Of a DNA stretch of 64,000 nt, positions 1 to 64,000 are shown in pieces. The position numbers and the translations under genes were made by a program. Origin of the DNA: an uncultured Gammaproteobacteria bacterium. Lineage in GTDB: Bacteria > Patescibacteriota > Microgenomatia > UBA8517. Each line of letters begins with the position of its first letter. Positions within the stretch are counted from its first letter, which is position 1. The stretch spans positions 65,617 through 129,616 of the forward strand of contig CAZOUV010000001.1 of the NCBI GenBank assembly GCA_964583105.1. The letters run 5' to 3'. The notes under the pieces were generated by a model. The model saw only the letters and a program-made list of their open reading frames with translations. It made no database searches and was not told where the DNA came from.

Positions 1-1
1 A

Positions 2-265
2 AGAACAAAAGGAGTTTGGACATCGGCAATTGGTTTGGTAGTAGATAACAATAAAATATATGCAGAAAGTTATACTACTGATACGATTTTTGTTTCTCAA
101 AAAAGTCCAAACAATACCCCCGGCGAGCCATTGAATTCTTTACAGATAGATCCGAAAACTGGAAGATATTTTACTGATCTAAAACCTGAAGAGTGGATAG
201 ATCTGCAGAAAAACAGGGAAAAGGGGTATATAGACTTCATGAAAAAGCATCTTCAGGAAATATAA
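2..265 (+). CDS. 3' end of a CDS running in from upstream (hypothetical protein); the frame is open from position 2
   Basis: Reading frame open from base 2 to TAA at 263-265; no recognisable domain in the 76 aa tail. Confidence 0.3.
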   Translation, partial: RTKGVWTSAIGLVVDNNKIYAESYTTDTIFVSQKSPNNTPGEPLNSLQIDPKTGRYFTDLKPEEWIDLQKNREKGYIDFMKKHLQEI

Positions 266-279
266 TGTGTTAAAATTTG

Positions 280-1821
280 ATGAGGATGAAAAAGTTCTTT
301 GGTGAGTGGAGATGGGTTATCTTTGTTGGTTTTCTTCTTTTGGTTTTTGCCTTTTTATTAAGAATATATAACTTGACCCTTCTTCCTGTTTTTGCGGATG
401 AGGCAATCTATATTCGCTGGTCTCAGATTATGAATGCCGAACCTACTTTAAGATTCTTGCCTCTTTCCGACGGAAAGCAACCTTTGTTTATGTGGATTTT
501 GATGTTTTTCGTAAATAAATTAAGTGACCCATTATTCGCAGGAAGAATTATTTCGGTTTTTTCAAGTATTGGAACCTTAATCGGAGTTTTTGCCGTAAGT
601 TATCTTCTTTTTAAAAATAAGATCCTTTCATTAATTTCTTCTTTTATCTGGGCAATTTGTCCGTTAAGTTTTTTCTTCGACAGGATGGCCTTGGTTGATT
701 CAATGCTTGCCATGTTTGGTATTTGGACTTTGTTTTTTGGAATTCTAACTGTAAAAACAAAAAGACTGGATATGGCTTTGATTGCGGGATTTATTTTTGG
801 ATGTGGAATGCTTACCAAATCTCCTGCTTTAATATTTTTACTTCTTCTTCCGCTTAGTTGGATTTTTCTTAAAAAACCTAAAGAATTATTTAAAGTAATT
901 CCACTTTATTTGGTTACCGCACTTGTCGGATACGGAATGTACAACATTTTAAGACTTGGTCCGAATTTTAATTTGATTGCCAGCCGAAATTTGGATTATG
1001 TTTTACCTCTGTCAAGACTTTGGACTTATCCCACGGATCCTTTAATTCCCCATATGATTGACGTTTTTGTTAAGTGGTTTCCTAAAATGGGTCCTTGGCC
1101 TATCCTACCTCTTATTCTTATGGCATTTTTAACTTCTTGGAAAGGGTATTGGAGAGAAAAAGTATTAATTACCCTTTCTTGGCTTGGACCACTGTTGGTT
1201 TTGGCCGAGTTTGGTAGAGCATTCACGGTCCGTTACATTCTTTTTATATTTCCAACTCTTTTTATATTTATTGCAACGGGAGTTTTGGCTAAAAACAAAA
1301 TTATTAAAGGTATCTATTATCTTTTCTTAATTATTTTTTCCGTAACGTCGCTTGTTTTTGATTATTATTTACTAACAAATCCTGCAAAGGCGGATTTGCC
1401 AAGAAGTGAAAGAAGCGGATATTTGGAAGAATGGACCGCAGGGGACGGAATAAAAGAGATTGCGGATTATCTTAAAGAAGAAGAACTGAAAGATCCCAAT
1501 AAAAAAATAGTTGTGGGAACCGAGGGGTATTTCGGAACTCTTCCCGACGGGCTTCAAATGTATCTTAATAAAAATCCAAAGATTATTGTTATCGGAGTGG
1601 GACTTGATTTAAGCGAAATTCCCAAAAGCCTTGCGGAATCGAAAGATGCAGGAAATAAAACATACCTTGTTATTAATGAATCCAGGTTTGGGGGCGATCC
1701 CGATAAATTAGGCTTAAAACTTATCGCAAGTTACCCAAAATCGCCCAGAAAAGACACCAAATCTAAGGAATTTTATCTTAAAGGTCCTCAGGAAGTATTA
1801 TTATTCTTTGAGCTTCAGTAA
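280..1821 (+). CDS. GT-C fold membrane glycosyltransferase, PMT/ArnT-like (GT39/GT83-like)
   Basis: TTG at 277, first ATG at 280; multi-TM protein with 'PVFADEAIYIRWSQ' DE motif in the first loop, resembling the ArnT 'DEARYA' / PMT DE motif; C-terminal soluble domain. Confidence 0.6.
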   Translation: MRMKKFFGEWRWVIFVGFLLLVFAFLLRIYNLTLLPVFADEAIYIRWSQIMNAEPTLRFLPLSDGKQPLFMWILMFFVNKLSDPLFAGRIISVFSSIGTLIGVFAVSYLLFKNKILSLISSFIWAICPLSFFFDRMALVDSMLAMFGIWTLFFGILTVKTKRLDMALIAGFIFGCGMLTKSPALIFLLLLPLSWIFLKKPKELFKVIPLYLVTALVGYGMYNILRLGPNFNLIASRNLDYVLPLSRLWTYPTDPLIPHMIDVFVKWFPKMGPWPILPLILMAFLTSWKGYWREKVLITLSWLGPLLVLAEFGRAFTVRYILFIFPTLFIFIATGVLAKNKIIKGIYYLFLIIFSVTSLVFDYYLLTNPAKADLPRSERSGYLEEWTAGDGIKEIADYLKEEELKDPNKKIVVGTEGYFGTLPDGLQMYLNKNPKIIVIGVGLDLSEIPKSLAESKDAGNKTYLVINESRFGGDPDKLGLKLIASYPKSPRKDTKSKEFYLKGPQEVLLFFELQ

Positions 1822-1836
1822 TGGTACAATTTAAGC

Positions 1837-3300
1837 GTGGAAGGCGAAATTGAGATAAATACGGTCAAAAGCCGTGCCGTAAGAGGTGTAGTTACCTTAA
1901 CCGGCAGAACCTTACTTTTAAATCTTATCTCTTTTGTTTCTCAAGGCCTTCTTTGGCTTTTTTTAAACCCCTCCCAATTCGGTACCTTTTTAATCGTTTC
2001 GGCAACAGTAAATTTTTTATCATATTTTGCCGACATTGGTTTGGGAGCGGCTCTTATTCAAAAGAAGGAAGTTCCCCAAGAGGTTGATTACAGAACCGTA
2101 TTTACTGTTCAGGAAATACTGGTAACAACAATCTTGGTTATAATTTTTCTTTTGGGCCCGACACTTACAAAAACACACTCCCTAACTCACGAGGGACTTA
2201 TGCTTTTATATGCCTTGGGAGGATCTTTTTTCTTAGCTTCTCTTAAAAATATTCCTTCGATTATGCTTGAAAGAAAACTGGAGTTTGGAAAATTTGTAAT
2301 TCCTCAGGTTTTGGAAAATATGGTTTACAGTATCTGCGTTGTTTTTTTTGCATGGAAAGGATTTGGTATTACAAGCTTTACCTATTCAGTTCTTATAAGG
2401 GGAGTCGTGGGTTTGGTTGCAATATACGTTCTTAATCCTTGGAAGCCTATGGTCGGTTTTTCCCTTAATTCTTTTAAAAATCTTATTAAATTTGGAATTC
2501 CCTACCAGTTAAATAATTTTTTGGCAACTCTTAAGGATGACGGTATGACAATTGTTTTGGGGGGAATTTTGGGGACTGCCGGAATAGGAATTTTAGGAAC
2601 GGCTCAAAAACTTGCCCAGTATCCTTTAAGGTTTTTCATGGATAATGTAACTAAAGTAACCTTTCCCGCATTTTCCCGGATGCAGGAAAATAGAGAAGAA
2701 CTTTCAAGAACTCTTTCCAGATCAATATTTTTTATTTGCTCCCTTGTCTTTCCTGCCCTTATTGGTCTTATCATAGTTTTTCCTAATATCATTGAGGCAA
2801 TTCCAAAGTATACGAAGTGGTCTCCTGTTTATCCTGTTTTGATATTTTTGGCGGTAAATTCTTTTTGGGCGGCAGCAACAACCCAGCTTACAAATTTTCT
2901 TAATGCGGTGGGGAAAATTAAAACCACCTTTAAGTTGATGATTATGTGGACTGCTCTTACCTGGGCTATGGTTCCTTTTTTTTCCAAATATTGGGGAGTA
3001 ACCGGAGCAGGAATTTCCTATATGATAATAGGATTTAGTTCGGCAATTGTCTTTTATATAGTTAAAAAACATATAGACTGGAAAATAGGTTATTCGGTAG
3101 GAATGCCTCTTATCTCGTCTTTGGCAATGGGTCTTATAATTTATATTGTTCAAAACTCACTTCGGGTTGGAGGATACAAAGAACTTATTGTTTTGGTTCT
3201 TCTTGGTCTAATTTTTTACTTTGGCTTTTTATATCTTCTTGTAGGAAGCTCATTAAGCGAAGATGTTAAAAAATCTGTTAAAACGTTTTTGGGAAAGTAG
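1837..3300 (+). CDS. wzx: Wzx-like oligosaccharide flippase (MOP superfamily polysaccharide biosynthesis protein)
   Basis: GTG start; ~12-14 TM; N-terminal 'RGVVTLTGRTLLLNLISFVSQGLLWLFLNPSQFG...GLGAALIQ' typical of PF01943/PF13440 flippases. Confidence 0.65.
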   Translation: MEGEIEINTVKSRAVRGVVTLTGRTLLLNLISFVSQGLLWLFLNPSQFGTFLIVSATVNFLSYFADIGLGAALIQKKEVPQEVDYRTVFTVQEILVTTILVIIFLLGPTLTKTHSLTHEGLMLLYALGGSFFLASLKNIPSIMLERKLEFGKFVIPQVLENMVYSICVVFFAWKGFGITSFTYSVLIRGVVGLVAIYVLNPWKPMVGFSLNSFKNLIKFGIPYQLNNFLATLKDDGMTIVLGGILGTAGIGILGTAQKLAQYPLRFFMDNVTKVTFPAFSRMQENREELSRTLSRSIFFICSLVFPALIGLIIVFPNIIEAIPKYTKWSPVYPVLIFLAVNSFWAAATTQLTNFLNAVGKIKTTFKLMIMWTALTWAMVPFFSKYWGVTGAGISYMIIGFSSAIVFYIVKKHIDWKIGYSVGMPLISSLAMGLIIYIVQNSLRVGGYKELIVLVLLGLIFYFGFLYLLVGSSLSEDVKKSVKTFLGK

Positions 3301-4978
3301 ATTAATTATTACCCTTATACTTTTAGGAAGCATAATCTGGTCTTTGACTATGGTAAGAAGTGGGTTGGTAACGCCAACCGGTATGGGATTTTGGGGAGCT
3401 AGTGGACATGACGGAGTTTGGCACATTGCTCTTGCCAATCAGTTAACCCAGTTTCCTTTCAAAAATCCCGTTTTTTCCGGAACATTTCTTCAGAACTATC
3501 ATTTCGGTTTCGATTTACTCATGGCATTTATTAATCTGGAAACGGGAATTTCTTTAAAAAATCTCTATTTTCAAATTCTTCCCCCGATTTTTGCATTCTT
3601 AATAGGTTTTTTAACTTATAAATTTGTTAAGTTATTGACCAAATCCAAAAAATCTGCATTTTGGTCTGCATTTTTTGTTTATTTCGGAGGAGGTTTGGGT
3701 TGGCTTGTCACCTTCTTAAGAAACGGAAAGTTTGACGGAGAAAGCATGTTTTGGTCACATCAGGCAATTTCAACTTTAGTCAATCCTCCATTTGCTCTTT
3801 CTTTGATTTTTATTCTTTCCGGACTTATTTTTCTTTTGAAATATAAAAAAAATAATAAGCCGTATTTATTGATATTGTCATCAATATTTTTTGGTCTTCT
3901 TATTGAAATAAAAGTCTATGCTGGGATTTTGGTTTTAGCGGGGCTTTTTATATCTTCTTTGTGGAGAGTTTTTAAAGAAAAGAAAAAAGATATTCTTTTT
4001 GTGTTTTTGATTTCACTGACAATCTCTCTGTTTTTGTTTTTTGAATTCGGCAGTAAAAATCCCCAAAGTTTAATCGTTTTTCAGCCCTTCTGGTTCTTGG
4101 AAACCATGATGGGCCTTAGCGACAGACTTGGATGGATTAAATTCCATTCGGCAATGACCACCTACAGAATGGGGGGGATTTGGATTAAGGCAATCTTGGC
4201 TTACGGGGTTGCTTTTATGATTTTTATTTTGGGAAACACGGGAACAAGAATTTTATTTATTAAGGAAGCTTTTAAAAAATATGATTCGACTAAAGTTTTT
4301 ATGTTAAGTGTAATTTTAACAGGTATTATAATTCCTACGTTTTTTTTGCAGAAGGGAACTCCGTGGAACACAATCCAGTTTTTTTATTATTCATTGTTTT
4401 TCTCTGCAATTTTAACAGGCATTGCGGTATCGCAGTTTAACAAGTATCTATTAACAGTTGTTGTACTGCTGACTCTCCCCACAACCATTGGAGCAATGAA
4501 GCATTATTTACCCAGAAATCCACCTGCTTTTCTTTCACCTTTAGAAATTGAAGCCTTAAATTTTTTAAAGAATGAGCCTAAGGGAGTGGTTTTAACATTT
4601 CCGTTTGATTCAATTAAGGCAAGAGAGGCGGAAGTTAATCCCCCAAGACCTTTATATTTATACGATTCAACCGCATACGTTTCGGCCTTTTCCGAAAAAA
4701 TTACTTTTCTGGAAGATCAGGTAAATTTGGATATAACAGGGTACAACTGGAAAGAGAGACTTGATGATATTAATAAATGGTACAAAGAACCAAATTTACA
4801 AAAAGCCAGAGAGTTTTTGAAAGAAAACAGTATTAAATATATTTATTGGCTGAAAGGGGATAAACAATATCTTTACGCCACGGAACAAAGATCTTTTTTG
4901 GGAGAAACAGATTTGGTGATCGAAAAAATATTTGAGAATAAAGAAGTAGGCATTTACATGGTAAAATCAGAGATATGA
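3263..4978 (+). CDS. Large polytopic membrane protein, 'GHDG-WHIAL' family (putative GT-C-like glycosyltransferase/polymerase); paralog of 22320-24152
   Basis: Shared motifs with the minus-strand gene 22320-24152: 'GASGHDGVWHIALANQ...FKNPVFSGTFLQNYHF' vs 'SAHGHDGTWHIALMEE...FENPIFAGEKLVNYHF', 'GGESMFW..Q..S...NPP' and a C-terminal 'YNW' domain. Confidence 0.5.
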   Translation: MLKNLLKRFWESRLIITLILLGSIIWSLTMVRSGLVTPTGMGFWGASGHDGVWHIALANQLTQFPFKNPVFSGTFLQNYHFGFDLLMAFINLETGISLKNLYFQILPPIFAFLIGFLTYKFVKLLTKSKKSAFWSAFFVYFGGGLGWLVTFLRNGKFDGESMFWSHQAISTLVNPPFALSLIFILSGLIFLLKYKKNNKPYLLILSSIFFGLLIEIKVYAGILVLAGLFISSLWRVFKEKKKDILFVFLISLTISLFLFFEFGSKNPQSLIVFQPFWFLETMMGLSDRLGWIKFHSAMTTYRMGGIWIKAILAYGVAFMIFILGNTGTRILFIKEAFKKYDSTKVFMLSVILTGIIIPTFFLQKGTPWNTIQFFYYSLFFSAILTGIAVSQFNKYLLTVVVLLTLPTTIGAMKHYLPRNPPAFLSPLEIEALNFLKNEPKGVVLTFPFDSIKAREAEVNPPRPLYLYDSTAYVSAFSEKITFLEDQVNLDITGYNWKERLDDINKWYKEPNLQKAREFLKENSIKYIYWLKGDKQYLYATEQRSFLGETDLVIEKIFENKEVGIYMVKSEI

Positions 4979-5832
4979 TATCGGTAGTTATAAATACACT
5001 AAACGACGAAGCACAAATTGCCCGTGCAATTGTCTCCGTAAAATCCTTGGCCGATGAAATTGTTCTTTGCGACATGGAATCGTCCGATAAAACAGTGGAG
5101 ATTGCAGAAAAACACGGAGCAAAAGTCTTTTCCCACAAAAAGGAAAGTTACGTTGAACTTGTTAGAAATTTTATGATTTCAAAAGCAGGTGGAGATTGGA
5201 TACTGATTTTGGATCCGGATGAAGAGATATCTTCGAAGCTTTCTTCAAAATTGAAAGAAATTGTTAAGAAAAACGAAGCCGATTATTACAGAATCCCAAG
5301 AAAAAATATTATTTTCGGAAAGTGGATGAAACATACCAACTGGTGGCCTGATTACAATATCCGATTTTTTAAGAAGGGGTTTGTTTCATGGAGCGAGGTT
5401 ATTCATGCCGTGCCTATGACTCAAGGGAAAGGTATGGATCTTCCCGAAAAAGAAGACAATGCAATCATTCATCATAACTATGAAAGCATTGATCAGTATT
5501 TCGAAAAAATGCTTCGCTATACCGAAGCACAGAAAGACAATCTCCTAAAAGGTGGCTATGTTTTTTCATGGAAGGATTTGATTAAAAAACCTCTGGGGGA
5601 GTTTTTGACTAGGTTTTTTTCGGCGGAAGGATTTAAAGACGGGGTTCACGGACTTATCCTTTCTTTGCTTCAGGCTTTTTCTGAACTTACCCTTTATGTC
5701 AAAATCTGGCAGAAACAGGGCTCAAGTGAAAAAGATTTGAGAAGAAGCGAACTTAGGGAAGAATTTAAAAAAGCAACCAAGGATGTAAAGTGGTGGGTAT
5801 CTAAAAAACTATCATGGCTAAAGTTTCTTTAA
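4975..5832 (+). CDS. Family 2 glycosyltransferase (LPS-core-type GT2 subfamily)
   Basis: N-terminal 'ISVVINTLNDE', 'ILDPDEEI' DxD-type motif, 'GKWMKHTNWWPDYNIRFF'; ATGA overlap with upstream gene; paralogous to 6722 and 32985. Confidence 0.7.
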   Translation: MISVVINTLNDEAQIARAIVSVKSLADEIVLCDMESSDKTVEIAEKHGAKVFSHKKESYVELVRNFMISKAGGDWILILDPDEEISSKLSSKLKEIVKKNEADYYRIPRKNIIFGKWMKHTNWWPDYNIRFFKKGFVSWSEVIHAVPMTQGKGMDLPEKEDNAIIHHNYESIDQYFEKMLRYTEAQKDNLLKGGYVFSWKDLIKKPLGEFLTRFFSAEGFKDGVHGLILSLLQAFSELTLYVKIWQKQGSSEKDLRRSELREEFKKATKDVKWWVSKKLSWLKFL

Positions 5833-6734
5833 TAATCCTCAATTGGAACGCACGAAAATTGACCCAGAGCGAACTTGAAAATGTTTCAAAGTTAAAAACA
5901 GGCAGTCATGAAGTTGAATGTTTGGTTATAGACAACGGTTCAACAGATGATTCTTTGGAAAAGCTTTCTATCTATCAGCTTCCCAATATGAATTATAAAT
6001 TTATGGAAACCAACGAAAATTTGGGATATGCGGGAGGAAATAACGTGGGACTTAAACATTCTCTGAAAAACAATTTTGACTATACAATTTTATTAAATAA
6101 TGACGTTGTCCTGCCCGAAGACTTGATTATCAAACTTGTCGATATTGCCGAAAAGGACAAAAAAATAGGACTTCTTTCCCCAAAAATGTATTTTGCCAAA
6201 GGCTATGAATTTCATAAAGACAGATATAAAGAAGAAGACTTGGGAAAAGTTATCTGGTTTGCGGGGGGAGTTATGGATTGGAAAAACATGTATACAGATC
6301 ACAGGGGAGTTGATGAAGTAGATAGCGGACAATACAACGAGGAAGCGGAAGTAGACAGTATAAACGGGGCATGCCTTCTTATGAGAAACAAGCTAATTAG
6401 CGATATTGGTTTACTTAAGGAGAAGTATTTTATGTATTGGGAGGACGCAGACTATTCAATTAGAGCAAAAAAAGCCGGATGGAAAGTCTTATACACCCCC
6501 GAAACCTTTATCTGGCACAAAGTATCTTCTTCATCTGCGGTGGGAAGTAATCTAAACGATTATTTTTTAACCAGAAACAGACTTGATTTTGGTTTAAGGT
6601 ATGCTCCTTTTAGAACAAAGCTGGCTTTAGTTAGAGAAAGTCTGAAATTTTTAGTTAATGGGAGAAGTTGGCAGAAAATCGGGGTCCGTGATTATTATCT
6701 TGGAAGGTGGGGTAAGGGATCATGGGGAAAATAA
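5814..6734 (+). CDS. Family 2 glycosyltransferase (rhamnosyltransferase-like GT2)
   Basis: 'VSLIILNWNARKLT...LVIDNGSTDDS', 'YWEDADYSIRAKKAGWKVLYTPETFIWHK' typical GT2 (WbbL-like) signatures. Confidence 0.7.
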   Translation: MAKVSLIILNWNARKLTQSELENVSKLKTGSHEVECLVIDNGSTDDSLEKLSIYQLPNMNYKFMETNENLGYAGGNNVGLKHSLKNNFDYTILLNNDVVLPEDLIIKLVDIAEKDKKIGLLSPKMYFAKGYEFHKDRYKEEDLGKVIWFAGGVMDWKNMYTDHRGVDEVDSGQYNEEAEVDSINGACLLMRNKLISDIGLLKEKYFMYWEDADYSIRAKKAGWKVLYTPETFIWHKVSSSSAVGSNLNDYFLTRNRLDFGLRYAPFRTKLALVRESLKFLVNGRSWQKIGVRDYYLGRWGKGSWGK

Positions 6735-7438
6735 AAATTTCGGCAATAGTTCTTATTGGAGGAAACTACGACAAAGAGCTTCTTAAAAAGTGTCTTAAAT
6801 CTTTGGAGTGGACTGATGAGATAGTAAAGGTGGAAAGCGAAAATATCCAAGGAAGTTTTTCTGAATGGAGAAATTACGGTGCAAAAAAAGCCTTGGGGGA
6901 ATGGCTTTTCTATGTTGATGCGGATGAGGAAGTAACACCTAAATTAAGGGAGGAAGTTCGGAGACAAATTCTTGAGGGAAAGTATCCTGCCTACGCAATT
7001 CCCAGAACAAACATTTTATTGGGAAAAAGAATGCGCTTTGGTGGGTGGAGTCCGGATTATGTTTTAAGGCTTATTAGGAAAGAGGTATTAGTCAAATGGG
7101 AAGGAAAACTTCACGAACAGCCGGTTATAAAAGGAGAAATCGGAAAATTAAAACAGCCTTTAATTCACAGATCCCACAGGAGTTTGACGGAAATGGTTGA
7201 AAAAACAAATGCATGGTCCGAAATCGAAGCAGATCTTTTATATAAATCGGGCCATCCCAAAATGAATATTTTCAGGTTTTGTTCAGCTGGTTTCAGGGAA
7301 TTTTGGCACAGGGGAATTGTTAAACTCGGATTTCTGGATGGAACAGTAGGGGTAATTGAAGTAATCTATCAGGTTTTCAGTAGGTTAATTACCTATTCCA
7401 AATTATGGGAAAAACAGTTAAAAAAGGAGACAATATAA
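6722..7438 (+). CDS. Family 2 glycosyltransferase (paralog of 4975 and 32985)
   Basis: 'ISAIVLIGGNYDKELLKKCLKSL', 'FYVDADEEV', 'KRMRFGGWSPDYVLRL'. Confidence 0.65.
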   Translation: MGKIKISAIVLIGGNYDKELLKKCLKSLEWTDEIVKVESENIQGSFSEWRNYGAKKALGEWLFYVDADEEVTPKLREEVRRQILEGKYPAYAIPRTNILLGKRMRFGGWSPDYVLRLIRKEVLVKWEGKLHEQPVIKGEIGKLKQPLIHRSHRSLTEMVEKTNAWSEIEADLLYKSGHPKMNIFRFCSAGFREFWHRGIVKLGFLDGTVGVIEVIYQVFSRLITYSKLWEKQLKKETI

Positions 7439-7803
7439 AAAAAATATACTATCGAAAATTAGTCAGGGATAAAATTCCTCAAAGGATAAAAGAATCAGGA
7501 GGAAGGTTTGAAATAAAAGCCTTATCCCAAATTGATTACAAAAAATATCTATTGGAAAAGGTAAGTGAAGAAGCGAGTGGAATATCTTTAGCAAAAAGCA
7601 GAAAGGAAGTAGCTAGCGAGATGGGGGATTTATTGGATGTTTTGGAAGAGGTGAAGACTCATTTTAAGATTAAACCTGAGGATTTAAAAGAATCAAGACA
7701 GAAAGAATTTCAAAGAAAAGGGGGCTTTAAGAAAAAAATATTTTTGATTTGGGCAGAAGATACGGGATATAAAACAAACGAAAAGAGGGGAAAAGCAAAA
7801 TGA
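7405..7803 (+). CDS. MazG-like nucleoside triphosphate pyrophosphohydrolase (all-alpha NTP-PPase)
   Basis: 'YRKLVRDKIPQRI' matches the conserved KLVRD(K/R)IPE motif of the MazG/HisE-like NTP-PPase family; 132 aa, acidic helical remainder. Confidence 0.45.
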   Translation: MGKTVKKGDNIKKIYYRKLVRDKIPQRIKESGGRFEIKALSQIDYKKYLLEKVSEEASGISLAKSRKEVASEMGDLLDVLEEVKTHFKIKPEDLKESRQKEFQRKGGFKKKIFLIWAEDTGYKTNEKRGKAK

Positions 7804-8822
7804 AAGCTGCAATATTCAATCCCTATTTAGATACCCTAGGTGGCGGTGAACGATATACACTTTCCTTTGCCAAGGTTTTGGCAGATAAAGGATATGTTGT
7901 GGACGTTGAGTGGAAAGACGGCTCAATAAGAGAAAAGCTTGAAGATAGATTGGGAATTGATTTATCCAAGATTAATTTTGTAAACGATGTTAAAAGGGGT
8001 TCGGGCTACGACCTTTGCTTTTGGGTATCGGACGGAAGCATTCCACTTCTTCACTCAAAGAAAAATATATTGCACTTCCAGGTTCCCTTTCATGACGTGG
8101 ACGGTAAAACTCTTTTTAATAAAATGAAACTTTTTAGAATAAATGAAGTTGTCTGTAATTCTAAATTTACCAAGGAGGTAATTGATAAAGAATTTGGAAT
8201 AGAAGGTACAGTTCTTTATCCGCCAGCGGATTTATTAAAAATAAGACCCAGAAGAAAAGAAGATATTATTTTGTATGTCGGAAGATTTTCGGAACTTGTC
8301 AGATCCAAAAGACAGGATATTCTGGTAGATGCGTTTAAGAAATTCTCCAAGGTTTTTCCCTTGTGGAAGATGATATTGGTAGGGGGAAGCGATGTGGGAG
8401 GAGGGGAGTTTGTGGAAAAATTGAAAGAAAAATCCAAAAATTACAACATTGAAATAGTTCAGGGGATAAGCTATTCCAACCTTCTCGATTTATACGGCAA
8501 AGCAAGATTTTTTTGGTCTGCAGCAGGATATGGAATAAACGAAAAACTTCATCCCGAACAGGTAGAACATTTTGGAATAACTACCGTTGAGGCTATGGCG
8601 GCAGGTGCCGTTCCTCTGGTATATAATGCCGGAGGGCAGAAAGAGATAATTAAAAACGGAGTTAGCGGTTATTTGTGGAATTCTGTTAATGAACTTGTAA
8701 AAATAACATCAGAATTAATTAAAAACAAATCGCATTTGGTTAAACTTTCCAAAGAGGCTAGATTAAGATCAGAAAATTTTAGTCAGGATTTATTTGAAAA
8801 AAATGTTTCTAATCTAATTTAA
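7800..8822 (+). CDS. GT4 (family 1-type, GT-B fold) glycosyltransferase
   Basis: C-terminal 'FGITTVEAMAAGAVPLVYNAGGQKEII' E-x7-E-like nucleotide-sugar binding motif; ~340 aa. Confidence 0.7.
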   Translation: MKAAIFNPYLDTLGGGERYTLSFAKVLADKGYVVDVEWKDGSIREKLEDRLGIDLSKINFVNDVKRGSGYDLCFWVSDGSIPLLHSKKNILHFQVPFHDVDGKTLFNKMKLFRINEVVCNSKFTKEVIDKEFGIEGTVLYPPADLLKIRPRRKEDIILYVGRFSELVRSKRQDILVDAFKKFSKVFPLWKMILVGGSDVGGGEFVEKLKEKSKNYNIEIVQGISYSNLLDLYGKARFFWSAAGYGINEKLHPEQVEHFGITTVEAMAAGAVPLVYNAGGQKEIIKNGVSGYLWNSVNELVKITSELIKNKSHLVKLSKEARLRSENFSQDLFEKNVSNLI

Positions 8823-8823
8823 G

Positions 8824-10350
8824 ATGAATAAAATTTTACAAAATACATTTAAGAAAAAAAGAGTATTTACTTTTTTACTTGTGATTATTTTTGTTCTTGC
8901 CTTTATCTTGAGGACAATGTTTTTGTTCAAAAACTCTCTTACTTTTGGTTACGATCAGGCAAGAGATGCGATTATATCCCAATCCATTCTTAATGGAGAT
9001 TTAAAGATTCAGGGACCTTCTGCTTCCACCCCCGGTCTTTATCACGGAGTTTTTTATTATTATCTTTTGGCACCTAGTTATTTAATAGGTTCCGGCAGCC
9101 CCGTTGCGGCGGCTTATTGGATTGCTTTTTTAAATTCCCTAACCGTATTTATAGTTTTTTATCTAGGCTTTCTGTTTACTAAAAAGCCCTGGATGGGAAT
9201 TTTAGCCTCTTTCCTGTTTGCAATTTCTTTTGAGGCAACCCAATATGCAACCTGGCTTTCTAATCCGACAATTGCCGTTTGGACGGTACCTTTAATTTAT
9301 CTTGGACTATGGTTATGGATTTCCGGAAGAGGCAAAATCGGTTCGGTTGTTGCGGCTTTGGGTTTCGGGCTTTCCATTCAATCCGAAATTTTTCTTCTTT
9401 ATCACATTATCCCGATTTGCATTTGGCTTTGGATAAGCCGCAAAGACATAAAAAGAAAACAAATATTTACATTTGCTTTTTGGTTTATAGCCGCAGTCAG
9501 CACAATGATTTTGGTTGAGTTTAAATTTGGCTTCAGAAGCATTCAGGGTTTTAAAACACTTGCACTGGGTGGGGAAACCAATCTTGCATATGCAAAATCA
9601 ATCGGGGATTATTTAATTCTTTACCTTAATCAGATAGGAAGAATATTTGCATTTAATCTGTACCCGGGAAATATCGGTTGGGGAGGAGCCGTAGTAATAA
9701 TTCTTGGAATATATTCTTTGATTAAAAAAAATAAAGTGGGAGCGTTTTTGGCAACATGGCTCTTTGCACATATTTGGGTAGTTACCGTCGGAGGAACAAG
9801 TACGCCCTTTTTAATGGTTGGAATAGGTCCCGCGGTGTCACTAATTGTTGCCTACTATCTTTTGAAATTTAAGTCATGGATTCCCATGGTTTTAATAGTT
9901 CTTGTAATAGTCTTCGGAAATATATCCATGATTTTAAAAGAAAACCCTAAAGGCTCGACCTTGTTTTCGATTCAAAAAGACATGCTTTTAAGTAAACAAA
10001 TGCAGGTTATAGATTACACCTATAAAGAGGCCAATGGAGATGAATTTAGTATCAATACACTTACTTCTCCTCTTTGGATAAATATTGTCTGGAGTTACCT
10101 ATATAAATGGTATGGTTTGCCTAAATACGGATATCTACCTTCTTTCCATGGACATGATCAGGTAGGCCAGATTGATTCACTGGTTCAAGTATCTCAACCC
10201 GCCAAAACCTCGTTTTTGATTATTGAGCCGATGGCGGGAATCCCTCCCCAGTATCTTGATTTGACGGTGGGAGAAGAAGATGTGGAAAGCAAACTTATAG
10301 ATGAGACAAGTTTCGGTGAACTTCGTGTTCAGAAACGTTTCGTAAAATGA
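8824..10350 (+). CDS. GT-C-like polytopic membrane glycosyltransferase (ArnT/PMT-related, divergent)
   Basis: N-terminal TM then 'FGYDQARDAI' acidic loop motif, ~11 TM, C-terminal soluble domain. Confidence 0.45.
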   Translation: MNKILQNTFKKKRVFTFLLVIIFVLAFILRTMFLFKNSLTFGYDQARDAIISQSILNGDLKIQGPSASTPGLYHGVFYYYLLAPSYLIGSGSPVAAAYWIAFLNSLTVFIVFYLGFLFTKKPWMGILASFLFAISFEATQYATWLSNPTIAVWTVPLIYLGLWLWISGRGKIGSVVAALGFGLSIQSEIFLLYHIIPICIWLWISRKDIKRKQIFTFAFWFIAAVSTMILVEFKFGFRSIQGFKTLALGGETNLAYAKSIGDYLILYLNQIGRIFAFNLYPGNIGWGGAVVIILGIYSLIKKNKVGAFLATWLFAHIWVVTVGGTSTPFLMVGIGPAVSLIVAYYLLKFKSWIPMVLIVLVIVFGNISMILKENPKGSTLFSIQKDMLLSKQMQVIDYTYKEANGDEFSINTLTSPLWINIVWSYLYKWYGLPKYGYLPSFHGHDQVGQIDSLVQVSQPAKTSFLIIEPMAGIPPQYLDLTVGEEDVESKLIDETSFGELRVQKRFVK

Positions 10351-11006
10351 CGCCTGCGTCAGGAAGTGTTAGAATTCCTAAAATGAAAAAGAAACAGACT
10401 CCTTTTAATTGGTATGATGAATCCATAAAAGTGGATTTTTTCCAAAGATTTTGGCACAGAACAAGATTTAGTCAGGTATCCAAGGCAGTAGAACCCGTTA
10501 AAGGTATAGTTTTAGATGTAGGATGCAATGACGGGACCTTTTCCAAGGTGATTTTTGACAAAACAAAGGCAAAAAGACTAATAGGTATCGACATAGAAAA
10601 AGATCCGATTCTCTGGGCAAGCAAACATCAAAAAATAGTTGGTTTAAGTTTTCAGACAGGAGATGCCGAAAACTTGAAATTTAAATCCAATTACTTTGAT
10701 GCGGTTTTTTGTCTGGAGGTATTGGAGCATGTTAAAAATCCCCTAAAGACGCTTCAGGAGTTAAAAAGAGTAATGAAAAAGGGTGGTTATGGAATCTTTT
10801 TAGTTCCATCCGACAGCCTCCTTTTTAGAATAATATGGTTTATTTGGTTGAATTTTTACCCTCGAGGCTGGGTATGGAGAGAAACTCATATACAAACTTA
10901 TAGGGGCAGTTATTTGCCTAAAGTTTGCAGAAAAGCCGGTTTTAAGGTCGAGAAGGACAAAAAATTTAATCTGGGCATGCTACACTTAGTAAAAGTAAGA
11001 AAATAA
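10347..11006 (+). CDS. Class I SAM-dependent methyltransferase (Methyltransf_11-like)
   Basis: 'VLDVGCNDGTFS' SAM motif I, 'FDAVFCLEVLEHVKNP' motif; ATGA overlap with upstream. Confidence 0.7.
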   Translation: MTPASGSVRIPKMKKKQTPFNWYDESIKVDFFQRFWHRTRFSQVSKAVEPVKGIVLDVGCNDGTFSKVIFDKTKAKRLIGIDIEKDPILWASKHQKIVGLSFQTGDAENLKFKSNYFDAVFCLEVLEHVKNPLKTLQELKRVMKKGGYGIFLVPSDSLLFRIIWFIWLNFYPRGWVWRETHIQTYRGSYLPKVCRKAGFKVEKDKKFNLGMLHLVKVRK

Positions 11007-11010
11007 CAAA

Positions 11011-11898
11011 ATGAAAGCTTCAATAATTATTCCTAACTTTAATGGAGAAAAGTTGTTGGCCCAAAACTTACCATTTCTGCTTAAGGCAATGGAAAATGGG
11101 GAAAATAAAATTGCCGAGATTATTGTTGTGGATGACGGTTCTTGGGATGGAAGCGTTAAACTTATTAAAACCAAATTTCCCCAGATTAAATTGATTAAAC
11201 ATACTAAAAACAGAGGTTTTTCCGCTTCTGTAAATACCGGAGCAAGAGCCGCAAAGGAAAAGTTAATAGTTTTACTTAATAGCGATGTTGTTCCAAGTGA
11301 AGATTTTTTATCAAGGACACTAAATTTATTTGAGGACAAAAATCTTTTTGCAGTTTCTATGCATGAACAAGGCTATGGTTGGGCAAAAGGAACCTTTAGT
11401 GACGGTTTTGTGGGGCTTGCCATGGGTGAAGAAGGAAATTCTGTTTTACCCAGCTTCTATGTAAGCGGGGGAAGCGGAGTATTTAAAAGAGAGATTTGGA
11501 TGGAGCTTGGGGGAATGGACGAAAAACTTCTTTCCCCTTTCTATTGGGAAGATATCGATATTTGCTACAGAGCTTTAAAAAGGGGATACTTGGTTGTTTG
11601 GAATCCCGAAGCAAAAGCGGTCCATAATCATGAATCTACTATCGGAAAATTGCCGAAAAAATTAGTTGCAAGAATTAGGGAAAGAAACCAGCTTATATTT
11701 ATTTGGAAAAATATTACAAGCAAGAACCTTACAAGAAAGCATTTTGCGGGACTTGCAAAAAGGTTTATTAAGCATCCCGGCTATCTAAGAATTATATTTA
11801 TGGCTTTGGCTAAATTGGGACTAATTATTAAAGCCAGAAAAAAAGAAGCCAAAGAATCGAAAGTGTCCGATGAAGCGATTTTTTCGAGATTTAATTAA
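11011..11898 (+). CDS. Family 2 glycosyltransferase
   Basis: 'ASIIIPNFNGEKLL...IIVVDDGSWDGS', 'LNSDVV', 'YWEDIDICYRALKRGY'. Confidence 0.7.
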   Translation: MKASIIIPNFNGEKLLAQNLPFLLKAMENGENKIAEIIVVDDGSWDGSVKLIKTKFPQIKLIKHTKNRGFSASVNTGARAAKEKLIVLLNSDVVPSEDFLSRTLNLFEDKNLFAVSMHEQGYGWAKGTFSDGFVGLAMGEEGNSVLPSFYVSGGSGVFKREIWMELGGMDEKLLSPFYWEDIDICYRALKRGYLVVWNPEAKAVHNHESTIGKLPKKLVARIRERNQLIFIWKNITSKNLTRKHFAGLAKRFIKHPGYLRIIFMALAKLGLIIKARKKEAKESKVSDEAIFSRFN

Positions 11899-11903
11899 TA
11901 ATT

Positions 11904-12734
11904 ATGGGAAAACTTCTTTCAATTGTTATAGCAAGTTTCAATACCAAGAGCCTTACACTGGGTTCTATAAATTCGGTTATTAAATCTAACCCCAAGGTGG
12001 ATTATGAAATTGTGGTTGTTGATGATGCATCATCCGATGGAAGTGCCGAGGCTTTAAAAGAAGTTGTTGAAAAAAATAAAAACATAAAATTACTCATAAA
12101 CAAAGAGAATTTGGGTTATGTCGGAACCAACAATAAAGGAATTAAAAAATCGTCTGGAAAATACATACTTCTTTTAAATTCCGATACGGTAGTTAAAAAT
12201 TCAGCACTGGATTCCTTGGTTGATTTTGCCGAAAACCATAATGATGCAGGAGTTGTCGGAGCAAGGCTTTTAAATCCCGACGGATCGGTACAGGCTTCCT
12301 GCTACCGTCTGCCGACAATTAAAAATGCGATATTAGAATATTGGTTTGGGAAAAAAGGACTTTTCGAAAAATATATTCCTTCGGGAGAAAATTATAGGGA
12401 AGTGGAAGCCTTGGTCGGAGCAGCTTTTTTAATTACTCCCAAGGCTTTGCAAAAGGTAGGAATGTTAAATACTGCCTACAAATCTTATTTTGAGGATTTG
12501 GATTACTGCCGTGCGGTAGGAAAAGCAGGCTTAAAAGTATATTATTTACCCAAGGCGGAAATTTTTCATTATCACGGAGCCTCGTTTAGCAAGCTTGGGA
12601 ATGAAAAAAACCGTTGGAAAAAACTTATTCCCTCAAGCAAAATTTATCACGGTTTGTTTGGACATTACTTAATTAATGCTATCATTTGGATAGGTCAAAA
12701 ATGGGCATTAACAAAAAAAACATTGTTTGGATAA
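11904..12734 (+). CDS. Family 2 glycosyltransferase
   Basis: 'LSIVIASFNTKSLT...IVVVDDASSDGS', 'LLLNSDTVV', 'YFEDLDYCRAV'. Confidence 0.7.
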   Translation: MGKLLSIVIASFNTKSLTLGSINSVIKSNPKVDYEIVVVDDASSDGSAEALKEVVEKNKNIKLLINKENLGYVGTNNKGIKKSSGKYILLLNSDTVVKNSALDSLVDFAENHNDAGVVGARLLNPDGSVQASCYRLPTIKNAILEYWFGKKGLFEKYIPSGENYREVEALVGAAFLITPKALQKVGMLNTAYKSYFEDLDYCRAVGKAGLKVYYLPKAEIFHYHGASFSKLGNEKNRWKKLIPSSKIYHGLFGHYLINAIIWIGQKWALTKKTLFG

Positions 12735-14377
12735 TTCTTCTTCTTTTATTAATTATTCCTACTTTCTGGAAGCTTTTAAGGCCCGGCTTTTTTTCCATGC
12801 AGGATGATTTGCAGGCATTCCGCATTTATGAAATGGATAAATGCTTTGATGACGGACAGATTCCCTGCCGCTGGGTTCCCGATGCGGGTTACAGGTACGG
12901 CTATCCTCAATTCAATTTTTATCCGCCCTCCGTTTACTACATTGGGGCAGTAATGCACAGGTTTGGAATTCAGTATATCGATGCCGTAAAAATTCTTTTT
13001 GTGGCGGGATATATTGTTTCTGCTTTAACAATGTTTTTACTTGTTAGCTCCTTATTGGGTCCATGGCCGGCTTTCGTTTCATCCGTTCTTTATTCATATG
13101 TTCCCTATAAGGCGGTTGAAGTCTTTGTAAGGGGGGCAATGAGTGAATTTTGGGCTCTTTCGATCTTTCCTTTGATTTTCCGGGCGGTTTATAAACTTAT
13201 AAAGACCGAAAAGAAAAAATATTTTATCTGGTTTTCCATATCCATTGCCCTTCTTGTTACCACACACAGTCTGATGACTTTAATATTTGCACCCTTTGCA
13301 GTTATCTGGGCGGCTTATTGGCTTTATGCCGAAAAGAAGTGGAAACATGTTTCAAAAGTTATATTATCAGGTCTTTTGGGAATTGGACTTTCGGCCCTTT
13401 TCCTATTACCTGTAATTTTTGAAAAGAAATTTGTTCATGTTGAATCTATGCTTTCCGGATATTTCGATTACAGGGCCCATTTTGTGAGTTTGTATAAAAT
13501 TTTTATTTCCCGAGAGTGGGGATACGGATCATCCGGATTTCCCAAAGAACTTCTTAACCTCTCGACGGGAATGGTTCAGTGGATTATAGGAATTGTTGCT
13601 GTAGTTTTGGGGATATTTAGCCGTAAAAAAGAAAAGAAACTTTCTTTACTACTGTTTATTCTGGCAGGATGTGAATTGATAGCTCTTTTTATGATGCATA
13701 TGAAATCAAGTTTTATCTGGGCGAAGCTTCCGTTTCTTTGGTGGCTTCAATTTCCATGGAGATATCTTTCCGTTAGTATTTTCCTTCTTTCCATCCTTGC
13801 CGGACTTGCGGTCTATTTATCATCCAAAGCAAAGTATGTTTTGGGAAGTTTGGCAATTATTGCGGCAATTGCATTAAATATCGGTTTTTTTACTCCGAAG
13901 GATTGGTTGAATATTTCCGACTCGGACAAATTTTCAGGAATTTCCTGGGAAAAGCAAATGACAATCAGCATTTTCGATTATCTGCCTATTTATGCAAAAT
14001 TGCCGCCCATAACGGAAGCTCCGAAACTACCTGAGGTATTGGAGGGCTCGGCGGATATTACCGATTATCAAAAAGGAAGCGATTTTCAAACCGGTAAATT
14101 TGAAGTTAGCCAAGAAGCTGTAATCCGGTTACCCCTTTTTGATTTTCCGGGAATGAAGGTTAGGGCAAACGGGGAAGTAATTAAACACAGTAATGACGAT
14201 TGCCGCGGCCAGGAATTTTGTCTTGGTCTTATAACTTTCAATCTTCCTAAAGGAAGCTATTTTATTGATGCAAGACTTACAGATACTCCCGTAAGGAAAA
14301 TTGGCAATTATTTGACAATAGCTAGCATGGTTACGCTTATTTGGTTCATAATTAGAAAGAAGAAGAATTCGAAATAA
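12701..14377 (+). CDS. Polytopic membrane protein, 'QDD' family copy 1 (putative GT-C-like glycosyltransferase); tandem paralog
   Basis: TTG at 12686, first ATG at 12701; 'FFSMQDDLQAFRIYEMDKCFDDGQIPCRWVPDAGYRYGYPQFNFY', 'YAPYKAVEVFVRGA', 'LQFPWRY'; C-terminal beta-rich domain plus C-terminal TM anchor. Confidence 0.5.
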   Translation: MGINKKNIVWIILLLLLIIPTFWKLLRPGFFSMQDDLQAFRIYEMDKCFDDGQIPCRWVPDAGYRYGYPQFNFYPPSVYYIGAVMHRFGIQYIDAVKILFVAGYIVSALTMFLLVSSLLGPWPAFVSSVLYSYVPYKAVEVFVRGAMSEFWALSIFPLIFRAVYKLIKTEKKKYFIWFSISIALLVTTHSLMTLIFAPFAVIWAAYWLYAEKKWKHVSKVILSGLLGIGLSALFLLPVIFEKKFVHVESMLSGYFDYRAHFVSLYKIFISREWGYGSSGFPKELLNLSTGMVQWIIGIVAVVLGIFSRKKEKKLSLLLFILAGCELIALFMMHMKSSFIWAKLPFLWWLQFPWRYLSVSIFLLSILAGLAVYLSSKAKYVLGSLAIIAAIALNIGFFTPKDWLNISDSDKFSGISWEKQMTISIFDYLPIYAKLPPITEAPKLPEVLEGSADITDYQKGSDFQTGKFEVSQEAVIRLPLFDFPGMKVRANGEVIKHSNDDCRGQEFCLGLITFNLPKGSYFIDARLTDTPVRKIGNYLTIASMVTLIWFIIRKKKNSK

Positions 14378-14380
14378 ATT

Positions 14381-16060
14381 ATGAAAAGGTTATTTAGTAA
14401 ATACTGGCCGATTCTTCTCATTTTCGGCTTAAGCTTTTTGGTTACCTGGCCGCTTTTTAAATATGGATATTTTTCCCACCAGGATGATTTGCAGGTAATC
14501 CGAATTTTTGAAATGAGGAAGTGTTTTGTAGACATGCAAATCCCCTGTAGATGGGTACCCGATATGGGCTGGGGTAATGGTTTTCCTCTGTTTAATTTTT
14601 ACGGGGTTTTTCCATACTATTTTGGAGCAATACTGAGTTATTTGGTAGGTTTTATAGGAGCTTCAAAGGTCCTATTTTATATTTCTTTAACCTTGGGAAG
14701 TTTTGGAATGTATTTTCTTGTAAAAAGCCTTTGGGGAAAACTTGCGGGGGTAACTTCCGCCGTTCTTTATCTTTTCGCCCCGTATAAGGCCCTTGATGTT
14801 TATGTTAGAGGTGCACTTGCAGAAAGCTTGGCACTTGCGATAATTCCTTTTGTTTTCTACTTTGGCTATAAGTTAGTTGTTTCAGAAAATATTAAAAAGT
14901 ACTGTTTTTTATTTACACTTTCATTATTTATATTCCTGACAACCCACAACATTATGGTTATATTATTTGCACCGTTTCTTTTTGTATGGTTAACTTATTG
15001 GCTATTAAAAAATAAATGGAAAAATTTTAAACCGGTATTAATTTCCGGTTTATTGGGATTTGGAATGGCTTCCTTTTTTCTTCTTCCTGCGTTTTTTGAA
15101 AAGAATTTAGTTCAGACAGAATCACTTCTTCGTTTTGAATTGGATTTTAGAGCCAATTATCTGAAATTAAGTCAATTGTTTTTTGACAGAATCTGGGGCT
15201 ACGGGACTTCAATTCCGGGTCCCGAAGGAGGAATGAATTTCCAGGTCGGCTGGCCGTACTGGTGGTTGGTGGCAGTTTCAGCAATTATTTTGTTTTTCCT
15301 AAAAACCAAAAGAAGCGTCAAGGTTCTTGTTGTTGGAATTATTGCTGTTTTTATTTTTTCCGTATTTATGACACACAATAAGTCGACTTTTATCTGGATT
15401 AACATTCCTCTTCTTAAATATTTTCAATTTCCTTGGCGCTTTTTATCCTTGTCAATTTTTACCGCCTCTTTATTGGGGGGATTTGTGGTTACTTTCTTCA
15501 AGGAAAAGCTGGGAATATATATCGCCGCAATAATTATCGTTTCGACGGTTGTTTTAAACTGGAATTATTTTAAGCCTAAAACTTTTTACTCAATTTCGGA
15601 TTCCGAAAAACTATCGGGAGAACCTTGGCAGGAACAGAGAAAGGGGGCAGTGTTGGATTATCTTCCAAAAACCGCACTGGAGCCTATGGAAGCTGCACAG
15701 GAAAGTCCCATTGTAAGATCCGGCATATCTGAGATATCCAATTTTATTAATCGTTCAAACCGTTGGGAATTTGATGTTGACGTTACAGACAAATCTGAAA
15801 TAGAAATCCCCGTATACTATTTTCCTAATTGGGAAGTAAAGGTGGATGGAAAAACATATCCTTTTTCCTACAGTAATTTATTGGGAAGAATTACTGTAGA
15901 ACTTGATATGGGTAATTATAAAATTGAAGGACATTTTAAAGATACTCCAATAAGAAAGGTGGCCAATATAATTACGATTTTAAGCGCAGTAGGATTTATT
16001 TATTATGTAAATAGAAAGAACTTAGGTAATAATTACATAAATGATATTCACAAAAAATGA
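14381..16060 (+). CDS. Polytopic membrane protein, 'QDD' family copy 2 (putative GT-C-like)
   Basis: 'YFSHQDDLQVIRIFEMRKCFVDMQIPCRWVPDMGWGNGFPLFNFY', 'FAPYKALDVYVRGA', 'FQFPWRF'. Confidence 0.5.
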   Translation: MKRLFSKYWPILLIFGLSFLVTWPLFKYGYFSHQDDLQVIRIFEMRKCFVDMQIPCRWVPDMGWGNGFPLFNFYGVFPYYFGAILSYLVGFIGASKVLFYISLTLGSFGMYFLVKSLWGKLAGVTSAVLYLFAPYKALDVYVRGALAESLALAIIPFVFYFGYKLVVSENIKKYCFLFTLSLFIFLTTHNIMVILFAPFLFVWLTYWLLKNKWKNFKPVLISGLLGFGMASFFLLPAFFEKNLVQTESLLRFELDFRANYLKLSQLFFDRIWGYGTSIPGPEGGMNFQVGWPYWWLVAVSAIILFFLKTKRSVKVLVVGIIAVFIFSVFMTHNKSTFIWINIPLLKYFQFPWRFLSLSIFTASLLGGFVVTFFKEKLGIYIAAIIIVSTVVLNWNYFKPKTFYSISDSEKLSGEPWQEQRKGAVLDYLPKTALEPMEAAQESPIVRSGISEISNFINRSNRWEFDVDVTDKSEIEIPVYYFPNWEVKVDGKTYPFSYSNLLGRITVELDMGNYKIEGHFKDTPIRKVANIITILSAVGFIYYVNRKNLGNNYINDIHKK

Positions 16061-16071
16061 TGTCTACATAA

Positions 16072-17727
16072 ATGATTAAAAAAATACTAAATAAGTATTT
16101 ATTTGTTCTCATTATTCTACTTTCTATTCCTGCCGTAAGGTATTTGTTTGTTCACGGCTTTTTTGGGGTTTCCGATGATCTTCATATAGGCTGGCTTTAC
16201 GAAATGGACAGGGTAATAAAGATGTTTCAGTTTCCTCCCAGGTTTGTTCCGGATTTAAGTTTCGGTTTTGGCTATCCGCTTTTTACTTTTGTTTATCCGC
16301 TTCCCTTTTATATTGGAGAAATTTTTTATCTTATCGGATTTTCCCTGGTTAACAGTGTCAAAATTGTTTTCGGTCTTTCAATACCTTTTTCGATGTATTT
16401 TATGTACAAATTCCTCAGAGAATTTTTACCCAAAGAACTTTCTTTTGCAGGATCGGTTCTTTATGTATATGCGCCATATAGAGCAGTGGAAATATTTGTA
16501 AGGGGAGGAATTGGAGAAATTGTGGCTTTTGTTTTTCTACCTCTTATTGCCTTGGCTTTTGTACGTTTAACTAGCGAAAAATTGTCCCTTAAATGGATCG
16601 GAATCTGCGCTTTTTCAATTGCCGCGTTGGTATTATCACACAATATCATGGCTTATATGTTTATGCCTTTTGCGATTGTTTTATTAATTGCCAGATTAAT
16701 CTTTTTGACCAAGAATAAAAAGAAAGCGGTTTCATTCAGTTTGGCGGGGATAACTTTGGGACTTTTAATCTCCAGTTATTTTTGGTTTCCTGCGATTTCA
16801 GAAAGTTATCTTATGCGCTACGATACCGTTTTTAATTTCTACGATCACTTTCCTACTCTCAGGCAATTTATTACTCCCTATTTCGGATATGGAGCATCTG
16901 TTCCGGGACCATATGACACAATGTCTTTCTATTTTGGAATAGTCGGAATTCTGGTTATCTTATTCGGTTTAATATTATTCGTTTTTAAATTTAAAAAGTT
17001 TTCAAAAGAAGAAAAAATATATTTTGTCTGGGGAACATTTGTCTTTTTTGTAAGTGTATTTATGATGAATTATCGTTCAGCCTTTTTGTGGAGAAACCTT
17101 CCACTTTTACCATATTTTCAATTTCCCTGGCGTTTTATTTCAATGATTACTTTCTGTACTCCCGTTTTTCTTTTGGCTTTCTCAAAACACAGATTTATGA
17201 AAATTATTTCTTTAATAGTAGCCGTTGGGGCAATTATTCTTAATTTTAATTATTTTAAAACAAGCGAATATTTAGGTAGGGAAGACGGGTACTATCTTAA
17301 TAGGTATATTCCGGTGCCTTCCGCCTCCGATGAATACAAAAAAACATCCGAGGAGTATTTAAGACTACCTAAGGAAACCCTTGAAAGACCATCGGAAAAT
17401 TTACCAAGGGCATATGCCGAAGTACCCGGCATTAAGCAAATTAACGAAGAAAATGCTCTTGATGCGGTAGTTTTAACGGATTACAAAGAAGAATTTATTC
17501 TTAATTACAATAAGTACTATTATCCCGGTTGGTTTGCTAGAATAGATGGAAAGAGGGTAGGGATTTTGCCCGGAAAGCCATACGGACAGATAACAATAGC
17601 AGTTCCGAAAGGAGAGCATAGGATAGAAGTAGGTTATAGAGAATCTCCTAAAAGACTGATGTTTGATTTAATGTCGCTGGTAGGTTGCGGGATTGGGCTA
17701 TTCTTGATTTTAAAAAAGTCTAAATGA
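16072..17727 (+). CDS. Polytopic membrane protein, 'QDD' family copy 3 (putative GT-C-like)
   Basis: 'GVSDDLHIGWLYEMDRVIKMFQFPPRFVPDLSFGFGYPLFTFVY', 'YAPYRAVEIFVRGG', 'FQFPWRF'. Confidence 0.5.
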   Translation: MIKKILNKYLFVLIILLSIPAVRYLFVHGFFGVSDDLHIGWLYEMDRVIKMFQFPPRFVPDLSFGFGYPLFTFVYPLPFYIGEIFYLIGFSLVNSVKIVFGLSIPFSMYFMYKFLREFLPKELSFAGSVLYVYAPYRAVEIFVRGGIGEIVAFVFLPLIALAFVRLTSEKLSLKWIGICAFSIAALVLSHNIMAYMFMPFAIVLLIARLIFLTKNKKKAVSFSLAGITLGLLISSYFWFPAISESYLMRYDTVFNFYDHFPTLRQFITPYFGYGASVPGPYDTMSFYFGIVGILVILFGLILFVFKFKKFSKEEKIYFVWGTFVFFVSVFMMNYRSAFLWRNLPLLPYFQFPWRFISMITFCTPVFLLAFSKHRFMKIISLIVAVGAIILNFNYFKTSEYLGREDGYYLNRYIPVPSASDEYKKTSEEYLRLPKETLERPSENLPRAYAEVPGIKQINEENALDAVVLTDYKEEFILNYNKYYYPGWFARIDGKRVGILPGKPYGQITIAVPKGEHRIEVGYRESPKRLMFDLMSLVGCGIGLFLILKKSK

Positions 17728-18989
17728 AAAAAATAATTTCAATAATTCTTGCGGTAGGGATAGTTTTAAGGATTTTTCTATCTTTTTCCACATACCATTC
17801 CGATGTTGCTCCGTTTGATTTTGCGGGAAAGGTAATTTCTCAAGGAAATATCACCAATTTCTATGACTATTTATGGAATCTTCCGGAAGACCATCCTTAT
17901 TTGAAAGTTTATCCGAGAAATCTTTTTAACTATCCTCCGCCAGTTTATTTTTTCTTAGGAGGAGTTTCTTTACTAACCACATGGATGGTTAATCCCGAGG
18001 TGTATGCCAATTTTATTCTTGATTTTCCTTCAACACTGGGCAATATTCAGCTTAATCTGCTGCTTTTTCTTTTGAAACTGCCTTACTTTTTCTTCGATAT
18101 AGCAATCGCCTATATGCTTATGGCATTCTTCAAAGAAGAAAAGAAGAAGTTGTGGATTTTTGGTTTATGGATATTTAATCCTATCAACCTTTACGCAACA
18201 TACATGGTAGGACAGTTTGATATTATTCCCACATTTTTATCAGTTTGGGTACTTTATTTGGTCTTAAAAAATAAGGAAAAGATTGATTCCATTAGTTTAA
18301 TACCAAGCGGTATTCTTTTGGGAGTTGGGGCAGCTTTTAAAATATTTCCACTTCTTTTTATTCTGCCTTTGGCGCTTTTGAAGAAAGACTGGTGGGGAAG
18401 AATTAAGGTTTTATGTTCAGGATTTCTGACCTATCTTGTTTTGGCTTTTCCGTTTATATTTTCAAAAGGCTTTAGGGCAACAGCTGCCCTTGCCGGTCAA
18501 ACCACCAAAAGCCTGTATGCCCAAATTCCTATTTCGGGAGGGGAATCGATAATTTTATTTTTAGCGGTTGTTGTATTTTTGTATTTGGTATTTATTTATA
18601 AAAAGACTGCAGCCGAAGATTTGTGGAAAAGATTTTTCCTAATGATGCTTACTTTTTTTGTTTTTACCCATTATCACCTTCAATGGTTTGTTTGGATTAC
18701 CCCGTTTTTGCTGATTGATTTAGTGAAATCAAATTTTAAAAATTGGGTGGCTATAGTATTAACACTTTTAAGCTATATTGGTTTGATGACATTTTTTGAT
18801 CCGGGTTTGACTGTTTGGTTATTTGCCCCCATCAATCCTTTGCTTTGGGGAGCCCCCGGGGTTTGGCAGCTTATTGGGTTAAATCCCGACATTAATATCT
18901 TTAGGAGCATTTTCCATACTTTATTTGTGGGTGCGGCTATCTATTATTTTTATATTCATTTTCCAAAAAATACGGAGAATAAACTATGA
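17724..18989 (+). CDS. Polytopic membrane protein, probable GT-C mannosyltransferase-like (GT87/DUF2029-like), tandem copy 1
   Basis: 'YHSDVAPFDF...NYPPPVYFFLG', 'LKLPYFFFDIAIAYMLMAFF...IFNPINLY'; paralogous to 18986-20188. Confidence 0.4.
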   Translation: MKKIISIILAVGIVLRIFLSFSTYHSDVAPFDFAGKVISQGNITNFYDYLWNLPEDHPYLKVYPRNLFNYPPPVYFFLGGVSLLTTWMVNPEVYANFILDFPSTLGNIQLNLLLFLLKLPYFFFDIAIAYMLMAFFKEEKKKLWIFGLWIFNPINLYATYMVGQFDIIPTFLSVWVLYLVLKNKEKIDSISLIPSGILLGVGAAFKIFPLLFILPLALLKKDWWGRIKVLCSGFLTYLVLAFPFIFSKGFRATAALAGQTTKSLYAQIPISGGESIILFLAVVVFLYLVFIYKKTAAEDLWKRFFLMMLTFFVFTHYHLQWFVWITPFLLIDLVKSNFKNWVAIVLTLLSYIGLMTFFDPGLTVWLFAPINPLLWGAPGVWQLIGLNPDINIFRSIFHTLFVGAAIYYFYIHFPKNTENKL

Positions 18990-20188
18990 AAAAACTATTA
19001 ATGTTGGCAATAGTATTAAGACTTCTTGTTTCCGCATTTTTATTTCACCCCGATATTAAAACTTACAATTTTCAAGCTTCCTTTTTGAGAAAGGGAGTTG
19101 TCAATATTTATTCCTATCTTATAGAAAATAAGAAAACATTACCCCTTAAGGATGAGTTTGTTTACTTTCCTCTTACCTATTTTATTCTTGGAGGCTATCA
19201 GGCAGTTACCTCCGGAATTTTGGGAAGCGGGTTTGATTCATGGCTTGCGGATGCAGGAGCCAATTCGGTAGTTGCCAACCCCAGTGTCTTTAAATATTTG
19301 GTAGTACTTAAATTTCCCTATTTGATACTGGATATTGGCATAGCCTTTCTTCTTTTAAACTATTTTAAGGACAAGAAAAAAGGGGAAAAAGCTTTCTATC
19401 TTTGGCTTTTTAATCCTTTTACAATTTTAATTATTTATGCCTTTTCCAATATAGATATATTTTCCGTTCTTTTAACTTTGGTTGCTTTTTTGTTTATTAA
19501 AAAAGAAAAACTTATTAAGGCGTCGGTCTTTTTGGGAATTGCATCATGTTTTAAACTTTATCCTTTGCTTTTTATACCATTTTTGTTTTTAAAGGGGAAA
19601 GATTTGAATGAAAAAATATTAGTGAGTTTGATACCCGTTCTTATTCTTCTTGCGGTTGTTTTACCTTTTTGGTCTCCCGCATTTGTTCAATCGGCACTTA
19701 TCTCGGGGCTTACAACAAGAATATTTAATCCCGGATTTGCGATAGGTTTTAACGAATCGATAATTGTAGGCTTTTTTATTTTATCGGCTTTGTTTTTTTA
19801 CGGCTGGCTGTCGGATAAAAAAATTAACCTGTTTAACTACTGGGTAGTTTTTTTGATTCTTATTTTTTCTTTCTCTCACTTTCATATAGCATGGCTTCTT
19901 TGGATAGCTCCCTTTATGGTAATTTTAGTAATTAAAAAACCATATTTATCTTTACCCATTCTTATTTTATCGGCCGTAGCAGTTGTTATTCCCATGTTTT
20001 ATCAGGACAGATCGATGACAATTTCATTGTTTAGAATTTATACAACATGGTACGATCTTCTTCCTACTCCTTTTGTTGTACTGCAAAAGATTTATGACCC
20101 CTATAATTTTATGAGTGTCCTACATTCTGCAATGGCGGGGGGACTGCTAATCATCGGATATAAGATTTTACATGAAGATAAAATATAA
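18986..20188 (+). CDS. Polytopic membrane protein, GT87/DUF2029-like, tandem copy 2
   Basis: 'FHPDIKTYNF...YFPLTYFILGG', 'LKFPYLILDIGIAFLLLNYF...LFNPFTIL'. Confidence 0.4.
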   Translation: MKKLLMLAIVLRLLVSAFLFHPDIKTYNFQASFLRKGVVNIYSYLIENKKTLPLKDEFVYFPLTYFILGGYQAVTSGILGSGFDSWLADAGANSVVANPSVFKYLVVLKFPYLILDIGIAFLLLNYFKDKKKGEKAFYLWLFNPFTILIIYAFSNIDIFSVLLTLVAFLFIKKEKLIKASVFLGIASCFKLYPLLFIPFLFLKGKDLNEKILVSLIPVLILLAVVLPFWSPAFVQSALISGLTTRIFNPGFAIGFNESIIVGFFILSALFFYGWLSDKKINLFNYWVVFLILIFSFSHFHIAWLLWIAPFMVILVIKKPYLSLPILILSAVAVVIPMFYQDRSMTISLFRIYTTWYDLLPTPFVVLQKIYDPYNFMSVLHSAMAGGLLIIGYKILHEDKI

Positions 20189-21719
20189 GCGATTTCTTCC
20201 ATTTATTATCCCTTTCCTTTTAATCTTTATTTTATTCAAAACGGGCAGTTTGAGAAATTTAAGCTACCACCTTATTCCGGAAAGTTATGTAATTTTAGAT
20301 GAAAGGGCAAATGTTTGGGCGGGATTGGGAATTCGTCAGAGCGGTATTCCCGCTGCATGGTCTATTTTAAAAGCCTACAGTAATGTAATAAATGGAGGTA
20401 CCGACAAATTTAACTTAACTGCGGATGATAAAAGTCCGTCTTTTCTGAATTTTAGAAATTTTCCGAAGCCTGTTCGGGGAGTTGTGGATATTGAATATAG
20501 GGTTGGTACAATACTGCAAACGCCATTGATGCAGCCATGGTTGGATCATCCACCGCTTGGTGTTTTGATCTTATCTTCTGCGGTTTCCTCACAGGTAGAT
20601 AAGTTTACGGACCTGATACCGGAAGAATTCCGAAGAACCAGTTTGTATTTGGCAGTAATTACGGGTTTTTTAATATATTTATTAGGTTGGCAGGTTTTTA
20701 AAAACCCCTTAATAGCTTTGATAGCTGTCACAATTTACGGAACAGGGTCAGCCTTTCTACTCTTGAGCCGCTACGCTTTATTGGAAAATGCTTTGAATCC
20801 GTTCATATTGCTTTGTCTGAATTTATTGGTTTTTGCCAATTATCTTTGGCTAAAGAAAAAACATTCTAAACATGTCAAAACATTAATCATTATTTCCGGA
20901 ATATTTACGGGAATGTCTGCCCTGATTAAATTATCGGGTTGGACAATGCTTCCGATCGGAATTGCTCTGCTTTATTTTTGGAAAATGGGCAAAAAAAATA
21001 TTCTTTTGTTTTCAATTCCGGCACTGTTGATTGGTTTATTGTATGCGGTTTGGGGGCTATATCTCGGTCCTGAAATATTTTTAAATATTTTTAAATACCA
21101 GGCAATAGAAAGAAGCTTTATTGGATCAATTAATTTTTTGGTTACCCTTGGACATATTGGTATAAAAAATTTTCCTTTGGATGGTTGGTGGACGGGAGGT
21201 TTTATAGCTTTGCTTCTTTTACCGAGAAAGAAAGAGTTTTTACCAGTGTTTGTCGGAGCTGTCGGATTTCTTTTATCAGCTTTATTTTTGGGCGGAGCCA
21301 ATTATCCTTGGTATTTTATCCCGATGATTCCTTTTTTGGTGCTTGCAGCAGCGTACTTAATTTGGCAAGTTGCGACAGAATTATCTTTCAAAAAAATATT
21401 AGTATTTTTTCTTTTGTTTTTTTCAACCAGCATGTATTGGGGTTATGGTGTTTATGAGGCAGCCCGGGAAGTTACTAATTATCAGCAGCCTTTTATGATT
21501 TACAGATTGTCTCTCGTGTTTTTTTTGGTTGCTGCTTTGATTCGAAAATATGTTCCTCGTTTCCAAAATAAGAAATTTAAAATAGTTTGGTTTTTGGCGG
21601 TTATGTCATTTTGTCTTTTAATGTTTTATTTAAATGTTAGAGGTTTTCGTTTTATTTTGACCAATTGGGGCAAGCTGCCGTCAATTTATACGCCGGGTAC
21701 TTTTACGGCAATACCGTAA
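20172..21719 (+). CDS. PMT/ArnT-like GT-C membrane glycosyltransferase (divergent)
   Basis: 'ILDERANVW' DE motif and downstream 'QPWLDHPPLGVL' resembling the PMT 'HPPL' motif; ~12 TM. Confidence 0.45.
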   Translation: MKIKYKRFLPFIIPFLLIFILFKTGSLRNLSYHLIPESYVILDERANVWAGLGIRQSGIPAAWSILKAYSNVINGGTDKFNLTADDKSPSFLNFRNFPKPVRGVVDIEYRVGTILQTPLMQPWLDHPPLGVLILSSAVSSQVDKFTDLIPEEFRRTSLYLAVITGFLIYLLGWQVFKNPLIALIAVTIYGTGSAFLLLSRYALLENALNPFILLCLNLLVFANYLWLKKKHSKHVKTLIIISGIFTGMSALIKLSGWTMLPIGIALLYFWKMGKKNILLFSIPALLIGLLYAVWGLYLGPEIFLNIFKYQAIERSFIGSINFLVTLGHIGIKNFPLDGWWTGGFIALLLLPRKKEFLPVFVGAVGFLLSALFLGGANYPWYFIPMIPFLVLAAAYLIWQVATELSFKKILVFFLLFFSTSMYWGYGVYEAAREVTNYQQPFMIYRLSLVFFLVAALIRKYVPRFQNKKFKIVWFLAVMSFCLLMFYLNVRGFRFILTNWGKLPSIYTPGTFTAIP

Positions 21720-21769
21720 ATATTAAATGCTTTAACATGATAGACAATGAGTGTTAGAATAATTGCTAT

Positions 21770-22369
21770 ATGAGAAAAATGATTTGGTTTACAACAGCTT
21801 CGGTTTTGTTTGTAATTTTTATTTTCCCTGCAATTATGGCTTTGACTATTAAGATGATTCCCGCGAAAGATCAACCTGGCTACGGTCCCAAAAGAATTTC
21901 TGTTTACGGAATAAAGGAACTTAGTCAGAAGTTTGTATCCTTAGAAAAAAATCTTACTGCAATAGGAACAACCGTTAAAAATCCAAACTTAAAAAATAAA
22001 AAAGAGGTGATCCTTGATTTGTATGATGTCAGCGGAAACTTGGTTAGAACCTCTATTCTAAACGGTTTCAATATAGGTGACGGAGATTTTGTTAAATTTG
22101 TTTTCGATGTCATACCCGATTCCGTGAACAAGGAATACAGACTCAGATTATCTTCTCCGACAGCAGGTGCCGACGAGATAGTAGAAGTTTTTTTAATGGA
22201 TAATCCAACGCCGGAAATTATTGAATATACTTTTGCTGAAGAAACATATCAGGGTGGAATTCCTTTGGTTACTTTTCATAAACCGGAAAATAAATGGGAA
22301 GTAATAAGAAGAATATATTCTAGTTGGCTTTCCAGACTTCTATTTCCCCGTTCTCAAAAAACAAAGTAA
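21770..22369 (+). CDS. Membrane-anchored hypothetical protein (N-terminal TM, extracytoplasmic beta-rich domain)
   Basis: ATG start; one N-terminal TM helix; no recognisable motif; its 3' end overlaps the convergent gene by ~50 nt. Confidence 0.4.
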   Translation: MRKMIWFTTASVLFVIFIFPAIMALTIKMIPAKDQPGYGPKRISVYGIKELSQKFVSLEKNLTAIGTTVKNPNLKNKKEVILDLYDVSGNLVRTSILNGFNIGDGDFVKFVFDVIPDSVNKEYRLRLSSPTAGADEIVEVFLMDNPTPEIIEYTFAEETYQGGIPLVTFHKPENKWEVIRRIYSSWLSRLLFPRSQKTK

Positions 22370-24152
22370 GACCAATAGTTTCGGGATTAACTTTCGGTCG
22401 TAGTATTTTTGGAAAATAGAGAATTTTCGAACGGGATTGCAGGAGAGTATCTTTTACATATTCTGGATCCGTACTTTCGAAAATAACTTTTTTAACTTCT
22501 TCCCTGGGTCTCCAGTTATAGTTCATAATATCTGCTTGTTCATAATCGTCAAAATATGTTCTTCTGGCGGATATGGCGGAGACATATGACGTATCAAACC
22601 AGTCCCAGATGTTGGGAGTTGCCCCTTCAAGATAAAGATATTGATTGTATGGTGGTGTAATAATTGTGGTTTCAACGGAAGTATTGGTTTTAATAAACTG
22701 CAGGGCTTCTATTTCGGATGATGATATTTTGGCAAAAGCAGGTCTTGAATAAAATTCAAGTAAAAGACCTATTTGCGTTGGGATCATTAAAATAATAATT
22801 ACAGGTATTAGGAATTTTACCTTAGCAGTAATTTTAGCTGTTGTAATTCCCGCTAAGATTCCGAAAAGAAGAACAAAATACTGCAGAAATTGACTGGAAT
22901 TTGAGGCAACTCCTTTTTGTAAAAACAAAAGAGGAAGAGTAAGTGAAATGACAATTATAGATTTAAAAATGATATGGGATTTTAGAAAATCCCAAAGCCC
23001 TATAAATCTCATACCTAAATTACCGAAGAAGAATATTAAAAAACCTATTCCTTCTAGCCAGATAACACGTTTCCAGTTATGTTCATAAATATATGTTTGA
23101 CGCCTTAATTCCCAATCAAGAAGGTTAAGTCGTGAGGGTTCAACAATCATGGTGCGTATATACCACCATGGTTGAAAGATTAAAAACGAAGCCGAACCTG
23201 AAGTGTTGGGTAAATAGATAATTGCTGCCAACATTCCGCTTGTTAGGGCCAGTAAAAGCAATTGAAATCTTTTTTCTTTAATAACCTGCCATACTCCGGC
23301 AATTCCCAAACCCGCAAAAACCACAACGGCGGCATAGACCTTAAAAGAAACAAGGCTTCCTGTTAGTATCGTGCAGATTAGAAAAAGAATTCTTTTTTGC
23401 AATTTAGCCTTTTGCTCTACCAGTAAAATTACAAAATAAATTATTGCTAGAACCAAAAAGTCGGAGATAATTTGAGGCGGGTTACCGCTTGCACTTTGGG
23501 GTTGGGTCGCCCAGAAAATACTTTCTCCTCCGATTGTTTTATTTTTAATATAGGTAACAATAAATCCGAAACTTCCCGCAAAATAAGTAAAAATCGTTGC
23601 CCAAAGGGAAGCGGAAAAATTTTTAGTAAGTTTTTTTGTGAGAAAAAATACTGAAGCTCCCAAGAAAAGGGAATAGAAAAAAGGAAAAATTCTAAAATAT
23701 AAATCAAAGTTTGAAATAGGCAGATATTTACTTACCATGGCGGGTAAAATGTCCGAGAAGAAATGATAATTAACCAGTTTTTCTCCCGCGAAGATCGGAT
23801 TTTCAAAAGGCCAGCCTTTTTTAATTTCTTCCATTAAGGCGATGTGCCAGGTTCCGTCATGACCGTGAGCACTCCAGAAAAGAATATCTCCGTTTTTAAA
23901 TATTCCGCTTGGGGAAATAACGGCAAGTTGACCCGCAATTCCCAGAGTAAATACTATTAAAACCAAAATTGTTTGAAGATTAAGTTTTATTTTTATTTGC
24001 CTGACAGTTTTAATCAGGGGTTTAATTGTTAACAACACTAAAATAATAAAAATTGGAATAATTAAGAAGGGAAGATTAAGAACTATCAAAAGATAGGAAA
24101 GAAGGGTTAAGGTTGTGAAAGCGGCAATTAACCCCATCAGTATTCTTTCCAT
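22320..24152 (-). CDS. Large polytopic membrane protein, 'GHDG-WHIAL' family (paralog of 3263-4978)
   Basis: Minus-strand ORF; TTG at 24156-24158, first ATG at 24150-24152; shared motifs with 3263-4978 (see above). Confidence 0.5.
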   Translation of the reverse strand: MERILMGLIAAFTTLTLLSYLLIVLNLPFLIIPIFIILVLLTIKPLIKTVRQIKIKLNLQTILVLIVFTLGIAGQLAVISPSGIFKNGDILFWSAHGHDGTWHIALMEEIKKGWPFENPIFAGEKLVNYHFFSDILPAMVSKYLPISNFDLYFRIFPFFYSLFLGASVFFLTKKLTKNFSASLWATIFTYFAGSFGFIVTYIKNKTIGGESIFWATQPQSASGNPPQIISDFLVLAIIYFVILLVEQKAKLQKRILFLICTILTGSLVSFKVYAAVVVFAGLGIAGVWQVIKEKRFQLLLLALTSGMLAAIIYLPNTSGSASFLIFQPWWYIRTMIVEPSRLNLLDWELRRQTYIYEHNWKRVIWLEGIGFLIFFFGNLGMRFIGLWDFLKSHIIFKSIIVISLTLPLLFLQKGVASNSSQFLQYFVLLFGILAGITTAKITAKVKFLIPVIIILMIPTQIGLLLEFYSRPAFAKISSSEIEALQFIKTNTSVETTIITPPYNQYLYLEGATPNIWDWFDTSYVSAISARRTYFDDYEQADIMNYNWRPREEVKKVIFESTDPEYVKDTLLQSRSKILYFPKILRPKVNPETIGLTLFFENGEIEVWKAN

Positions 24153-24176
24153 ACTCAAAGTATATATAATAATAGT
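24153..24176. promoter_or_regulatory. Divergent promoter region (TATATAAT) between 22320(-) and 24177(+)
   Basis: 24-nt AT-only gap 'actcaaagtatatataataatagt' between divergently oriented starts. Confidence 0.25.
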
Positions 24177-25793
24177 ATGACAAGGAAATATATCCTGATT
24201 CTTCTCGGGATTCTGCTTCTGGGATTTGTCCTTCGTGCCTATAAAGTTGCCCAGCTGCCCCTTTACGGGGATGAACTAACCATGGTTTATGATTCCTACT
24301 CCATTTTCAAAACAGGGAAAGATCAAACGGGAGATTTCCTTCCCCTTACTTTCAAAATGGGTGCGGGAAGGCCAGCAGGTTACGTTTATTTTTCCATTCC
24401 TTTTGTAGCAACTTTTGGTCCGGGTGCTTGGGGAGTAAGAGGATTATCGATTCTTTCAAGTCTGGGAATAATTTGGCTGATGTTTCTTCTTGGAAAAAAG
24501 CTTTTCAATGAAAAAATTGGCTTAATTGCATCTTTTCTGGTTGCGGTTTCTCCGTGGGATTTATCTTTAGCCAGAGGAGGGTTTGAGTCACATTTTGCAC
24601 TATTTTTGGCAATATCGGGATTATACCTACTTCTTAAAATAAAAGAATCCGGATGGAATTTTATTTTTGCCGTAATTCTTTGGGGAATAACCGTGAATAC
24701 CTATCCGACATATAAATTAATTCTTCCGATATTACTACCGGTAGTTATCTGGTACTTGGGGGGAGTTAAAAACATTCTGCCTAAAAATAAAAAACTTCTA
24801 CTCTTAGGAAGTATCTTCACGGTTGCAATTATCGGAGTAACTTTAAGTCAGACATTTACGGCAGGATCCGAAAACAGATTCTTAAATATTAATTTGTTTT
24901 CAAGCAGTAAAGGAACTGTTGAGCAGGATATCAACTTCAACCGTTCGGTCGATTCGGGTAGCAGTTTAACAAAAGAGATTTTTTACAACAAACCTCTTTC
25001 CTACCTTAAGCTTCTGGGGTCAAGCTATTTAAGCCATTTCTCGCTTGAGTATTTAATTGTGACTGGTGATAAAAACCCGAGACACAATATGACATCCTCG
25101 GGACTTATTTATGTTATTGAAATAATCACGGTTCTTTTAGGTTTCGGTTACTTTTATAATCTGAAGGAAAAGAGGAAGGATTTTATTTTAATTTTATTCT
25201 GGCTTTTGATTGCCCCTATCGGAGCAATTTTTATGCTTGATAATCATGGCTTAAGAACAAACTTCATGCTACCTCCATTAATTATTTTTTCTTCTATGGG
25301 AATATATCGTCTGATTAAAACCAGAAAACCAATTCTACTTATGGGAGTAATTCTCGTTTGGATGATTCAATTTGTGATAATTTTAGAGAGATTGTATTTT
25401 CTTTCTCCCAACAGGTTTGCCAGATTTTGGTCGAATATGGCAAAAACGGTAGCGACACAAAGCTTTAAAGAAAAAGACAACTATGATTTCGTTATTGTTT
25501 CTTCAAAAATTGACAATGTAGAATATGCCTACCAGGCTTATAACAGAATCGATCCGAATATTGTAATTAAGGAAAACAATCAGAAAACAACACTTAATAA
25601 TTATGACTTTAAAAAGTATGACAATGTTTATCTGGGTTCCGTTCCGGAAGGAAACCTTCTTTCGTTTTTGAATTCGTTGGAAGGAAGGGTAAAATATTAT
25701 GGAACGAGTGAAGATTCAAAAGTTTTGAGCGGGTATTTCGGATATTCTGATCTCGACGGAGTTTTTTCGGTGATATCTTATGAAAAAAGGTAA
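24177..25793 (+). CDS. PMT/ArnT-like GT-C glycosyltransferase (GT39/GT83-like), first of five tandem paralogs
   Basis: 'LPLYGDELTMVYDSYSIFKTGKDQTGDFLPL' DE motif in loop 1, 'SPWDLSLARGGFES', ~11 TM + C-terminal soluble domain. Confidence 0.65.
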   Translation: MTRKYILILLGILLLGFVLRAYKVAQLPLYGDELTMVYDSYSIFKTGKDQTGDFLPLTFKMGAGRPAGYVYFSIPFVATFGPGAWGVRGLSILSSLGIIWLMFLLGKKLFNEKIGLIASFLVAVSPWDLSLARGGFESHFALFLAISGLYLLLKIKESGWNFIFAVILWGITVNTYPTYKLILPILLPVVIWYLGGVKNILPKNKKLLLLGSIFTVAIIGVTLSQTFTAGSENRFLNINLFSSSKGTVEQDINFNRSVDSGSSLTKEIFYNKPLSYLKLLGSSYLSHFSLEYLIVTGDKNPRHNMTSSGLIYVIEIITVLLGFGYFYNLKEKRKDFILILFWLLIAPIGAIFMLDNHGLRTNFMLPPLIIFSSMGIYRLIKTRKPILLMGVILVWMIQFVIILERLYFLSPNRFARFWSNMAKTVATQSFKEKDNYDFVIVSSKIDNVEYAYQAYNRIDPNIVIKENNQKTTLNNYDFKKYDNVYLGSVPEGNLLSFLNSLEGRVKYYGTSEDSKVLSGYFGYSDLDGVFSVISYEKR

Positions 25794-26517
25794 AGTAGTT
25801 GTGGTAATGCCAGCATATAATGCCGCAAGAACGGTTAAGGATACGTATAAAGAAATTGATCCAAAGTATCGTAAACACATTATTCTGGTCGATGATCAAA
25901 GCAAGGATAATACCGTAGAAGTTGCCAAAAAATTAGGAATCGCTGTTTTTGCACACCCCAACAATTTGGGTTACGGAGGAAATCAAAAAACATGTTACTG
26001 GGAAGCTTTAAAACTGGATCCCGATGTTGTTGTTATGCTCCATCCGGATTATCAGTACGATGCGACAATGATGCCGTATCTTGTTCAGCCCATCTTGGAT
26101 GGAAAGTTTGATTTTATGTTCGGAAGCAGAATTGCAACAAAAAAGGGTGCTTTGGATGGGGGAATGCCCAAGCATAAGTACATAGTAAACAGGATTATCT
26201 GTTTTGTTCAAAATATTTTACTGGGTGTTAATTTTACGGAACATTTTTCGGGCTATCGTGCGTTTTCCAAAAAACTTCTTAAAACAATTCCTTTTCAAAG
26301 ATTTTCCAACGATTTTGGTTTTGATCAGGAAATGACCATTTCTGCTATAAGCCATAAAATGAGGATAGGTGAGGTACCAATTCCTACCCGTTATCACGAA
26401 AAACAATCCTCAATAAAATTCCTTAAAGGCTCGAAGTTTTTACTGGATGGTTTTTATACGATTTTCAAGTACCATCTTCACAGATTGGGGATTTTTAAAG
26501 ACAGAAGGTTTGCATGA
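25780..26517 (+). CDS. GT2, DPM1-like polyprenol-phosphate glycosyltransferase (soluble catalytic subunit)
   Basis: 'VVVMPAYNAARTV...ILVDDQSKDNT', 'HPDYQYD', 245 aa with no TM segment: dolichol/polyprenol-phosphate mannose synthase-like GT2. Confidence 0.6.
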   Translation: MKKGKVVVVMPAYNAARTVKDTYKEIDPKYRKHIILVDDQSKDNTVEVAKKLGIAVFAHPNNLGYGGNQKTCYWEALKLDPDVVVMLHPDYQYDATMMPYLVQPILDGKFDFMFGSRIATKKGALDGGMPKHKYIVNRIICFVQNILLGVNFTEHFSGYRAFSKKLLKTIPFQRFSNDFGFDQEMTISAISHKMRIGEVPIPTRYHEKQSSIKFLKGSKFLLDGFYTIFKYHLHRLGIFKDRRFA

Positions 26518-26822
26518 GAAAGTATATCTTATTGGTTTATTTTGTTCTTACCCTTTTTTTGCTGCTAAATATTTTAAATCCTAGAAAATATATTCTTTCG
26601 GGACTTGAAGCAGATAGAAATTTTACCAGACAGGAGTATTTGGGAGATGATTTGGGAAAAATATATAAAAACAGATTTGGGGTAGTCTTTTTTAATAAGG
26701 TTTACCCCGGGTTTATAAAGCTGGAATCAAATTTCTTCTCCGATTTGGGTAACATGTTTGTCTTTGTGCCTCTTTTCGGAATTTTATTATATGCAGGGTT
26801 AAAGAAGTTTAATGAGAAATAA
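26514..26822 (+). CDS. Small two-TM membrane protein (possible membrane anchor/partner for the adjacent DPM1-like GT2)
   Basis: 102 aa, hydrophobic helices at both termini; ATGA-coupled between a GT2 and a PMT-like gene. Confidence 0.35.
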   Translation: MRKYILLVYFVLTLFLLLNILNPRKYILSGLEADRNFTRQEYLGDDLGKIYKNRFGVVFFNKVYPGFIKLESNFFSDLGNMFVFVPLFGILLYAGLKKFNEK

Positions 26823-28404
26823 GTATTTTATATTATCTTTGATTGTGGTTTTGGCATTTGTCTTGAGATTTTATAAACTAGGAGAAGTTCCTTTGGGTTT
26901 TCATCAAGATGAAGTTTCTCAAGCCTACAATTCTTTTTCGGTTTTAAATACAGGGAGAGACCGTTATGGAGAATTATTGCCGATTTTATTTCGCTCTTTC
27001 GGTTCATATCAACCTCCCGTTTATACATACCTAACCCCTATTCCGATTTTTCTTTTTGGAAATACAATATTTGCTGCTAGGTTTACATCTGCCATATTTG
27101 GAGTTTTTATAGTTGCTGTTACTTATTTAATCGTTCTGACTTTGGTAAGGCATAAATATCAGCATAATTTGGCACTTTTATCGGCATTTACTATTGCAAT
27201 TTCACCTTGGTCCATACATTTCAGCAGAAGAGTAGTTGAAGGAAATTTGGGTCTTTTCTTTTTTCTTCTTTCCTTCTATTTATTTTTTCTGTCCTTTAAG
27301 AAAATTAAGTATTTTTTACCCGCGTGTCTTGTTTTAGGAATTTCAACCCACGCCTATTATTCGGAAAGGCTGATAAGTGTAATATTTCTTCCTGTTTTTC
27401 TTCTGTTTTTTAAATCATATTTTTTGAAATATAAAAAGATTGTGGTTGGCGGACTTATTGTTTTTTGTCTGGTTCTAATACCTCATTTAATAACCGTTGT
27501 GTCAGGAGCATTTTTTTCAAGATTTAATCAGGTGGGTTCATCCGGAAGCAGTTTTTTCTTGATTGAATTTATTAAACATTTTATAAGCTATTTTTCGCCC
27601 AAATATCTTTTTAGTGATGCGGGTAGCGGCTTGGCTCGCGTATCACCGAATCTGGGAGTCTTTTACGATTGGTTTTTCTTTCCTTTTTTAATCGGACTTT
27701 ATTATTTGGGCAAAATAATCGATGTTAAATATCTCAAGTTTCTGGGAATATTTACACTGATATCTCTCATACCGGTATCTTTGACGGGAGATGTATTTTA
27801 CCCTCTCAGGGCACTTGAATTTTTTTGGCTTCTTTCTTTTGTTATTTCGATTGGAATATTCAGAGCGGGAGAAATAATAAAACACAAAATAATTAAAAAA
27901 CTGATATTTTGTACTTTAATTGTGTATTCGCTGGGGAGTTTTTACGTTTCATATTTTGTTTTGTTTCAGCATGAAACTACAGAAAATGCCGGAAATACAT
28001 ATGTCAAGCTGTCTCAGGAATTAGAAAATTACAATGAATATAAAATTGTTTTGGATTCTACAAGAGATACCGCAGCGGGATTAAGAATGGCCTATTTTAG
28101 GAAATACGACCCCTTAAAACTTCAAGCATCCCTTAAAAATCAGCTTACGACGCCTTATTACAGCAGCAAGGTTGATCTTCAGGAACTTTATGTAGTTGAT
28201 AATATAGAGGCAAGATCTATTGATTGGAGAAAGGACAGGTGCAGTCCAAAGACAATTTTGGTCGGAGACAGTTTGGCGTTTTCGGATGAACAAATTAAGG
28301 AACACAATCTTAAAAAAGCTTTTGAAATAAAAGGTGTAAATAAAAATGTTGTACTTTACGGATACGAGACGAATCCCGATAAAAAGTGCATAATTAGTTT
28401 ATGA
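26812..28404 (+). CDS. PMT/ArnT-like GT-C glycosyltransferase, tandem paralog 2
   Basis: 'FHQDEVSQAYNSFSVLNTGRDRYGELLPILFRSFG...QPPVYTYL'. Confidence 0.65.
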   Translation: MRNKYFILSLIVVLAFVLRFYKLGEVPLGFHQDEVSQAYNSFSVLNTGRDRYGELLPILFRSFGSYQPPVYTYLTPIPIFLFGNTIFAARFTSAIFGVFIVAVTYLIVLTLVRHKYQHNLALLSAFTIAISPWSIHFSRRVVEGNLGLFFFLLSFYLFFLSFKKIKYFLPACLVLGISTHAYYSERLISVIFLPVFLLFFKSYFLKYKKIVVGGLIVFCLVLIPHLITVVSGAFFSRFNQVGSSGSSFFLIEFIKHFISYFSPKYLFSDAGSGLARVSPNLGVFYDWFFFPFLIGLYYLGKIIDVKYLKFLGIFTLISLIPVSLTGDVFYPLRALEFFWLLSFVISIGIFRAGEIIKHKIIKKLIFCTLIVYSLGSFYVSYFVLFQHETTENAGNTYVKLSQELENYNEYKIVLDSTRDTAAGLRMAYFRKYDPLKLQASLKNQLTTPYYSSKVDLQELYVVDNIEARSIDWRKDRCSPKTILVGDSLAFSDEQIKEHNLKKAFEIKGVNKNVVLYGYETNPDKKCIISL

Positions 28405-30050
28405 AGAAATATATATTACCGATTATTTTGACAGTAATTATCGTGTTGGCTTTTGGCCTGAGGTTTTATAAAGTTAAAACTATTCCACCTTCTCTAAATT
28501 GGGATGAAACCTCAATTGCCTATAATGCTTATTCAATACTAAAAACAGGCAGGGATGAATGGGGAAAGTCCTTTCCGCTTCATTTTAAATCTTACGGGGA
28601 ATATAAACTTCCGGCTCAAGTGTACGCTTCTATTCCTGGGATTTTTATTTTCGGTTTAAATGAGTTTGGAGTAAGGATTACTCCGGTAATTTACGGAACA
28701 TTAACGGTTTTACTTCTGTATTTTTTGGTTCAGGAAGCTTTCAGAAAAAAATCAGTATCGTTAATTTCGGCATTTTTATTAGCTGTTTCTCCATGGCACA
28801 TTCAATTAACCAGAGCATCTTTTGAATCATCATTTGCTCTTTTTTGGATTGTTGCGGGTATTTGGTTTTTGATTAAAGGTTTAAAGAAACCAAAATGGCT
28901 TATTTTTTCCATGATTCCTTTTGTAATCTCTGTGTATACATATAACTCCGCAAGGGTATTTACTCCGTTATTTTTATTTACCCTAGCAGTACTTTTCAGA
29001 AAGTATTTCTGGGAAAAGAGAAAATGGTTTTTAATTGCAGGAGCTTTATTTGCTGTTTTAATGCTTCCGCTTGTTCCTTTTGTTCTTTCCGGAGAAGCCT
29101 CGGCAAGATATAAGCTGGTAAGCATAACCGATGAAAAAGGACTGATTCCAAGAATAAATGAAAGAAGGGGGGCATCGACTCTTCCGTGGATATTTCCCAG
29201 AGCGGTTCATAATAAAGTAACCTATTTAAGTTTTTATTTTGCTAAAAACTATTTGGCCCACTTTACTCCCGATTTCCTTTTTGTAAATGGTGCAGGGCAC
29301 AGACAGCATCATGTGCAGGGGGTAGGGGAACTTTATTGGTTTCAGGCGCCATTTTTGCTCTTGGGAGTATTTTTCCTGATTAAAAAGAAAGACAGGAATT
29401 TAAAAATACTTATTCCTTGGCTTTTAATTGCATTTATTCCGGTTGCCATGACAAACGATAGTATTCCCAACGCATTAAGAACTTTAAATGCGGCTCCCGT
29501 ATATCAAATATTTTCTGCTCTGGGAATTTACTATTTGTGTACATTAATTAAAAACAAAAAAATATTTTATGTTCTAATGGGAATTTCAATATTGTTGTTT
29601 TTGGTTAATTTTTCTGTTTACCTTAAAAATCTATTTGTTGACTATTCCGTTAAGTATTCGCGTGACTGGCAGTATGGAAATAAAGAGGTTGTGGAATATA
29701 TAAAAAATAATCAGGATAAATATGATTTAATTACCTTTACAAGACATTATGGGGAGCCCCACATGTTTACTCTTTTTTACCTTAATTACGACCCCAATAA
29801 ATTTCAAAACAGTCCGAATATGGATAGATTTGAAACATACGATTGGGTAAGGGTTTTAAGATTTGATAAATTTTATTTTCCGGATCTTGGAGATGAAGGA
29901 ACCAAATATCAGGATGTGGTCAACGAAAATCCGGGAAAGAAGATACTATTTATTGGTAAACCTGGAGATTTCCCGAGCTACTTACCAAGGCTTTTGACTG
30001 TAAATTTCTTAAATGGCGATCTTGCTTTTGAAATCGTTGAAAAGAGATGA
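28401..30050 (+). CDS. PMT/ArnT-like GT-C glycosyltransferase, tandem paralog 3
   Basis: 'NWDETSIAYNAYSILKTGRDEWGKSFPLHFKSYGEYKLPAQVY', 'SPWHIQLTRASFES'. Confidence 0.65.
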   Translation: MKKYILPIILTVIIVLAFGLRFYKVKTIPPSLNWDETSIAYNAYSILKTGRDEWGKSFPLHFKSYGEYKLPAQVYASIPGIFIFGLNEFGVRITPVIYGTLTVLLLYFLVQEAFRKKSVSLISAFLLAVSPWHIQLTRASFESSFALFWIVAGIWFLIKGLKKPKWLIFSMIPFVISVYTYNSARVFTPLFLFTLAVLFRKYFWEKRKWFLIAGALFAVLMLPLVPFVLSGEASARYKLVSITDEKGLIPRINERRGASTLPWIFPRAVHNKVTYLSFYFAKNYLAHFTPDFLFVNGAGHRQHHVQGVGELYWFQAPFLLLGVFFLIKKKDRNLKILIPWLLIAFIPVAMTNDSIPNALRTLNAAPVYQIFSALGIYYLCTLIKNKKIFYVLMGISILLFLVNFSVYLKNLFVDYSVKYSRDWQYGNKEVVEYIKNNQDKYDLITFTRHYGEPHMFTLFYLNYDPNKFQNSPNMDRFETYDWVRVLRFDKFYFPDLGDEGTKYQDVVNENPGKKILFIGKPGDFPSYLPRLLTVNFLNGDLAFEIVEKR

Positions 30051-31435
30051 AAAGAATCGGTTTTTTTCTAAAAAACAACCTTTTACTTATACTTGTTCTT
30101 TCTGTTTTTTTAGTATCCCGTTTTTATAAAATAAGTCAGATTCCTTCTTCAGTTTATTGGGATGAGGCCTCAATCGGCTACAATGCATATTCGGTCTTAA
30201 AAACAGGAAAAGACGAGTGGGGAGAGTTTCTTCCGCTTCATTTTAGAGCATTTGGTGAATTTAAGCTTCCTGTTTATATCTATTCTGTAATGATCGCCGA
30301 ATCGGTGTTTGGATTAACACCACTGGCGGTAAGATTGCCGTCGGTTATTTACGGACTCTTTTCCATTCTGGGATTATATTTATTAACAAAAAAGATAACA
30401 GATAATAAAAAAATAGCTCTTATTTCTTCATTTTTGTTTAGTTTTATGCCGTGGTATTTTATTTTTTCCAGAACCGGTTATGAGGCAGTTGCCGGACTTA
30501 CGTTTTTTATTTATGCTATCTACTTTTTAATACTTTCGTTTGAAAAGAAAAGTTTCTTAATTATCTCTTCCTTTCTATTTATTTTGTCATTTTACAGCTA
30601 TAACAGTTTTAGGATTTTGGTTCCGTTATTCTTTCTTTCGGGACTGGTTGTTTATTATTTGAAAAACAAAAAACAAGGGACATTGGTTATTTTTGTTTCC
30701 TTGATAGTATTTTTATTAAGCTTATTTCCTGTTTATAAGTTATATCGGCAGGATTTTGGGTTAAACAGACTGCAAACGGTAGGAGTAACTCAAGGCCTGA
30801 TAAAAAATTATTTGACCCACTTGTCTTTTGATTTTTTGTTTGCCAGCGGCGATTCAAATCCGAGAAGTCAAATTCCGGGCAGCTCTCAACTTTTCTTAAT
30901 TGATTTACCTTTTGTTATATTGGGGTTAATCTATATCTTTAAGAAAAAGAACATTAAATATTATCTTATATTAATTACACTTCTAGCCTCTTTTATTCCT
31001 GCGGCAATTACCCGAGAATCTCCACACGCACTAAGAAGTATAACTGTGGCACCTTTATTTGCTTTAATTTCTTCATTCGGAATATATTTTTCTTTAGAGC
31101 TATTTAAGAAAAACAATAATAAAAATAAAAAATATTTATTAACAGGGATTATATCTTTATATCTGATTTATTTTGGTGTTTATTATTACAAATTTATAAC
31201 CAAATACAATTTGTTAACTTCAACAGACTGGCAGTATCCTTACAAAGAAATATTTACTACACAAAAAGAAGGCAAAGTTTCGGATAAATATGCTCAGCCT
31301 TATATTTTTGCTCTTTTTTACGGAAAAGTTGATCCAAAGGTATTTATCGAAACCAAGAAGTTGAATCCCGTTTCCGATTGGGGATTTTCGACAGTTAAGT
31401 CTTTTGATAAATTTGAATTTGTTAAATATGAGTAA
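30047..31435 (+). CDS. PMT/ArnT-like GT-C glycosyltransferase, tandem paralog 4
   Basis: 'YWDEASIGYNAYSVLKTGKDEWGEFLPLHFRAFGEFKLPVYIY'. Confidence 0.65.
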   Translation: MKRIGFFLKNNLLLILVLSVFLVSRFYKISQIPSSVYWDEASIGYNAYSVLKTGKDEWGEFLPLHFRAFGEFKLPVYIYSVMIAESVFGLTPLAVRLPSVIYGLFSILGLYLLTKKITDNKKIALISSFLFSFMPWYFIFSRTGYEAVAGLTFFIYAIYFLILSFEKKSFLIISSFLFILSFYSYNSFRILVPLFFLSGLVVYYLKNKKQGTLVIFVSLIVFLLSLFPVYKLYRQDFGLNRLQTVGVTQGLIKNYLTHLSFDFLFASGDSNPRSQIPGSSQLFLIDLPFVILGLIYIFKKKNIKYYLILITLLASFIPAAITRESPHALRSITVAPLFALISSFGIYFSLELFKKNNNKNKKYLLTGIISLYLIYFGVYYYKFITKYNLLTSTDWQYPYKEIFTTQKEGKVSDKYAQPYIFALFYGKVDPKVFIETKKLNPVSDWGFSTVKSFDKFEFVKYE

Positions 31436-32972
31436 AAAACTAACCTATCTTTTTTTAACGATTATTGTTTTAGCATCTGTTGTTACCAGATTCTATAAAC
31501 TGGGAAAAGTTCCGGTTGGTTTTACATGGGATGAAGCAGCAGTTGGTTATAATGCCTATACGATTCTTCATTGGGGGAAAGATGAATGGGGAAAAACTCT
31601 TCCTATTACTTTTAAATCTTTTGGGGATGACAAAAATCCGGCTCACGTATATTTGACTGCTCCTTTTGTTGGAATTTTTGGATTAAACGAGTGGGCAACA
31701 AGAGCTTCATCGGCTTTTTTCGGGGTACTACTTGTATTTATATCATTTTTCCTGGCAAAGACACTGTTTAAAAGTAGGACCATCGGTTTAATTACTGCGC
31801 TTTTTTTAAGCATATCGCCCTTTAATATTCAATTTTCCCGTTTCAATCATGAACTTAATTTTGCCGTTTTTTTCTTCATGGCAGGAATCTACCTCTTTTT
31901 TAAGGGATTAAGAAAGAAAAACTGGATGGTTATTCTATCTTTTGTTTTTTTGGGGTTGGACCTTCTTACATACCAAAGCGCTAAAGTAGTTACCCCGATA
32001 CTTGTAATTTTGTTAATAATCTTAAATATTAAAAAACTTTTAAAAGTAAAAAAGTATTTTATTGCAGGGTTGGTTATTTATTTATTATTTGTTAGTCTTC
32101 TTTTTATCAAACCTCAGTTATTGGGTGGGGCCAGATTAAAGCAAACTTCGATAGCGGAACCAAAAGTTGTATTAGCAAGGTATTTTGAGTACTTCAGCCC
32201 TAAATTCTTGTTTGTTTCGGGGGATGACAATCCACGTCACTCGATTCAGACGGTAGGTACTTTTTACTGGCTTGACTTACCTCTTCTTATTATCGGTTTA
32301 TTGGTAGTTTTGTGGAGACTTTTTGTTAAAAAAGATACAAAAATGCTTTTTTTACTGACATGGGTATTTTTGGCTCCCTTGCCCGGAGCGGCCAGTAGCA
32401 GCTTGCCCCATGTCTCCCGTGCTATGTTTATTACAGGAAGCTGGTTGATGATATCCGCTTTGGGAGCATATACGGTAATTTCAATACTGAAAAATAAATA
32501 CTACCGAATAATAATGGGTATTTTGTTGGTTGTGGTCTCGGGATATTTTCTGTCAAGGTATCTTAAAGACTATTTTGTCAAATACGATCAAAGGTATGCA
32601 ATAGAATGGATTTACGGAATGAAAGATATCGTTAAATTTGCGGATAAATTTGATTTTGACAGGGTTTATATGACGGAAAGCATGATGCAGCCTTATATAT
32701 TTTTCCTGTATTATCTGCAAACACCTCTGCCTGAATATTTAAGTTCCGTAAAATACAATGAAACCAAAAGTGCTCCTTCAAACGTGGTTTATTCCTACGG
32801 GAAATATCAGTTTATTTGGGATGAATACCAAAGTGTTCCCTACATGGGAGCTCTTTATGTTGTAAGACCCAGCGTCTATGACGGGCTTTTTTATAAAATG
32901 AGCTTTGATGTTGTCAAACTGATAAAATATCCTGACGGGACGGATGCATTCTATTTGGTTGTGGGGCACTAG
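31428..32972 (+). CDS. PMT/ArnT-like GT-C glycosyltransferase, tandem paralog 5
   Basis: ATG at 31428 (ATGAGTAA overlap with upstream stop; an upstream in-frame start at 31404 is also possible); 'TWDEAAVGYNAYTILHWGKDEWGKTLPITFKSFGDDKNPAHVY'. Confidence 0.65.
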   Translation: MSKKLTYLFLTIIVLASVVTRFYKLGKVPVGFTWDEAAVGYNAYTILHWGKDEWGKTLPITFKSFGDDKNPAHVYLTAPFVGIFGLNEWATRASSAFFGVLLVFISFFLAKTLFKSRTIGLITALFLSISPFNIQFSRFNHELNFAVFFFMAGIYLFFKGLRKKNWMVILSFVFLGLDLLTYQSAKVVTPILVILLIILNIKKLLKVKKYFIAGLVIYLLFVSLLFIKPQLLGGARLKQTSIAEPKVVLARYFEYFSPKFLFVSGDDNPRHSIQTVGTFYWLDLPLLIIGLLVVLWRLFVKKDTKMLFLLTWVFLAPLPGAASSSLPHVSRAMFITGSWLMISALGAYTVISILKNKYYRIIMGILLVVVSGYFLSRYLKDYFVKYDQRYAIEWIYGMKDIVKFADKFDFDRVYMTESMMQPYIFFLYYLQTPLPEYLSSVKYNETKSAPSNVVYSYGKYQFIWDEYQSVPYMGALYVVRPSVYDGLFYKMSFDVVKLIKYPDGTDAFYLVVGH

Positions 32973-32984
32973 AATGCACTAGGA

Positions 32985-33851
32985 ATGAAGATTATGAAAA
33001 AAAAGCTATCGGTGGTACTTGCCACAAGAAACGAAGAAAATAATATCGAAAGATGCATAAATTCGGTGAAGGAAATTGCCGATGAAATTGTTGTTGTTGA
33101 TGAGTATTCAACAGACAAAACCAGAGAAATCGCCCAAAAGTTGGGAGCAAAAGTATTTTTGGAAAAACACCATGATATTTTCCACATAACAAAGCAAATT
33201 GCCCTTGAGAAAGCAATGGGGGAATGGATTTTACAATTGGATGCTGATGAGGTTGTTACTACGGAACTTGCCGAAGAAATAAAGACGATCCTTAACGGAG
33301 AAAAATCAACTGTTGATACCAACAAACAAAGACTTTTTGAAAAACACCAAAAATTAATCGAAAATAGGGACGGAAAAGTAGGAAAAGAAGACGGTGAAAT
33401 TGCAGGTTATTTTATAGCCCGTAAAAACATGTTTTTGGGAAAACCTCTGATTCATGCGGGAGTATATCCCGATGGGGTAATAAGGTTGGTTATGAAAGGA
33501 AAGGCCGGATTTCCCCAAAAGTCTGTACATGAACAGATATCGGTTGACGGAAAAGTATCGTGGTTGAATTCCGATCTGGAACATTATGATTCACCAACCC
33601 TAAGAAGATACTTTGAACGGATGAACCGCTATACGGATCTGCATGCCGAAGAACTAAACGAAAGAAAAGCTCCCAAAAATATTTTATATTTTATTTATTA
33701 TTCATTTTTTAAATCTTTCTGTGTTTTTATTAATTTATTTATACTTCACAAAGGTTTTTTGGACGGAGTATATGGTTTTTTCTGGAGTTTATTTTCTTCT
33801 TGGCATTATCCGGTTGCGTATTTTAAATATTTAACCAAAAAGGTAGCATAA
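32985..33851 (+). CDS. Family 2 glycosyltransferase (paralog of 4975 and 6722)
   Basis: 'LSVVLATRNEENNIERCINSVKEIADEIVVVDEYSTDKT', 'LQLDADEVV'; A8 tract in codons 4-7. Confidence 0.65.
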   Translation: MKIMKKKLSVVLATRNEENNIERCINSVKEIADEIVVVDEYSTDKTREIAQKLGAKVFLEKHHDIFHITKQIALEKAMGEWILQLDADEVVTTELAEEIKTILNGEKSTVDTNKQRLFEKHQKLIENRDGKVGKEDGEIAGYFIARKNMFLGKPLIHAGVYPDGVIRLVMKGKAGFPQKSVHEQISVDGKVSWLNSDLEHYDSPTLRRYFERMNRYTDLHAEELNERKAPKNILYFIYYSFFKSFCVFINLFILHKGFLDGVYGFFWSLFSSWHYPVAYFKYLTKKVA

Positions 33852-33854
33852 ATT

Positions 33855-34583
33855 ATGGAATTAAAAGGAAAAACTATACTGATAACGGGTGCAAGTAAGG
33901 GAATGGGCAATTCCATAACTAAGAAACTAGCTAAAGATGGAGTTAATCTTATACTTGTTGCCAGAAACGAGGATAATTTAAAAGATTTAGTAAAGAGTTT
34001 GGGTGAGGGAAGACATAAATATTATTCCTGCGACCTTGGGAAACAGGAAGAGGTTACAAAACTTGCAGAAAATATATCCAAAGATTACGAAAAGATAGAT
34101 GTTCTTATAAACGGAGCGGGTATTGGGATTTATAAGCCGATAGAGGAAGTAACTTATGAGGAGTGGAGAAATTCTTTTGCGGTAGGTCTTGATGCCGTTT
34201 ACTTTCTGACTCAAAAATTGCTTCCGCTTCTTGATAAGTCCGAAAAGCCTTTGGTAATTAATATTGGATCTGGCATGGGGGTAATTCCTGCTCCCGGAAG
34301 AAGTGTCTATTGTTCACTCAAATTTGCGCTAAGAGGAATGACACTAAGTCTTGCGGAAGAATTTAAAAGAACCAAGACACAATTTGTACTTCTTACCTTG
34401 GGAAGTGTTCTTACTGGTTTTGGTCCCAAAAGCCTGGAAGAGAAAAAAAGCGAAGGAAAAGCCTATTTGACTCCGGAATGGGTAGCGGATAGAGTTTCGG
34501 AGATAATCAAGGAAGACGGCAAAGAGGTGGAATACACTTTTTATCCTTCAGATTACAAAGAAGAGTGGGAAGCTGTAAAATAG
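33855..34583 (+). CDS. Short-chain dehydrogenase/reductase (SDR) family oxidoreductase
   Basis: 'ILITGASKGMGNS' Rossmann motif, 'NGAG', catalytic 'YCSLK' (YxxxK). Confidence 0.75.
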   Translation: MELKGKTILITGASKGMGNSITKKLAKDGVNLILVARNEDNLKDLVKSLGEGRHKYYSCDLGKQEEVTKLAENISKDYEKIDVLINGAGIGIYKPIEEVTYEEWRNSFAVGLDAVYFLTQKLLPLLDKSEKPLVINIGSGMGVIPAPGRSVYCSLKFALRGMTLSLAEEFKRTKTQFVLLTLGSVLTGFGPKSLEEKKSEGKAYLTPEWVADRVSEIIKEDGKEVEYTFYPSDYKEEWEAVK

Positions 34584-34587
34584 TAGT

Positions 34588-35580
34588 ATGCGAGTCGGAA
34601 TTGATCTTGGCGGAAGTCATGGTGGGCATGAAGAAAGAGGAATAGGAGTACATACAAACGAGCTATTTAATGCCCTTAAATCCTTAAAAAGTAAGGAAGT
34701 TGAAATATCAGAGTATAAACCCGGGAATAAATACGATCTTGTTCATTACACGGTATTTAAGCCTTTCAGTTTTTCGCTTCCTTTTAAAAAACCCGCCAAA
34801 AAAGTCGTTCTGACGATACATGATTTTATTCCTCTTATTTATCCCAAGCATTACCCTTCCGGAATTAAGGGAAAAATAATTTTTCTAATTCAGAAGTATC
34901 TTATTAAGAAAAATGTTGATGCGATAATTACCATTTCCGAGACATCCAAGAAAGATATCTGCAGGTTTTTGGGAGTTAGTCCTGAAAAAGTATATGTTAT
35001 CTACCTTGCACCAAAGAAGATATTTAAAAAAATAGAAGATGAGAAAGTAAAAAGGGAAATAATTGAAAAATACGATCTTCCTAAGAAATTTGTTCTTTAT
35101 GTCGGGGACGTAAATTACAACAAAAACATTCCCAATTTAATAAAAGCTGCAAAACTTGCCAAATTACCTTTGGTTATCTGTGGCAAGCAGGCAAAAGAAA
35201 TTGAAACAAAAGATCTTAATCATCCAGAACTTTTGCATTTGAAAAACATTGATTGGTCGGGTGTTTTAAGATTGGGTTTTGTTTCGGATGAAGACCTTGG
35301 TGTTATCTATAATTTGGCAACTGTTTATTGTCAGCCTTCTTTATATGAAGGTTTCGGACTTCCTGTTTTGGAGGCTTTATCTTGCGGCTGTCCCGTGGTT
35401 GCTTCCAAAACACAAGCATTGATTGAAATTGCCGAAGATTTAGGAGTTTTTGTTGACCCCAAAGATCCTATGGATATCGCCAAGGGCATAAATAATTTTG
35501 TAAGACCCTCAAAACCACCAAGAGAATATTCTTGGGAAAAAACTGCAAAAGAAACACGATCCCTCTATGAAAAAATCTGA
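34588..35580 (+). CDS. GT4 (GT-B) glycosyltransferase
   Basis: C-terminal 'EGFGLPVLEALSCGCPVVASK' motif; ~330 aa. Confidence 0.7.
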   Translation: MRVGIDLGGSHGGHEERGIGVHTNELFNALKSLKSKEVEISEYKPGNKYDLVHYTVFKPFSFSLPFKKPAKKVVLTIHDFIPLIYPKHYPSGIKGKIIFLIQKYLIKKNVDAIITISETSKKDICRFLGVSPEKVYVIYLAPKKIFKKIEDEKVKREIIEKYDLPKKFVLYVGDVNYNKNIPNLIKAAKLAKLPLVICGKQAKEIETKDLNHPELLHLKNIDWSGVLRLGFVSDEDLGVIYNLATVYCQPSLYEGFGLPVLEALSCGCPVVASKTQALIEIAEDLGVFVDPKDPMDIAKGINNFVRPSKPPREYSWEKTAKETRSLYEKI

Positions 35581-36748
35581 TTTTAAATTCCTGATAGGTT
35601 CTTTTTTAAGTTGGAGAATAATTCTTTTTATAGTTTCTTTTTTTTCAACAATACTAATTCCAGTTTTTGGAAACAGATTTCCTTATGCAGATAGAGTACT
35701 TGAAGTAACAAAACTTCCTTCGTGGATCTGGGGTTTTGGAAACTTCGATGGGGTGCACTATTTAAGGATTGCCCAGAATTTATATTCTTCCGATTTTACC
35801 CAAGCCTTTTTCCCTTTATATCCTCTTATAATTCGATTTTTTAATATTTTTCCAAAAAATGGTTTTTTGAATTTAAGATTATTTACAGATCCTTCTTATT
35901 TTTATACCGCTATGGTTTTGTCGGTAATAATTTTTGCTACTGCTTTATACTTTTTGTTTAAGTTATTTTCCGAAACATACGGAAAACAAATTGCAAAAAT
36001 ATCGATACTTATTTTGCTTTCTTTTCCGACGGCGTTTTATTTCGGATCGGTATATTCGGAGTCTTTGTTTTTACTACTTACGGTTTTAACTTTTTGGTTT
36101 GTTAAAAAGGACAATTTTATAGTTGCGGGTATATTTGCTGCTTTGGCCTCTGCAACAAAAATTCAAGGGGTTTTATTATTAGTATTTTTAATAATTGAAC
36201 TGATTAGTAAATATAAAGAAGGTATCAAAAAATTAAGGAATGAAATTGTTAGGGATATTTTAGGAATAATTCTTGCTCCATCAGGACTTATTTTTTATAT
36301 GATCTATCTAAAGAATTTAACCGGTAATTATTTTTATTTTCTTACTTCACAACCAGCTTTCGGGGCAGAAAGAAGTAGTATCCCCATGGTTCTACTTCCT
36401 CAGGTAATTTACAGATATTTTAAGATTATTTTTACAGTAAACCCTTTAAGTTTGCCGTTTTTTAATGCTTTTATGGAGCTTTCTCTAAGTATTGTAGTTA
36501 TAACACTTCTAATTATTGCATTTAAGAAAATGAGGTTTTCCTATTGGCTGTTTTCATTTTTGGTGGTTGTTTTGCCTACCTTGACGGGTACACTGTCTTC
36601 AATGCCCAGATATGTACTTTTGGTTTTTATGTTAATTCCTTTTATTGCAGAGAAATTTAAGAAAAGAACCAAATACATTATAATTGTCCAATCCGTTTTA
36701 CAAATTATTCTATTGGGACTTTTTGTCAGGGGTTATTGGGTAGCATGA
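35567..36748 (+). CDS. PIG-V/GPI-mannosyltransferase-II-like (GT76-like) GT-C membrane glycosyltransferase
   Basis: 'FGNFDGVHYLRIAQNLYSSDFTQAFFPLYPL' matches the PIG-V family 'WDaeHFlhIAe.GY...AFFPLyP' signature; ~9-10 TM. Confidence 0.5.
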   Translation: MKKSDFKFLIGSFLSWRIILFIVSFFSTILIPVFGNRFPYADRVLEVTKLPSWIWGFGNFDGVHYLRIAQNLYSSDFTQAFFPLYPLIIRFFNIFPKNGFLNLRLFTDPSYFYTAMVLSVIIFATALYFLFKLFSETYGKQIAKISILILLSFPTAFYFGSVYSESLFLLLTVLTFWFVKKDNFIVAGIFAALASATKIQGVLLLVFLIIELISKYKEGIKKLRNEIVRDILGIILAPSGLIFYMIYLKNLTGNYFYFLTSQPAFGAERSSIPMVLLPQVIYRYFKIIFTVNPLSLPFFNAFMELSLSIVVITLLIIAFKKMRFSYWLFSFLVVVLPTLTGTLSSMPRYVLLVFMLIPFIAEKFKKRTKYIIIVQSVLQIILLGLFVRGYWVA

Positions 36749-37983
36749 AAGAAAAAATAAAAATCTTTATGAAACACCCTCTTTTTAGCGGGAGTGCAAT
36801 TATGGTTGGTGGTACTATGATGGCCAATGTAATTAACTACGTTTACCATCTGGTGATGGGAAGGAACTTGGGACCGGTTGATTATGGTGTTTTGGCAAGT
36901 ATTTATTCTATCCTTTACCTTGTAGGAATTATTCCCACCTCGGCAAGTATGGCTATTGTGAAGTTTGTTTCTTCTGCTGAACACCAAGAAGTATATTCGA
37001 TTTTCCACGCAATTAGAAAATTTGTTTTCAAACTTTCGATATTTTTATCAATTTTAGTTTTCTTTTTATCTCCTTTAATTTCAGATTTTTTAAAAATTCA
37101 AAATCCGCTTTCGATAATGCTCATATCACCCATATTATTTTTGACTTTAACGACATTAGTTAACCAGTCTACTTCACAGGGCTTATTGAAGTTTACTGGA
37201 ACAGTAATACCTACCCTGATCTCTTCGCTTATAAAGTTATTTTTGGGATTACTGTTGGTTTTTCTTGGTTGGTCGGTTGTTGGGGCTACGTTTGCAATTG
37301 TGGTTGGACTAGGCTTGGCTTTTGTTTATAGTCACCTTTTCATTAAGAGAATTTTACCAAAAACTAAAATTAAAAAATACGATTTGAAAAAGTTTTTTAA
37401 ATATTCTATTCCGGTACTTCTACAGGCACTTGCATTCACATCTCTTTTTTCGACAGATGTTTTACTAGTTAAACATTTCTTTGATCCCTTTCAGGCAGGT
37501 ATATATGCCGCGTTGTCTACTTTGGGAAAAATCATTTATTTTGCCACATCTCCCGTTGTTGCGACCATGTTTCCTATCGTTTCTAAAAGACAAAACACTG
37601 GTGAGAATTACAGAAAAGTTTTTTGGCTTACAATGCTTGCTGTATTCGGGATTTCGTCAATTGTTACTTTGCTTTATTGGCTTTTCCCTGGTGTTGCCAT
37701 AAACCTACTTTATGGTTCAGAATATCTTTTAGCTAAAGGCTATCTTGCTTGGATGGGTTTATTTATGCTCTTTTTTGCTTTGACCCATCTTCTCATAAAT
37801 TACTCATTATCCTTGGGAAAAGTGAAAGTGGTGGCGATACCGTTGGTTGGGGCTTTTTTGCAGATAATATTAATCTGGTTTTTGCACAACGATATTCTTA
37901 CTGTTATTAAAATATCCTTGATAATCACTATTGTGATGTTTTTGTCTGTTGGGGTATATTTGAAGTATAATTCAAAACAATGA
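36736..37983 (+). CDS. wzx: Wzx-like oligosaccharide flippase (second copy)
   Basis: ~12 TM; 'SGSAIMVGGTMMANVINYVYHLVMGRNLGPVDYGVLAS' typical flippase N-terminus. Confidence 0.6.
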   Translation: MGSMKEKIKIFMKHPLFSGSAIMVGGTMMANVINYVYHLVMGRNLGPVDYGVLASIYSILYLVGIIPTSASMAIVKFVSSAEHQEVYSIFHAIRKFVFKLSIFLSILVFFLSPLISDFLKIQNPLSIMLISPILFLTLTTLVNQSTSQGLLKFTGTVIPTLISSLIKLFLGLLLVFLGWSVVGATFAIVVGLGLAFVYSHLFIKRILPKTKIKKYDLKKFFKYSIPVLLQALAFTSLFSTDVLLVKHFFDPFQAGIYAALSTLGKIIYFATSPVVATMFPIVSKRQNTGENYRKVFWLTMLAVFGISSIVTLLYWLFPGVAINLLYGSEYLLAKGYLAWMGLFMLFFALTHLLINYSLSLGKVKVVAIPLVGAFLQIILIWFLHNDILTVIKISLIITIVMFLSVGVYLKYNSKQ

Positions 37984-38711
37984 AATTTCTTTCGGTTATA
38001 GTCCCTGCATACAAACAGGAAAAAACCATAAAACAGGATTTAAAAAATATTGTTTCTACCCTTGAAAATGGACTTATTGGTACAGACTTTGAAGTAATAT
38101 GCGTTGTTGATGGTTTTTTGGACAGAACTTTTGAAAATGCAAAAAGTATAAAATCCGAAAAGCTCAAGGTTTTTGGATATAAAGAAAATAAAGGCAAGGG
38201 ATTTGCGGTTAGGTATGGAATGAAGAGGGCAAAGGGTGACCTAATCTCCTTTTTGGATGCGGGAATGGAAATAAGCCCCAAAAGCGTAATGATGCTTATG
38301 GCTCATCTCGAATGGTATAACGCTGATATTATTGTTGGCTCCAAAAGACATTCTGTATCAAGAGTCAATTATTCTCTTACAAGAAAAATTATCAGTTTTT
38401 TTTATCACGTTGGGGTAAAAATACTTTTTGGACTTGACTTAAACGATACCCAGAGCGGGATAAAAATATTTAAAAGAAAGGTTGTTGAAAAGATACTCCC
38501 AAAACTTTTAGTGAAAAGATATGCCATGGATATAGAAATGCTTGCTTTAGCAAATCATATTGGTTTTGACCGTATCTTCGAGGGTCCAATCGAAGTACAT
38601 TTTGACAAAGAGACCAGTCGCGTTAACTGGAAAGATGGATTGAAAGCCATTTGGGATACTGTCGCAGTTTTTTATCGCCTCAAGATTTTAAGGTATTATG
38701 ACCGTAACTAG
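37980..38711 (+). CDS. GT2, DPM1-like polyprenol-phosphate glycosyltransferase
   Basis: 'LSVIVPAYKQEKTI...EVICVVDG', 'GYKENKGKGFAVRYGMKRAKGDLISFLDAG'; no TM. Confidence 0.6.
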   Translation: MKFLSVIVPAYKQEKTIKQDLKNIVSTLENGLIGTDFEVICVVDGFLDRTFENAKSIKSEKLKVFGYKENKGKGFAVRYGMKRAKGDLISFLDAGMEISPKSVMMLMAHLEWYNADIIVGSKRHSVSRVNYSLTRKIISFFYHVGVKILFGLDLNDTQSGIKIFKRKVVEKILPKLLVKRYAMDIEMLALANHIGFDRIFEGPIEVHFDKETSRVNWKDGLKAIWDTVAVFYRLKILRYYDRN

Positions 38712-40179
38712 TTTTGTTAAAAAACACAAACTATTACTGCCGGCAATTTTGGTTTTAATTTTGTTTTTTGGGCTTTATGGAAATACTCTTTTTATGTTTT
38801 TCTCACAGGATGATTTTTTTCACCTCAAACTTGGTCAATTATCAATAAACAATAATGTTTTAGATATTTTTTCTTTCAGATCATTTAATGACAGGGGCGG
38901 AGTATATTTTTACCGCCCGATTTTTAGAGAGTTGTTATATAAATATTTCTATCAGATATTCGGATTTAATTCTTTTCCTTTTCGTATTTTGCAGTTTTTA
39001 ATTCTGTTTCTTAATTCTTTCTTAATTTATTTTATTCAAATTAAGTTGACTAAATCCAAGTTTATTTCGATCTTCTCAAGTTTTTTTAGTTTGTTTGCGG
39101 TAGCCAATATCGGCGTGCTTTCCTATCTTGCGGGTGGAATTCAGGTTAGTGGGATGGTCTTTTTTTCTCTGTTATCCATAATTTTTTATCTTAAATATTT
39201 AGAAAAAGAATCTTTCTTAAAATTTTTTATATTCGTTATTTTTAATATTCTCGCACTATGCTCTCACGAAATATCTGTTTCATTACCGTTAATATATTTA
39301 CTTATTTATATATATGTTAGGGGTTTTACTAAAGAAAATATTATAAAAAGTTTAAAGTTGAATTTTTTTTCATTTTCATTAAGTATATCTCTTCTTGCGG
39401 CCGAGATTTTTGTGATAGGTCTTCCCTTAAATGAGGCTCAATACGGAATAAGTTTATCTTTAACAAAAATACTTAATTCATATTTTTGGTATGGACTATG
39501 GTCTTTGGGGATTCCCGAAATGCTTATTGATTTTGTAGGTCCGGGTTTTAATTTGAACCCAGATTTGATGCGCTTTTGGGGGGTATATTTTATCTTTATT
39601 TTCTCCTCGTTTGTCTGTTTATTGTTAATTTTTATTACGAATATCAAAAAAATAATAAATGACAAAAGGTTTTGGTTCTTTTCCGTATTTTTTATTTTAG
39701 GTATTTTTCCTGTAATTCTTGTTCCTTTACATAAACAATATGTCTATCTTTCTCTGGTTATTTTTGCTGTCGGAGCTATTCTGGGAATAATTGCTGAAAA
39801 AATAAAATCAAAAATATTTTTACTTGTTTTTATTTTTTCGGTTGTTGTTTTAAATATTTCCTCTATTTTTCTTGCTCAAAAAACATATTGGGCTTTAAGT
39901 AGAAATGAAATCTCTGAAGTTATTATTAATCAGATAAAAAGAGAATATCCTTCTCTTCCCAAGGGATCAAAAATATATATAATCAACGATCCAAATTACC
40001 CAAATTTGGGCAAAGATTGGGGAGGATCATCCACACAGGCTTCGGTTATTTTATCGGGCAGTGACGGTTTGCAAATGCTATATAATGATTTAATCCTGAA
40101 AGTTTATTATGAGGATATCAAAAAACCTGAAGCATACGATGAATTTATAGTTATTAGTCCAAGGGTAGAAAGAAAATAG
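38698..40179 (+). CDS. Polytopic membrane protein, 'QDD'-family-related (putative GT-C-like)
   Basis: 'MFFSQDDFFHLKLGQ' after TM1, the same F-x-QDD placement as 12701/14381/16072; ~11 TM, C-terminal soluble domain. Confidence 0.4.
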   Translation: MTVTSFVKKHKLLLPAILVLILFFGLYGNTLFMFFSQDDFFHLKLGQLSINNNVLDIFSFRSFNDRGGVYFYRPIFRELLYKYFYQIFGFNSFPFRILQFLILFLNSFLIYFIQIKLTKSKFISIFSSFFSLFAVANIGVLSYLAGGIQVSGMVFFSLLSIIFYLKYLEKESFLKFFIFVIFNILALCSHEISVSLPLIYLLIYIYVRGFTKENIIKSLKLNFFSFSLSISLLAAEIFVIGLPLNEAQYGISLSLTKILNSYFWYGLWSLGIPEMLIDFVGPGFNLNPDLMRFWGVYFIFIFSSFVCLLLIFITNIKKIINDKRFWFFSVFFILGIFPVILVPLHKQYVYLSLVIFAVGAILGIIAEKIKSKIFLLVFIFSVVVLNISSIFLAQKTYWALSRNEISEVIINQIKREYPSLPKGSKIYIINDPNYPNLGKDWGGSSTQASVILSGSDGLQMLYNDLILKVYYEDIKKPEAYDEFIVISPRVERK

Positions 40180-40180
40180 A

Positions 40181-41311
40181 ATGAATATATTGGTACTAAG
40201 CTGGAGAGACCCAAAACACCCACTTGCCGGTGGAGCGGAGCAGGTTATGCATGAACATATGGAGGGTTGGGTAAAAAAAGGACATAAAGTCACTCTTTTT
40301 GCATCAAGCTTCAGGGGAAACAATTTAAAAAAAGAAGTTTTGGACGGGATACAAATATTGAGAAGAGGTAATCAGCTTTTCGGAGTGCACGTATTGGCGC
40401 TTTTTTGGTATTTAAGAAAAGGAAAAAGAAATAAATACGATTTGGTGGTTGATCAGTTCCATGGAATACCGTTCTTTGCTCCGATTTATGCAAAGACCAG
40501 AGTTATGGCAGTTTTACAGGAGGTTGCCGGAAGTGTGTGGTTTAAAAACGATTTACCTTTCCCCTTTAATTACATTATTGGTTTAGTCGGTTTTGTTTTT
40601 GAACCTTTTATCTTTTTACTTTACCGTAAAATACCTTTTATGGTGGGTTCGAATTCCGCAAAAGAAGATTTGATAAAAATGGGTTTAAAACCGGATAGTA
40701 TTACAATTATCCCGCATGGGGTAATAATTCCGAAAATTTTACCAAATAATGAGAAACCCAAAACAAAAACTATTACATATTTGGGTGCGTTGGCCAAAGA
40801 CAAGGGGGTAGAGGACGCAATAAGGTCTTTTGCGTTTTTAAATAAAAAAGGAAAATACAATTTTTGGATTGTGGGAAGGGGAGGTAGGAGGTATCAACTG
40901 AAATTACAGGAATTAGTTAATAAACTTGGATTAAAGGTTAAATTTTGGGGATATGTAGATGAAGATAAAAAATTTGAGATTTTACGTAAATCCCATTTGC
41001 TTGTTAATCCTTCCATACGCGAAGGTTGGGGACTTGTTAATATAGAGGCAAACGCAATGGGCACTCCAGTAATTGCCTACAAATCTCCTGGTTTGGTCGA
41101 TTCGGTTAATAACGGAGTAAGTGGTTTGTTTGTGGCCGAAAATACACCCCAAGCCATAGCGGATACGATTTTAAGAATACTTAGTGACGAAAAAAAGTAT
41201 AATAAGATACAAACAAGCTCGATTAACTGGAGCAGAAACTTTAATTGGGAAAAATCCCGTAAATTAAGTTTATCTCTTATTGACAGGGTTGTTAATTCTG
41301 AATATATTTAA
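40181..41311 (+). CDS. GT4 (GT-B) glycosyltransferase
   Basis: 'EGWGLVNIEANAMGTPVIAYKSPGLVDSV' motif. Confidence 0.7.
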   Translation: MNILVLSWRDPKHPLAGGAEQVMHEHMEGWVKKGHKVTLFASSFRGNNLKKEVLDGIQILRRGNQLFGVHVLALFWYLRKGKRNKYDLVVDQFHGIPFFAPIYAKTRVMAVLQEVAGSVWFKNDLPFPFNYIIGLVGFVFEPFIFLLYRKIPFMVGSNSAKEDLIKMGLKPDSITIIPHGVIIPKILPNNEKPKTKTITYLGALAKDKGVEDAIRSFAFLNKKGKYNFWIVGRGGRRYQLKLQELVNKLGLKVKFWGYVDEDKKFEILRKSHLLVNPSIREGWGLVNIEANAMGTPVIAYKSPGLVDSVNNGVSGLFVAENTPQAIADTILRILSDEKKYNKIQTSSINWSRNFNWEKSRKLSLSLIDRVVNSEYI

Positions 41312-41314
41312 CGT

Positions 41315-41812
41315 ATGAAGAATCTCTTAAAAGTCCTTTTTTCTTTTATCTTTTTTCTGGTTTTGGCGGTTCCTGTTTTTTCCCAGACTACACCACTTTC
41401 TTCCGATCTTAATTCTTTTGAAATTTTCTGGCCTGTTGCTGCAGGTAAAACTGTCGGCGAGCCTTTATACAAACTTAAGCTTTTTAAGGAGAAAGTAAGA
41501 GGAATGCTTATTTTTGGGGATATCCAAAAGGCCGATTATGCGCTTTTTTTGTCAACAAAGAGATTGGTTGAAGCAGAGAAACTTATCAACTTGAATCAGG
41601 TTGATAGTGCAAAGCAGACAATTTCTGCAATGTATGATCAGCTGAAAGTAGTTTCGGAAAATGTTTCCAATAAAGAGGGAGCCGATAAGGAGGATATTGA
41701 CGAGATAAACATAAAGCTGGAGAAACTTGAAATGTTTGTTGGTTGGCTTGCTTCAAGGAACGAAGAGTACAAAGATCAGTTAATGGAGGTTTTAAATGAG
41801 TTGTTTATGTAA
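41315..41812 (+). CDS. Secreted hypothetical protein (signal peptide, helical)
   Basis: N-terminal 'MKNLLKVLFSFIFFLVLAVPVFSQ' signal-peptide-like; remainder charged/helical. Confidence 0.4.
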   Translation: MKNLLKVLFSFIFFLVLAVPVFSQTTPLSSDLNSFEIFWPVAAGKTVGEPLYKLKLFKEKVRGMLIFGDIQKADYALFLSTKRLVEAEKLINLNQVDSAKQTISAMYDQLKVVSENVSNKEGADKEDIDEINIKLEKLEMFVGWLASRNEEYKDQLMEVLNELFM

Positions 41813-41822
41813 ATAAGAATAT

Positions 41823-42557
41823 TTAATTTTCTTCTTCTTTTATCAAAATCCAAAAAAAGGTGGGTGTGAAGTATTTGAGTGTTTTAGACAAAAACAGCGG
41901 TATTGCGGGGTTTTTATAACCGAACTTTTTCGGTTTGTTTAATATTTCGGGTGTATAGTCCACCATTTTAAACTTTTTAACCAAAGTTTTTAGCTGCCAG
42001 TAGGATAGGGGGTTTTCCCAATATTCGTCTTTATTTCTAAAAATTTTAATATATATATTTGCCATTTTTTTGGGTAAATAAGATAGAAAGGGAAGATTGT
42101 AATGAACCTCCATCGGCCAAAACCTGTTTATTGCTGCAAAATAGCAAACTCCACCCGGTTTTAAAACTCTGTATATTTCGTTCATAAGTTTTTGGGGGTT
42201 AGATACGTGCTCGTAAACTTGGGAGCAAATTACAATATCATAGCTTCCGTTTTTGTATTTAAGATTCATTGCGTCTTCGATTTCAAACTTTAGGTTTTCT
42301 TTTTTGTATTTTTTATTGGCATACTCAACGGCTTTTTTGTCGATATCAATTCCTGTTAAATTTTTTATCGATTTGGAAATTTCGTTATCTATTATTCCTG
42401 TCGAAGAACCCACATCCAAGACATTGAGATTATTAAGGTTTTTGTTTTTGAAATAATCCTTCAGTAATTTAACTATTCTTACACCTTTTTCTACCCTTGA
42501 GGAGTGTTCATACATTTGTCTTCTCCCTTCCGCGTAATCTTCCTGATATTTTTTCAT
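41823..42557 (-). CDS. Class I SAM-dependent methyltransferase
   Basis: 'VLDVGSSTGIIDN', 'DIVICSQVYEHVSNPQKLMNEIYRVLKPGG'. Confidence 0.7.
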   Translation of the reverse strand: MKKYQEDYAEGRRQMYEHSSRVEKGVRIVKLLKDYFKNKNLNNLNVLDVGSSTGIIDNEISKSIKNLTGIDIDKKAVEYANKKYKKENLKFEIEDAMNLKYKNGSYDIVICSQVYEHVSNPQKLMNEIYRVLKPGGVCYFAAINRFWPMEVHYNLPFLSYLPKKMANIYIKIFRNKDEYWENPLSYWQLKTLVKKFKMVDYTPEILNKPKKFGYKNPAIPLFLSKTLKYFTPTFFWILIKEEEN

Positions 42558-42581
42558 TCCAGTTAGTATAATACATATATT
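42558..42581. promoter_or_regulatory. Divergent promoter region with TATAAT -10 box (42567-42572) 9 nt upstream of the 42582 ATG
   Basis: 24-nt gap between divergent starts contains a perfect TATAAT; implies a (near-)leaderless transcript for the epimerase operon. Confidence 0.3.
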
Positions 42582-43487
42582 ATGAAAGTTTTAGTAACCG
42601 GGGCAAGCGGTTTTATTGGAGGAAACATAATTTCTCTTTTTAAGAAAGAAGGGATAGACGTATTACCCCTTATAAGAAAAGGGGAATATGGAGATTTAAG
42701 AAACTATTCGTCTCTAAGGGAAACAACAAAAAATGTTGATGTTGTCGTTAATTGCGCGGCAGCACTTTTGCACCACCATCTTAACGAAAAAGATTTTTGG
42801 GATATAAATGTCTGGGGATTAAAAAATCTGGTTAATGCATGTATTGAAAATAAAATAAAAAAGCTTATTCATTTTTCGACGGTTGCCGTATTTGGTCCTA
42901 CGGATAAAAAAGGTTTTGACGAAAGAGCAAAAATTGATTTTACCGATATTTATTCTCAAACCAAGCATGAGGGAGACAAAATTATTAGATCGGTTCCTTC
43001 AAATCTACAAAGTATCATAATTCGTCCCACCATAGCTTATGGCCCGGGAGACACAAGGCCGGTAATTTATAGATTATTTAAGATGGTCAAAAAACACGTT
43101 GGATTAACAATTAATGGTGGAGAGAATTATATTCATACGGCATATGTCGGAAATATCGCAAACGCTGTTTATCTGGCAGTAAGAAAGGATTTTCATTCGG
43201 GAGAGGATGTAATTATAGGGGATGAGTATTGTCCAAAAATGAGAGAGATAATTGAAACAATTTCAAAAGTTCAAAATAAAAAGTATTTGAAGGTTTCCGT
43301 CCCATTATTTCCAGCAAAAGTAGTAGGAAAGATATTGGGATTGGAAAAAACTGTTAAATTTGTTTCCGAGAATAGGAGATACAAAATTGAAAAAGCAAAA
43401 AAAATATTGGGTTATAACCCAGAAACCGATTTATATCAAGGTATGAAAAGTACATATGATTGGTACAGAAAAAAAAATTTGATTTAA
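42582..43487 (+). CDS. NAD-dependent epimerase/dehydratase family protein
   Basis: 'MKVLVTGASGFIGGNI' Rossmann motif, catalytic 'YSQTK' (YxxxK). Confidence 0.75.
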   Translation: MKVLVTGASGFIGGNIISLFKKEGIDVLPLIRKGEYGDLRNYSSLRETTKNVDVVVNCAAALLHHHLNEKDFWDINVWGLKNLVNACIENKIKKLIHFSTVAVFGPTDKKGFDERAKIDFTDIYSQTKHEGDKIIRSVPSNLQSIIIRPTIAYGPGDTRPVIYRLFKMVKKHVGLTINGGENYIHTAYVGNIANAVYLAVRKDFHSGEDVIIGDEYCPKMREIIETISKVQNKKYLKVSVPLFPAKVVGKILGLEKTVKFVSENRRYKIEKAKKILGYNPETDLYQGMKSTYDWYRKKNLI

Positions 43488-43489
43488 AA

Positions 43490-44707
43490 ATGAATATTTG
43501 CATTCTTACACATACTTTTCCCAGAAACGAAAAAGATAGCTCTGCTGCTTTTATGAAGGATTTTGCCCAAGGTTTAGTTTCCGTGGGTCACAGGGTTTTT
43601 GTTCTTACTCCTTTTGATAAAGAATTTAAACGCGATAACGATACTTTTAAGGTTGTTAACTATAAATATATTTGGCCGGATTTTTTGCACAGACTTGGTT
43701 ATTCAAGATCGATGGGTGCAGATGTAAATCTTAAACTTATTAATTTTCTTCTTATCCCCTTTATGTCGTTATTTTCCACAGTTTCTCTTATCAAACTTGT
43801 TAAAAAAGAAAAAATAGAGCTTATAAATGTTCATTGGATATTACCAAACGGTGTTGCTGCATATATTTGTTCTTTTATAACAAAAATTCCATATGTAGTT
43901 ACTCTTCCGGGAACGGATGTATATCTTGCCGGCAAAAATTGTATTTTTAAAAATATTGCCAAAATTATTGCAAACGCATCGTCCGGAATTGTTTCAAACA
44001 GCAAGTTTTTGTTAAAAAGGTTTTTATCTTTTAAAATTAAAAAAACAAGAACTGCAGTTATTCCTTACCCCGTAGACGCTTCCATTTATAGACCTTTTGT
44101 AAACAATGTTAGTAGGTTAAAGAATATGCTCGGAATATCTGAAAAAGATTCTGTTATTTTGGCAGTCGGAAGATTGGTTTACAAAAAAGGTTTTGGATAT
44201 CTTTTGGATGCTATTCCCGATGTTTTAAAAGAGTTACCAAACACAAAACTTATTATCGGTGGGTCGGGAGACTTAAAGGGAGATCTTATTCAAAAAACAA
44301 AAAACAACAGTATTGAGGATAATGTTGTTTTTGCAGGAAATATAAATAGAGATGAAATTTTGGATTACTATAATTTGGCTGATATTTTTGTTACCCCTTC
44401 AATAATTGATGAAAAGGGAAATTTTGATGGAGGACCCGTGACCTCATATGAATCTATGGCTTGCGGAAAGCCCCAAGTTGCAACAAACATTTTGGGAGTT
44501 TCTGATATTATTGTTGACGGGGTAAACGGGTATAAAGTAAAACCCAAAAACTCCAACGAATTATCCGACGCAATAATCAAGTTATTGAAAGACAAAAGCA
44601 AAAGAAAAAATATGGGAGAAGTAAACAGGAAATTAATAGCCAAAGAATTCAGTATAAGAGCGATAGGATCGAAATATGATGAAATTTTTAAAGAAGTTAT
44701 CAAATAA
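43490..44707 (+). CDS. GT4 (GT-B) glycosyltransferase
   Basis: First ATG at 43490 ('MNICILTHTFP'); TTG at 43460 is upstream in frame; C-terminal GT4-type fold; A9 tract at 43469-43477 just upstream. Confidence 0.65.
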   Translation: MNICILTHTFPRNEKDSSAAFMKDFAQGLVSVGHRVFVLTPFDKEFKRDNDTFKVVNYKYIWPDFLHRLGYSRSMGADVNLKLINFLLIPFMSLFSTVSLIKLVKKEKIELINVHWILPNGVAAYICSFITKIPYVVTLPGTDVYLAGKNCIFKNIAKIIANASSGIVSNSKFLLKRFLSFKIKKTRTAVIPYPVDASIYRPFVNNVSRLKNMLGISEKDSVILAVGRLVYKKGFGYLLDAIPDVLKELPNTKLIIGGSGDLKGDLIQKTKNNSIEDNVVFAGNINRDEILDYYNLADIFVTPSIIDEKGNFDGGPVTSYESMACGKPQVATNILGVSDIIVDGVNGYKVKPKNSNELSDAIIKLLKDKSKRKNMGEVNRKLIAKEFSIRAIGSKYDEIFKEVIK

Positions 44708-46730
44708 AACCTGGTTAATAATTACCGGAATTTTCTTTATTGCCGGTCTTATTACTCTTCCCGATTATGGAATTAACTGGGATACAATCAATCATCTTCC
44801 CAGGGGACAGGTTTACTTACATTATTTTTTAACAGGTAAAAAGGATTACTCGGATTTTCCTGATTTTTTCAAAGAATGGCAAAAGCTGGGAGAGTGGTAC
44901 TGGCAAAAAGGTAATACTATATTTTTTAAACCGGATATTCCCAAAGAGAGTGTACCAAGGGTAAGCCTTTATCAACGCGCTGGTGTTGATTTTAATTATT
45001 TCATGAAGAAAGACGGTGGACACCCACCGTTAAGTGATATTTTGTCTTCGTTTTTTAATTACATCCTTTTTCAAAAATTGGGAATTATCAACGATGTTGA
45101 TTCCTACAGAATTTACGGGATTTTATTGGCAACTTCCCTCGTGGGTCTTATCTTCTCTTGGGTCAGGAAAAATTACGGAAGTTTATCGGCGGGGGTGTCG
45201 GCTTTGAGTCTTTCCCTATATCCTTTGTTTTGGTCCGAGAGTCATTTTAACGGTGAGAAAGATATTCCCGAGACTGTTTATTTGAGTTTTTTCCTTTTTT
45301 CAATCTGGCAGACGGTAAAAAAGAAAAACTGGAAATGGATGATTCTTACAGGAATATTTTTTGGACTTGCTTTAGGAACCAAGTTTAACATTCTTTTTTC
45401 GCTATTTATCTTTTTGCCATGGATTTTGATTGTAGGCAAAAAAGTATTGGTTAAGAAGTGGTTTTGGATATCTTCAATTACTGCAATATTAATAGGTTTA
45501 ACAATATTTATGGGATCCTGGCCTTATTTGTGGGCAGACCCAGTTGCAAGAATCCAGGAAGTTTTTGGATTCTATAAAGAAATTGGGACCGAAGCTGCTA
45601 ACGGAATTAATACTTATCCGATTCTCGGAGTTTTATATACCACACCCATTCTGATTTTAATCCTTTTCTTTTTTGGTGTTGCCAAAACAATAAAAGATAT
45701 TATTAAAAAGAAAAATTACGAATTGGGATTATTGGCACTTATTTGGTTTTGTGTAACCATGGGAAGAGTCATCTTTCCTGGAGCTTCTATTTACGGTGGA
45801 TTAAGGCAGATTATGGAATATATACCTGCGATGACAATTCTTTCCGGAATAGGAGCGGGGTATATTGCACTAAAGATTAAAGAAAAGATTAAAGTAGAAA
45901 AACAATTGGTTGAAGCAGCTTTTGTTGTTTTGACAACTATATTGTTATTGATACCAATTATTAAAATACACCCTAATCAAAATGCGTATTTCAATTTTCT
46001 TATAGGTGGTCTTTCGGGAGCTAAAGAGAAGAATTTTCCCTATTGGGGAAACACTTTCGGCGCGGCATATAGACAGGCTGCGGATTGGGTTAATCAGAAT
46101 GCCGAAAAAGATGCAAATATGGCTTATGCATATGAACTTATTCCAAATATTCCGAGGATTTGGATAAGAACGGATATAAATCTTCACAATAGCAACAGAA
46201 GCGGATATTTAAGAAAGGGGGAGTATGTAATAACCCTTCCTTACCAAGGAACCGAAGACAGATCGTATTTTGATATGTATTTAAGAAAGTTTTTAAAACC
46301 CGTTTATGAATCAAAAGTTGACGGTGTTTCGGTTGTTACCGTTTGGAAAAACGACAATGAACATCTTAATCAAGATTGGAACGAAAAAATTGCAAGAAAT
46401 GTAAAACTAGATAAAACAGCAAATTCCATAGTTTTTACCTTACCTGAGTCTGAAGATATTTCCAGACTGGAAATTAATTATGGAGAGTGGGGTTGCTCCG
46501 AACTTGAAATCGGAAAGGTCTTCATATCCTTGGATGGGAATTTGTGGACCGGTCTTCCAGGAGTTCTTCCAAGAGACTGGTTGATTCCTGTTCAAGGACA
46601 GCAACCAAAGGAGGGTAAGTTTATCTATCCTTTCGTTGGGCAAAACACAAAATATATAAGAATAGAAGTTGCTCCGGAAGACACTTGTCTTAAAAATATA
46701 GTAAATTACAATATTTTTTATATTGAATGA
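44676..46730 (+). CDS. GT-C membrane glycosyltransferase (PMT/ArnT-related) with C-terminal lectin/discoidin-like domain
   Basis: 'LPDYGINWDTINHLPRGQ' loop motif; ~12 TM; C-terminal ~120 aa 'RLEINYGEWGCSELEIGKVFISLDGNLWTG...NTKYIRIEVAPEDTCLKN' beta-sandwich-like. Confidence 0.5.
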   Translation: MMKFLKKLSNKTWLIITGIFFIAGLITLPDYGINWDTINHLPRGQVYLHYFLTGKKDYSDFPDFFKEWQKLGEWYWQKGNTIFFKPDIPKESVPRVSLYQRAGVDFNYFMKKDGGHPPLSDILSSFFNYILFQKLGIINDVDSYRIYGILLATSLVGLIFSWVRKNYGSLSAGVSALSLSLYPLFWSESHFNGEKDIPETVYLSFFLFSIWQTVKKKNWKWMILTGIFFGLALGTKFNILFSLFIFLPWILIVGKKVLVKKWFWISSITAILIGLTIFMGSWPYLWADPVARIQEVFGFYKEIGTEAANGINTYPILGVLYTTPILILILFFFGVAKTIKDIIKKKNYELGLLALIWFCVTMGRVIFPGASIYGGLRQIMEYIPAMTILSGIGAGYIALKIKEKIKVEKQLVEAAFVVLTTILLLIPIIKIHPNQNAYFNFLIGGLSGAKEKNFPYWGNTFGAAYRQAADWVNQNAEKDANMAYAYELIPNIPRIWIRTDINLHNSNRSGYLRKGEYVITLPYQGTEDRSYFDMYLRKFLKPVYESKVDGVSVVTVWKNDNEHLNQDWNEKIARNVKLDKTANSIVFTLPESEDISRLEINYGEWGCSELEIGKVFISLDGNLWTGLPGVLPRDWLIPVQGQQPKEGKFIYPFVGQNTKYIRIEVAPEDTCLKNIVNYNIFYIE

Positions 46731-48133
46731 AGAAAATACATTGGGAACTTTTGTTTTTATTTTTAATTACCGTTTTATTTATCTTTGTTTATTCATATAG
46801 AATTCTTCAATTCCCCATTTTTGAAGATGAGGCAGAACTTCTTTTTTTTGCTGAAAGAATAATAAAGAACCCATTTAAGAATTTGTTAATATCTATGCAA
46901 TATGGTCCACTACCCGCCCTTTCTTGGTTTACGGCTTTTGGTGGATACCTTGTCGGAGATACCTTGTTGGGGGGGAGATTGGTAAATGTTTTTTTTGCAT
47001 CCAGTCTTATTAGTTGGTTTTATTTAATTGGCAAAATATATAAACTTCCAAGAAGATTTTTTATTTTTGGATCACTTGTCATCTTTTTTTCTCCAATATT
47101 GCTTTTAAACTCAAGGGTGGCTTTATGGGATACTTCTGTAATGACATTCTCTGCATGGTCCTTATATTTTTTTCTACTTTACAGTAAAAACAAAAATATA
47201 CAAATTATGTTAATTTTTATTTTGATGACTTCAATTTCACTACTGATAAAATTTACTTCATTTTTTATCCTACCGTCTATATTGATAATTTCTTTACAAC
47301 ACAAATCGAAACATTTTTTAAAAATTATTGCTATTCCGATAGCTCTATCCTTAATATTTGTGGCTTTGTTTACAGGATCATCTTTGGAAGATGCAGGAGT
47401 AAGTTTGATCCAAAAAGGCAATAATATTGAAGCTATTTTAAAAATTAAGGAAAATATTTACCTTTTTATAAATTGGGCAAAGATTTATTATTTGCCGTTT
47501 ATGCTATTTCCTTTATTGTTTTTGCTTATTTATCGTAAACATAAAAAAGAAAAGATTTGCGAATTATTAATTTTGATGGCAATTTGGTTTACGACCTCTT
47601 TATTGATGATGATTTTCCTGAACAGATTTTTTTATCCGAGACATATTTTAATTTTGCTAGTGCCGTTAACGGTTTTAGCTTCTTATCTATTAACTCGTAT
47701 CAGATTTTCTATGGCCATATTTTTATTACTATTAGTTATTGTCTGGAATTTTCCTTTATTTAAAAATATAGTTATCAGTCATCATTTGGCAAAAATTGCA
47801 AAAGAAGATCGATTTCAATATTTTGAAGATTATACTTCAGGGATAAACATTGATAGTATTTCTAATGCAATATCAAGGGTGTTGGATGGCAAACAGACAG
47901 TTGTTTGGACCGATAAGAGTTGGGTGATGAGGTATGGTTTGGAAAGAAGTTTTAAAAATTACCAAAATGTTAGTTTTAGAACATTTGAAAACAAAGAGAA
48001 TATAGTTTTTGACAAAAAAGACAATAATCTTGTTATTGCCAATAAATGGGAGCCAGGTAACATAAAAGATTTGAAACTATTGGAAGATTTCAGTTGGAAT
48101 AATCACAAACATCAATATTTATTTTCTTTTTGA
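46727..48133 (+). CDS. GT-C membrane glycosyltransferase (ArnT/PMT-like)
   Basis: 'FPIFEDEAELLFFAERI' DE motif; ~11 TM; C-terminal soluble domain. Confidence 0.55.
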   Translation: MKKIHWELLFLFLITVLFIFVYSYRILQFPIFEDEAELLFFAERIIKNPFKNLLISMQYGPLPALSWFTAFGGYLVGDTLLGGRLVNVFFASSLISWFYLIGKIYKLPRRFFIFGSLVIFFSPILLLNSRVALWDTSVMTFSAWSLYFFLLYSKNKNIQIMLIFILMTSISLLIKFTSFFILPSILIISLQHKSKHFLKIIAIPIALSLIFVALFTGSSLEDAGVSLIQKGNNIEAILKIKENIYLFINWAKIYYLPFMLFPLLFLLIYRKHKKEKICELLILMAIWFTTSLLMMIFLNRFFYPRHILILLVPLTVLASYLLTRIRFSMAIFLLLLVIVWNFPLFKNIVISHHLAKIAKEDRFQYFEDYTSGINIDSISNAISRVLDGKQTVVWTDKSWVMRYGLERSFKNYQNVSFRTFENKENIVFDKKDNNLVIANKWEPGNIKDLKLLEDFSWNNHKHQYLFSF

Positions 48134-49020
48134 TGAAGTGAAACAATCATTTCAGCTAAGAGTCCTGTTGTAATTAACTGAACTCCTATAATCATCAAAA
48201 GTATTCCCAAAAAGAGAAGCGGGTGTTTGTACTGTATGCTTCCGGTTGTAAATCTTAAGTAGGTAATATAGAGTCCTATTACAAATCCGAAAAAGAAAGA
48301 AACAATCCCTGCTGTCCCAAAAAAGTGTGCAGGGCGTTTTAGATACCCTGTTAAAAATACGACAGTCATCATATCCAAAAATCCTTTGATGTTTCTTTGC
48401 CATCCGAATTTACTTTTACCGTATTTTCTGCGTCTGTGTTCGACAACCACTTCAGTCACTTTGTAGTTCTGTTTTTCTGCAATTATCGGAATATATTTAT
48501 AGAGTTCACCATAAAGATGTAGGTTTTTTGCAACTTCCTTTCTGTATGCCTTAAATCCGCAGTTTAAATCATGAATTTTAATTCCAGTTAAAAGTCTGCT
48601 TACCCAATTGCCTATCTTTGAAGGAATTGTTTTTGACAAAGGATCGTGTCTTTCCTTTTTCCATCCGGAAACGACATCGTAACCATCGTTTAATTTATTC
48701 AGAAATTTTTGTATCTCTTTGGGATTGTCTTGAAGATCTCCGTCCATTGAGAATATGATTTCGCCTTGGGCAAGATCAAAGCCGTGCTGTAAAGCAACGG
48801 ATTTTCCGAAAGTACCCCTGTGTTTTATTATCTTTATTCTTTTATCCTTATTTTTAAGTTTTTCGATAACAGAATGGGTTGCATCTGTGGAGCCGTCATC
48901 GATAAATATAAATTCAAAATTATCTGTAATCTTTTTAAGGTTAGAAATAAGCTCTTGATAGAGAATGGGAAGGTTTTTCTCCTCGTTTTTGACCGGAATA
49001 ACAAAAGAAAGCTCTATCAT
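48112..49020 (-). CDS. GtrB/ArnC-like polyprenol-phosphate glycosyltransferase (GT2 with C-terminal TM anchor)
   Basis: 'LSFVIPVKNEEKNL', 'FIFIDDGSTDAT', 'FSMDGDLQDNPKEI' (the ArnC/GtrB 'DGDLQDPPE' motif), two C-terminal TM helices. Confidence 0.75.
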   Translation of the reverse strand: MIELSFVIPVKNEEKNLPILYQELISNLKKITDNFEFIFIDDGSTDATHSVIEKLKNKDKRIKIIKHRGTFGKSVALQHGFDLAQGEIIFSMDGDLQDNPKEIQKFLNKLNDGYDVVSGWKKERHDPLSKTIPSKIGNWVSRLLTGIKIHDLNCGFKAYRKEVAKNLHLYGELYKYIPIIAEKQNYKVTEVVVEHRRRKYGKSKFGWQRNIKGFLDMMTVVFLTGYLKRPAHFFGTAGIVSFFFGFVIGLYITYLRFTTGSIQYKHPLLFLGILLMIIGVQLITTGLLAEMIVSLHQKENKY

Positions 49021-49064
49021 TTTTGTTATAACCGATTATACATTAAATATGTTAATATTTGCCT
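49021..49064. promoter_or_regulatory. Divergent AT-rich promoter region between 48112(-) and 49065(+)
   Basis: TTGTTA and TATACA/TAATAT hexamers in the 44-nt gap; only inferred. Confidence 0.25.
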
Positions 49065-49796
49065 ATGTATAAGGCGAAAACCGTTTCCGTTATTTTTGGG
49101 ACGTACAGAGAGAAAAAATCCATTAGAAAGGCAATTGACGATATCTTTTCCACTGGTTTTGTTGATGAAGTTGTCGTTGTAAACAACAACGCTGAAAAAG
49201 GAACGGATACCGAAATTAAAAAAACAAAAGCAAAGCTATATTATGAAAAAAGACAAGGATATGGTTGGGCGTATCAGGCGGCAATGGCAAATGCTACGGG
49301 TGATTATATTATTACAACCGAAGTTGACGGTACGTTTGACGCAAAAGATATTGAAAGACTCTTGGTATACGCCGAAGATTATGAAATCGTACAGGGCTCA
49401 AGGACGAGTTTGATTGGTTCTCTTGAAGGAATAAACGGAATGAATTTGACAAGAAAATGGATGAATGTTTTTGTGGCAAAGACAATAGAATTTCTTTTCA
49501 ATACAAACGCACTTACAGATGTCGGTTGCACATTCAGGCTTATAAAAAGAAAGACTTACAATAAATTAAAAAAATACTGGGTTAAAAAAGACGCACTTTT
49601 TAATACCGAAGTTTTGGTCTCGGCAATAGCCAATAAGGTAAGTTTTGTGGAAATTCCAGTTTCTTATCGCAAAAGAGTCGGTAAATCGCAGATACTGGGA
49701 AGTTTCATGAAGGAAGCCCAGTGGGCCATAAAAATACAAATCTATATATTCTACAGTTGGCTTAGATTTATAATTAAAAAGATATATGGCAAGTAA
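49065..49796 (+). CDS. GT2, DPM1-like polyprenol-phosphate glycosyltransferase
   Basis: TTG at 49059, first ATG at 49065; 'VSVIFGTYREKKSI', 'EVDGTFDAKDI', no TM. Confidence 0.55.
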   Translation: MYKAKTVSVIFGTYREKKSIRKAIDDIFSTGFVDEVVVVNNNAEKGTDTEIKKTKAKLYYEKRQGYGWAYQAAMANATGDYIITTEVDGTFDAKDIERLLVYAEDYEIVQGSRTSLIGSLEGINGMNLTRKWMNVFVAKTIEFLFNTNALTDVGCTFRLIKRKTYNKLKKYWVKKDALFNTEVLVSAIANKVSFVEIPVSYRKRVGKSQILGSFMKEAQWAIKIQIYIFYSWLRFIIKKIYGK

Positions 49797-50799
49797 GTTG
49801 GCTAAAGTTTCCATAGTAATTGCTACCCTTAACTCGGGCAGGACTATTGTTCCATGCCTTTCGTCAATCTCCACACAAAAATATTCCGGAGAAGTTGAGA
49901 TAGTTATTGCTGACGGAGGAAGCACAGATTCCACAATTGAAATCGCCGAATCTTTTCGAGCTAAGATAGTTACAAACCCACTCAAGACTGGAGAAGCAGG
50001 TAAAGCGGTCGGAATTAGAAAGGCGACAGGCGAAATTATTGCCCTTATTGATTCCGATAATATTCTCCCCGATGATTTATGGCTTGAAAAGATGGTAAGG
50101 CCATTTTCAAATTCCGAAGTTGTCGCCACGGAACCTTTATATTTTACCTACAGAAAAAGCGACAAATTATTAACTAGATATTTTGCACTTTTGGGAATGG
50201 GGGATCCACTAACGCTTTTTTTGGGAAACTATGATCGTCTAAGCCACCTTACAGGTAAATGGACTGAGATGAAAATCAAAACCAAAGAGAAAAAAGATTT
50301 AATAGAACTTTATTTGAGGGATAAAATGCCAACCATAGGAGCAAACGGCTTTTTGATCAGAAAAAAAGAAATTGAAAGATATATACCTTCAAAATATCTT
50401 TTTGATATCGATTTGCTTAAGGAAATTGCTGCCGATAGACAAATTTTGGTGGTAAAAGTAAAAATCGGAATAATCCATATCTTTAGTGGAGATATTGCAA
50501 CTTTTATAAGGAAGCAAAAAAGAAGAATACGGGATTTTTTGCATTACAGAAAATCAGGTATGAGGAAGGATCAGGTTGATAAAATAACATCTATTTGGGG
50601 AGTGACAAAATTTATTGCTTCTTGTTTGACGGTTGTTCCACTTGTATTTCAGTCAATCAAAGGTTATTTGAAAAAACCCGATCCTGCTTGGTTTTTTCAC
50701 CCATTGGCTTGCTATATTACTTTATTTGTTTATTCAACGGAGTTAGTTAGAAGTTTTTTTACAACATCCGAATTAAACAGAACTAACTGGAAACAATGA
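49786..50799 (+). CDS. Family 2 glycosyltransferase
   Basis: 'VSIVIATLNSGRTI...EIVIADGGSTDST', 'LIDSDNILP'. Confidence 0.65.
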   Translation: MASKLAKVSIVIATLNSGRTIVPCLSSISTQKYSGEVEIVIADGGSTDSTIEIAESFRAKIVTNPLKTGEAGKAVGIRKATGEIIALIDSDNILPDDLWLEKMVRPFSNSEVVATEPLYFTYRKSDKLLTRYFALLGMGDPLTLFLGNYDRLSHLTGKWTEMKIKTKEKKDLIELYLRDKMPTIGANGFLIRKKEIERYIPSKYLFDIDLLKEIAADRQILVVKVKIGIIHIFSGDIATFIRKQKRRIRDFLHYRKSGMRKDQVDKITSIWGVTKFIASCLTVVPLVFQSIKGYLKKPDPAWFFHPLACYITLFVYSTELVRSFFTTSELNRTNWKQ

Positions 50800-51836
50800 A
50801 AAATTATCCTCTTGTATCTATTCTTATGGCCAATTGGAATGGTGGGAAAGTATACGAAGATACACTATCTTCGCTTTCAAAAATAACCTATCCGAATTGG
50901 GAACTAGTGGTTGTAGATAACGGTTCTTCTGACGGAACAACCAAACTTCCACTTAATCGGAAGTTTGGTATTAAAAAATTTAAGTTAATAGAAAACAAAA
51001 CAAATTTGGGATTTGCTCCGGCCAATAATCAAGGATATGAAGTCTCAAGGGGTAAATACATTCTTCTTTTAAATAACGACACCTTGGTGGAAAAAGACTT
51101 TTTGGAAATTATGGTTAAAAAAATGGAAAAAGACGCAACTATTGGGGTAATGCAGCCCAAAATAAAGATGATGGATAATCCCGAGCTTTTGGACAATGCA
51201 GGGTCTTTTTTTACCAATATTGGATTTCTGGAACACTGGGGATTTATGAAAAATGACGGACTGGAGTTTAATATAGAAAAAGATGTGTTTTCAGTGAAGG
51301 GCGCATGTATGCTTACAAGAAAAAGCCTAATTGAAAAATTGGGTTTATTTGACGACGATTTTATATCTTACTTTGAGGAAAGCGATTACTGTTGGAGAGT
51401 TTGGCTTGCTGGTCTCAGGTGTGTATTTTACCCGGCAACTTTTATCCGTCATAAAGTGGGTTTTACCATAAGAAGACTTGATGTCGGAAACTTAAACTGG
51501 CATTACTATAAAAATAGGATATGTTCTCTTATAAAGAACTTGGGGATAGCGAGATTATTCCTTATTCTACCCGTTCATCTATGCATTTCCGTTGCAATTT
51601 CAATCGCATTTATTCTTAAGGGGCAACTATCAAGTTCTGCGATAGTCTGGAAGGCAATATGGTGGAATCTGGTTAATATCAGAAAGACACTAATTAAACG
51701 TAAAAAAGTTCAAAATATGCGAAAAGTGAGTGATTCTTTACTTTTCAAAAAAATATCAAGACCCATCGACTTAAAAATGTTTATTGGTGATTTTGCCAGA
51801 GTCAGTAAGGATATTTCCCTAAGAAAAACTAGATGA
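50796..51836 (+). CDS. Family 2 glycosyltransferase with C-terminal membrane segment
   Basis: 'VSILMANWNGGKVY...LVVVDNGSSDGT', 'LLNNDTLV', 'YFEESDYCWRVWLAG'; C-terminal TM helix. Confidence 0.65.
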   Translation: MKNYPLVSILMANWNGGKVYEDTLSSLSKITYPNWELVVVDNGSSDGTTKLPLNRKFGIKKFKLIENKTNLGFAPANNQGYEVSRGKYILLLNNDTLVEKDFLEIMVKKMEKDATIGVMQPKIKMMDNPELLDNAGSFFTNIGFLEHWGFMKNDGLEFNIEKDVFSVKGACMLTRKSLIEKLGLFDDDFISYFEESDYCWRVWLAGLRCVFYPATFIRHKVGFTIRRLDVGNLNWHYYKNRICSLIKNLGIARLFLILPVHLCISVAISIAFILKGQLSSSAIVWKAIWWNLVNIRKTLIKRKKVQNMRKVSDSLLFKKISRPIDLKMFIGDFARVSKDISLRKTR

Positions 51837-53064
51837 TTTTTGGTTTTGGAACCGGAATTATGAATTTTCCCCCCGCCCTTTTATAATATTCGAGTTTTTG
51901 AATAATCGGTTTTGCGTAATTCCAAGAAAGGATTAAAAGGTAGTCCGGAGGATTTTTCTTTATTTCTGCTACTTTCAGAATGGGTATATGTGTTCCGGGT
52001 GTAAATAGACCTACCTTAAGTGGATTATCGTCAACTATGTATTCCAGGATTTTTTTATCAATTGCAAAATAGTTTAAAAGGGTAGTGGATCTTCCCGGAG
52101 CTCCGTAACCTGCGATTTTTTTGCCCTGTTTTTTAAGCTTAAGGAGCATTTTGTTTAAATCAGTTTTTGTTTTTTTGATTTTCTTAAAGAAAATATCATA
52201 AGTGGGAATTTTATTAAGTTTATTTTCTTTTTCCAATTTCAAGTATTTTGAAACCGATTTCGAAGTTTTAAATTTACCTATACTTTTTTGAACAAATATC
52301 ATTAAAGATCCTCCTTGAACGGGAGTTTTTTTAATATCAACTATTTTCATTTTGAATCTTTGGAAAAATTTACTTAAAGGTGAAATTGCCAGATATGAAA
52401 GGTGTTCATGATAAATTGAATCGAAAACATTATCTTTGATTAGGTTTAAAACATAAGGAAATTCGATAATAAAAACACCGTTGTCGTCGAGAAGTATGTT
52501 CACCGCTTTAACGATTTCATCCAAATCGTTTATGTGAGCAAATACGTTGTTGGCCGGAATTATTTGTGCCTTGCCGTATTTTTTGACAATTTTTGCCGAG
52601 ATTTTTGTATTAAAAAAATCCGCAATTGTGTAAATGCCTTCAGCCGTAGCAGTTCTTGCGATATTTTTTGCAGGATCAACCCCAAGCACTTTTAAGCCCC
52701 CTTTTTTGAATTCTTTAAGAAGTGTTCCGTCGTTACTTCCAATTTCTACAACCAGACTCATTTTGGTAGGTTTGATTTTTTTTATGACCGTTTCGGCGTA
52801 GGTCACAAAATGATCTTTCATTACACTTGATAAATAAGTATAGGAAGAAAACATTAATTCAGGATTTACAACATGAGAAAGCTGGAGCTGTCCGCAGTCT
52901 TTGCAAAAGTTCACCTTAAGAGGAAAGATATTTTCTTTGCTGTTTAAATCTTTCTTTTTAAGGAGATTATTTGGTGGGGGACTATTACCTAGATCGATTA
53001 CAGGTTTTAGATCTATCGACTTACATAGGCGACAACGCTTGAGAATAAATGCGGGTTTTGTCAT
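51829..53064 (-). CDS. NDP-hexose C-methyltransferase family protein (TylCIII/EvaC-like; Zn-ribbon + SAM MTase + C-MTase C-terminal domain)
   Basis: N-terminal 'CRLCKS...CKDCGQLQL' Zn-ribbon (Methyltransf_13-like), 'VVEIGSNDGTLLKEFKKGGLKVLGVDP' SAM site, ~410 aa like TylC3. Confidence 0.6.
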   Translation of the reverse strand: MTKPAFILKRCRLCKSIDLKPVIDLGNSPPPNNLLKKKDLNSKENIFPLKVNFCKDCGQLQLSHVVNPELMFSSYTYLSSVMKDHFVTYAETVIKKIKPTKMSLVVEIGSNDGTLLKEFKKGGLKVLGVDPAKNIARTATAEGIYTIADFFNTKISAKIVKKYGKAQIIPANNVFAHINDLDEIVKAVNILLDDNGVFIIEFPYVLNLIKDNVFDSIYHEHLSYLAISPLSKFFQRFKMKIVDIKKTPVQGGSLMIFVQKSIGKFKTSKSVSKYLKLEKENKLNKIPTYDIFFKKIKKTKTDLNKMLLKLKKQGKKIAGYGAPGRSTTLLNYFAIDKKILEYIVDDNPLKVGLFTPGTHIPILKVAEIKKNPPDYLLILSWNYAKPIIQKLEYYKRAGGKFIIPVPKPKII

Positions 53065-53453
53065 TTGACAAGGGTAACTCTTACGATTTCTTTCTCGTAT
53101 TTTTTCTGATCCCTTTCCTCGGTCGTAAATACGTAGAAGACTGTGTCTTCGAGAAACCTGGTTGCGTGAATTACATTCGGCCCAGTAAGAACCAAATCCC
53201 CAGCCTTCATTAATACGCTCTGTATTTTTGCCTTTGGCTTATCTGCCGGTTTTTCATAGTATCTTAATTTACCGCTTTCAAGAATAATCCAGTGATGATC
53301 CCTTTTGTGATAATGGTTTGCTCGGAGAGTACCTTTCTTGCTTGTAATTCTTAAAATCGACTTGACGCGGATTTTGTCGGGATCAAGAATTCTGGTAATT
53401 CCCCCCCTTTCGTCAATAAATTCTGGTTTGGTATGAACAATCTTTATTTTCAT
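53061..53453 (-). CDS. Cupin-fold sugar-nucleotide isomerase/epimerase (FdtA/WxcM-like or WbuC-like)
   Basis: 130 aa single cupin; 'ANHYHKRDHHW' His cluster, 'GPNVIHATRF'; lies between rfbB and the C-methyltransferase. Confidence 0.45.
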   Translation of the reverse strand: MKIKIVHTKPEFIDERGGITRILDPDKIRVKSILRITSKKGTLRANHYHKRDHHWIILESGKLRYYEKPADKPKAKIQSVLMKAGDLVLTGPNVIHATRFLEDTVFYVFTTEERDQKKYEKEIVRVTLVK

Positions 53454-53459
53454 AGAATA

Positions 53460-54488
53460 CTAGCGATTGTAATTTATGGAATTTACAAAATCAACAACCA
53501 TCTGTTTAACAAGACCTTTTTTTCTCGATTTGATTAAAGGTTCCCACCACCACCTGTTATTCGCGTACCAAAAAACGGTTTTTTTAAGCCAGTTTTCAAA
53601 AGAATCTTCCGGTTTCCATCCAAGTTTTAAAATTTTTGAATTGTCTATGGCATACCTGAAATCATTAACAGCTCTATCTCCGACAAATCCTATTAGAGAA
53701 GAATCTTCACCAAAAATATTGACAATATTTGTAGCAACTTCTAGATTTGTTTTTTCTACTCCTCCCACGCAGTAACTTTCCCCGATTTTTCCGTTTTTTA
53801 TAATCAAATCAACCGCTCGGTTATGATCGTCAACGGATATCCACGATCTTATGTTTTTGCCTTCTCCAGCAAGAGGAATCTTTTGTTTATTAAGAATTTT
53901 AGTAATGAAATTCGGTATCATTTTTTCGGGATCTTGATAAGGACCGAAATTGTTTGAACAATTTGTAATGGTCACCGGAAGACCGTATGCAGTGTAATAA
54001 CTTTTAACCATTAAATCGCTTGCTGCCTTACTTGCGGCATAAGGACTTTTTGGATTAAGATGTGTATTTTCATTAAAAGGGGGATCATTTGGTTTCAATT
54101 CACCGAATACTTCATCCGTAGAAATATGATGAAACCTTTTCCTTCCGTGTCTAAGGCAGGCATCTAGAAGAACGCATGTGCCCGAAACATTGGTTCTAGC
54201 AAAAACCATCGGATCTTCAATGGATCTGTCGACATGGCTTTCTGCCGCAAAATGTACAACCAAATCCACATCTTTAATGACAGAATCAACATCGTATTTG
54301 TTGACTATATCTCCCTTGAAAAATGTATAATGCGGGTTTTTGTCAACTCCCTTAAGATTTTCCAAATGTCCGGCGTAAGTTAATTTATCAAAATTTACTA
54401 TATGATCTTCGGGGTATTTATTAAGCCAATAGCGGATAAAATTGCTTCCTATAAAACCCGCTCCGCCGGTAATTAATAATTTAGACAT
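53460..54488 (-). CDS. rfbB: dTDP-glucose 4,6-dehydratase
   Basis: 'LITGGAGFIGSNF', 'LTYAGHLENL', 'HFAAESHVDRSIEDP', 'TNVSGTCVLLDA', catalytic 'YAASKAASD'. Confidence 0.9.
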   Translation of the reverse strand: MSKLLITGGAGFIGSNFIRYWLNKYPEDHIVNFDKLTYAGHLENLKGVDKNPHYTFFKGDIVNKYDVDSVIKDVDLVVHFAAESHVDRSIEDPMVFARTNVSGTCVLLDACLRHGRKRFHHISTDEVFGELKPNDPPFNENTHLNPKSPYAASKAASDLMVKSYYTAYGLPVTITNCSNNFGPYQDPEKMIPNFITKILNKQKIPLAGEGKNIRSWISVDDHNRAVDLIIKNGKIGESYCVGGVEKTNLEVATNIVNIFGEDSSLIGFVGDRAVNDFRYAIDNSKILKLGWKPEDSFENWLKKTVFWYANNRWWWEPLIKSRKKGLVKQMVVDFVNSINYNR

Positions 54489-55179
54489 AGATTTTCCACC
54501 AGAATTTAAACATGCTTAACAATAATTTGAAAATATTTCTTGTATCCGTGATCTTACTTGCACCCGCAAATCTAGGTCTGTAGGGTGAAGCAATCTCGGC
54601 AATTTTAAGACCTCTTTTTTGAAATTCTATCAGTGTTTCAACCAGGCAAAATAGTCCAGAGTTTGAATCTATTGTAAGTTTGGTAAGTTCCTTCCTTTTC
54701 CAAATATAAGACCAATGCACATCTTCGTACTTGATACCAAATAATAGTCTATAAAGAAGCATTCCTCCGTAAGAAAGAATAAATCTGTATAAATCATAGT
54801 CTATTCTTTTTCCCCTTATTCCGATGGTTAAGTCATAATTTCCCATTACCTTAATGCTGTTTACCATATCTCGTATAAGATCTTGCCCGTTTCCCTGCAT
54901 GTTTGCGACATAATCTTTTTTTGCTGTTTTTATTCCTATAGCCAATGCTTTCGCATAGCCGAAGTGTTTTTGAGAAATTACATTTACTCTTTTAAATTTT
55001 TTCCCAAAAGATTTTATAATTGCGGGAGTTTTATCTTTTGAACCGTCATCGATAATTATTATTTCGAAATTTGAAACAAGTTGGGGAAGATTTTTTAATG
55101 TATCATCCAAAACATAGCCTATTGAATTTTCTTCGTTATAAACAGGAATAATAATTGAAAGAGACGGACTCTTTTTCAT
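54481..55179 (-). CDS. GT2, DPM1-like polyprenol-phosphate glycosyltransferase
   Basis: 'LSIIIPVYNEENSI', 'EIIIIDDGSKDKT', 232 aa with no TM. Confidence 0.6.
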   Translation of the reverse strand: MKKSPSLSIIIPVYNEENSIGYVLDDTLKNLPQLVSNFEIIIIDDGSKDKTPAIIKSFGKKFKRVNVISQKHFGYAKALAIGIKTAKKDYVANMQGNGQDLIRDMVNSIKVMGNYDLTIGIRGKRIDYDLYRFILSYGGMLLYRLLFGIKYEDVHWSYIWKRKELTKLTIDSNSGLFCLVETLIEFQKRGLKIAEIASPYRPRFAGASKITDTRNIFKLLLSMFKFWWKIYV

Positions 55180-55208
55180 TTGAGCCGATTGTATGGATAA
55201 AGCCGGAG

Positions 55209-55916
55209 TTAGTCAAGAAGACCAAGACGCATTTTTAACGCTTCACTAAACATTGAATATGCTGTTTTAAAATTACCAAGGCTTGTTTTGCCCGCTTTTC
55301 TTGGTTTGTAGTAGGATTTTGCTTCAACAACTTTAAAATTATTTTTTAATGCTTTAATAACTATCTCTGTATCAAAAAATGGTGTTACGGAATTAATTTT
55401 AATTTTTTTGAATATTTCTTTTCTGTACGCCTGTGACCATCCCACATCTTTATACTTAAGACCAAAAAGAAGATATATCATAGCTAAATATCCCCAAGAA
55501 AAAAGTTTTCTAAGAGGTGTGTAATCGAAACGATTGGTCCTAACCCCCAAAACAATATCGGCTTTTTCTATCTTTTTAAGAAGGTCCACTTGATCCGAGA
55601 ATGGCTGTTGTCCATCACCTTCTATATATAGTATTGTTTCCTTTCTTGCATTTTTGATTCCTGTTTTCCATGCCGTTGCCAAACCCATATTTTTCTTATG
55701 ACTAACAGCTCTTACGTTTTTATATTTATTGGCAAGATTTTGGGCAACCTTTCCGGTTTTATCGCTAGACCCGTCGTTAATAATAATAATTTCGAAATCT
55801 TCGCAGATTTTATTTGCGTAAAAATTCGTATCTTTGATAAGTTTAGGCAAGTTTCCTTCCTCGTTGTATGAGGGGATGATTACGGAGAGGGATTTATTGA
55901 ACTTAAAGGTTTTCAT
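55209..55916 (-). CDS. GT2, DPM1-like polyprenol-phosphate glycosyltransferase
   Basis: 'LSVIIPSYNEEGNL', 'EIIIINDGSSDKT', 235 aa with no TM. Confidence 0.6.
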   Translation of the reverse strand: MKTFKFNKSLSVIIPSYNEEGNLPKLIKDTNFYANKICEDFEIIIINDGSSDKTGKVAQNLANKYKNVRAVSHKKNMGLATAWKTGIKNARKETILYIEGDGQQPFSDQVDLLKKIEKADIVLGVRTNRFDYTPLRKLFSWGYLAMIYLLFGLKYKDVGWSQAYRKEIFKKIKINSVTPFFDTEIVIKALKNNFKVVEAKSYYKPRKAGKTSLGNFKTAYSMFSEALKMRLGLLD

Positions 55917-55938
55917 TCGTGATATTATATTTCAAGTC

Positions 55939-56667
55939 ATGCTTAAAAGCCATTATAAAGATGTGTTTCAAAATCAGTTTAGACATTGGTGGTATTTGGG
56001 AATGGCCGAAATAAACAAAATTCTCTTAAATAAATATCTGCCTAAAAAACACAATCTTAAAATACTTGATGCCGGGTGTGGTCCAGGTGCTATGCTTAAG
56101 GTCCTTAAAAGTTATGGAGAAGTTATCGGAATTGATTTATCGGACGAAGCTTTGAAATATGCAGGTACGATTGCTAAAGTTCAAAAGGGAAATATCATCA
56201 AAACAAAATTTAAAAAAGAAAGTTTTGATCTGATTATCTGTATGGATGTTCTTTATCACACATGGGTTAGGGACGAAGCCTTGGCTTTGAGGGAATTTGC
56301 AAGGATAATAAAAAAAGGAGGTCTTCTTCTATTAAGGGAACCTGCGTATGATTGGATGAGAGGAAGAGAGGACAGAGGAAGTCTTACAGCAAGAAGGTTT
56401 TCGAAAAAAAGATTAAAAAAATCCTTAACCGATAATGGATTTGATGTTGTCAGAATGTCCCATGCAAATTTTTTTCTTTTTCCGGCCGTTCTTATTATTC
56501 GGCTTTTAACAATGGCTAAAATTAAAACAGGTAAAAGTGACATGATTTTTCCTTCTAAGTTGATAAATTCAATTTTTGTTTATTTATTAAAGACCGAAGG
56601 TAATCTTATGAAATATCTGTCTTTACCTTTCGGAAGTTCTTTAATCTCTGTTTCAAGAAAAGTATAA
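55939..56667 (+). CDS. Class I SAM-dependent methyltransferase
   Basis: First ATG at 55939 (an upstream in-frame start at 55834 would overlap the divergent gene by 83 nt); 'ILDAGCGPGAMLKVL', 'LLLLREP'. Confidence 0.65.
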   Translation: MLKSHYKDVFQNQFRHWWYLGMAEINKILLNKYLPKKHNLKILDAGCGPGAMLKVLKSYGEVIGIDLSDEALKYAGTIAKVQKGNIIKTKFKKESFDLIICMDVLYHTWVRDEALALREFARIIKKGGLLLLREPAYDWMRGREDRGSLTARRFSKKRLKKSLTDNGFDVVRMSHANFFLFPAVLIIRLLTMAKIKTGKSDMIFPSKLINSIFVYLLKTEGNLMKYLSLPFGSSLISVSRKV

Positions 56668-56676
56668 TAATCCTTC

Positions 56677-57738
56677 ATGTACAAAGATTTATTTGAGAAA
56701 GCAAAACTAAATGAAAGAAAAAGATTAAACCTACCGGAGGGTATAAGTGAAATTAAAGGAAAAAGGGTTTTTAAGATGCTTGATGTCATACTTCCCGAAT
56801 CAGTAATTTTGCCACATAAACAAGTAACAACTGGGGTTATTGAAAAACTAACCTGTATTTATGGAGAAGTATTTGTGGTTTATTTAAACGAAAAAGGGAA
56901 AATAATTAAAGTCTTTTATCTCGACTCAAGAAAGAAAGATAACATTACAATCCCCCTCGGTGTTTATCATTCCATTGTTGCAATTTCTCCGGTTGTTTTA
57001 AAGGAAGAGATGGGGCAGCCAAAAACAAGTTTATATGATTCCAAAAAAGATAAAATATTTGCTCAATGGGGAAAAGATGTTATGAGAAATGTAAACGAAA
57101 GTATCCGAAGATTTTATGCGATAGGCCTTTACGCAAAAAAACCTTGGGAAAAATTCCTTTCGCGTTTTAAATTCTGGGAAGAACCATATGAGGTTGTTGA
57201 CAGAATGCTTCCCGATAGGGGGGTGATAACGGAGTTGGGTTGTGGTGAGGGACTTCTCTGTAATTACCTTGCAATTGCCAAACCCCAAAGAAAAATAATC
57301 GGAATAGAATTGGTCTCCCAAAGAATGAAATTGGCAGAAAAAGGAATTAAAAACACTTCATATAAGGTGGGAGATGTTGTAAAAACTCCTTTTAAGAAAG
57401 CAGATGCATTTATTCTTTTCCATGTTCTTCATCATCTTCCGGGTAAAAAAGCACAAGAAAAGGTATTGTTAAAAGCAAAAAATGCTTTAAATAAAGGCGG
57501 AAAACTTATAATTGTCGATGTGCATGTAACTTTTACTCTTAAATATCTTGCTGCTTGGGTTGCCGATCACTTTCTTGTCCCTTGGGTTTTTGAAAAAAGG
57601 TTTTTTACTCGAGCCTATTTCAGAACCGAACGGGAATGGAAAAAGACTCTTAATAATTTAGGGTTTCGTGTAAAAACAAGAGTTGAAACCAGAGGAAGAC
57701 CCTTCCCCAATATCGTTTTTGAGTGTAATCTGCCTTGA
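56677..57738 (+). CDS. Two-domain protein: N-terminal cupin-like (WxcM/WbuC-like) domain fused to a class I SAM methyltransferase
   Basis: N-terminal ~130 aa beta-rich '[16 protein letters not shown]'; C-terminal '[12 protein letters not shown]', '[12 protein letters not shown]', 'GGKLIIVDV'. Confidence 0.5.
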
Positions 57739-57796
57739 TGTCATTTATCCGAATTTATTGGACAAAACAGATTGTTTTAAATATACTTCTTCTCAT

Positions 57797-58894
57797 ATGA
57801 TTCCTCTTGTTGATGTCGGAAGGTTGCATAAACCCTTAAGAAAAGAGATTGATGCTGCCATCAAAAAAGTGATTGATTCTTCACAGTTTGTTTTTGGAGA
57901 AGATTTATCAAAATTTGAATCTGAATTTGCAAAATATTGCGATTGTAAATACGCACTTGGCGTAGGAAACGGCGGCGATGCATTAAGACTTGCGATTTTG
58001 GCTTTGGGAATAGGTCCGGGTGATGAAGTTATTTCCGTAGCCAATACTTTTACAGCAACCATAGACTGCGTTATCCATGCAGGAGCAAAACCGGTTTTGG
58101 TGGATTGTGACGAATACTTCAATATAGATGTAGATCAAATAGAAAAGGCAATTACTAAAAAAACCAAAGCTATTATCCCTGTTCATCTTTATGGTCAACC
58201 GGCCAGAATGGATAAAATTATGAAAATTGCTAAAAAGTATAAGTTATTTGTTATAGAGGATTGCGCACAGGCCCATGGAGCGGAACATATGGGTAAAAAA
58301 GTCGGATCTTTTGGGAATGTCGGTTGTTTTTCCTTTTATCCGGGGAAAAATTTGGGTGCAATGGGGGATGGGGGAATGCTTGTGACTAATAATAAATCTT
58401 TGTATAACAAACTTGAAAAATTAAGATTTTTCGGACAGGGAAAAAATAAGTATCATCATGAATTCGTTGGTTTTAATTCAAGATTGGATAATATCCAGGC
58501 TGCCATATTAAGAATAAAACTGAAATACCTTGATAAATGGAATATTCAAAGAAAAGAAATAGTTAAAACTTATAACAAACTTCTTGATGGGGTTGTTGAA
58601 ACTCCCAAAGAAATTAAAGACGCAAAACATGTATATCACCTCTATGTAGTAAAAACCCCAAAAAGAGACGGACTTCTTGAATACCTTGCCAAGAATAATA
58701 TTTTTGCAGGTATTCATTATCCGATTCCGCTTCATCTTCTTGATGCACATAAAAAATTACAATACAAAAATGGAGATTTCCCATCATCCGAGAAAAATGC
58801 AAAGACAATAATTTCTCTTCCCGTTTTTCCAGGAATGAGTAAAAGTGAGATTAAAGAAGTGTCTACCTCAATCAAAAAATTTCTTGTCAAATGA
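57797..58894 (+). CDS. DegT/DnrJ/EryC1/StrS-family sugar aminotransferase (PLP-dependent)
   Basis: ATG at 57797 (TTG 57683 upstream in frame); '[14 protein letters not shown]', '[14 protein letters not shown]', '[16 protein letters not shown]' (Lys for PLP). Confidence 0.85.
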
Positions 58895-61068
58895 AGATTC
58901 TTCGGATCACAAAAAAAAAGTATTTATTGGTAGCAATCTTATTGGTGTCTGCAATTCTTCGTTTTGTTGCTGTAAAACCGGGATATAATCCATACCATGG
59001 AGATGAAACTGCGATATGGGGAAGCGCTTCGGTAATGGTTAAGGAAGATACATTAGATCCCGGAAGATATGATTATCCCGGAACCGCTGCTACTATTAAT
59101 GCCTTCTTTTATAAATTTGTTTTTATCCCTCTTTCTTGGACAAAATTTACCCTTAGTAATTTTTGGGATATCGTAGATGGAAAGATAAAAATTCCGCTCA
59201 TCGAGAAAGAAAAGGATAAAATATTTGCAACACAAATAATAGGAGAAAGGGAAATAAACTCACTTTTTTGGTCAAGGTATATAACGGCGGCTTTTGGTGT
59301 AGGAACCGTATTTTTGATTTACCTTTTAGGAAAAAAAATGTTCTCCGAGGATATTGGTCTTTTGACATCATTATTTTTGGCATTTAATTATAAAAACGTA
59401 GTAAATTCTCATTTAGTGCTCCCAGATATTTACAATGCATTCTTTTTCATTCTTGCTATGATTGCATTTTGGAATTTGTATAAAAACAGTTCCGCAAAGA
59501 ATTATCTTTTGGCTGGGATTGCTGCAGGAATTTCATTCAGTGTTAAATATCAATCTTTCGTATTTTTACCGTTGCTTTTGATCCATCTAGCGATAAGTTT
59601 TAAAAACGGTTTTAGTCTGAAAAAACTTTTTGGCATTTATGCAATCGTTTCCGCATTTTCCATAATTCTTATTTTTCTTATTACGAATCCTTATTTTTTT
59701 ATAAACATAGAATATGTTTTTACCAAAATGAATGAAGAGTTTATAAAATATGGGATGGGAACAAATACTCTTAATCTTTTTCCTTATTCATACCTTTATC
59801 ATATTGATTATGGTCCAGTATTGTCTTTTATTGTGATATTGGGAACGTTGTCGGCAGTTTTTAAAGATAAATTCAAGAGTGTATTTTTACTTTCGGCAAT
59901 TGTCCCAGCATTTTATCTTTTCATATACTATTCAAGAGGTGGTTTCTACATAAGAAACTTTATTCCTTTGACACCGTTTCTTTTTCTTTTTGCTTCTAAC
60001 TTAATTTGCACCACAAAATTAAAAAAATGGTTTATTTCGATTCCTTTGATTATTCTTGCCATATATATCCCTGCCAAGAATTCGATAATCAGCTCTTATT
60101 GGTATACAAAACCATGGGGATATGAAATATTATCGAAGTGGCTAAAAGATCATATACCCAATGATGCGAAAATAGCATCCCACCCTTTTGACAGGTCTAT
60201 TTTGGCCGTTAAAACTAAAACTACGGAATTTTCTCCAAACGAAGCATTTTCCCTAATGGAACACAAGGAAAACGGTGCAGAATATGTGGTTGAGAATCTT
60301 GCATGGGCATCACTGCCTTTCTATTTTTGGATGAATTACAACTTAAATGAAGTAAACATTTTGTGGAATAAACCCGTTGATATTATGAGAAATACTTTTC
60401 ATGGTCTTGCTGCGGAAGAAATGCTGCGCTATATGATTTTTGCAAACGACAGATCTTGGCAAAGTCCTGATATGTTTTTTGTAATGGTCAAACTTCCCGA
60501 TTGGCCAAAAACCGAAATGAAAGAGATTGCGAAATTTGACTTTAATCAAAATTATCAAGATTGGAAAAACTATGGTGGATCAGGACAGGCAAAATTTACG
60601 TACGAGAATGATATGATATCTTTTTCGCCCGGGGGAGAAAGATACCCAAATGTAAGAATAACATCTCCATTAATAAACATTAAATCCGGACATCTTTATA
60701 ATATTGAAGGATTTATTAAGACTGAGAAAATTCTCAATTCCAAGGAACGGGAAGGATTTTTAAGAATTGATTTTTGGACTGACAATCCAGATTTAAATAA
60801 AACTGGCATAATATCCAGTGTCTCTTCAAGGGTCTACGGAACTGATAATTGGATCAAAAAAGAAATATTCGAAAGAGCACCCGAAAATGCGAAATATCTG
60901 ACTGTTAGTTTTCAAGTCTATTCGACTTCGGTTACAAAAATTTTGTTTGATAATATATCCATTAAGGAGTCTTTTTCGCCCGTCGAAAATATTACTAAAA
61001 AAGAACCATATATCAACAAGAAAATTGATTTAAACTTCCTTTATCCCAATTCGCACGGAAATTTATAA
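58891..61068 (+). CDS. GT-C membrane glycosyltransferase (PMT/ArnT-like) with C-terminal carbohydrate-binding-module-like domain
   Basis: '[16 protein letters not shown]' DE motif; ~12 TM; C-terminal ~180 aa jelly-roll-like ('[13 protein letters not shown]...[23 protein letters not shown]'); A9 tract in codons 7-9. Confidence 0.55.
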
Positions 61069-61069
61069 T

Positions 61070-62452
61070 ATGACATTTATATCTATTCAATTTGTAATTT
61101 TTTTTCTTATTGTCTCCTTTCTCTATTTTCTGATCCCCTATAAATTTAGATGGCTTCTTTTACTTATTGCAGGAATAATTTTTTACATAAGTTTTATTCC
61201 TGTTTACGTTTTGTTTTTGTTTTTTCTGATAATTGTTGACTACTTGGCGGCCATATTTATTTCAAAATCAAAAGGTAAGAGAAGGATAGTATTTTTGTTC
61301 GTTAGCATACTTTCAACTTTAAGCGCTCTTTTTATTTTTAAATACTATAATTTCTTTGTTGTAAATTTCGAAAGTTTTATTAGATTTTGGGATTGGAATT
61401 ATAGTCCTAAGCTTTTGAAATTTGCGCTTCCCGTTGGATTGTCCTTTCATACTTTTCAGAGCCTTGCCTATGTTATTGAGGTTTATAGAAAGAAACAAAA
61501 AGTAGAGAAACATTTGGGAATATATGCGCTATACGTAATGTTTTATCCCCAACTTATGGCGGGACCAATTGAAAGACCGGGACATATGCTTCCTCAATTT
61601 AGAAAAAAACATTATTTTGAATATGAACGGGTAGTCAGGGGTTTAAGGTTGATGCTTTGGGGAGCGTTTCAAAAAGTGGTAATTGCAGATCAGGCGGCAA
61701 AGGTCGTCAATTATGTTTACGGAGGAGCACACCTTCATAACGGTTTAAGTTTAATTATTGCAACAATACTTTTTACTTTTCAGATATTTTGTGATTTTGA
61801 TGGTTACACTAATATTGCAAGGGGTGCCGCAAGGGTGATGGGGTTTGAACTTATATTAAACTTCAAAAGACCGTATTTGGCAGAAACTTTTAAGGATTTC
61901 TGGCATAGATGGCACATTTCTCTTTCTTCCTGGTTTAGAGATTATATTTATATTCCTTTAGGTGGAAGCAGGGTGGGATATTTAAGACTTGTTTTTAATA
62001 TAATGGTCACCTTCGTTCTAAGTGGACTTTGGCACGGAGCCAATTGGACATTTATTGTTTGGGGAGCTCTTCATGGAATCTTCCTTGTCCTTTTCAGCGA
62101 CAGACTTAAATCCAAACTTTTGGTTTTTTTGTTTGTAACATTTGCCTGGATATTTTTCAGGGCAGAGAGTATGGATGTTGCTATCCACATAATAAAAAAT
62201 CTGTTTAATCGTTGGTCTCTGGAGATTATGGGCGGAAAGTTCTTGGATATGAAATTAATCAATTGGATAATTCTTCTTGCAAGTATTTTTGTAATGTTTG
62301 TTATACACAAAATACAGGAAAGAAAAAGTATCCAAAAAATATTTGAAAATAGACCTGCTTTTTCAAGGTGGGTAGTTTATTATGCCGTTCTTATTTTAAT
62401 TTTGGCATTTTCGTTTAGGGGTAGAGAACATTTTATTTATTTCCAGTTTTAA
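61070..62452 (+). CDS. MBOAT-family membrane-bound O-acyltransferase (AlgI/DltB-like)
   Basis: 'FWHRWHISLSSWFRDYIYIPLGG' with the invariant His; ~10 TM. Confidence 0.85.
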   Translation: MTFISIQFVIFFLIVSFLYFLIPYKFRWLLLLIAGIIFYISFIPVYVLFLFFLIIVDYLAAIFISKSKGKRRIVFLFVSILSTLSALFIFKYYNFFVVNFESFIRFWDWNYSPKLLKFALPVGLSFHTFQSLAYVIEVYRKKQKVEKHLGIYALYVMFYPQLMAGPIERPGHMLPQFRKKHYFEYERVVRGLRLMLWGAFQKVVIADQAAKVVNYVYGGAHLHNGLSLIIATILFTFQIFCDFDGYTNIARGAARVMGFELILNFKRPYLAETFKDFWHRWHISLSSWFRDYIYIPLGGSRVGYLRLVFNIMVTFVLSGLWHGANWTFIVWGALHGIFLVLFSDRLKSKLLVFLFVTFAWIFFRAESMDVAIHIIKNLFNRWSLEIMGGKFLDMKLINWIILLASIFVMFVIHKIQERKSIQKIFENRPAFSRWVVYYAVLILILAFSFRGREHFIYFQF

Positions 62453-63607
62453 ATGAGAAAAGAAAAAAAAGAAGTTAAAAATTTTTTATTGAAGTTTCTG
62501 GTTTTTTCCTTTCCTATTCTTTTGGTTGTGGGATACATAGTTTATACAGGACTTGTTCTTCCTGTTGATTATTTTACTTTTAGGGCTTGGGAGGCATTAA
62601 GTGTTTACAAAAAGAACGATATTTTATCTGGTCCATTTTACCCCAACATGCATTTGACTAAAACGGAATTGGGGGATTTGTCAGGGCTTTCAAAATATCC
62701 TGTCGCAAAAGAAGTTGAGTGGTATACGGATAAATATGGATATAGAATAAAAAATTATAAAGATAGAAATTACCAAATAGTCATTATTGGAGACTCAAGT
62801 ATTGCTGGATCAGCATTAACTCAAGACAAAACAATTTCCGAAATAATATATCAAAAAACAGGTTTGGGAGTTTATCCTTATGCCCCCTCCAACTTTAATA
62901 ATTATTTAAAAGAAAAACGTTTCAAAGATAATCCTCCTAAAATAGTGGTTATTGGATCTGTGGAGAAGCTGGTTTTGGGTATGTCTGAAGTTTTACCAAA
63001 AGAGGAGCTCGTTTCTAAAAATATTCCATGGTCTTCTTGGGGGATTGTCTCCTATTTTGCTATTATGGAAGACAGGCTTAAAAAAGATACTTTTGTAAAT
63101 TACATTCGAGCAAGATTTAAAGAAATACCGAGATACTTAAAAGAACCCGGTTTTAAACCCAGGAAACCAGGCGTTCTTACTATCGAAAATCCAGGTTTTG
63201 GATTAAGAAGTGAGATGGTTTTTTATTCGGAACCCGAGGCTTACTTTAAATTATGGAAGGAAAGTGAAATTAATAGGGTTGTTTTTGCACTTAATCAGTA
63301 TATAGAAGAATTGGCTAAAACAAGTACAAAACTTATTTTTATGCCTATTCCCAACAAGGAAAATATTTATTGGAGACAGGTTAAGGGTGGAATTTGGACA
63401 AACAATCTTAAAAGGTTGGTTGATAAAGCTAATGAATCGGGAATTGCAACTGTTGATTTATGGTCGGTATATAATAGCTTGTACAATAAAAATCCAGACA
63501 GGCTTTTATACCATACGGACGATACGCATTGGAATGAGTATGGGGTAGATGTTGCCAGCGATAAATTAATTGAGAAGATAAATGAAATTAGTAAAGAAAA
63601 TAATTGA
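62453..63607 (+). CDS. AlgX/AlgJ/DltD-like SGNH-type acyltransferase partner of the MBOAT
   Basis: N-terminal TM anchor, 'VIIGDSSIAGS' GDS block, 'HTDDTHWNEYG' DxxH block; directly follows the MBOAT gene. Confidence 0.6.
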   Translation: MRKEKKEVKNFLLKFLVFSFPILLVVGYIVYTGLVLPVDYFTFRAWEALSVYKKNDILSGPFYPNMHLTKTELGDLSGLSKYPVAKEVEWYTDKYGYRIKNYKDRNYQIVIIGDSSIAGSALTQDKTISEIIYQKTGLGVYPYAPSNFNNYLKEKRFKDNPPKIVVIGSVEKLVLGMSEVLPKEELVSKNIPWSSWGIVSYFAIMEDRLKKDTFVNYIRARFKEIPRYLKEPGFKPRKPGVLTIENPGFGLRSEMVFYSEPEAYFKLWKESEINRVVFALNQYIEELAKTSTKLIFMPIPNKENIYWRQVKGGIWTNNLKRLVDKANESGIATVDLWSVYNSLYNKNPDRLLYHTDDTHWNEYGVDVASDKLIEKINEISKENN

Positions 63608-64000
63608 TTTTTTAAGTAAGCATTATTGGGTTTTTATTCTTGTTGTTGTTTTAATTTCCTACGGACAGCTTATATTTATGTTTCCCTGGCAGGATGATCA
63701 CGCCCTAATGTTTAAGCTGGCAAACATCGAGGGAAGAGCTGGGTATTTAGGAACCGGTCTTTTCGGAGAAGGGCCATATAAATATACGGCATTTTATCTT
63801 TACTCTATTTATCGTCTTTTTGGGTTTAGCACAGTATTGTTTTTCCTCGAATCTTTGATTTTTTATTTTATTGCCGCATTTTTTGTTTACAAAGTTTTTT
63901 CAAAAATACTTGATGAAAAGACTGGTAAAATTGCGGGATTTATTTTTGCCTGTGGGTATATTGCAAATGACGGATTTGTAAGACTTTATAATTCGGTAGG
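63582..64000 (+). CDS. 5' part of a polytopic membrane protein, 'QDD'-family-related (runs off the window)
   Basis: 'MKLVKKIIDF...LVVVLISYGQLIFMFPWQDDHALMFKLAN' with the same F-x-QDD motif after TM1; no stop before the window end. Confidence 0.45.
   Translation, partial: MKLVKKIIDFLSKHYWVFILVVVLISYGQLIFMFPWQDDHALMFKLANIEGRAGYLGTGLFGEGPYKYTAFYLYSIYRLFGFSTVLFFLESLIFYFIAAFFVYKVFSKILDEKTGKIAGFIFACGYIANDGFVRLYNSV

What the first reader, a model, noticed from the sequence alone, without database searches (positions are those of the whole stretch)
24177..32972. Five tandem PMT/ArnT-like GT-C paralogs headed by a DPM1-like synthase
24177, 26812, 28401, 30047 and 31428 encode ~460-550 aa proteins. 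All share a loop-1 'DE(x)S(I/Q)(A/G)YN(A/S)(Y/F)S(I/V)L(K/N)TG(K/R)D(E/R)(W/Y)G...LP(L/I)(H/T)F(K/R)(S/A)(F/Y)G' block and a later 'SPW...R.GFES' block, but have diverged C-terminal domains. A DPM1-like GT2 (25780) and a small 2-TM protein (26514) are inserted after the first copy. This is the signature of repeated duplication and diversification of protein/glycan O-glycosyltransferases that each take a polyprenol-P-sugar donor. Different copies may differ in sugar or acceptor specificity.
Basis: seen in the sequence. Interest (0 to 1): 0.75.

Follow-up and report, generated by a model that had tools for sequence, protein, structure and literature searches.

The report
Five ancient GT-C glycosyltransferase paralogs
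A candidate-phyla-radiation bacterium carries a tightly packed, probably co-transcribed run of five anciently diverged membrane glycosyltransferases; one of them travels as a three-gene unit with its own lipid-sugar synthase and a previously unannotated small membrane protein.

Summary

Across 80 species-level loci the array is mostly syntenic and the duplications are ancient. Copies 1, 3, 4 and 5 each have their own orthologs at about 40-79% identity. The GT2 does not head the array. GT2 25780, small ORF 26514 and copy 2 form a facultative module in a variable slot. The small protein lies directly upstream of a copy-2-type GT-C in 22 of 24 places. It is fused to the GT2 in two genomes and to the GT-C in one, and matches no Pfam family.

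Within orthogroups the C-terminal domain is conserved (52%); between paralogs it is near random (17%). This fits a shared donor chemistry with distinct acceptors. Sugar, acceptor and catalysis remain inferred. I rate it a new variant of a known kind, of moderate interest.

The parts
24177..25793 (+). Copy 1 (C1), a GT-C/PMT_2 paralog of 538 aa
   Evidence: PMT_2 36.9 bits. Orthologs at 44-47% identity lie next to the divergent 612 aa gene in Woesebacteria-type loci; the orthogroup has 40 members. The window copy is about 70-100 aa longer at the C-terminus than the orthologs in L001, L003 and L005 (441-465 aa).
25780..26517 (+). gt2D: a soluble GT2 that is a candidate polyprenyl-phosphate sugar synthase (245 aa, no TM helix)
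   Evidence: PF00535 68 bits. NCBIfam AglJ 93, PpgS 69 and Dol-P-hexose transferase 51 bits, all below cutoff. PDB 5mlz DPMS E 4e-7. No hydrophobic segment. Orthologs at 62-80% identity occur in 24 of 73 loci. The LHPDYQYD motif is invariant in 28 of 29 orthologs.
26514..26822 (+). sm: a 102 aa, 2-TM membrane protein from an unannotated family that partners the GT2 and copy 2
   Evidence: TM segments at 4-22 and 74-92. HMM hits at 24 places, of which 22 lie directly upstream of a copy-2-type GT-C. It is fused to gt2D in L012 and L069, and to the GT-C in L037. No Pfam or NCBIfam match. Only 22 representatives at E<=1e-3 among 1.84e9 proteins.
26812..28404 (+). Copy 2 (C2), a GT-C/PMT_2 paralog of 530 aa; the transferase of the facultative module
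   Evidence: PMT_2 40.9 and PMT 28.9 bits. Own orthologs at up to 78% identity. No ortholog in L001, L003 or L005. Co-occurs with sm (21 both, 1 sm only, 0 C2 only, 51 neither) and with gt2D (18/6/3/46).
28401..30050 (+). Copy 3 (C3), a GT-C/PMT_2 paralog of 549 aa; the most conserved core member
30047..31435 (+). Copy 4 (C4), a GT-C/PMT_2 paralog of 462 aa; core member
   Evidence: PMT_2 36.2 bits. Orthologs at 53-60% identity in L001, L003 and L005. Present in 66 of 81 loci, directly after C3 in most of them.
31428..32972 (+). Copy 5 (C5), a GT-C/PMT_2 paralog of 514 aa; core member
   Evidence: PMT_2 54.5 and PMT 39.1 bits. Orthologs at 42-46% identity. Present in 70 of 81 loci.
32985..33851 (+). 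gt2E: a conserved GT2 that follows the array
   Evidence: PF00535 69.8 bits. Ortholog present in 75 of 81 loci, directly after C5 in most of them.
33855..36748 (+). Conserved downstream block: SDR (33855-34583), GT4 (34588-35580) and a PIG-V-like GT-C (35567-36748)
   Evidence: Pfam adh_short, Glycos_transf_1 and Mannosyl_trans2 at 39.8 bits. Same order in most related loci.
22320..24158 (-). Divergently transcribed 612 aa multi-TM protein; a conserved upstream neighbour of unknown function
   Evidence: Orthologs at 60-76% identity in the same position and orientation in Woesebacteria-type loci. No Pfam or NCBIfam hit. hhalign against the GT-C profile gives probability 0.3%.

Best explanation
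This is a tightly packed, probably co-transcribed segment of a large cell-surface glycan island in a Microgenomatia (Woesebacteria-like) CPR bacterium. It encodes five non-redundant, anciently diverged GT-C-fold membrane glycosyltransferases.

Shown:
- All five have the PMT_2 signature and an invariant Asp-Glu at the start of the first extracytoplasmic loop.
- Copy 3 models confidently as an 11-TM GT-C enzyme with an extracytoplasmic C-terminal alpha/beta domain.
- Copies 3-4-5 form a core trio that stays in this order, followed by GT2/SDR/GT4/PIG-V-like genes, in most related loci. The order erodes in the most divergent (Shapirobacteria-type) loci.
- Copy 1 is conserved in the Woesebacteria branch.
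- GT2 25780, small membrane protein 26514 and copy 2 are gained and lost together in a variable slot.
- The small protein is found fused to either partner.

Inferred:
[quoted passage not shown] The shared loop-1/TM core would handle donor chemistry, and the paralog-specific C-terminal domain and EL4 loop would select a different acceptor position.
- The trio would perform successive, obligatory steps on one conserved product. That product is most likely a lipid- or wall-linked glycan, less likely a set of surface proteins.
- The GT2 would make the dedicated lipid-sugar donor for copy 2. The small protein would be its membrane subunit, which anchors the soluble synthase and hands over, and possibly flips, the donor to copy 2. 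This resembles a three-component (GtrB/GtrA/GtrC-like) side-branch module.

For: Ancient, non-redundant copies: paralogs are 25-34% identical while orthologs are 42-79% identical. Orthogroups have 86, 73, 73, 40 and 26 members. C4, C5 and gt2E are present in 66, 70 and 75 of 81 loci.

Specialisation: the C-terminal domain is 0.52 identical within orthogroups against 0.17 between paralogs.

Module: searches show the same trio in L007, L008 and L009. gt2D versus C2 at >=40% identity gives 17/7/0/49, p=2e-11. sm versus C2-type gives 21/1/0/51, p=2e-17, and gt2D versus C2-type gives 18/6/3/46, p=2e-9. The sm gene lies between -51 and +7 nt of the GT-C start in 22 of 24 places. GT2-sm fusions occur in L012 and L069, and an sm-GT-C fusion in L037 preserves TM parity.

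Synthase identity: AglJ, PpgS, Dol-P-hexose transferase and DPMS are the best matches, and there is no TM helix.

Island context favouring a glycan product: two Wzx-type flippases, GT87-like and PIG-V-like GT-Cs, an MBOAT+AlgX-like O-acetylation pair, and sugar-modifying enzymes.

Operon-like packing: start/stop overlaps of 4-14 nt.
Against: - No biochemical data exist for any member, so donor lipid, sugar, acceptor and catalysis are all inferred.
- Every specific NCBIfam equivalog is missed by far (Pmt 24 against 800, ArnT 21 against 567, AglJ 93 against 325).
- The profile of these proteins barely detects any solved GT-C by sequence (ArnT E 0.023).
- Fold searches do not discriminate between lipid-P-sugar users (ALG12, PMT, ArnT) and lipid-PP-oligosaccharide users (STT3/AglB).
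- gt2D is far more abundant than sm or C2. It occurs without a C2-type gene in 6 loci, one of which (L072) still has sm and an sm-adjacent GT-C from a separate cluster. sm/C2 occur without a detectable gt2D in 3 loci. The coupling is therefore strong but not obligate within +-10 kb.
- Co-occurrence p-values are not corrected for phylogeny.
- Fusions are rare: 3 loci, all MAGs, and one could be an assembly or deletion artefact.
- No initiating phosphoglycosyltransferase, polymerase or ligase was recognised in the window, so the 'one product' pathway is incomplete.
- sm is not related to GtrA, MATE, SMR, DPM3 or any other Pfam family.
Confidence: 0.6

Rival explanations
1. Protein O-glycosylation machinery. 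The five paralogs are PMT-like (GT39-type) protein O-glycosyltransferases, each recognising different surface proteins or sites, or acting as hetero-oligomers like yeast Pmt1-Pmt2. They would decorate pili, S-layer or Ser/Thr-rich regions of envelope proteins.
Against: The NCBIfam protein O-mannosyltransferase equivalog scores 24 bits against a cutoff of 800, and only for copy 4. No MIR or PMT_4TMC domains were reported by Pfam. Fold scores are equal or higher for ALG12, AglB and ArnT. The neighbours are typical of glycan or lipoglycan assembly: GT87-like, PIG-V-like, Wzx-type flippases and an MBOAT/AlgX-like pair. No candidate substrate protein is encoded in the conserved block.
Confidence: 0.25
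2. Oligosaccharyltransferase-like enzymes. Copies 3-5 transfer a preassembled glycan en bloc from a polyprenyl-diphosphate carrier, like STT3/AglB/PglB, using the 'DWQYG/EWIYG' motif after the last TM helix as a WWDYG analogue.
Confidence: 0.05
3. Some copies are non-catalytic: degenerate paralogs that act as scaffolds or as flippase-associated factors (Agl23-like) rather than as transferases.
For: Copies 2 and 5 have their best NCBIfam hit to 'flippase activity-associated protein Agl23' (38-48 bits). Paralog arrays often contain pseudo-enzymes (general knowledge).
Against: Those hits are far below the cutoff of 126 bits. All five orthogroups keep D35, E36, D52, R138, E142, R236 and R360 at 95% or more. 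Each orthogroup is under clear purifying selection along its whole length, at 0.38-0.68 identity per region.
Confidence: 0.07
4. Artefact: the repeats are assembly duplicates, or recent redundant tandem duplications with no functional differentiation.
For: None found.
Against: DNA similarity is limited to stretches of at most 149 nt at 67-80% identity. Protein identity is 25-34%. The same ordered copies occur in dozens of independently assembled genomes.
Confidence: 0.01

Closest known systems
Three-component extracytoplasmic glycosylation systems (GtrB/GtrA/Gtr-type; CsbB/GtcA/YfhO; Citrobacter ORF15/ORF14/ORF12, PMC11127046; PMC7389260)
   Same: A cytoplasmic-face GT2 related to polyprenyl-phosphate sugar synthases, a small membrane protein and a GT-C enzyme are encoded side by side and are gained and lost as a unit. 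They appear to add a strain-variable decoration on top of a conserved pathway.
   Different: The middle component is not GtrA, SMR or MATE. It belongs to an unannotated family. It is found fused to the synthase or to the GT-C, which suggests a structural adaptor or synthase subunit rather than, or as well as, a free-standing flippase. The GT2 lacks the C-terminal TM helices of GtrB/ArnC and has HPD in place of DXD. The module is nested inside an array of four further GT-C paralogs.
Split dolichol/polyprenol-phosphate sugar synthases: human DPM1 with DPM3/DPM2, and mycobacterial PpgS with Rv3632 and the GT-C Rv3779 (own knowledge; NCBIfam NF058614 PpgS)
   Same: A catalytic GT2 without TM helices is encoded next to a small membrane protein and a GT-C that would consume the product. 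PpgS is the second-best NCBIfam hit (69 bits). Pyrococcus DPMS, which carries its TM helices in cis, is the only PDB sequence hit. This parallels the fused forms in L012 and L069.
   Different: There is no detectable homology of sm to DPM3, DPM2 or GtrA-like Rv3632. All scores are below the equivalog cutoffs. The sugar is unknown.
PMT_2/GT39/GT83 GT-C enzymes (protein O-mannosyltransferases; ArnT)
   Same: Pfam PMT_2 and PMT domains, the loop-1 Asp-Glu, the GT-C fold and a C-terminal extracytoplasmic domain as in ArnT. ArnT is the only solved protein reached by the family profile (E 0.023).
   Different: Structure-based identity to any solved member is 10-15%. The Pmt and ArnT equivalog models are missed by more than 500 bits. 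No MIR domain is present. There are five to eight paralogs in one operon rather than a single gene.
Mycobacterial/corynebacterial lipoglycan and arabinogalactan GT-C sets (PimE, MptA/B/C, EmbA-C, AftA-D)
   Different: There is no sequence-level orthology. The mycobacterial genes are dispersed rather than forming one co-linear array. The organism is a reduced-genome CPR bacterium whose envelope glycans are unknown.

Membership tests
GT-C fold glycosyltransferase superfamily | Multi-pass TM core with the conserved GT-C helical architecture | tested here: met
GT-C fold glycosyltransferase superfamily | Conserved acidic residue(s) in the first extracytoplasmic loop | tested here: met
   D35-E36 (copy 3 numbering) are invariant in the five window copies and at least 95% conserved across about 100 orthologs of all five groups. 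They sit at the start of the EL1 helix after TM1. Their catalytic role is inferred.
GT-C fold glycosyltransferase superfamily | Uses a lipid-phosphate-linked sugar donor | not testable with these tools
   Support is indirect only: adjacency and co-inheritance with a DPMS/AglJ/PpgS-like GT2.
Pfam PMT_2 (PF13231) / PMT (PF02366); CAZy GT39/GT83 neighbourhood | HMM score above the curated gathering threshold | tested here: met
   PMT_2 scores 36.2-54.5 bits against 26.1 for all five copies. PMT scores 28.9-39.1 against 22.7 for copies 2, 3 and 5 only.
Protein O-mannosyltransferase (NCBIfam NF058602 equivalog; GT39) | Equivalog-level sequence match | tested here: not met
   The best score is 24.1 bits (copy 4) against a cutoff of 800.
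Protein O-mannosyltransferase (eukaryotic PMT type) | MIR domain in the large luminal loop, or the PMT_4TMC C-terminal module | tested here: not met
   No such Pfam hits at E<=0.01. The EL4 loop is about 80 residues and mostly helical.
ArnT (lipid A Ara4N transferase, NF009784; GT83) | Equivalog-level sequence match | tested here: not met
   20.6 bits against a cutoff of 567 (copy 3). The profile against ArnT 5ezm gives E 0.023 over TM2-TM7 only.
STT3/AglB/PglB oligosaccharyltransferase (GT66) | WWDYG motif within an OST-type C-terminal domain; 13 TM helices | tested here: not met
Three-component glycosylation system | Polyprenyl-phosphate glycosyltransferase (GtrB/ArnC/DPM1-class GT2) | tested here: inconclusive
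   The best matches are AglJ, PpgS, Dol-P-hexose transferase and DPMS 5mlz, but all are below the equivalog cutoffs. The acceptor lipid was not tested.
Three-component glycosylation system | Dedicated flippase of the GtrA, SMR or MATE type | tested here: not met
   The short and long forms of sm have no Pfam or NCBIfam hit. Whether sm flips the donor cannot be tested here.
Three-component glycosylation system | GT-C transferase genetically linked to the synthase | tested here: met
   Copy 2 directly follows gt2D and sm. All 17 loci with a C2 ortholog at 40% identity or more also have gt2D. sm and C2-type genes co-occur in 21 of 22 loci. Fusions link all three.
DPM1/DPM3-type split synthase | Catalytic subunit without TM helices, plus a small membrane subunit homologous to DPM3/DPM2 | tested here: inconclusive
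   A TM-less GT2 with an adjacent small membrane protein, and GT2-sm fusions: met. Homology of sm to DPM3, DPM2 or GtrA: not detected.

The most novel reading that the evidence does not exclude
The small protein (26514-26822) founds a new family of membrane adaptors that physically couples a soluble polyprenyl-phosphate sugar synthase to its cognate GT-C transferase. It would form a channelled synthase-adaptor-transferase complex and may itself carry the lipid-sugar across the membrane. That would be a new answer to the long-unsolved question of how Pren-P-sugars are flipped and delivered. The surrounding GT-C array would be the assembly line for a so far unknown surface lipoglycan of Microgenomatia.
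Probability: 0.25. Interest if true: 0.75.

Novelty: new variant of a known kind. Interest (0 to 1): 0.5.

Why it matters
CPR/Patescibacteria are ultra-small bacteria, the cultivated ones episymbiotic (PMC11623550 abstract). Their surface chemistry is essentially unknown, and the surface is where they meet their hosts.

This locus shows that Microgenomatia, despite genomes that appear to be about 1 Mb or less (contigs of 0.75-1.08 Mb, two of them labelled chromosomes), keep an ancient, ordered set of at least three to five distinct GT-C enzymes. These sit inside a glycan island of about 64 kb, which argues for a complex and conserved extracytoplasmic glycan.

The facultative GT2-sm-GT-C module gives a clean, testable example of how variable decorations are bolted onto a conserved pathway. 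The small protein, fused to either partner in different genomes, is a concrete candidate for the missing link between lipid-sugar synthesis on the inside and use on the outside. That role is genetically assigned but biochemically unproven even for GtrA, MATE and SMR candidates (PMC11127046).

The paralog set is also a natural experiment in GT-C acceptor specificity: the catalytic loop is conserved while the C-terminal domain is orthogroup-specific.

Tried and rejected
1. Small ORF as a relic of a sixth GT-C copy (its N-terminus 'MRKYILL' and 'FFSDLG' looked similar). The GT-C profile scores the sm proteins at 12.7 bits or less, with equal compositional bias. sm has its own conserved loop motif and its own homologs. 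Rejected.

3. Divergent 612 aa neighbour, the 515 aa ORF at 20172 and the PTPS_related ORF at 14381 as GT-C relatives. hhalign probabilities were 0.3%, 6.5% and 24.6%. Inconclusive and not claimed.

4. Sequence search of copy 3 against PDB gave no hit. The family profile gave only ArnT at E 0.023. The fused GT2-sm protein of L012 gave no informative PDB hit for its membrane half.

Taxonomic placement therefore rests on the names of homologous records.

6. The promoter/terminator scan found fewer promoter-like sites than in shuffles (36 against 48.5), and the terminator-like sites lie inside genes. It says nothing about operon boundaries. Co-transcription is inferred from overlapping start/stop codons.

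7. Literature searches for GT39 or GT-C expansions in CPR/Microgenomates found no paper describing this array.

8. tRNA scan of the window found none.

Full report
**1. Observation**

The five ORFs exist as described: 24177-25793 (538 aa), 26812-28404 (530), 28401-30050 (549), 30047-31435 (462) and 31428-32972 (514; a TTG at 31404 is an alternative start). All are on the + strand. Start and stop codons overlap by 4-14 nt with each other and with the two inserted genes.

All five pass the Pfam PMT_2 gathering score. Copies 2, 3 and 5 also pass PMT. Pairwise protein identity is 25-34%, with E 1e-21 to 1e-86. At the DNA level only 36-149 nt stretches at 67-80% identity are shared.

The loop-1 block is real but looser than written. 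Copy 4 fits exactly, copies 2 and 3 miss by one residue each, and copies 5 and 1 deviate more. Across about 100 orthologs of all five groups, 17 positions are at least 95% conserved: R21, P29, D35, E36, D52, G55, P59, F62, Y75, G85, R138, E142, Y181, R236, L293, G322 and R360 in copy-3 numbering.

The GT2 (25780-26517) and the 102 aa ORF (26514-26822) lie after copy 1. The GT2 does not head the array.

**2. Context**

The whole 64 kb window has about 35% GC and its genes run almost entirely on one strand. It is a glycan island containing:
- at least eight PMT_2 proteins above threshold, plus several weaker ones;
- three tandem PTPS_related membrane proteins;
- two GT87-like proteins and a PIG-V-like protein;
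- two Wzx-type flippases;
- about fifteen GT2/GT4 enzymes and several methyltransferases;
- a 4,6-dehydratase, a DegT aminotransferase and a C-methyltransferase;
- an MBOAT/AlgX-like pair.

No tRNA genes are present.

Homologs are named Patescibacteria, Microgenomates or Woesebacteria. A scan of species-representative genomes found relatives in 449 stretches, from Woese-, Davies- and Shapirobacteria.

**3. The duplications are ancient and the array is syntenic**

Copy 3 has orthologs at 66-84% identity among the 119 non-self hits listed, far above its 25-34% identity to its neighbours. Gene order in three relatives is: a divergent ~605-612 aa membrane gene, then the PMT_2 array, then GT2, SDR and GT4.

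blastp assigns positional orthologs in those relatives as follows:
- copy 1: 44-45% identity
- copy 3: 68-79%
- copy 4: 53-60%
- copy 5: 42-46%
- copy 2: none

I called ORFs in 80 further loci and assigned each to its best window protein. C3-C4-C5-gt2E-(SDR)-GT4-PIG-V-like is a conserved core. C4 is present in 66 of 81 loci, C5 in 70 and gt2E in 75. The most divergent loci (Shapirobacteria-type, and L061 and L077) lack C4 and/or C5. The region upstream of C3 is variable and holds further divergent paralogs.

Single-linkage clustering gives 16 orthogroups at 40% identity. At 45% identity the five window copies fall into separate groups of 86, 73, 73, 40 and 26 members. Loci hold 2-8 array-type GT-Cs, with a median of 5.

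**4. Fold and family**

An AlphaFold model of copy 3, built from a 45-sequence alignment, has pLDDT 87.8 and pTM 0.89. It shows 11 TM helices, an EL1 with a helix at 34-49 that starts at D35-E36, an EL4 loop of about 80 residues, and a C-terminal alpha/beta domain at residues 420-549.

The proteins are therefore members of the GT-C fold and of Pfam PMT_2. They are not demonstrable members of GT39 Pmt, GT83 ArnT or GT66 OST.

**5. Specialisation**

Mean identity within orthogroups against between paralogs, by region:

| Region | Within | Between |
|---|---|---|
| TM1+EL1 | 0.64 | 0.40 |
| TM2-7 | 0.50 | 0.27 |
| EL4 | 0.53 | 0.25 |
| TM8-11 | 0.42 | 0.22 |
| C-terminal domain | 0.52 | 0.17 |

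The C-terminal domain is as constrained as the rest within each lineage, yet essentially unrelated between lineages (ratio 3.0, against 1.6 for EL1).

**6. The GT2, the small protein and copy 2 form a module**

*Copy 2 and its neighbours.* Copy 2 has its own orthologs at up to 78% identity. In three genomes the trio GT2 (243-248 aa), small ORF and copy 2 occupies the same slot between copy 1 and copy 3. The small ORF is 78-101 aa in L007 and L008. It was not called in L009 by the source annotation but was detected there by my ORF analysis. In L001, L003 and L005 all three genes are missing.

*Co-occurrence.* I used the 73 loci with at least 8 kb upstream. The gt2D ortholog is present in 24 and a C2 ortholog (40% identity or more) in 17. 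All 17 also have gt2D, and none has C2 without it (Fisher p = 2e-11).

*An HMM of the small protein* finds it at 24 places.
- In 22 of them it lies between -51 and +7 nt of the start of a copy-2-type GT-C.
- The exceptions are L009, where a run of N hides the junction, and L037, where it is fused in frame to the GT-C. That fusion loses one TM helix from each partner, so topology parity is kept.
- In L012 and L069 it is fused to the C-terminus of the GT2, giving 470-471 aa proteins.
- In other genomes it is a 166-250 aa multi-TM protein. The 102 aa, 2-TM form in the window is a minimal version.

*Refined contingency tables* (both / first only / second only / neither):
- sm against C2-type: 21/1/0/51, p = 2e-17
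- gt2D against C2-type: 18/6/3/46, p = 2e-9

None of these p-values is corrected for phylogeny.

*What sm is.* sm has no Pfam or NCBIfam match. It occurs once in the window. It is rare: 22 cluster representatives at E<=1e-3 among 1.84e9 proteins in a single-sequence search.

*What gt2D is.* gt2D has no TM helix. Its best matches are AglJ, PpgS, the haloarchaeal Dol-P-hexose transferase and Pyrococcus DPMS. It has an invariant LHPDYQYD motif where DPMS has DAD-x-Q. It is abundant and nearly always stand-alone.

**7. Mechanism**

*Shown:* GT-C fold, a conserved EL1 acidic pair, ancient non-redundant orthogroups, a largely conserved order, and a co-inherited three-gene module with fusions in both directions.

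*Inferred:*
- Each GT-C transfers a sugar from a polyprenyl-phosphate donor outside the membrane.
- The core trio performs successive steps on one conserved product.
- gt2D makes the donor for copy 2.
- sm anchors the soluble synthase and passes, and perhaps flips, the donor to copy 2. This would be analogous to GtrB/GtrA/GtrC (PMC11127046, PMC7389260), to DPM1/DPM3, or to PpgS/Rv3632/Rv3779 (own knowledge).

The donors for copies 3-5 must come from elsewhere, because these copies persist without gt2D. Candidates in the window are 37980 (PgfS/PpgS-like, next to a Wzx/MATE-like flippase and a weak PMT_2 gene), 48112 (full-length ArnC/GtrB-like, 166 bits) and 49059 (AglJ-like).

I favour a glycan or lipoglycan acceptor (about 0.5) over proteins (about 0.25-0.3). 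The reason is the company the array keeps: GT87-like, PIG-V-like, Wzx-type and MBOAT/AlgX-like genes. This is contextual evidence only.

**8. Novelty and score**

Tandem PMT_2 genes annotated 'GT39 family' are already in the databases. The GT-C fold and lipid-sugar logic are textbook. I found no paper describing this array.

What is new is the resolved anatomy:
- an ancient core trio plus a branch-specific copy;
- a facultative synthase-adaptor-transferase module;
- a middle component from an unannotated family, fused alternately to either partner.

I rate it a new variant of a known kind, with interest 0.5. The main value lies in the sm family as a testable candidate for donor hand-off or flipping, and in the window it gives onto CPR surface glycans.

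Noticed in passing
window 12686-14377, 14381-16060, 16072-17727: A second tandem array: three PTPS_related (PF10131) multi-TM paralogs at 29-39% identity, each with its own orthologs in relatives. hhalign to the GT-C profile is weak (probability 25%).
   Followed up: partly
window 17724-18989 and 18986-20188: A tandem pair of GT87/MptA_B-like membrane proteins (31% identity). They are conserved upstream of the array in Woesebacteria-type loci.
   Followed up: partly
window 22320-24158 (-) and 3263-4978 (+): Two paralogous (32% identity) membrane proteins of 571-612 aa with no Pfam or NCBIfam hit. The first is a conserved, divergently transcribed neighbour of the array at 60-76% identity in relatives. 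No similarity to the GT-C profile was detected.
   Followed up: partly
window 36736-40179: A second three-component-like set: a Wzx/MATE-like flippase (36736), a 243 aa GT2 whose best hits are PgfS and PpgS (37980), and a weak PMT_2 membrane protein (38698). The flippase and GT2 are conserved downstream of the array in most related loci. They are a candidate donor supply for the core copies.
   Followed up: partly
window 44676-49020: Two further PMT_2 proteins (44676, 684 aa; 46727, 468 aa, just under threshold) lie next to a full-length ArnC/GtrB-like GT2 on the opposite strand (48112-49020; 166 bits over 8-296 of 316).
   Followed up: no
window 61070-63607: An MBOAT (61070-62452) followed by an AlgX-like SGNH protein (62453-63607), the pairing used for O-acetylation of extracytoplasmic polysaccharides. 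It lies directly after a 725 aa PMT/PMT_2 protein (58891).
   Followed up: no
window 25780-26517, residues around 88-96: The GT2 has LHPDYQYD where Pyrococcus DPMS has MDADLQH. His replaces the first Asp of the DXD motif, while the second Asp and the Gln are kept. The motif is invariant in 28 of 29 orthologs. The weaker GT2 paralogs paired with DUF2304 in relatives keep D-x-D-x-Q.
   Followed up: partly
window 51829-58894: A modified-sugar toolkit: a sugar C-methyltransferase (51829-53064, -), a 4,6-dehydratase (53460-54488, -), two short GT2s (54481, 55209, -), two SAM methyltransferases (55834, 56677) and a DegT/EryC1 aminotransferase (57683).
   Followed up: no
loci L011-L014, L018, L020, L024, L026, L028 and others: Many MAG records carrying this Microgenomatia-type locus are titled 'uncultured Gammaproteobacteria bacterium'. 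The label conflicts with the gene content and with the named Woese- and Daviesbacteria relatives, and looks like a deposit-level taxonomy error.
   Followed up: no
L003/L004 5764-6771, 11632-12291 and 17258-19316; L001 20315-21343; L007 15217-16824: Relatives carry unrelated insertions in and around the array: Peptidase_S51 between C3 and C4, RhuM, HicA/HicB, Fic and a PIF1-type helicase. The locus appears to tolerate or attract insertions.
   Followed up: no
L001 19252-20269; L005 20890-21665: Relatives that lack the gt2D module have a 217-223 aa GT2 (26-28% identical to gt2D) followed by a DUF2304 small membrane protein downstream of the array. This is another pairing of a short GT2 with a small membrane protein.
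   Followed up: no

What the first reader, a model, noticed from the sequence alone, without database searches (positions are those of the whole stretch)
35567..36748. PIG-V (GPI mannosyltransferase II, GT76)-like enzyme in a bacterial locus
The 35567 protein carries 'FGNFDGVHYLRIAQNLY...AFFPLYPL', closely resembling the PIG-V/Gpi18 family signature (WD.xHFLxIAxxGY...AFFPLYP). PIG-V enzymes use dolichol-P-mannose in eukaryotes. Here it sits among DPM1-like GT2s, PMT-like GT-Cs and GT87-like proteins (17724, 18986). Together these look like a eukaryote/archaeal-style polyprenol-P-mannose glycosylation toolkit assembled in one bacterial locus.
Basis: partly seen in the sequence, partly recalled or inferred. 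Interest (0 to 1): 0.6.

Follow-up and report, generated by a model that had tools for sequence, protein, structure and literature searches.

The report
PIG-V-like membrane glycosyltransferase of CPR bacteria
The gene is real and its front half is truly related to the eukaryotic GPI-anchor enzyme PIG-V, but it belongs to a very large, already-annotated family of Patescibacteria (CPR) membrane glycosyltransferases inside an ordinary bacterial cell-surface sugar locus, not to a borrowed eukaryote-style toolkit.

Summary
The ORF at 35567..36748 (+, 393 aa) and the quoted motifs are real.

Homology to true PIG-V covers only the N-terminal conserved GT-C module. hhalign against vertebrate PIGV gives 97-99% probability over about 200 columns at 22-24% identity. 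The C-terminal variable module, which binds the acceptor in solved GT-C enzymes, is not alignable. The PIG-V D/ExE loop signature is D-G-V here.

The AF2 model (pLDDT 85) matches only GT-C enzymes in the PDB. It has 11 TM helices, and the conserved D61, E165, R283 and R348 are inferred to lie on the outer face.

The protein belongs to a huge family (14,418 clusters at 50% identity). All named members are Patescibacteria, and databases already call them "mannosyltransferase family protein" or "Gpi18-like".

A GT4 lies directly upstream in 53 of 73 related loci. Dol-P-Man-synthase-like GT2s, Wzx flippases and many other GT-Cs surround it.

Best reading: an extracytoplasmic, polyprenol-phosphate-sugar-dependent glycosyltransferase that builds a surface glycoconjugate. 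Sugar and acceptor are unknown. There is no sign of recent transfer from eukaryotes or archaea. This is an ordinary new member of a known kind.

The parts
35567..36748 (+). PIG-V-like GT-C glycosyltransferase, 393 aa, about 11 TM helices. Residues ~1-252 form the conserved GT-C module, which is homologous to PIG-V. Residues ~253-393 form a family-specific variable module.
   Evidence: ORF. PF04188 39.8 bits vs cutoff 22.4. hhalign to vertebrate PIGV 97-99% probability, N-terminal only. AF2 pLDDT 84.9, pTM 0.89. Foldseek against the PDB finds only GT-C enzymes.
35735..35827 (+). First extracytoplasmic loop motifs F57-GNFDGVHYLRIAQNLY73 and A80-FFPLYPL87. D61 is the putative catalytic base and aligns with PIGV D67.
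   Evidence: D61 is invariant in 141 diverse representatives; H64, Y65, F81, F82 and P83 are invariant or nearly so; position 63 is V90/I16/E14/A8. Aligned to PIGV W66-D67-A-E69-H70-F71 and AFFPGFPL. The PIG-V signature is 'D/ExE + aromatic' (PMC6056205).
36053..36061 (+). Y163-S164-E165 motif, equivalent to PIGV Y168-S169-E170. Inferred to lie at an outer membrane boundary.
   Evidence: Y163 and E165 are each present in 139 of 141 representatives. Aligned to the invariant PIGV YSE.
36575..36613 (+). Family-specific loop P337-TLTGTLSSMPRY349 in the variable module. R348 is invariant and is a candidate donor-phosphate ligand. No counterpart could be aligned in PIG-V.
   Evidence: P337, G341 and R348 are invariant in 141 representatives. 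This region does not align to PIGV.
34588..35580 (+). GT4 (GT-B fold) glycosyltransferase, the conserved upstream partner. Its ORF overlaps the PIG-V-like start by 14 nt.
   Evidence: Pfam Glycos_transf_1 2.5e-29. Within 4.5 kb in 73 of 80 related loci. Immediately upstream on the same strand in 53 of 73. Best PDB sequence hits are MshA-like and other GT4 enzymes; PimA is weak.
32985..33851 (+). GT2 glycosyltransferase, 288 aa, a conserved member of the module.
   Evidence: Pfam Glycos_transf_2 3.5e-19. Present near the PIG-V-like gene in 61 of 80 loci.
33855..34583 (+). Short-chain dehydrogenase/reductase, a variable member of the module.
   Evidence: adh_short 8e-45. Present in 9 of 80 loci.
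36736..37983 (+). Wzx-type (MOP/Polysacc_synt_3) lipid-linked glycan flippase, abutting the PIG-V-like stop codon.
   Evidence: Polysacc_synt_3 6.3e-19. Within 4.5 kb in 13 of 80 loci. Immediately downstream in 8 of 77.
37980..38711 (+). DPM1/GtrB/ArnC-like GT2, the putative polyprenol-phosphate-sugar synthase that supplies the GT-C donor.
   Evidence: Best PDB sequence hit is P. furiosus Dol-P-Man synthase 5mlz at 2.3e-14, followed by GtrB sll0501 and ArnC. A GT2 of this type lies immediately downstream in 22 of 77 loci.
25780..26517 (+). Second DPM1-like GT2. In most related loci it is the best window match to the small GT2 found near the PIG-V-like gene.
   Evidence: Its only PDB hit is 5mlz Dol-P-Man synthase, 4.2e-7. 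It is the best match to a GT2 within 4.5 kb of the PIG-V-like gene in 55 of 80 loci.
26812..32972 (+). Four tandem PMT/PMT_2-type GT-C glycosyltransferases, conserved upstream of the module.
   Evidence: PMT_2 3.1e-10, 4.7e-12, 9e-9 and 2.1e-14; three of the four also pass PMT. Homologs lie upstream in most related loci.
38698..40179 (+). A further GT-C-like membrane protein, with a sub-threshold PMT_2 match.
   Evidence: PMT_2 3.9e-4, 21.1 bits vs cutoff 26.1. 17 hydrophobic segments by a simple hydropathy scan.

Best explanation
The gene encodes an integral-membrane GT-C (class GT-C(A)) glycosyltransferase of Patescibacteria/Microgenomates. Its N-terminal seven-helix conserved module is homologous to that of eukaryotic PIG-V/Gpi18 (Pfam PF04188, CAZy GT76). 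Its C-terminal variable module is specific to the CPR family. Proposed mechanism, inferred by analogy with solved GT-C enzymes: a DPM1/GtrB-like GT2 (w37980 or w25780) loads a sugar onto a bacterial polyprenol phosphate on the cytoplasmic face. The lipid-sugar is then flipped. The PIG-V-like enzyme uses D61 in the first outward-facing loop as catalytic base, and conserved Arg residues (R283, R348) hold the leaving phosphate. It transfers that single sugar, with inversion, onto a lipid- or membrane-anchored glycan on the outer face of the membrane. The acceptor is probably primed in the cytoplasm by the tightly coupled GT4 and the 288-aa GT2, then exported by the adjacent Wzx-type flippase. The product would be a cell-surface glycolipid, lipoglycan or polysaccharide, or a protein-linked glycan. 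Shown here: homology of the N-terminal module, the GT-C fold, the residue conservation pattern, the family's size and taxonomy, and the conserved synteny. Inferred: membrane topology, donor class, catalytic roles of the residues, and order of steps. Unknown: which sugar (mannose is not established), which linkage and which acceptor.
For: PF04188 is above cutoff for the window protein and for 60 of 60 close relatives. hhalign to database vertebrate PIGV gives 97.3% and 99.0% probability over 202 and 191 columns, including WD..HFL.IA..GY, AFFP..PL and YSE.LF. The AF2 model has pLDDT 84.9 and pTM 0.89. The 35 best Foldseek PDB matches, and 38 of the top 40, are GT-C enzymes: STT3, GPI-MT-I, Emb, AftA/B, ArnT, PimE, PglB, Pmt1/2 and ALG3/6/9/12, plus the GT-C-like PIG-U. 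There are about 11 TM helices. Lys/Arg-rich short loops at residues 181-183, 216-225, 320-323 and 362-369 and a Lys-rich N-terminus imply an N-in/C-out topology. That places D61, E165, R283 and R348 outside and matches the 11-TM PIGV model (PMC6801728). D61 and R348 are invariant, and E165, R283 and E304 nearly invariant, in 141 representatives of 31-53% identity. In GT-C(A) enzymes the catalytic base lies in the first helix of luminal loop 1, and Arg residues bind the donor phosphate (PMC13503287). Context: a DPM1-like GT2 and a Wzx flippase are adjacent in overlapping ORFs. A GT4 is immediately upstream in 53 of 73 loci. The 64-kb window holds nine GT-C ORFs above the PMT/PMT_2 cutoffs, three more below threshold, further YfhO/PTPS_related-like and GT87-like membrane proteins, 15 GT2, 4 GT4 and 2 Wzx, plus sugar-modifying enzymes and an MBOAT/AlgX-like pair.
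Against: There is no biochemical data for any member of this CPR family, and no paper on it was found. The second acid of the PIG-V D/ExE signature is Val here and in most members. The variable module has no detectable relative of known function. No GtrA-type small flippase was found in the window. The downstream partner varies between loci: DPM1-like GT2 in 22, dehydratase or epimerase in 21, Wzx in 8 and unmatched in 24 of 77. The DPM1-like GT2 is therefore not strictly coupled to this gene.
Confidence: 0.72

Rival explanations
1. It is a true functional counterpart of PIG-V. Together with the coupled GT4 (playing the role of PIG-A or PimA) and the DPM1-like GT2, it would add an alpha-1,6-mannose to a phosphoinositide- or GPI/PIM-like glycolipid anchor in CPR bacteria.
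For: Among curated families PF04188 is the best match, at 39.8 bits against 23.7 for GT87 and 23.8 for PMT_2. The conserved trio of GT4, PIG-V-like and DPM1-like GT2 mirrors PIG-A/PIG-V/DPM1 and PimA/PimE/Ppm1. The GT4's PDB sequence hits include inositol-phosphate (MshA) and PI (PimA) glycosyltransferases.
Against: Homology is limited to the generic conserved module. The acceptor-binding variable module is unrelated. Among all scanned ORFs there is no PIGA-domain, PIG-L/LmbE, PIG-M, PIG-B, EtNP-transferase or transamidase homolog, and no CDP-alcohol phosphatidyltransferase. The GT4 hits are generic and the PimA match is weak (5e-4). The second acid of the D/ExE signature is missing.
Confidence: 0.07
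2. It is a protein O-glycosyltransferase of the PMT type. It would transfer a sugar from polyprenol-P-sugar directly to Ser/Thr of secreted, S-layer or pilin proteins.
For: There are sub-threshold PMT_2 matches in the window protein and in 18 of 60 relatives. It sits directly downstream of four PMT/PMT_2 paralogs. Its only within-window BLAST hit is the PMT-type w58891.
Against: PMT_2 scores below its cutoff (23.8 vs 26.1). At 393 aa with short loops, the protein has no extramembrane domain of the kind PMT (MIR) and OST-type enzymes carry, according to the AF2 secondary structure. The tight coupling to a cytoplasmic GT4 suggests a glycan rather than a bare protein as acceptor.
Confidence: 0.13
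3. It was recently acquired by lateral transfer from a eukaryote or archaeon, as part of an imported 'eukaryote-style' glycosylation toolkit.
For: The gene's GC (30.2%) and GC3 (24.6%) are about 2 SD below the mean of the 52 window genes. The best curated family match is a family named after a eukaryotic enzyme.
Against: Identity to PIGV is only 22-24% and only over the N-terminal half. The family has 14,418 clusters at 50% identity, of which 1,386 score E<=1e-30. All named relatives are Patescibacteria. Synteny is conserved across at least eight Microgenomates lineages. The neighbouring stretch 38001-40000 is similarly AT-rich, at 30.5%.
Confidence: 0.03
4. It is a non-catalytic GT-C-like scaffold or substrate-presenting subunit, analogous to PIG-U.
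For: GT-C-fold proteins without catalytic function exist. PIG-U appears among the Foldseek hits (8imx_U and 7w72_U), and it lacks the loop-1 acidic motif (PMC6056205).
Against: The loop-1 Asp (D61) is invariant in 141 of 141 representatives, together with conserved E165, R283 and R348. That is the pattern expected of an active GT-C.
Confidence: 0.04

Closest known systems
PIG-V / Gpi18 (GPI mannosyltransferase II; Pfam PF04188, CAZy GT76)
   Same: The N-terminal conserved GT-C module is homologous (hhalign 97-99% probability). Shared motifs are [WF]-D-x-x-H-[FY]-L-x-I-A-x-x-G-Y, AFFPxxPL and Y-S/T-E-x-L-F. Both have about 11 TM helices with an inferred N-in/C-out topology. The PF04188 score is above the gathering cutoff.
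   Different: The protein is about 100 aa shorter (393 vs 493 aa). The C-terminal variable module cannot be aligned. Its PF04188 E-value is 4.6e-10 over 41% of the profile, against 4e-216 full-length for human PIGV. The second acid of D/ExE is Val. There is no GPI pathway context. The donor lipid must be a bacterial polyprenol rather than dolichol. Sugar, linkage and acceptor are unknown.
PimE (GT87) and the mycobacterial PIM/LM pathway (PimA/PimB' GT4, Ppm1 GT2, PimE/Mpt GT-C)
   Same: The system logic is the same: cytoplasmic GT4 steps, a DPM1-like polyprenol-P-sugar synthase, and then small (~380-430 aa) GT-C enzymes without large soluble domains acting outside. PimE (9dm5) is among the structural matches (TMq 0.43). 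GT87 gives weak hits in 24 of 60 relatives.
   Different: PF09594 scores below its cutoff (23.7 vs 25). There is no evidence for phosphatidylinositol in this organism. Sequence similarity is lower than to PIG-V.
Bacterial polyprenol-P-sugar/GT-C systems (GtrA/GtrB/GtrC, ArnC/ArnT, CsbB/GtcA/YfhO)
   Same: A DPM1/GtrB/ArnC-like GT2 lies next to GT-C transferases. ArnT is among the fold matches. YfhO- and PTPS_related-like GT-Cs are in the same window.
   Different: No GtrA/GtcA-type small flippase was found in the window. The GT-C here belongs to a different sequence family. The locus is far larger and also contains Wzx-dependent pathway genes.
NCBIfam NF046093, AZOBR_p60025 family 'cell surface glycopolymer formation protein'
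   Same: It is the only NCBIfam hit and covers the same N-terminal region (residues 59-214). It points to a bacterial surface-glycopolymer role for related GT-C modules.
   Different: The score is 21.4 bits against a cutoff of 150, so the protein is not a member. No literature on it was found.

Membership tests
Pfam PF04188 Mannosyl_trans2 / CAZy GT76 (PIG-V, Gpi18) | Score above the curated Pfam gathering threshold | tested here: met
   39.8 bits vs 22.4, E=4.6e-10. 60 of 60 close relatives match. However, 0 of 5 divergent members of the same full-length CPR family reach it, so the family lies at the edge of the model.
Pfam PF04188 Mannosyl_trans2 / CAZy GT76 (PIG-V, Gpi18) | Homology over the whole enzyme, including the C-terminal variable module | tested here: not met
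   Only profile positions 54-237 of 443 are matched. hhalign aligns CPR 4-214 with PIGV 6-219. Alternative and global modes give no confident C-terminal alignment.
Pfam PF04188 Mannosyl_trans2 / CAZy GT76 (PIG-V, Gpi18) | Loop-1 signature D/E-x-E followed by an aromatic residue (PMC6056205) | tested here: inconclusive
   The window protein has D61-G-V63-H-Y. The first acid is invariant. The second position is V/I/A in most of 141 representatives and E in 14. The His and the aromatic residue are kept.
Pfam PF04188 Mannosyl_trans2 / CAZy GT76 (PIG-V, Gpi18) | 11-TM topology, N-terminus in and C-terminus out (PMC6801728) | tested here: met
   The AF2 helices, 11 hydrophobic segments and the positive-inside pattern of the sequence agree with it. 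This is inferred, not measured.
Pfam PF04188 Mannosyl_trans2 / CAZy GT76 (PIG-V, Gpi18) | Activity: Dol-P-Man-dependent alpha-1,6-mannosylation of Man1-GlcN-(acyl)PI | not testable with these tools
   This needs biochemistry or complementation of gpi18 or PIG-V mutants.
Pfam PF04188 Mannosyl_trans2 / CAZy GT76 (PIG-V, Gpi18) | Genomic co-occurrence with other GPI-pathway enzymes (PIG-A with PIGA domain, PIG-L, PIG-M, PIG-B, transamidase) | tested here: not met
   None of these Pfam families was hit by any of the 53 long ORFs (at least 150 aa) scanned in the 64-kb window. The rest of the genome was not available.
GT-C superfamily, class GT-C(A) | GT-C fold: conserved N-terminal 7-TM module, helical first extracytoplasmic loop carrying an acidic catalytic base, and a variable C-terminal module | tested here: met
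   The 35 best Foldseek PDB matches, and 38 of the top 40, are GT-C or GT-C-like proteins, with probability 0.94-1.00 (two at 0.69) and TMq 0.30-0.51. Loop 1 (residues 31-108) holds helices 41-48, 52-57, 60-74 and 84-92, with the invariant D61 at the start of helix 60-74. The class definition is from PMC13503287.
GT-C superfamily, class GT-C(A) | Polyprenol-phosphate-linked sugar donor | not testable with these tools
   Only context supports it: Dol-P-Man-synthase-like GT2s at 37980 and 25780.
Pfam PF09594 GT87 (PimE-type) | Score above the gathering threshold | tested here: not met
   23.7 bits vs 25. 24 of 60 relatives match at E<0.01.
Pfam PF13231 PMT_2 (GT39/GT83-type) | Score above the gathering threshold | tested here: not met
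   23.8 bits vs 26.1. 18 of 60 relatives match at E<0.01.
NCBIfam NF046093 AZOBR_p60025 family | Score above the NCBIfam cutoff | tested here: not met
   21.4 bits vs 150.

The most novel reading that the evidence does not exclude
Microgenomates (CPR) bacteria may use the conserved GT4 + PIG-V-like GT-C + Dol-P-Man-synthase-like GT2 cassette to build a GPI/PIM-like membrane glycolipid anchor. The family would then be a bacterial sister, or even a precursor, of the eukaryotic GPI mannosyltransferase II step, and would bear on the prokaryotic origin of the GPI pathway.
Probability: 0.07. Interest if true: 0.7.

Novelty: new member of a known kind. Interest (0 to 1): 0.25.

Why it matters
The result mainly corrects a tempting over-interpretation. 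A 'PIG-V' label on a bacterial gene reflects the shared conserved module of GT-C enzymes, not a eukaryotic pathway.

What may be useful is the definition of a very large, uncharacterised, apparently Patescibacteria-wide GT-C family. It has a clear residue signature: F-D-G-x-H-Y, Y-[ST]-E, P-x-L-T-G-[ST]-x-S-S-x-P-R-Y and a C-terminal G-Y-W. It also has a conserved GT4 partner.

CPR bacteria are mostly uncultivated episymbionts, and their surface glycoconjugates are unknown. This cassette is a tractable candidate for heterologous reconstitution. The family also sits at the detection limit of PF04188: among a divergent branch of close orthologs about two-thirds carry no PF04188 tag and many are named 'hypothetical protein'. 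A dedicated family model would improve annotation.

Tried and rejected
- Sequence searches of the PDB with the single protein and with the family profile found nothing at E<=10. No PIG-V structure or close solved relative exists.
- The look-up of encoding contigs for the identical protein P0001 returned nothing.
- tblastn against PLSDB plasmids found no match.
- Literature searches for PF04188/COG5542/Gpi18-like, Patescibacteria + GT-C, CPR + S-layer glycosylation, Patescibacteria + mannosyltransferase, and AZOBR_p60025 found nothing on prokaryotic members.
- Fusion proteins in the family (P0275, P0290, P0292, P0315) were checked for informative partners. Only another GT-C-like (PTPS_related) domain or nothing was found.
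- A GtrA-type small flippase was sought in the window's gaps and not found.
- Recent lateral transfer was considered because GC and GC3 are about 2 SD low. It was rejected on family size, taxonomy and synteny.
- A three-domain phylogeny could not be built. The tools returned only vertebrate PIGV and CPR sequences.
- The human PIGV query sequence was recalled from memory. It was used only as bait and was validated by 97% identity to a database cluster named 'GPI mannosyltransferase 2'. All comparisons used database sequences (A2).
Full report
OBSERVATION. The ORF exists exactly as described: 35567..36748, + strand, ATG start, 393 aa. It contains F57-GNFDGVHYLRIAQNLY73 and A80-FFPLYPL87. Pfam PF04188 (Mannosyl_trans2, PIG-V) matches at E=4.6e-10 and 39.8 bits, against a gathering cutoff of 22.4. 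The match covers only protein residues 53-234, which is profile positions 54-237 of 443. GT87 (23.7 bits, cutoff 25) and PMT_2 (23.8 bits, cutoff 26.1) fall just below their cutoffs. NCBIfam gives only a far sub-threshold hit to NF046093, a 'cell surface glycopolymer formation protein' family. The stated refutation criterion, no significant PF04188 hit, is therefore not met. The motif resemblance is real homology.

HOW FAR THE HOMOLOGY GOES. I retrieved genuine PIGV sequences by querying with human PIGV recalled from memory. The hits confirmed it, with 97% identity to a cluster named 'GPI mannosyltransferase 2'. Only database sequences were used afterwards (alignment A2). Profile-profile comparison of 60 CPR homologs (A1) with vertebrate PIGV gives 97.3% probability and E=2.3e-11 over 202 columns at 24% identity. 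It aligns CPR 4-214 with PIGV 6-219. A broader profile of 141 representatives raises this to 99.0% and E=4.3e-18 over 191 columns. The aligned motifs are F60-D61-G-V-H64-Y with W66-D67-A-E69-H70-F, AFFPLYPL with AFFPGFPL, and Y163-S-E165-SLF with Y168-S-E170-ALF. Alternative-alignment and global modes recover nothing credible for the C-terminal halves. Human PIGV itself matches PF04188 at 4e-216 over its full length (PMC6056205). The PIG-V family signature 'D/ExE + aromatic' is only half present. D61 is invariant, but position 63 is V/I/A in most family members and E in 14 of 141.

FOLD AND TOPOLOGY. AlphaFold2 with the 60-sequence alignment gives a confident model (pLDDT 84.9, pTM 0.89). Foldseek against the PDB returns GT-C or GT-C-like proteins for the 35 best matches and for 38 of the top 40. 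They are STT3/AglB/PglB, C. glabrata GPI-MT-I (TMq 0.51), EmbA/B/C, AftA/AftB, ArnT, PimE, Pmt1-Pmt2, ALG3/6/9/12 and the GT-C-like PIG-U. E-values run from 2e-3 to 0.3 and TMq from 0.30 to 0.51. That establishes the GT-C fold but shows there is no close solved relative. PDB sequence searches are empty. The model and a hydropathy scan give about 11 TM helices. A Lys-rich N-terminus and Lys/Arg-rich short loops (residues 181-183, 216-225, 320-323, 362-369) imply an N-in/C-out topology, which matches the 11-TM model proposed for PIGV (PMC6801728). On that inferred topology the strictly conserved polar residues D61, E165, R283 and R348 face outward, and E304 lies near the outer end of its helix. 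In the GT-C(A) class, an N-terminal 7-TM conserved module carries the catalytic base in the first helix of luminal loop 1. Arg residues bind the donor phosphate, and the C-terminal variable module makes most acceptor contacts (PMC13503287; PMC12653191). What this protein shares with PIG-V is therefore the conserved module. The part that would dictate a PIG-V-like acceptor is not shared.

WHO HAS IT. The window is about 35% GC, with nearly all genes on one strand and no tRNA or Rfam hits. An identical protein is on a 151-kb NCBI contig. The 120 best homologs (51-68% identity) are from Patescibacteria. Where named they are Woesebacteria, Daviesbacteria or 'Patescibacteria group'. They are already called 'mannosyltransferase family protein' by NCBI or 'Gpi18-like mannosyltransferase' by JGI. 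A scan of one genome per GTDB species confirmed 173 relatives. The best 80 lie in Woese-, Davies-, Curtiss-, Gottesman-, Chisholm-, Collier- and Pacebacteria and WWE3, and the best is only 61% identical. Many records titled 'uncultured Gammaproteobacteria/Pseudomonadales' are co-assembly MAG placeholders with CPR-like content. That they are mislabelled is my inference.

An exhaustive HMM search of 1.84 billion representatives found 14,418 clusters at E<=1e-3, 9,227 at E<=1e-10 and 1,386 at E<=1e-30. The best 150 are mostly 365-415 aa and match full-length. A search seeded with one of the most divergent of them (P0388, 31% identity) again returned only Patescibacteria names. In that branch about two-thirds of the members have no PF04188 tag and many are named 'hypothetical protein'. 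Five such members were scanned directly and none reached PF04188. The family is thus large and coherent, apparently centred on CPR, and lies at the detection edge of PF04188. GT76 is also routinely reported in other bacteria by CAZy-based annotation, for example in planctomycetes (PMC5352709) and Myxococcus (PMC12211065).

CONTEXT. In 80 related loci, homologs of the window's GT4 (34588-35580) lie within 4.5 kb in 73. The GT4 is immediately upstream on the same strand in 53 of the 73 loci with enough flanking DNA. The 288-aa GT2 (32985-33851) is nearby in 61 of 80, and PMT/PMT_2 GT-C paralogs precede it in most. The downstream neighbour varies across 77 loci: a DPM1-like GT2 in 22, a dehydratase or epimerase in 21, and Wzx in 8. 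In the window, the ORFs from 32985 to 41311 abut or overlap by 4-14 nt, as in an operon. The small GT2s at 37980 and 25780 have Pyrococcus Dol-P-Man synthase (5mlz) as best or only PDB sequence hit, followed by GtrB and ArnC.

The whole 64-kb window is a surface-glycan island. Nine GT-Cs pass the PMT/PMT_2 cutoffs and three more match below threshold. There is a tandem trio of YfhO/PTPS_related-like proteins and a GT87-like pair. There are 15 GT2, 4 GT4 and 2 Wzx-type flippases, several methyltransferases including a sugar C-methyltransferase, a 4,6-dehydratase, a DegT aminotransferase, and an MBOAT/AlgX-like O-acylation pair. No GPI-pathway families (PIGA domain, PIG-L, PIG-M, PIG-B, transamidase) and no phosphatidyltransferase were hit.

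MECHANISM. This part is inferred. A DPM1/GtrB-like GT2 charges polyprenol phosphate with a sugar, and the lipid-sugar is flipped. The PIG-V-like GT-C then transfers the sugar, with inversion, to a glycan acceptor on the outer face. D61 would act as the base and R283/R348 would hold the phosphate. The acceptor is probably primed in the cytoplasm by the coupled GT4 and GT2 and exported by Wzx. The sugar identity, linkage and acceptor are unknown, so 'mannosyltransferase' is a name and not a finding.

RIVALS. Four alternative readings were weighed:
- A true GPI/PIM-like pathway (about 0.07). It is attractive because of the GT4/GT76-like/DPM1-like trio, but it lacks every other pathway marker and the variable module does not match.
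- A PMT-like protein O-glycosyltransferase (about 0.13). It cannot be excluded.
- Recent lateral transfer from eukaryotes or archaea (about 0.03). The only hint is GC and GC3 about 2 SD low. A neighbouring stretch of the locus is similarly AT-rich, and family size, taxonomy and synteny all contradict it.
- A non-catalytic scaffold (about 0.04). The invariant D61 argues against it.

VERDICT. The 'eukaryote/archaeal-style toolkit' and lateral-transfer framing is not supported. This is a new, uncharacterised member of a known kind that is already annotated, and its interest is modest.

Noticed in passing
window 277-63607 (whole window): An exceptional density of GT-C-type membrane glycosyltransferases in one 64-kb stretch. 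Nine ORFs pass the PMT/PMT_2 cutoffs and three more match below threshold. There are tandem paralog arrays (26812-32972 x4; 12686-17727 x3, YfhO/PTPS_related-like; 17724-20188 x2, GT87-like), plus 15 GT2, 4 GT4 and 2 Wzx. The whole window is a surface-glycan island in a small-genome CPR bacterium.
   Followed up: partly
window 61070-63607 (+): An MBOAT (PF03062, 1.2e-23) is followed by an AlgX-like SGNH protein (PF16822, 4.2e-10). This pairing resembles the AlgI/AlgX or PatA/PatB O-acetylation machinery for an exported polysaccharide.
   Followed up: no
window 51829-54488 (-) and 57683-58894 (+): A modified-sugar pathway: a sugar C-methyltransferase (Methyltransf_13/14), a 130-aa ORF at 53061-53453 (-) that looks like a cupin by eye (not scanned), an NDP-hexose 4,6-dehydratase and a DegT-type aminotransferase. 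Together they suggest a C-methylated amino-deoxy sugar.
   Followed up: no
window 3263-4978, 8824-10350, 17724-18989 (+) and 22320-24158 (-): Four large ORFs with no significant Pfam hit at E<=0.1. The only trace is a 13.7-bit MGAT4A_C match in w22320, whose cutoff is 42.9. The three on the + strand have 7-12 hydrophobic segments and may be further unclassified GT-C or polymerase-like proteins. The 612-aa ORF on the opposite strand was not characterised.
   Followed up: no
loci L002, L003, L005, L007, L009, L010 etc.: Many GTDB representative MAGs titled 'uncultured Gammaproteobacteria/Pseudomonadales bacterium' (and one 'Vitreimonas sp.') carry this Patescibacteria-type cassette at 36-61% identity with the same synteny. 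Their titles look like placeholder or wrong taxonomy.
   Followed up: no
proteins P0275 (980 aa), P0290 (946 aa), P0315 (1033 aa), P0292 (606 aa): In some metagenomic representatives the PIG-V-like protein forms the C-terminal part of a much longer protein. In P0275 the N-terminal part is a PTPS_related GT-C-like domain, giving a tandem GT-C fusion.
   Followed up: partly
window 35567-36748: The gene's GC (30.2%) and GC3 (24.6%) are about 2 SD below the mean of the 52 window genes. The stretch 38001-40000 is similarly AT-rich. The cause was not determined; it could be amino-acid composition, expression level or history.
   Followed up: partly
window 41315-41812 (+) and 7405-7803 (+): A DUF5667 protein (1.1e-11) and a 132-aa ORF sit inside the glycosylation island. 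Neither has an obvious role there. The 132-aa ORF looks like a MazG-type NTP pyrophosphohydrolase by eye only; it was not scanned.
   Followed up: no

Follow-up and report, generated by a model that had tools for sequence, protein, structure and literature searches.

Two divergent sets of genes for sugar synthesis and transfer lie on opposite strands of the window, the whole 64-kb stretch of DNA that was analyzed, from an uncultured ultra-small bacterium of the Patescibacteria/CPR (Table 1). Open reading frame calling recovered all six genes named in the original prediction, each at its given position, and domain and equivalog matches agree with each of those identifications. The prediction stopped short of the delivery half of the cassette, which comprises two family 2 glycosyltransferases (GT2a and GT2b), a GT-C, and an MBOAT/AlgX pair. 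Several neighbors are closely packed: GT2a shares 8 nt with the start of RfbB, 6 nt separate RfbB from the cupin gene, the cupin and C-methyltransferase (C-MT) genes overlap by 4 nt at the C-MT start, and the last 4 nt of the aminotransferase gene are also the first 4 of the GT-C gene. Sequences identical to the cupin, RfbB, aminotransferase, fusion, and C-MT proteins are in the protein collection, all assigned to one NCBI contig.

Table 1. Genes of the two divergent sets, with positions in the window
Gene	Position	Strand	Length and assignment	Supporting match
C-methyltransferase (C-MT)	51829..53064	-	411 aa, TylC3/MtmC/TcaB9/KijD1 family	PF08421 + PF08484
Cupin	53061..53453	-	130 aa, candidate FdtA/QdtA-fold NDP-sugar 3,4-ketoisomerase	family profile + predicted fold
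RfbB/RmlB	53460..54488	-	342 aa, dTDP-glucose 4,6-dehydratase	TIGR01181 427.1 bits
GT2a	54481..55179	-	232 aa, soluble family 2 glycosyltransferase, paralogous partner of GT2b	PF00535 79.5 bits
GT2b	55209..55916	-	235 aa, soluble family 2 glycosyltransferase	PF00535 91 bits
MT1	55939..56667	+	242 aa, class I SAM methyltransferase	Methyltransf_11 72.6 bits
WbuC-methyltransferase fusion	56677..57738	+	353 aa	TIGR04366 + Methyltransf_11
Aminotransferase	57797..58894	+	365 aa, DegT/DnrJ/EryC1-family PLP aminotransferase	PF01041 396 bits
GT-C	58891..61068	+	725 aa, polytopic, PMT/ArnT type	PF02366 52.5 bits, PF13231 44.1 bits
MBOAT	61070..62452	+	460 aa, membrane O-acyltransferase	PF03062 84.4 bits
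AlgX-like	62453..63607	+	384 aa, SGNH domain protein	PF16822 40.2 bits

For nucleotide-sugar supply, RfbB had been called with high confidence, and its TIGR01181 score lies above the equivalog cut-off of 365.1 bits. It also matches PF16363 (260 bits), and the TDE and YAASK motifs are seen in the translation. RfbA, RfbC, and RfbD are missing from the window, as originally noted. Specifically, no window ORF of at least 120 aa has an NTP_transferase match, a tblastn search with an RmlA query found nothing in the window (RmlA was found in four control loci), and there are no RmlC or RmlD equivalogs in the window. A thymidylyltransferase is likewise found neither in the window nor in the syntenic loci described below.

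The gene at 51829 encodes a protein with a Zn-ribbon, a class I SAM domain, and a C-terminal domain. PF08421 (76.4 bits) and PF08484 (186.9 bits, E 3e-55), the two domains on which the original call depended, are both present, which argues against a generic N- or O-methyltransferase; PF13489 scores 42.3 bits. The best solved relative is MtmC (4rv9, E 3.9e-91, full-length alignment), and KijD1 (5t64) and TcaB9 (3ndi) also align over the full length (E about 2e-64). Among 37 homologues, little or no variation is seen at C11, C14, C54, C57, Y75, H177, Y218, E220, and H221, and the Zn-Cys4 site and the catalytic Tyr/His/Tyr-x-Glu-His are kept. Sequence comparison thus confirms an NDP-hexose C-methyltransferase of the TylC3/MtmC family. 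Every solved relative methylates C-3 of a 4-keto sugar which, together with the unchanged catalytic residues, argues against a new regiochemistry.

The family is large, with 4,266 clusters at 50% identity with E<=1e-30, and 4,896 of the 8,000 scored candidates at E<=1e-10. The few named matches among the best 120 are all Patescibacteria, Levybacteria, or "uncultured bacterium." Given these thousands of members, and a TylCIII homologue proposed for virenose synthesis in Coxiella lipopolysaccharide (LPS) (PMC3539893), the earlier statement that such chemistry would not be expected in a surface-glycan locus was too strong.

The 130-aa cupin is only weakly recognized by Pfam (Cupin_2 23.4 bits versus a cut-off of 27.2) and has diverged too far for the Pfam FdtA model to detect it. 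A profile of its family aligns from end to end with FdtA (2pa7, E 1.3e-5) and QdtA (4zu7, E 2e-5). The cupin retains the catalytic His pair, H47 and H49 aligning with that of FdtA, and R16 and H96 align with FdtA Arg and His. With an AF2 model of the cupin (pLDDT 91.7), the top 27 Foldseek matches in the PDB are all 3,4-ketoisomerases (TM 0.67-0.79). The protein is therefore a candidate 3,4-ketoisomerase, closer in profile and in modeled fold to FdtA/QdtA than to RmlC-type epimerases, and the originally proposed relation to sugar isomerases stands. Some members of the family match the RmlC (PF00908) or CapF-C-terminal (PF14667) Pfam models and not FdtA, so this cupin could be an epimerase.

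Of 56 related loci with enough flank, 20 have the cupin next to the C-MT. The two are fused in several proteins (P0024, P0103, and P0106), and others (P0367, P0415, and P0469) are SDR-cupin-C-MT triple fusions, with the domains in the order of the operon. This adjacency and fusion suggest that the pair forms one conserved functional module. Both genes were correctly predicted, though not as such a module. A limited literature search found no description of a pairing between an FdtA-fold cupin and a C-MT. Many loci carry the cupin and C-MT without any aminotransferase, which points to the C-MT as the cupin's partner. In one locus (L018) a canonical FdtA (PF05523, 133 bits), an aminotransferase homologous to that of the window (43% identity), and a C-MT are contiguous. 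Another (L057) has a C-MT-cupin-aminotransferase trio whose aminotransferase resembles the C-4 enzyme perosamine synthetase more than it does QdtB, so the cupin-C-MT pair is not tied to C-3 chemistry.

The DegT-family aminotransferase call was likewise upheld. Its top relatives in the PDB are 7b0d (428 bits), QdtB (363), 7n63 (347), DesV (314), WlaRG (294), and WbpE (243), versus 206 for perosamine synthetase, 176 for ArnB, and 153 for the dTDP-4-amino-4,6-dideoxygalactose transaminase entry 4piw, all C-4 enzymes. By these scores it groups most closely with nucleotide-sugar C-3 aminotransferases of the QdtB/DesV type. The Lys in SFYPGKNLG, read by eye and unaligned to a known PLP lysine, fits an aminotransferase and not a dehydrase.

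Both additional plus-strand methyltransferases are present and match Methyltransf_11. MT1 has one hydrophobic, C-terminal TM-like segment, and its PDB relatives are generic methyltransferases only. In the fusion, a WbuC-family cupin (about 56677-57081) is joined in frame to a 218-aa class I methyltransferase (57082-57738); residues 3-131 match TIGR04366 (WbuC) at 50.6 bits versus a cut-off of 42, and residues 186-279 match Methyltransf_11. The predicted fusion is real but appears peculiar to this genome among its best 120 homologues: the 119 others are stand-alone methyltransferases of 211-237 aa (61-72% identity) that cover only the C-terminal 58-64%. The methyltransferase part is a conserved neighbor of the aminotransferase in relatives. 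No relationship between the WbuC part and the family of the 130-aa cupin is seen by hhalign. AF2 modeling and Foldseek returned only generic class I methyltransferases for the fusion (DnrK, RedM, and CysG); the 50 best matches include no sugar N,N-dimethyltransferase, and no specific likeness to such enzymes was detected for the methyltransferases of the cassette.

On the delivery side, the solved proteins nearest to GT2b are DPMS (5mlz, E 2e-14, residues 8-218), three ArnC entries, and GtrB, which makes it a candidate for a synthase of polyprenyl-phosphate sugars (DPMS/ArnC/GtrB type). Neither GT2a nor GT2b has a TM-like segment or membrane anchor. The GT-C has at least seven TM-like segments and both of its domain matches are above cut-offs; no solved sequence relative was found. 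The AlgX-like protein likely partners the MBOAT in O-acylation of an extracytoplasmic glycan. Taken together, two GT2s, a GT-C, and an MBOAT/AlgX pair point to delivery on a polyprenyl-phosphate carrier in the manner of Arn/PMT systems.

At least three further Patescibacteria contigs (L083, L085, and L086) have the cassette in synteny, with C-MT identities of 65, 61, and 55%, respectively, and it is widespread in Patescibacteria/CPR. In all three, GT2a and GT2b are kept in synteny and the GT-C directly follows the aminotransferase. L086 also has an MBOAT after the GT-C, with an AlgX-like gene in the same position as in the window. MT1 is present in L083 and L086 and missing in L085. An SDR encoded at 42582-43487, about 9 kb away, is conserved in the window, L083, and L086.

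On balance, and with somewhat better than even confidence, we read the region as two divergent operons that form a conserved cassette of Patescibacteria (CPR, Microgenomates-like), making an unusual nucleotide sugar and delivering it to the surface. Enzyme families still indicate, as originally predicted, that the product is most likely a C-methyl-branched amino-6-deoxyhexose, possibly further methylated, although sequence does not fix the methyl and amino positions. RfbB would convert dTDP-glucose to dTDP-4-keto-6-deoxyglucose, which the cupin and C-MT module would enolize, adding a methyl branch from SAM. The QdtB-type PLP aminotransferase would convert the remaining keto group to an amine, and the conserved 213-218-aa methyltransferase, perhaps with MT1, may add further methyl groups. 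We favor an amine at C-3 and a methyl on a neighboring carbon, via a 3-keto intermediate, because this fits an FdtA-type isomerase and a C-3-type aminotransferase. One or both soluble DPMS/ArnC-like GT2s may load the sugar onto polyprenyl phosphate, and the PMT/ArnT-type GT-C may pass it on, at the outer face, to an acceptor in the cell wall or on a protein, with possible O-acylation of the product by the MBOAT/AlgX pair. Gene identities, the conservation of catalytic residues and of synteny, and the adjacency and fusion of cupin and C-MT are direct observations. We infer the synthesis steps from family membership and the delivery steps from this together with gene coupling and synteny; reaction order, methyl and amine positions, carrier lipid, and acceptor are conjectural.

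RfbB could instead feed two branches, which we regard as unlikely. In one, the FdtA-like cupin, C-3 aminotransferase, and methyltransferase would yield a 3-(methyl)amino-3,6-dideoxyhexose resembling Fuc3N or ravidosamine; in the other, the C-MT with a 4-ketoreductase would yield a 3-C-methyl-6-deoxyhexose, neutral and similar to virenose or evalose. The C-MT, aminotransferase, and cupin would all keep canonical roles, and the paralogous DPMS/ArnC-like GT2s would load different sugars. The C-MT itself might carry out the reduction, as MtmC is reported to be bifunctional (PMC3539893), or the conserved SDR could be the reductase. However, the cupin overlaps and repeatedly fuses with the C-MT, not the aminotransferase, and the many loci that lack the latter make the C-MT its partner.

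Ranking lower still, and doubtful, is a classical actinomycete-type pathway close to the implicit model of the original prediction, in which the C-MT acts at C-3 of a 4-keto sugar, the cupin is an epimerase (C-5 or C-3/5), and the aminotransferase acts at C-4. This would give a 4-amino-4,6-dideoxy-3-C-methylhexose of the kansosamine/sibirosamine type, further O- or N-methylated. The identity of the C-MT catalytic residues to those of C-3 methyltransferases, the RmlC- and CapF-like cupin relatives, the L057 trio, and the NovW/NovU precedent for an epimerase ahead of a C-MT are consistent with it. Nevertheless, the window aminotransferase reaches 363-428 bits against C-3 aminotransferases and 150-206 against C-4 enzymes, and the cupin is nearer to FdtA/QdtA in profile and fold and has the isomerase His pair with the FdtA-type Arg and His, so that a 3-C-methyl, 4-amino sugar is not the obvious product. 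Finally, it is very improbable that the cassette serves to glycosylate a secreted small molecule (giving an antibiotic-type glycoside) or that its sugar genes are unrelated to the neighboring glycosyltransferases: although antibiotic clusters are where these enzyme families have been studied best, the 64 kb contain no PKS, NRPS, or aglycone genes and are all glycosyltransferases, GT-C membrane proteins, flippases, and methyltransferases, the aminotransferase and GT-C genes overlap, and the arrangement is kept across genomes at 55-65% C-MT identity.

The favored reading, a single branched amino sugar, combines elements of several known systems. The C-MT shares its three-part architecture, Zn-Cys4, and catalytic residues with the C-3-methyltransferases TylC3, EryBIII, MtmC, TcaB9, and KijD1. 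Those enzymes belong to antibiotic clusters, whereas this one lies in a Patescibacteria glycan locus and overlaps (in relatives, is fused to) an FdtA-fold cupin. As there is no 2,3-dehydratase, its substrate would be a 2-hydroxy sugar. The order dehydratase-cupin-C-methyltransferase is shared with the noviose pathway (NovT/NovW/NovU/NovS), where these form a consecutive module without an aminotransferase. NovW is an RmlC-type 3-epimerase and NovU methylates C-5; by Foldseek, the cassette cupin is FdtA-like and not RmlC-like.

Pathways to dTDP-Fuc3N/dTDP-Qui3N, mycaminose, and ravidosamine use RmlB, an FdtA/QdtA/Tyl1a isomerase, an FdtB/QdtB/TylB C-3 aminotransferase, and an N-modifying enzyme. 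The cassette shares RfbB, the FdtA-fold cupin, the QdtB-like aminotransferase, and an adjacent SAM methyltransferase, but lacks an N-acyltransferase and adds a C-MT coupled to the isomerase-like cupin; its methyltransferases have no detectable kinship to TylM1 or DesVI. For the LPS of Coxiella burnetii, a surface glycan, an NDP-4-keto-6-deoxyhexose is the proposed substrate of the TylCIII homologue CBU_0691 (PMC3539893). That pathway, itself an in silico proposal only, leads to virenose, a neutral sugar, without an aminotransferase, and neither a cupin partner nor GT-C delivery is described. Arn (L-Ara4N) modification of lipid A and actinobacterial Ppm1/Pmt protein O-mannosylation differ in that the cassette has no formyltransferase/deformylase pair, its GT2s lack TM anchors, and its sugar is predicted to be dTDP-linked and C-methylated. 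The logic appears to be the same: from a DegT aminotransferase, to a DPMS/ArnC-like GT2 acting on polyprenyl phosphate, to a PMT/ArnT-type GT-C on the outside.

The 64-kb window as a whole forms a glycosylation superlocus, encoding at least 11 PMT_2/PMT-type GT-C paralogues, many GT2 and GT4 enzymes, several methyltransferases and two Wzx-like flippases, and no housekeeping genes or tRNAs were found within it. Some nine large ORFs, of 400-612 aa, either lack a Pfam match or match PTPS_related only; with 6-11 transmembrane-like segments each, they could represent additional divergent GT-C glycosyltransferases or polymerases. There is also a small DUF5667 protein, which three other contigs (L083, L085 and L086) keep in the corresponding neighborhood.

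Near one end of the superlocus, two divergent operons encode a predicted pathway for a modified deoxysugar, and our ORF map agrees with the gene positions in the original prediction. Adjacent genes are tightly packed, with overlaps of 8 nt between GT2a and RfbB, 4 nt between the cupin and the C-methyltransferase (C-MT), and 4 nt between the aminotransferase gene and the start of the GT-C gene. The divergent start codons are only 22 bp apart, so both promoters must sit within the opposite coding regions; a promoter and terminator consensus scan of this region gave no clear excess over shuffled sequence. Exact sequences of the cupin, RfbB, the aminotransferase, the WbuC fusion and the C-MT are present in the protein collection, all attributed there to one NCBI contig (151,413 bp). 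The named closest homologues are from Patescibacteria, Levybacteria, Woesebacteria and Microgenomates MAGs.

Features of the sugar cassette and of the surrounding superlocus, in window coordinates
Feature	Coordinates	Strand	Source
Minus-strand operon, tightly packed: GT2b	55916-55209	-	ORF map
Minus-strand operon: GT2a	55179-54481	-	ORF map
Minus-strand operon: RfbB (predicted)	54488-53460	-	ORF map
Minus-strand operon: cupin (130 aa)	53453-53061	-	ORF map
Minus-strand operon: C-MT (411 aa)	53064-51829	-	ORF map
Gap between divergent operons, at the GT2b start	55917-55938
Plus-strand operon: methyltransferase MT1	55939-56667	+	ORF map
Plus-strand operon: WbuC-methyltransferase fusion (353 aa)	56677-57738	+	ORF map
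Plus-strand operon: DegT aminotransferase	57797-58894	+	ORF map
Plus-strand operon, beyond the original prediction: GT-C (725 aa)	58891-61068	+
Plus-strand operon, beyond the original prediction: MBOAT	61070-62452	+
Plus-strand operon, beyond the original prediction: AlgX-like	62453-63607	+
Other GT-C paralogues (examples)	277-1821; 24177-25793; 26812-32972 (four in a row); 44676-48133 (two)
Wzx-like flippases (two)	1837-3300; 36736-37983
Polytopic ORFs (about nine)	3263-4978; 8824-10350; 12686-24158
DUF5667 protein	41315-41812

We predict that the last gene of the minus-strand operon encodes an NDP-hexose C-methyltransferase of the TylC3/TcaB9 family. Both domains proposed as a check on this call are present: the Zn-ribbon PF08421 (76.4 bits; cut-off 31.3) and the C-terminal domain PF08484 (186.9 bits; cut-off 23.5), the latter spanning residues 248-406 and profile positions 1-160 of 160. 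There is also a class I SAM domain. The protein aligns end to end with solved sugar C-3-methyltransferases, namely MtmC (E 3.9e-91) and KijD1 and TcaB9 (E about 2e-64). Across 37 homologues, the Zn-ribbon residues C54 and C57 never vary, C11 and C14 are at least 90% conserved, and Y75, H177, Y218, E220 and H221 are invariant. The YHEH at 218-221 corresponds in alignment to YHEH in MtmC and YDEH in KijD1; in TcaB9, the catalytic residues are Y76, H181, Y222, E224 and H225, including a Tyr-x-Glu-His motif.

The family is large: an exhaustive search with the homologue P0024 as query recovered 4,266 clusters at E<=1e-30. A genome-contig scan with the single C-MT protein found only two loci, both distant, in Glaciecola/Paraglaciecola, and a metagenome scan with a C-MT alignment was much more productive in finding related loci. 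In Paraglaciecola / Glaciecola (L001, L002), two tandem C-MT paralogues lie beside SDR and Gfo/Idh/MocA genes, showing that the family occurs in proteobacterial glycan loci too. A 136-kb metagenome contig (Ga0080064_1000326) carries two paralogous C-MT loci about 23 kb apart (L004 and L008), one with the cupin and the other close to a relative of the 725-aa GT-C (47% identity).

For substrate supply, we identified a predicted dTDP-glucose 4,6-dehydratase, RfbB/RmlB (TIGR01181, 427.1 bits; equivalog cut-off 365.1), whose translation includes the motifs STDEVFG and PYAASK (TDE and SDR YxxxK). No thymidylyltransferase, RmlC or RmlD was found in the 64-kb window. An RmlA query gave no tblastn match in the window; the same query found RmlA in four other loci.

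The 130-aa cupin was the weak point of the original prediction. In Pfam it has only a sub-threshold Cupin_2 match, and it does not match the FdtA model PF05523 at E<=0.01. Many of the 274 homologues found do carry PF05523, including some at 50-57% identity. Alignment of 34 homologues revealed invariant residues D14, R16, G17, R44, N46, H47, Y48, H49, D52, H54 and H96. Over the full length, the resulting profile matches FdtA (2pa7, E 1.3e-5) and QdtA (4zu7, E 2e-5). H47 and H49 fall on FdtA's HAH (catalytic pair His49/His51), and R16 and H96 on its Arg/His. Thoden et al., in 2015, are said to have linked this Arg/His pair in FdtA and Tyr17/Arg97 in QdtA to product stereochemistry. The Y17R/R97H mutant of QdtA scores 27.7 bits against the profile versus 20.7 bits for wild-type QdtA, 7 bits higher.

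An AlphaFold2 model of the cupin (pLDDT 91.7) has as its best 27 Foldseek PDB matches only 3,4-ketoisomerases (TM 0.67-0.79, about 130 columns aligned), and the longer RmlC-type epimerases rank below these. The modeled structure is a single-domain fold superposable on FdtA/QdtA, and makes the protein a candidate NDP-sugar 3,4-ketoisomerase. Profile, fold and His pair thus agree with the proposed kinship to sugar isomerases. Some relatives match RmlC or CapF-C-terminal Pfam models, in view of which the cupin may have epimerase activity.

The cupin directly adjoins the C-MT in 20 of the 56 related loci with enough flank. In some homologues the two are fused (P0024, P0103 and P0106), and SDR-cupin-C-MT triple fusions (P0367, P0415 and P0469) have their domains in the order of the window operon. 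An RmlC-like cupin is fused to C-MT in P0490, and RmlD in P0375. The adjacency and the same-order fusions suggest that dehydratase, cupin and C-MT act consecutively on one substrate. In the full set of multi-domain fusions, which also takes in P0489 and P0372, SDR-cupin-C-MT proteins measure 856-879 aa, or 1162 aa with an additional GT17 domain; further architectures are C-MT plus an FkbM methyltransferase, and C-MT-GT2-methyltransferase.

A different module occurs in other Patescibacteria (L087 9611-13213; also L004, L012 and L028), with genes for an FdtA-like cupin, C-MT, an extended SDR and a Gfo/Idh/MocA oxidoreductase, in that order. It has no aminotransferase and may produce a neutral C-methyl sugar. 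Its SDR is 48-77% identical across about 13 loci. We dropped an assignment of the extended SDR near cupin-C-MT pairs as a ketoreductase, as the nearest NCBIfam models are 4,6-dehydratases, below cut-off; in those loci it may serve as the dehydratase. The Gfo/Idh/MocA neighbor was likewise set aside as evidence for C-3 redox chemistry, its solved relatives being only uncharacterized oxidoreductases. The window has no homologue of this oxidoreductase gene, and its best match to the SDR is RfbB, at 25% identity.

The DegT aminotransferase (PF01041, 396 bits) has a Lys in SFYPGKNLG, as read from the translation rather than from an alignment with a known PLP lysine. Among solved proteins, those closest to it are of the C-3 type: 7b0d (428 bits), QdtB (363), 7n63 (347), DesV (314), WlaRG (294) and WbpE (243). 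Scores against C-4 enzymes are 206 bits for perosamine synthetase, 176 for ArnB and 153 for a dTDP-4-amino-4,6-dideoxygalactose transaminase entry (4piw). By these comparisons we place the enzyme in the C-3 (QdtB/DesV) subgroup, closer to C-3 than to C-4 enzymes.

The complete arrangement recurs in L083, L085 (GCA_043812605.1) and L086, where the C-MTs are 65, 61 and 55% identical to that of the window. The common layout has two arms, (AlgX-MBOAT)-GT-C-aminotransferase-MT213-(MT242) and GT2-GT2-RfbB-cupin-C-MT, and the methyltransferase adjoining the aminotransferase is 213-217 aa in all three. In the window this position is taken by the WbuC fusion, whose N-terminus (residues 3-131) matches TIGR04366 (50.6 bits; cut-off 42) and has no detectable relationship to the 130-aa cupin family. 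Of its best 120 homologues, every one but the window protein is a methyltransferase of 211-237 aa that stands alone and covers no more than the C-terminal 58-64% of the fusion, so the fusion appears unique to this genome within that set. Its internal Met136 corresponds to the usual methyltransferase start, and the fusion would have arisen either when a WbuC gene was recently captured in frame or when a stop codon was lost. An assignment of the conserved 213-aa enzyme as a sugar N-methyltransferase found no support in PDB sequence and AF2/Foldseek searches, which gave only generic class I methyltransferases. Overall, the cassette methyltransferases are of generic class I type, and none shows a signal for sugar N,N-dimethyltransferases.

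The cassette raises the question of which sugar is made. The presence of an isomerase of the FdtA type together with a C-3 aminotransferase would point to a 3-keto intermediate and a 3-amine. Characterized C-MT relatives all methylate C-3 of a 4-keto sugar, and taken at face value the enzyme roles conflict, because such methylation would block the isomerase and C-3 aminotransferase steps. On balance we lean slightly toward a single pathway ending in a C-methyl amino-6-deoxyhexose and, within that reading, modestly prefer the 3-amino variants. The methyl group would then be added beside the 3-keto group, at C-4 or C-2, or at C-5 before isomerization, giving a 3-amino-3,6-dideoxy-C-methylhexose. 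This is consistent with a related locus, L018, in which three genes are contiguous: those for a C-MT, a canonical FdtA (133 bits) and an aminotransferase sharing 43% identity with that of the window.

Classical 3-C-methyl-4-amino chemistry, with the cupin serving as an epimerase, is a possible alternative. It fits the unchanged catalytic residues of the C-MT and the RmlC and CapF-C-terminal matches of some cupin relatives. We rejected the generalization that every C-MT-cupin-aminotransferase trio has a C-3-type aminotransferase, as the L057 enzyme is perosamine-synthetase-like; this weakens the argument for a 3-keto route and speaks for the classical product.

A more specific version of the 3-amino pathway, which we regard as rather doubtful, has the FdtA-fold cupin and C-MT as a dedicated module, sometimes a single fused enzyme, that makes a 3-keto sugar methylated away from C-3, for example 4-C-methyl-3-keto-6-deoxyhexose. 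A shared 3,4-enediolate could be methylated at C-4, or canonical C-3 methylation could be followed by a cupin-catalyzed alpha-ketol (1,2-methyl) shift; such a methyl shift is speculative. The QdtB-type aminotransferase would then yield 3-amino-3,6-dideoxy-4-C-methylhexose, which Patescibacteria would display on their surface via polyprenyl phosphate and GT-C. We know of no description of this class of bacterial sugar. Production of two separate sugars is disfavored by the cupin-C-MT fusions.

None of the enzyme families in the cassette is new, and actinomycetes are known to make C-methyl amino sugars. The original surprise at such chemistry in a surface-glycan locus was unjustified, given the very large family and a TylCIII homologue with a proposed role in making the virenose of Coxiella LPS (PMC3539893). 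A limited literature search found no description of the conserved, often fused pairing of FdtA-fold cupin and C-MT, of its combination with a C-3-type aminotransferase, or of its coupling to DPMS/ArnC-like GT2 and GT-C delivery in Patescibacteria. It also returned nothing on TylC3 with O-antigen, or on C-methyltransferase with ketoisomerase and dTDP.

Patescibacteria (CPR) are uncultured, host-dependent, ultra-small bacteria, and to our knowledge their surface chemistry is essentially undescribed. Because the cassette lies in a 64-kb glycosylation superlocus and is kept across several Patescibacteria genomes, it probably specifies a characteristic surface epitope, which would be relevant to host attachment and phage recognition. 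The dehydratase-cupin-C-MT module could turn out to have novel regiochemistry or to assign FdtA-type cupins a function not seen before, and its compact enzymes lend themselves to the glyco-engineering of branched amino sugars. Interest would be higher if reconstitution revealed a branched sugar or a cupin activity that is new. A classical 3-C-methyl-4-amino product would be more ordinary, extending "antibiotic-type" sugar chemistry to the surface glycans of an uncultured phylum.

Potentially addressing how the sugar reaches the surface, the seven best solved matches of GT2b are DPMS, ArnC (three entries) and GtrB (three entries), making it a candidate polyprenyl-phosphate glycosyltransferase of this type; its score against the ArnC model NF007986 is 72 bits, far under the cut-off of 529. 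A hydropathy scan found no transmembrane-like segment, and no C-terminal membrane anchor, in GT2a or GT2b. This is compatible with polyprenyl-phosphate glycosyltransferase function because soluble DPM1-type enzymes exist. The GT-C protein has PMT-type domains (PF02366, 52.5 bits, cut-off 22.7; PF13231, 44.1 bits, cut-off 26.1) and at least seven transmembrane-like segments; no solved sequence relative was found. Directly after it is the MBOAT/AlgX-like SGNH pair, kept in L086, which suggests O-acylation of an extracytoplasmic glycan. The likeness of GT2b, the PMT domains, the overlap of the GT-C and aminotransferase genes and the MBOAT/AlgX pair together suggest a polyprenyl-phosphate/GT-C delivery route. 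The nucleotide sugar would be made in the cytoplasm, loaded onto polyprenyl phosphate by a GT2 and transferred on the outside by the GT-C, and the product then possibly O-acylated. This predicted delivery has the same logic as the Arn pathway and as Ppm1/Pmt protein O-glycosylation.
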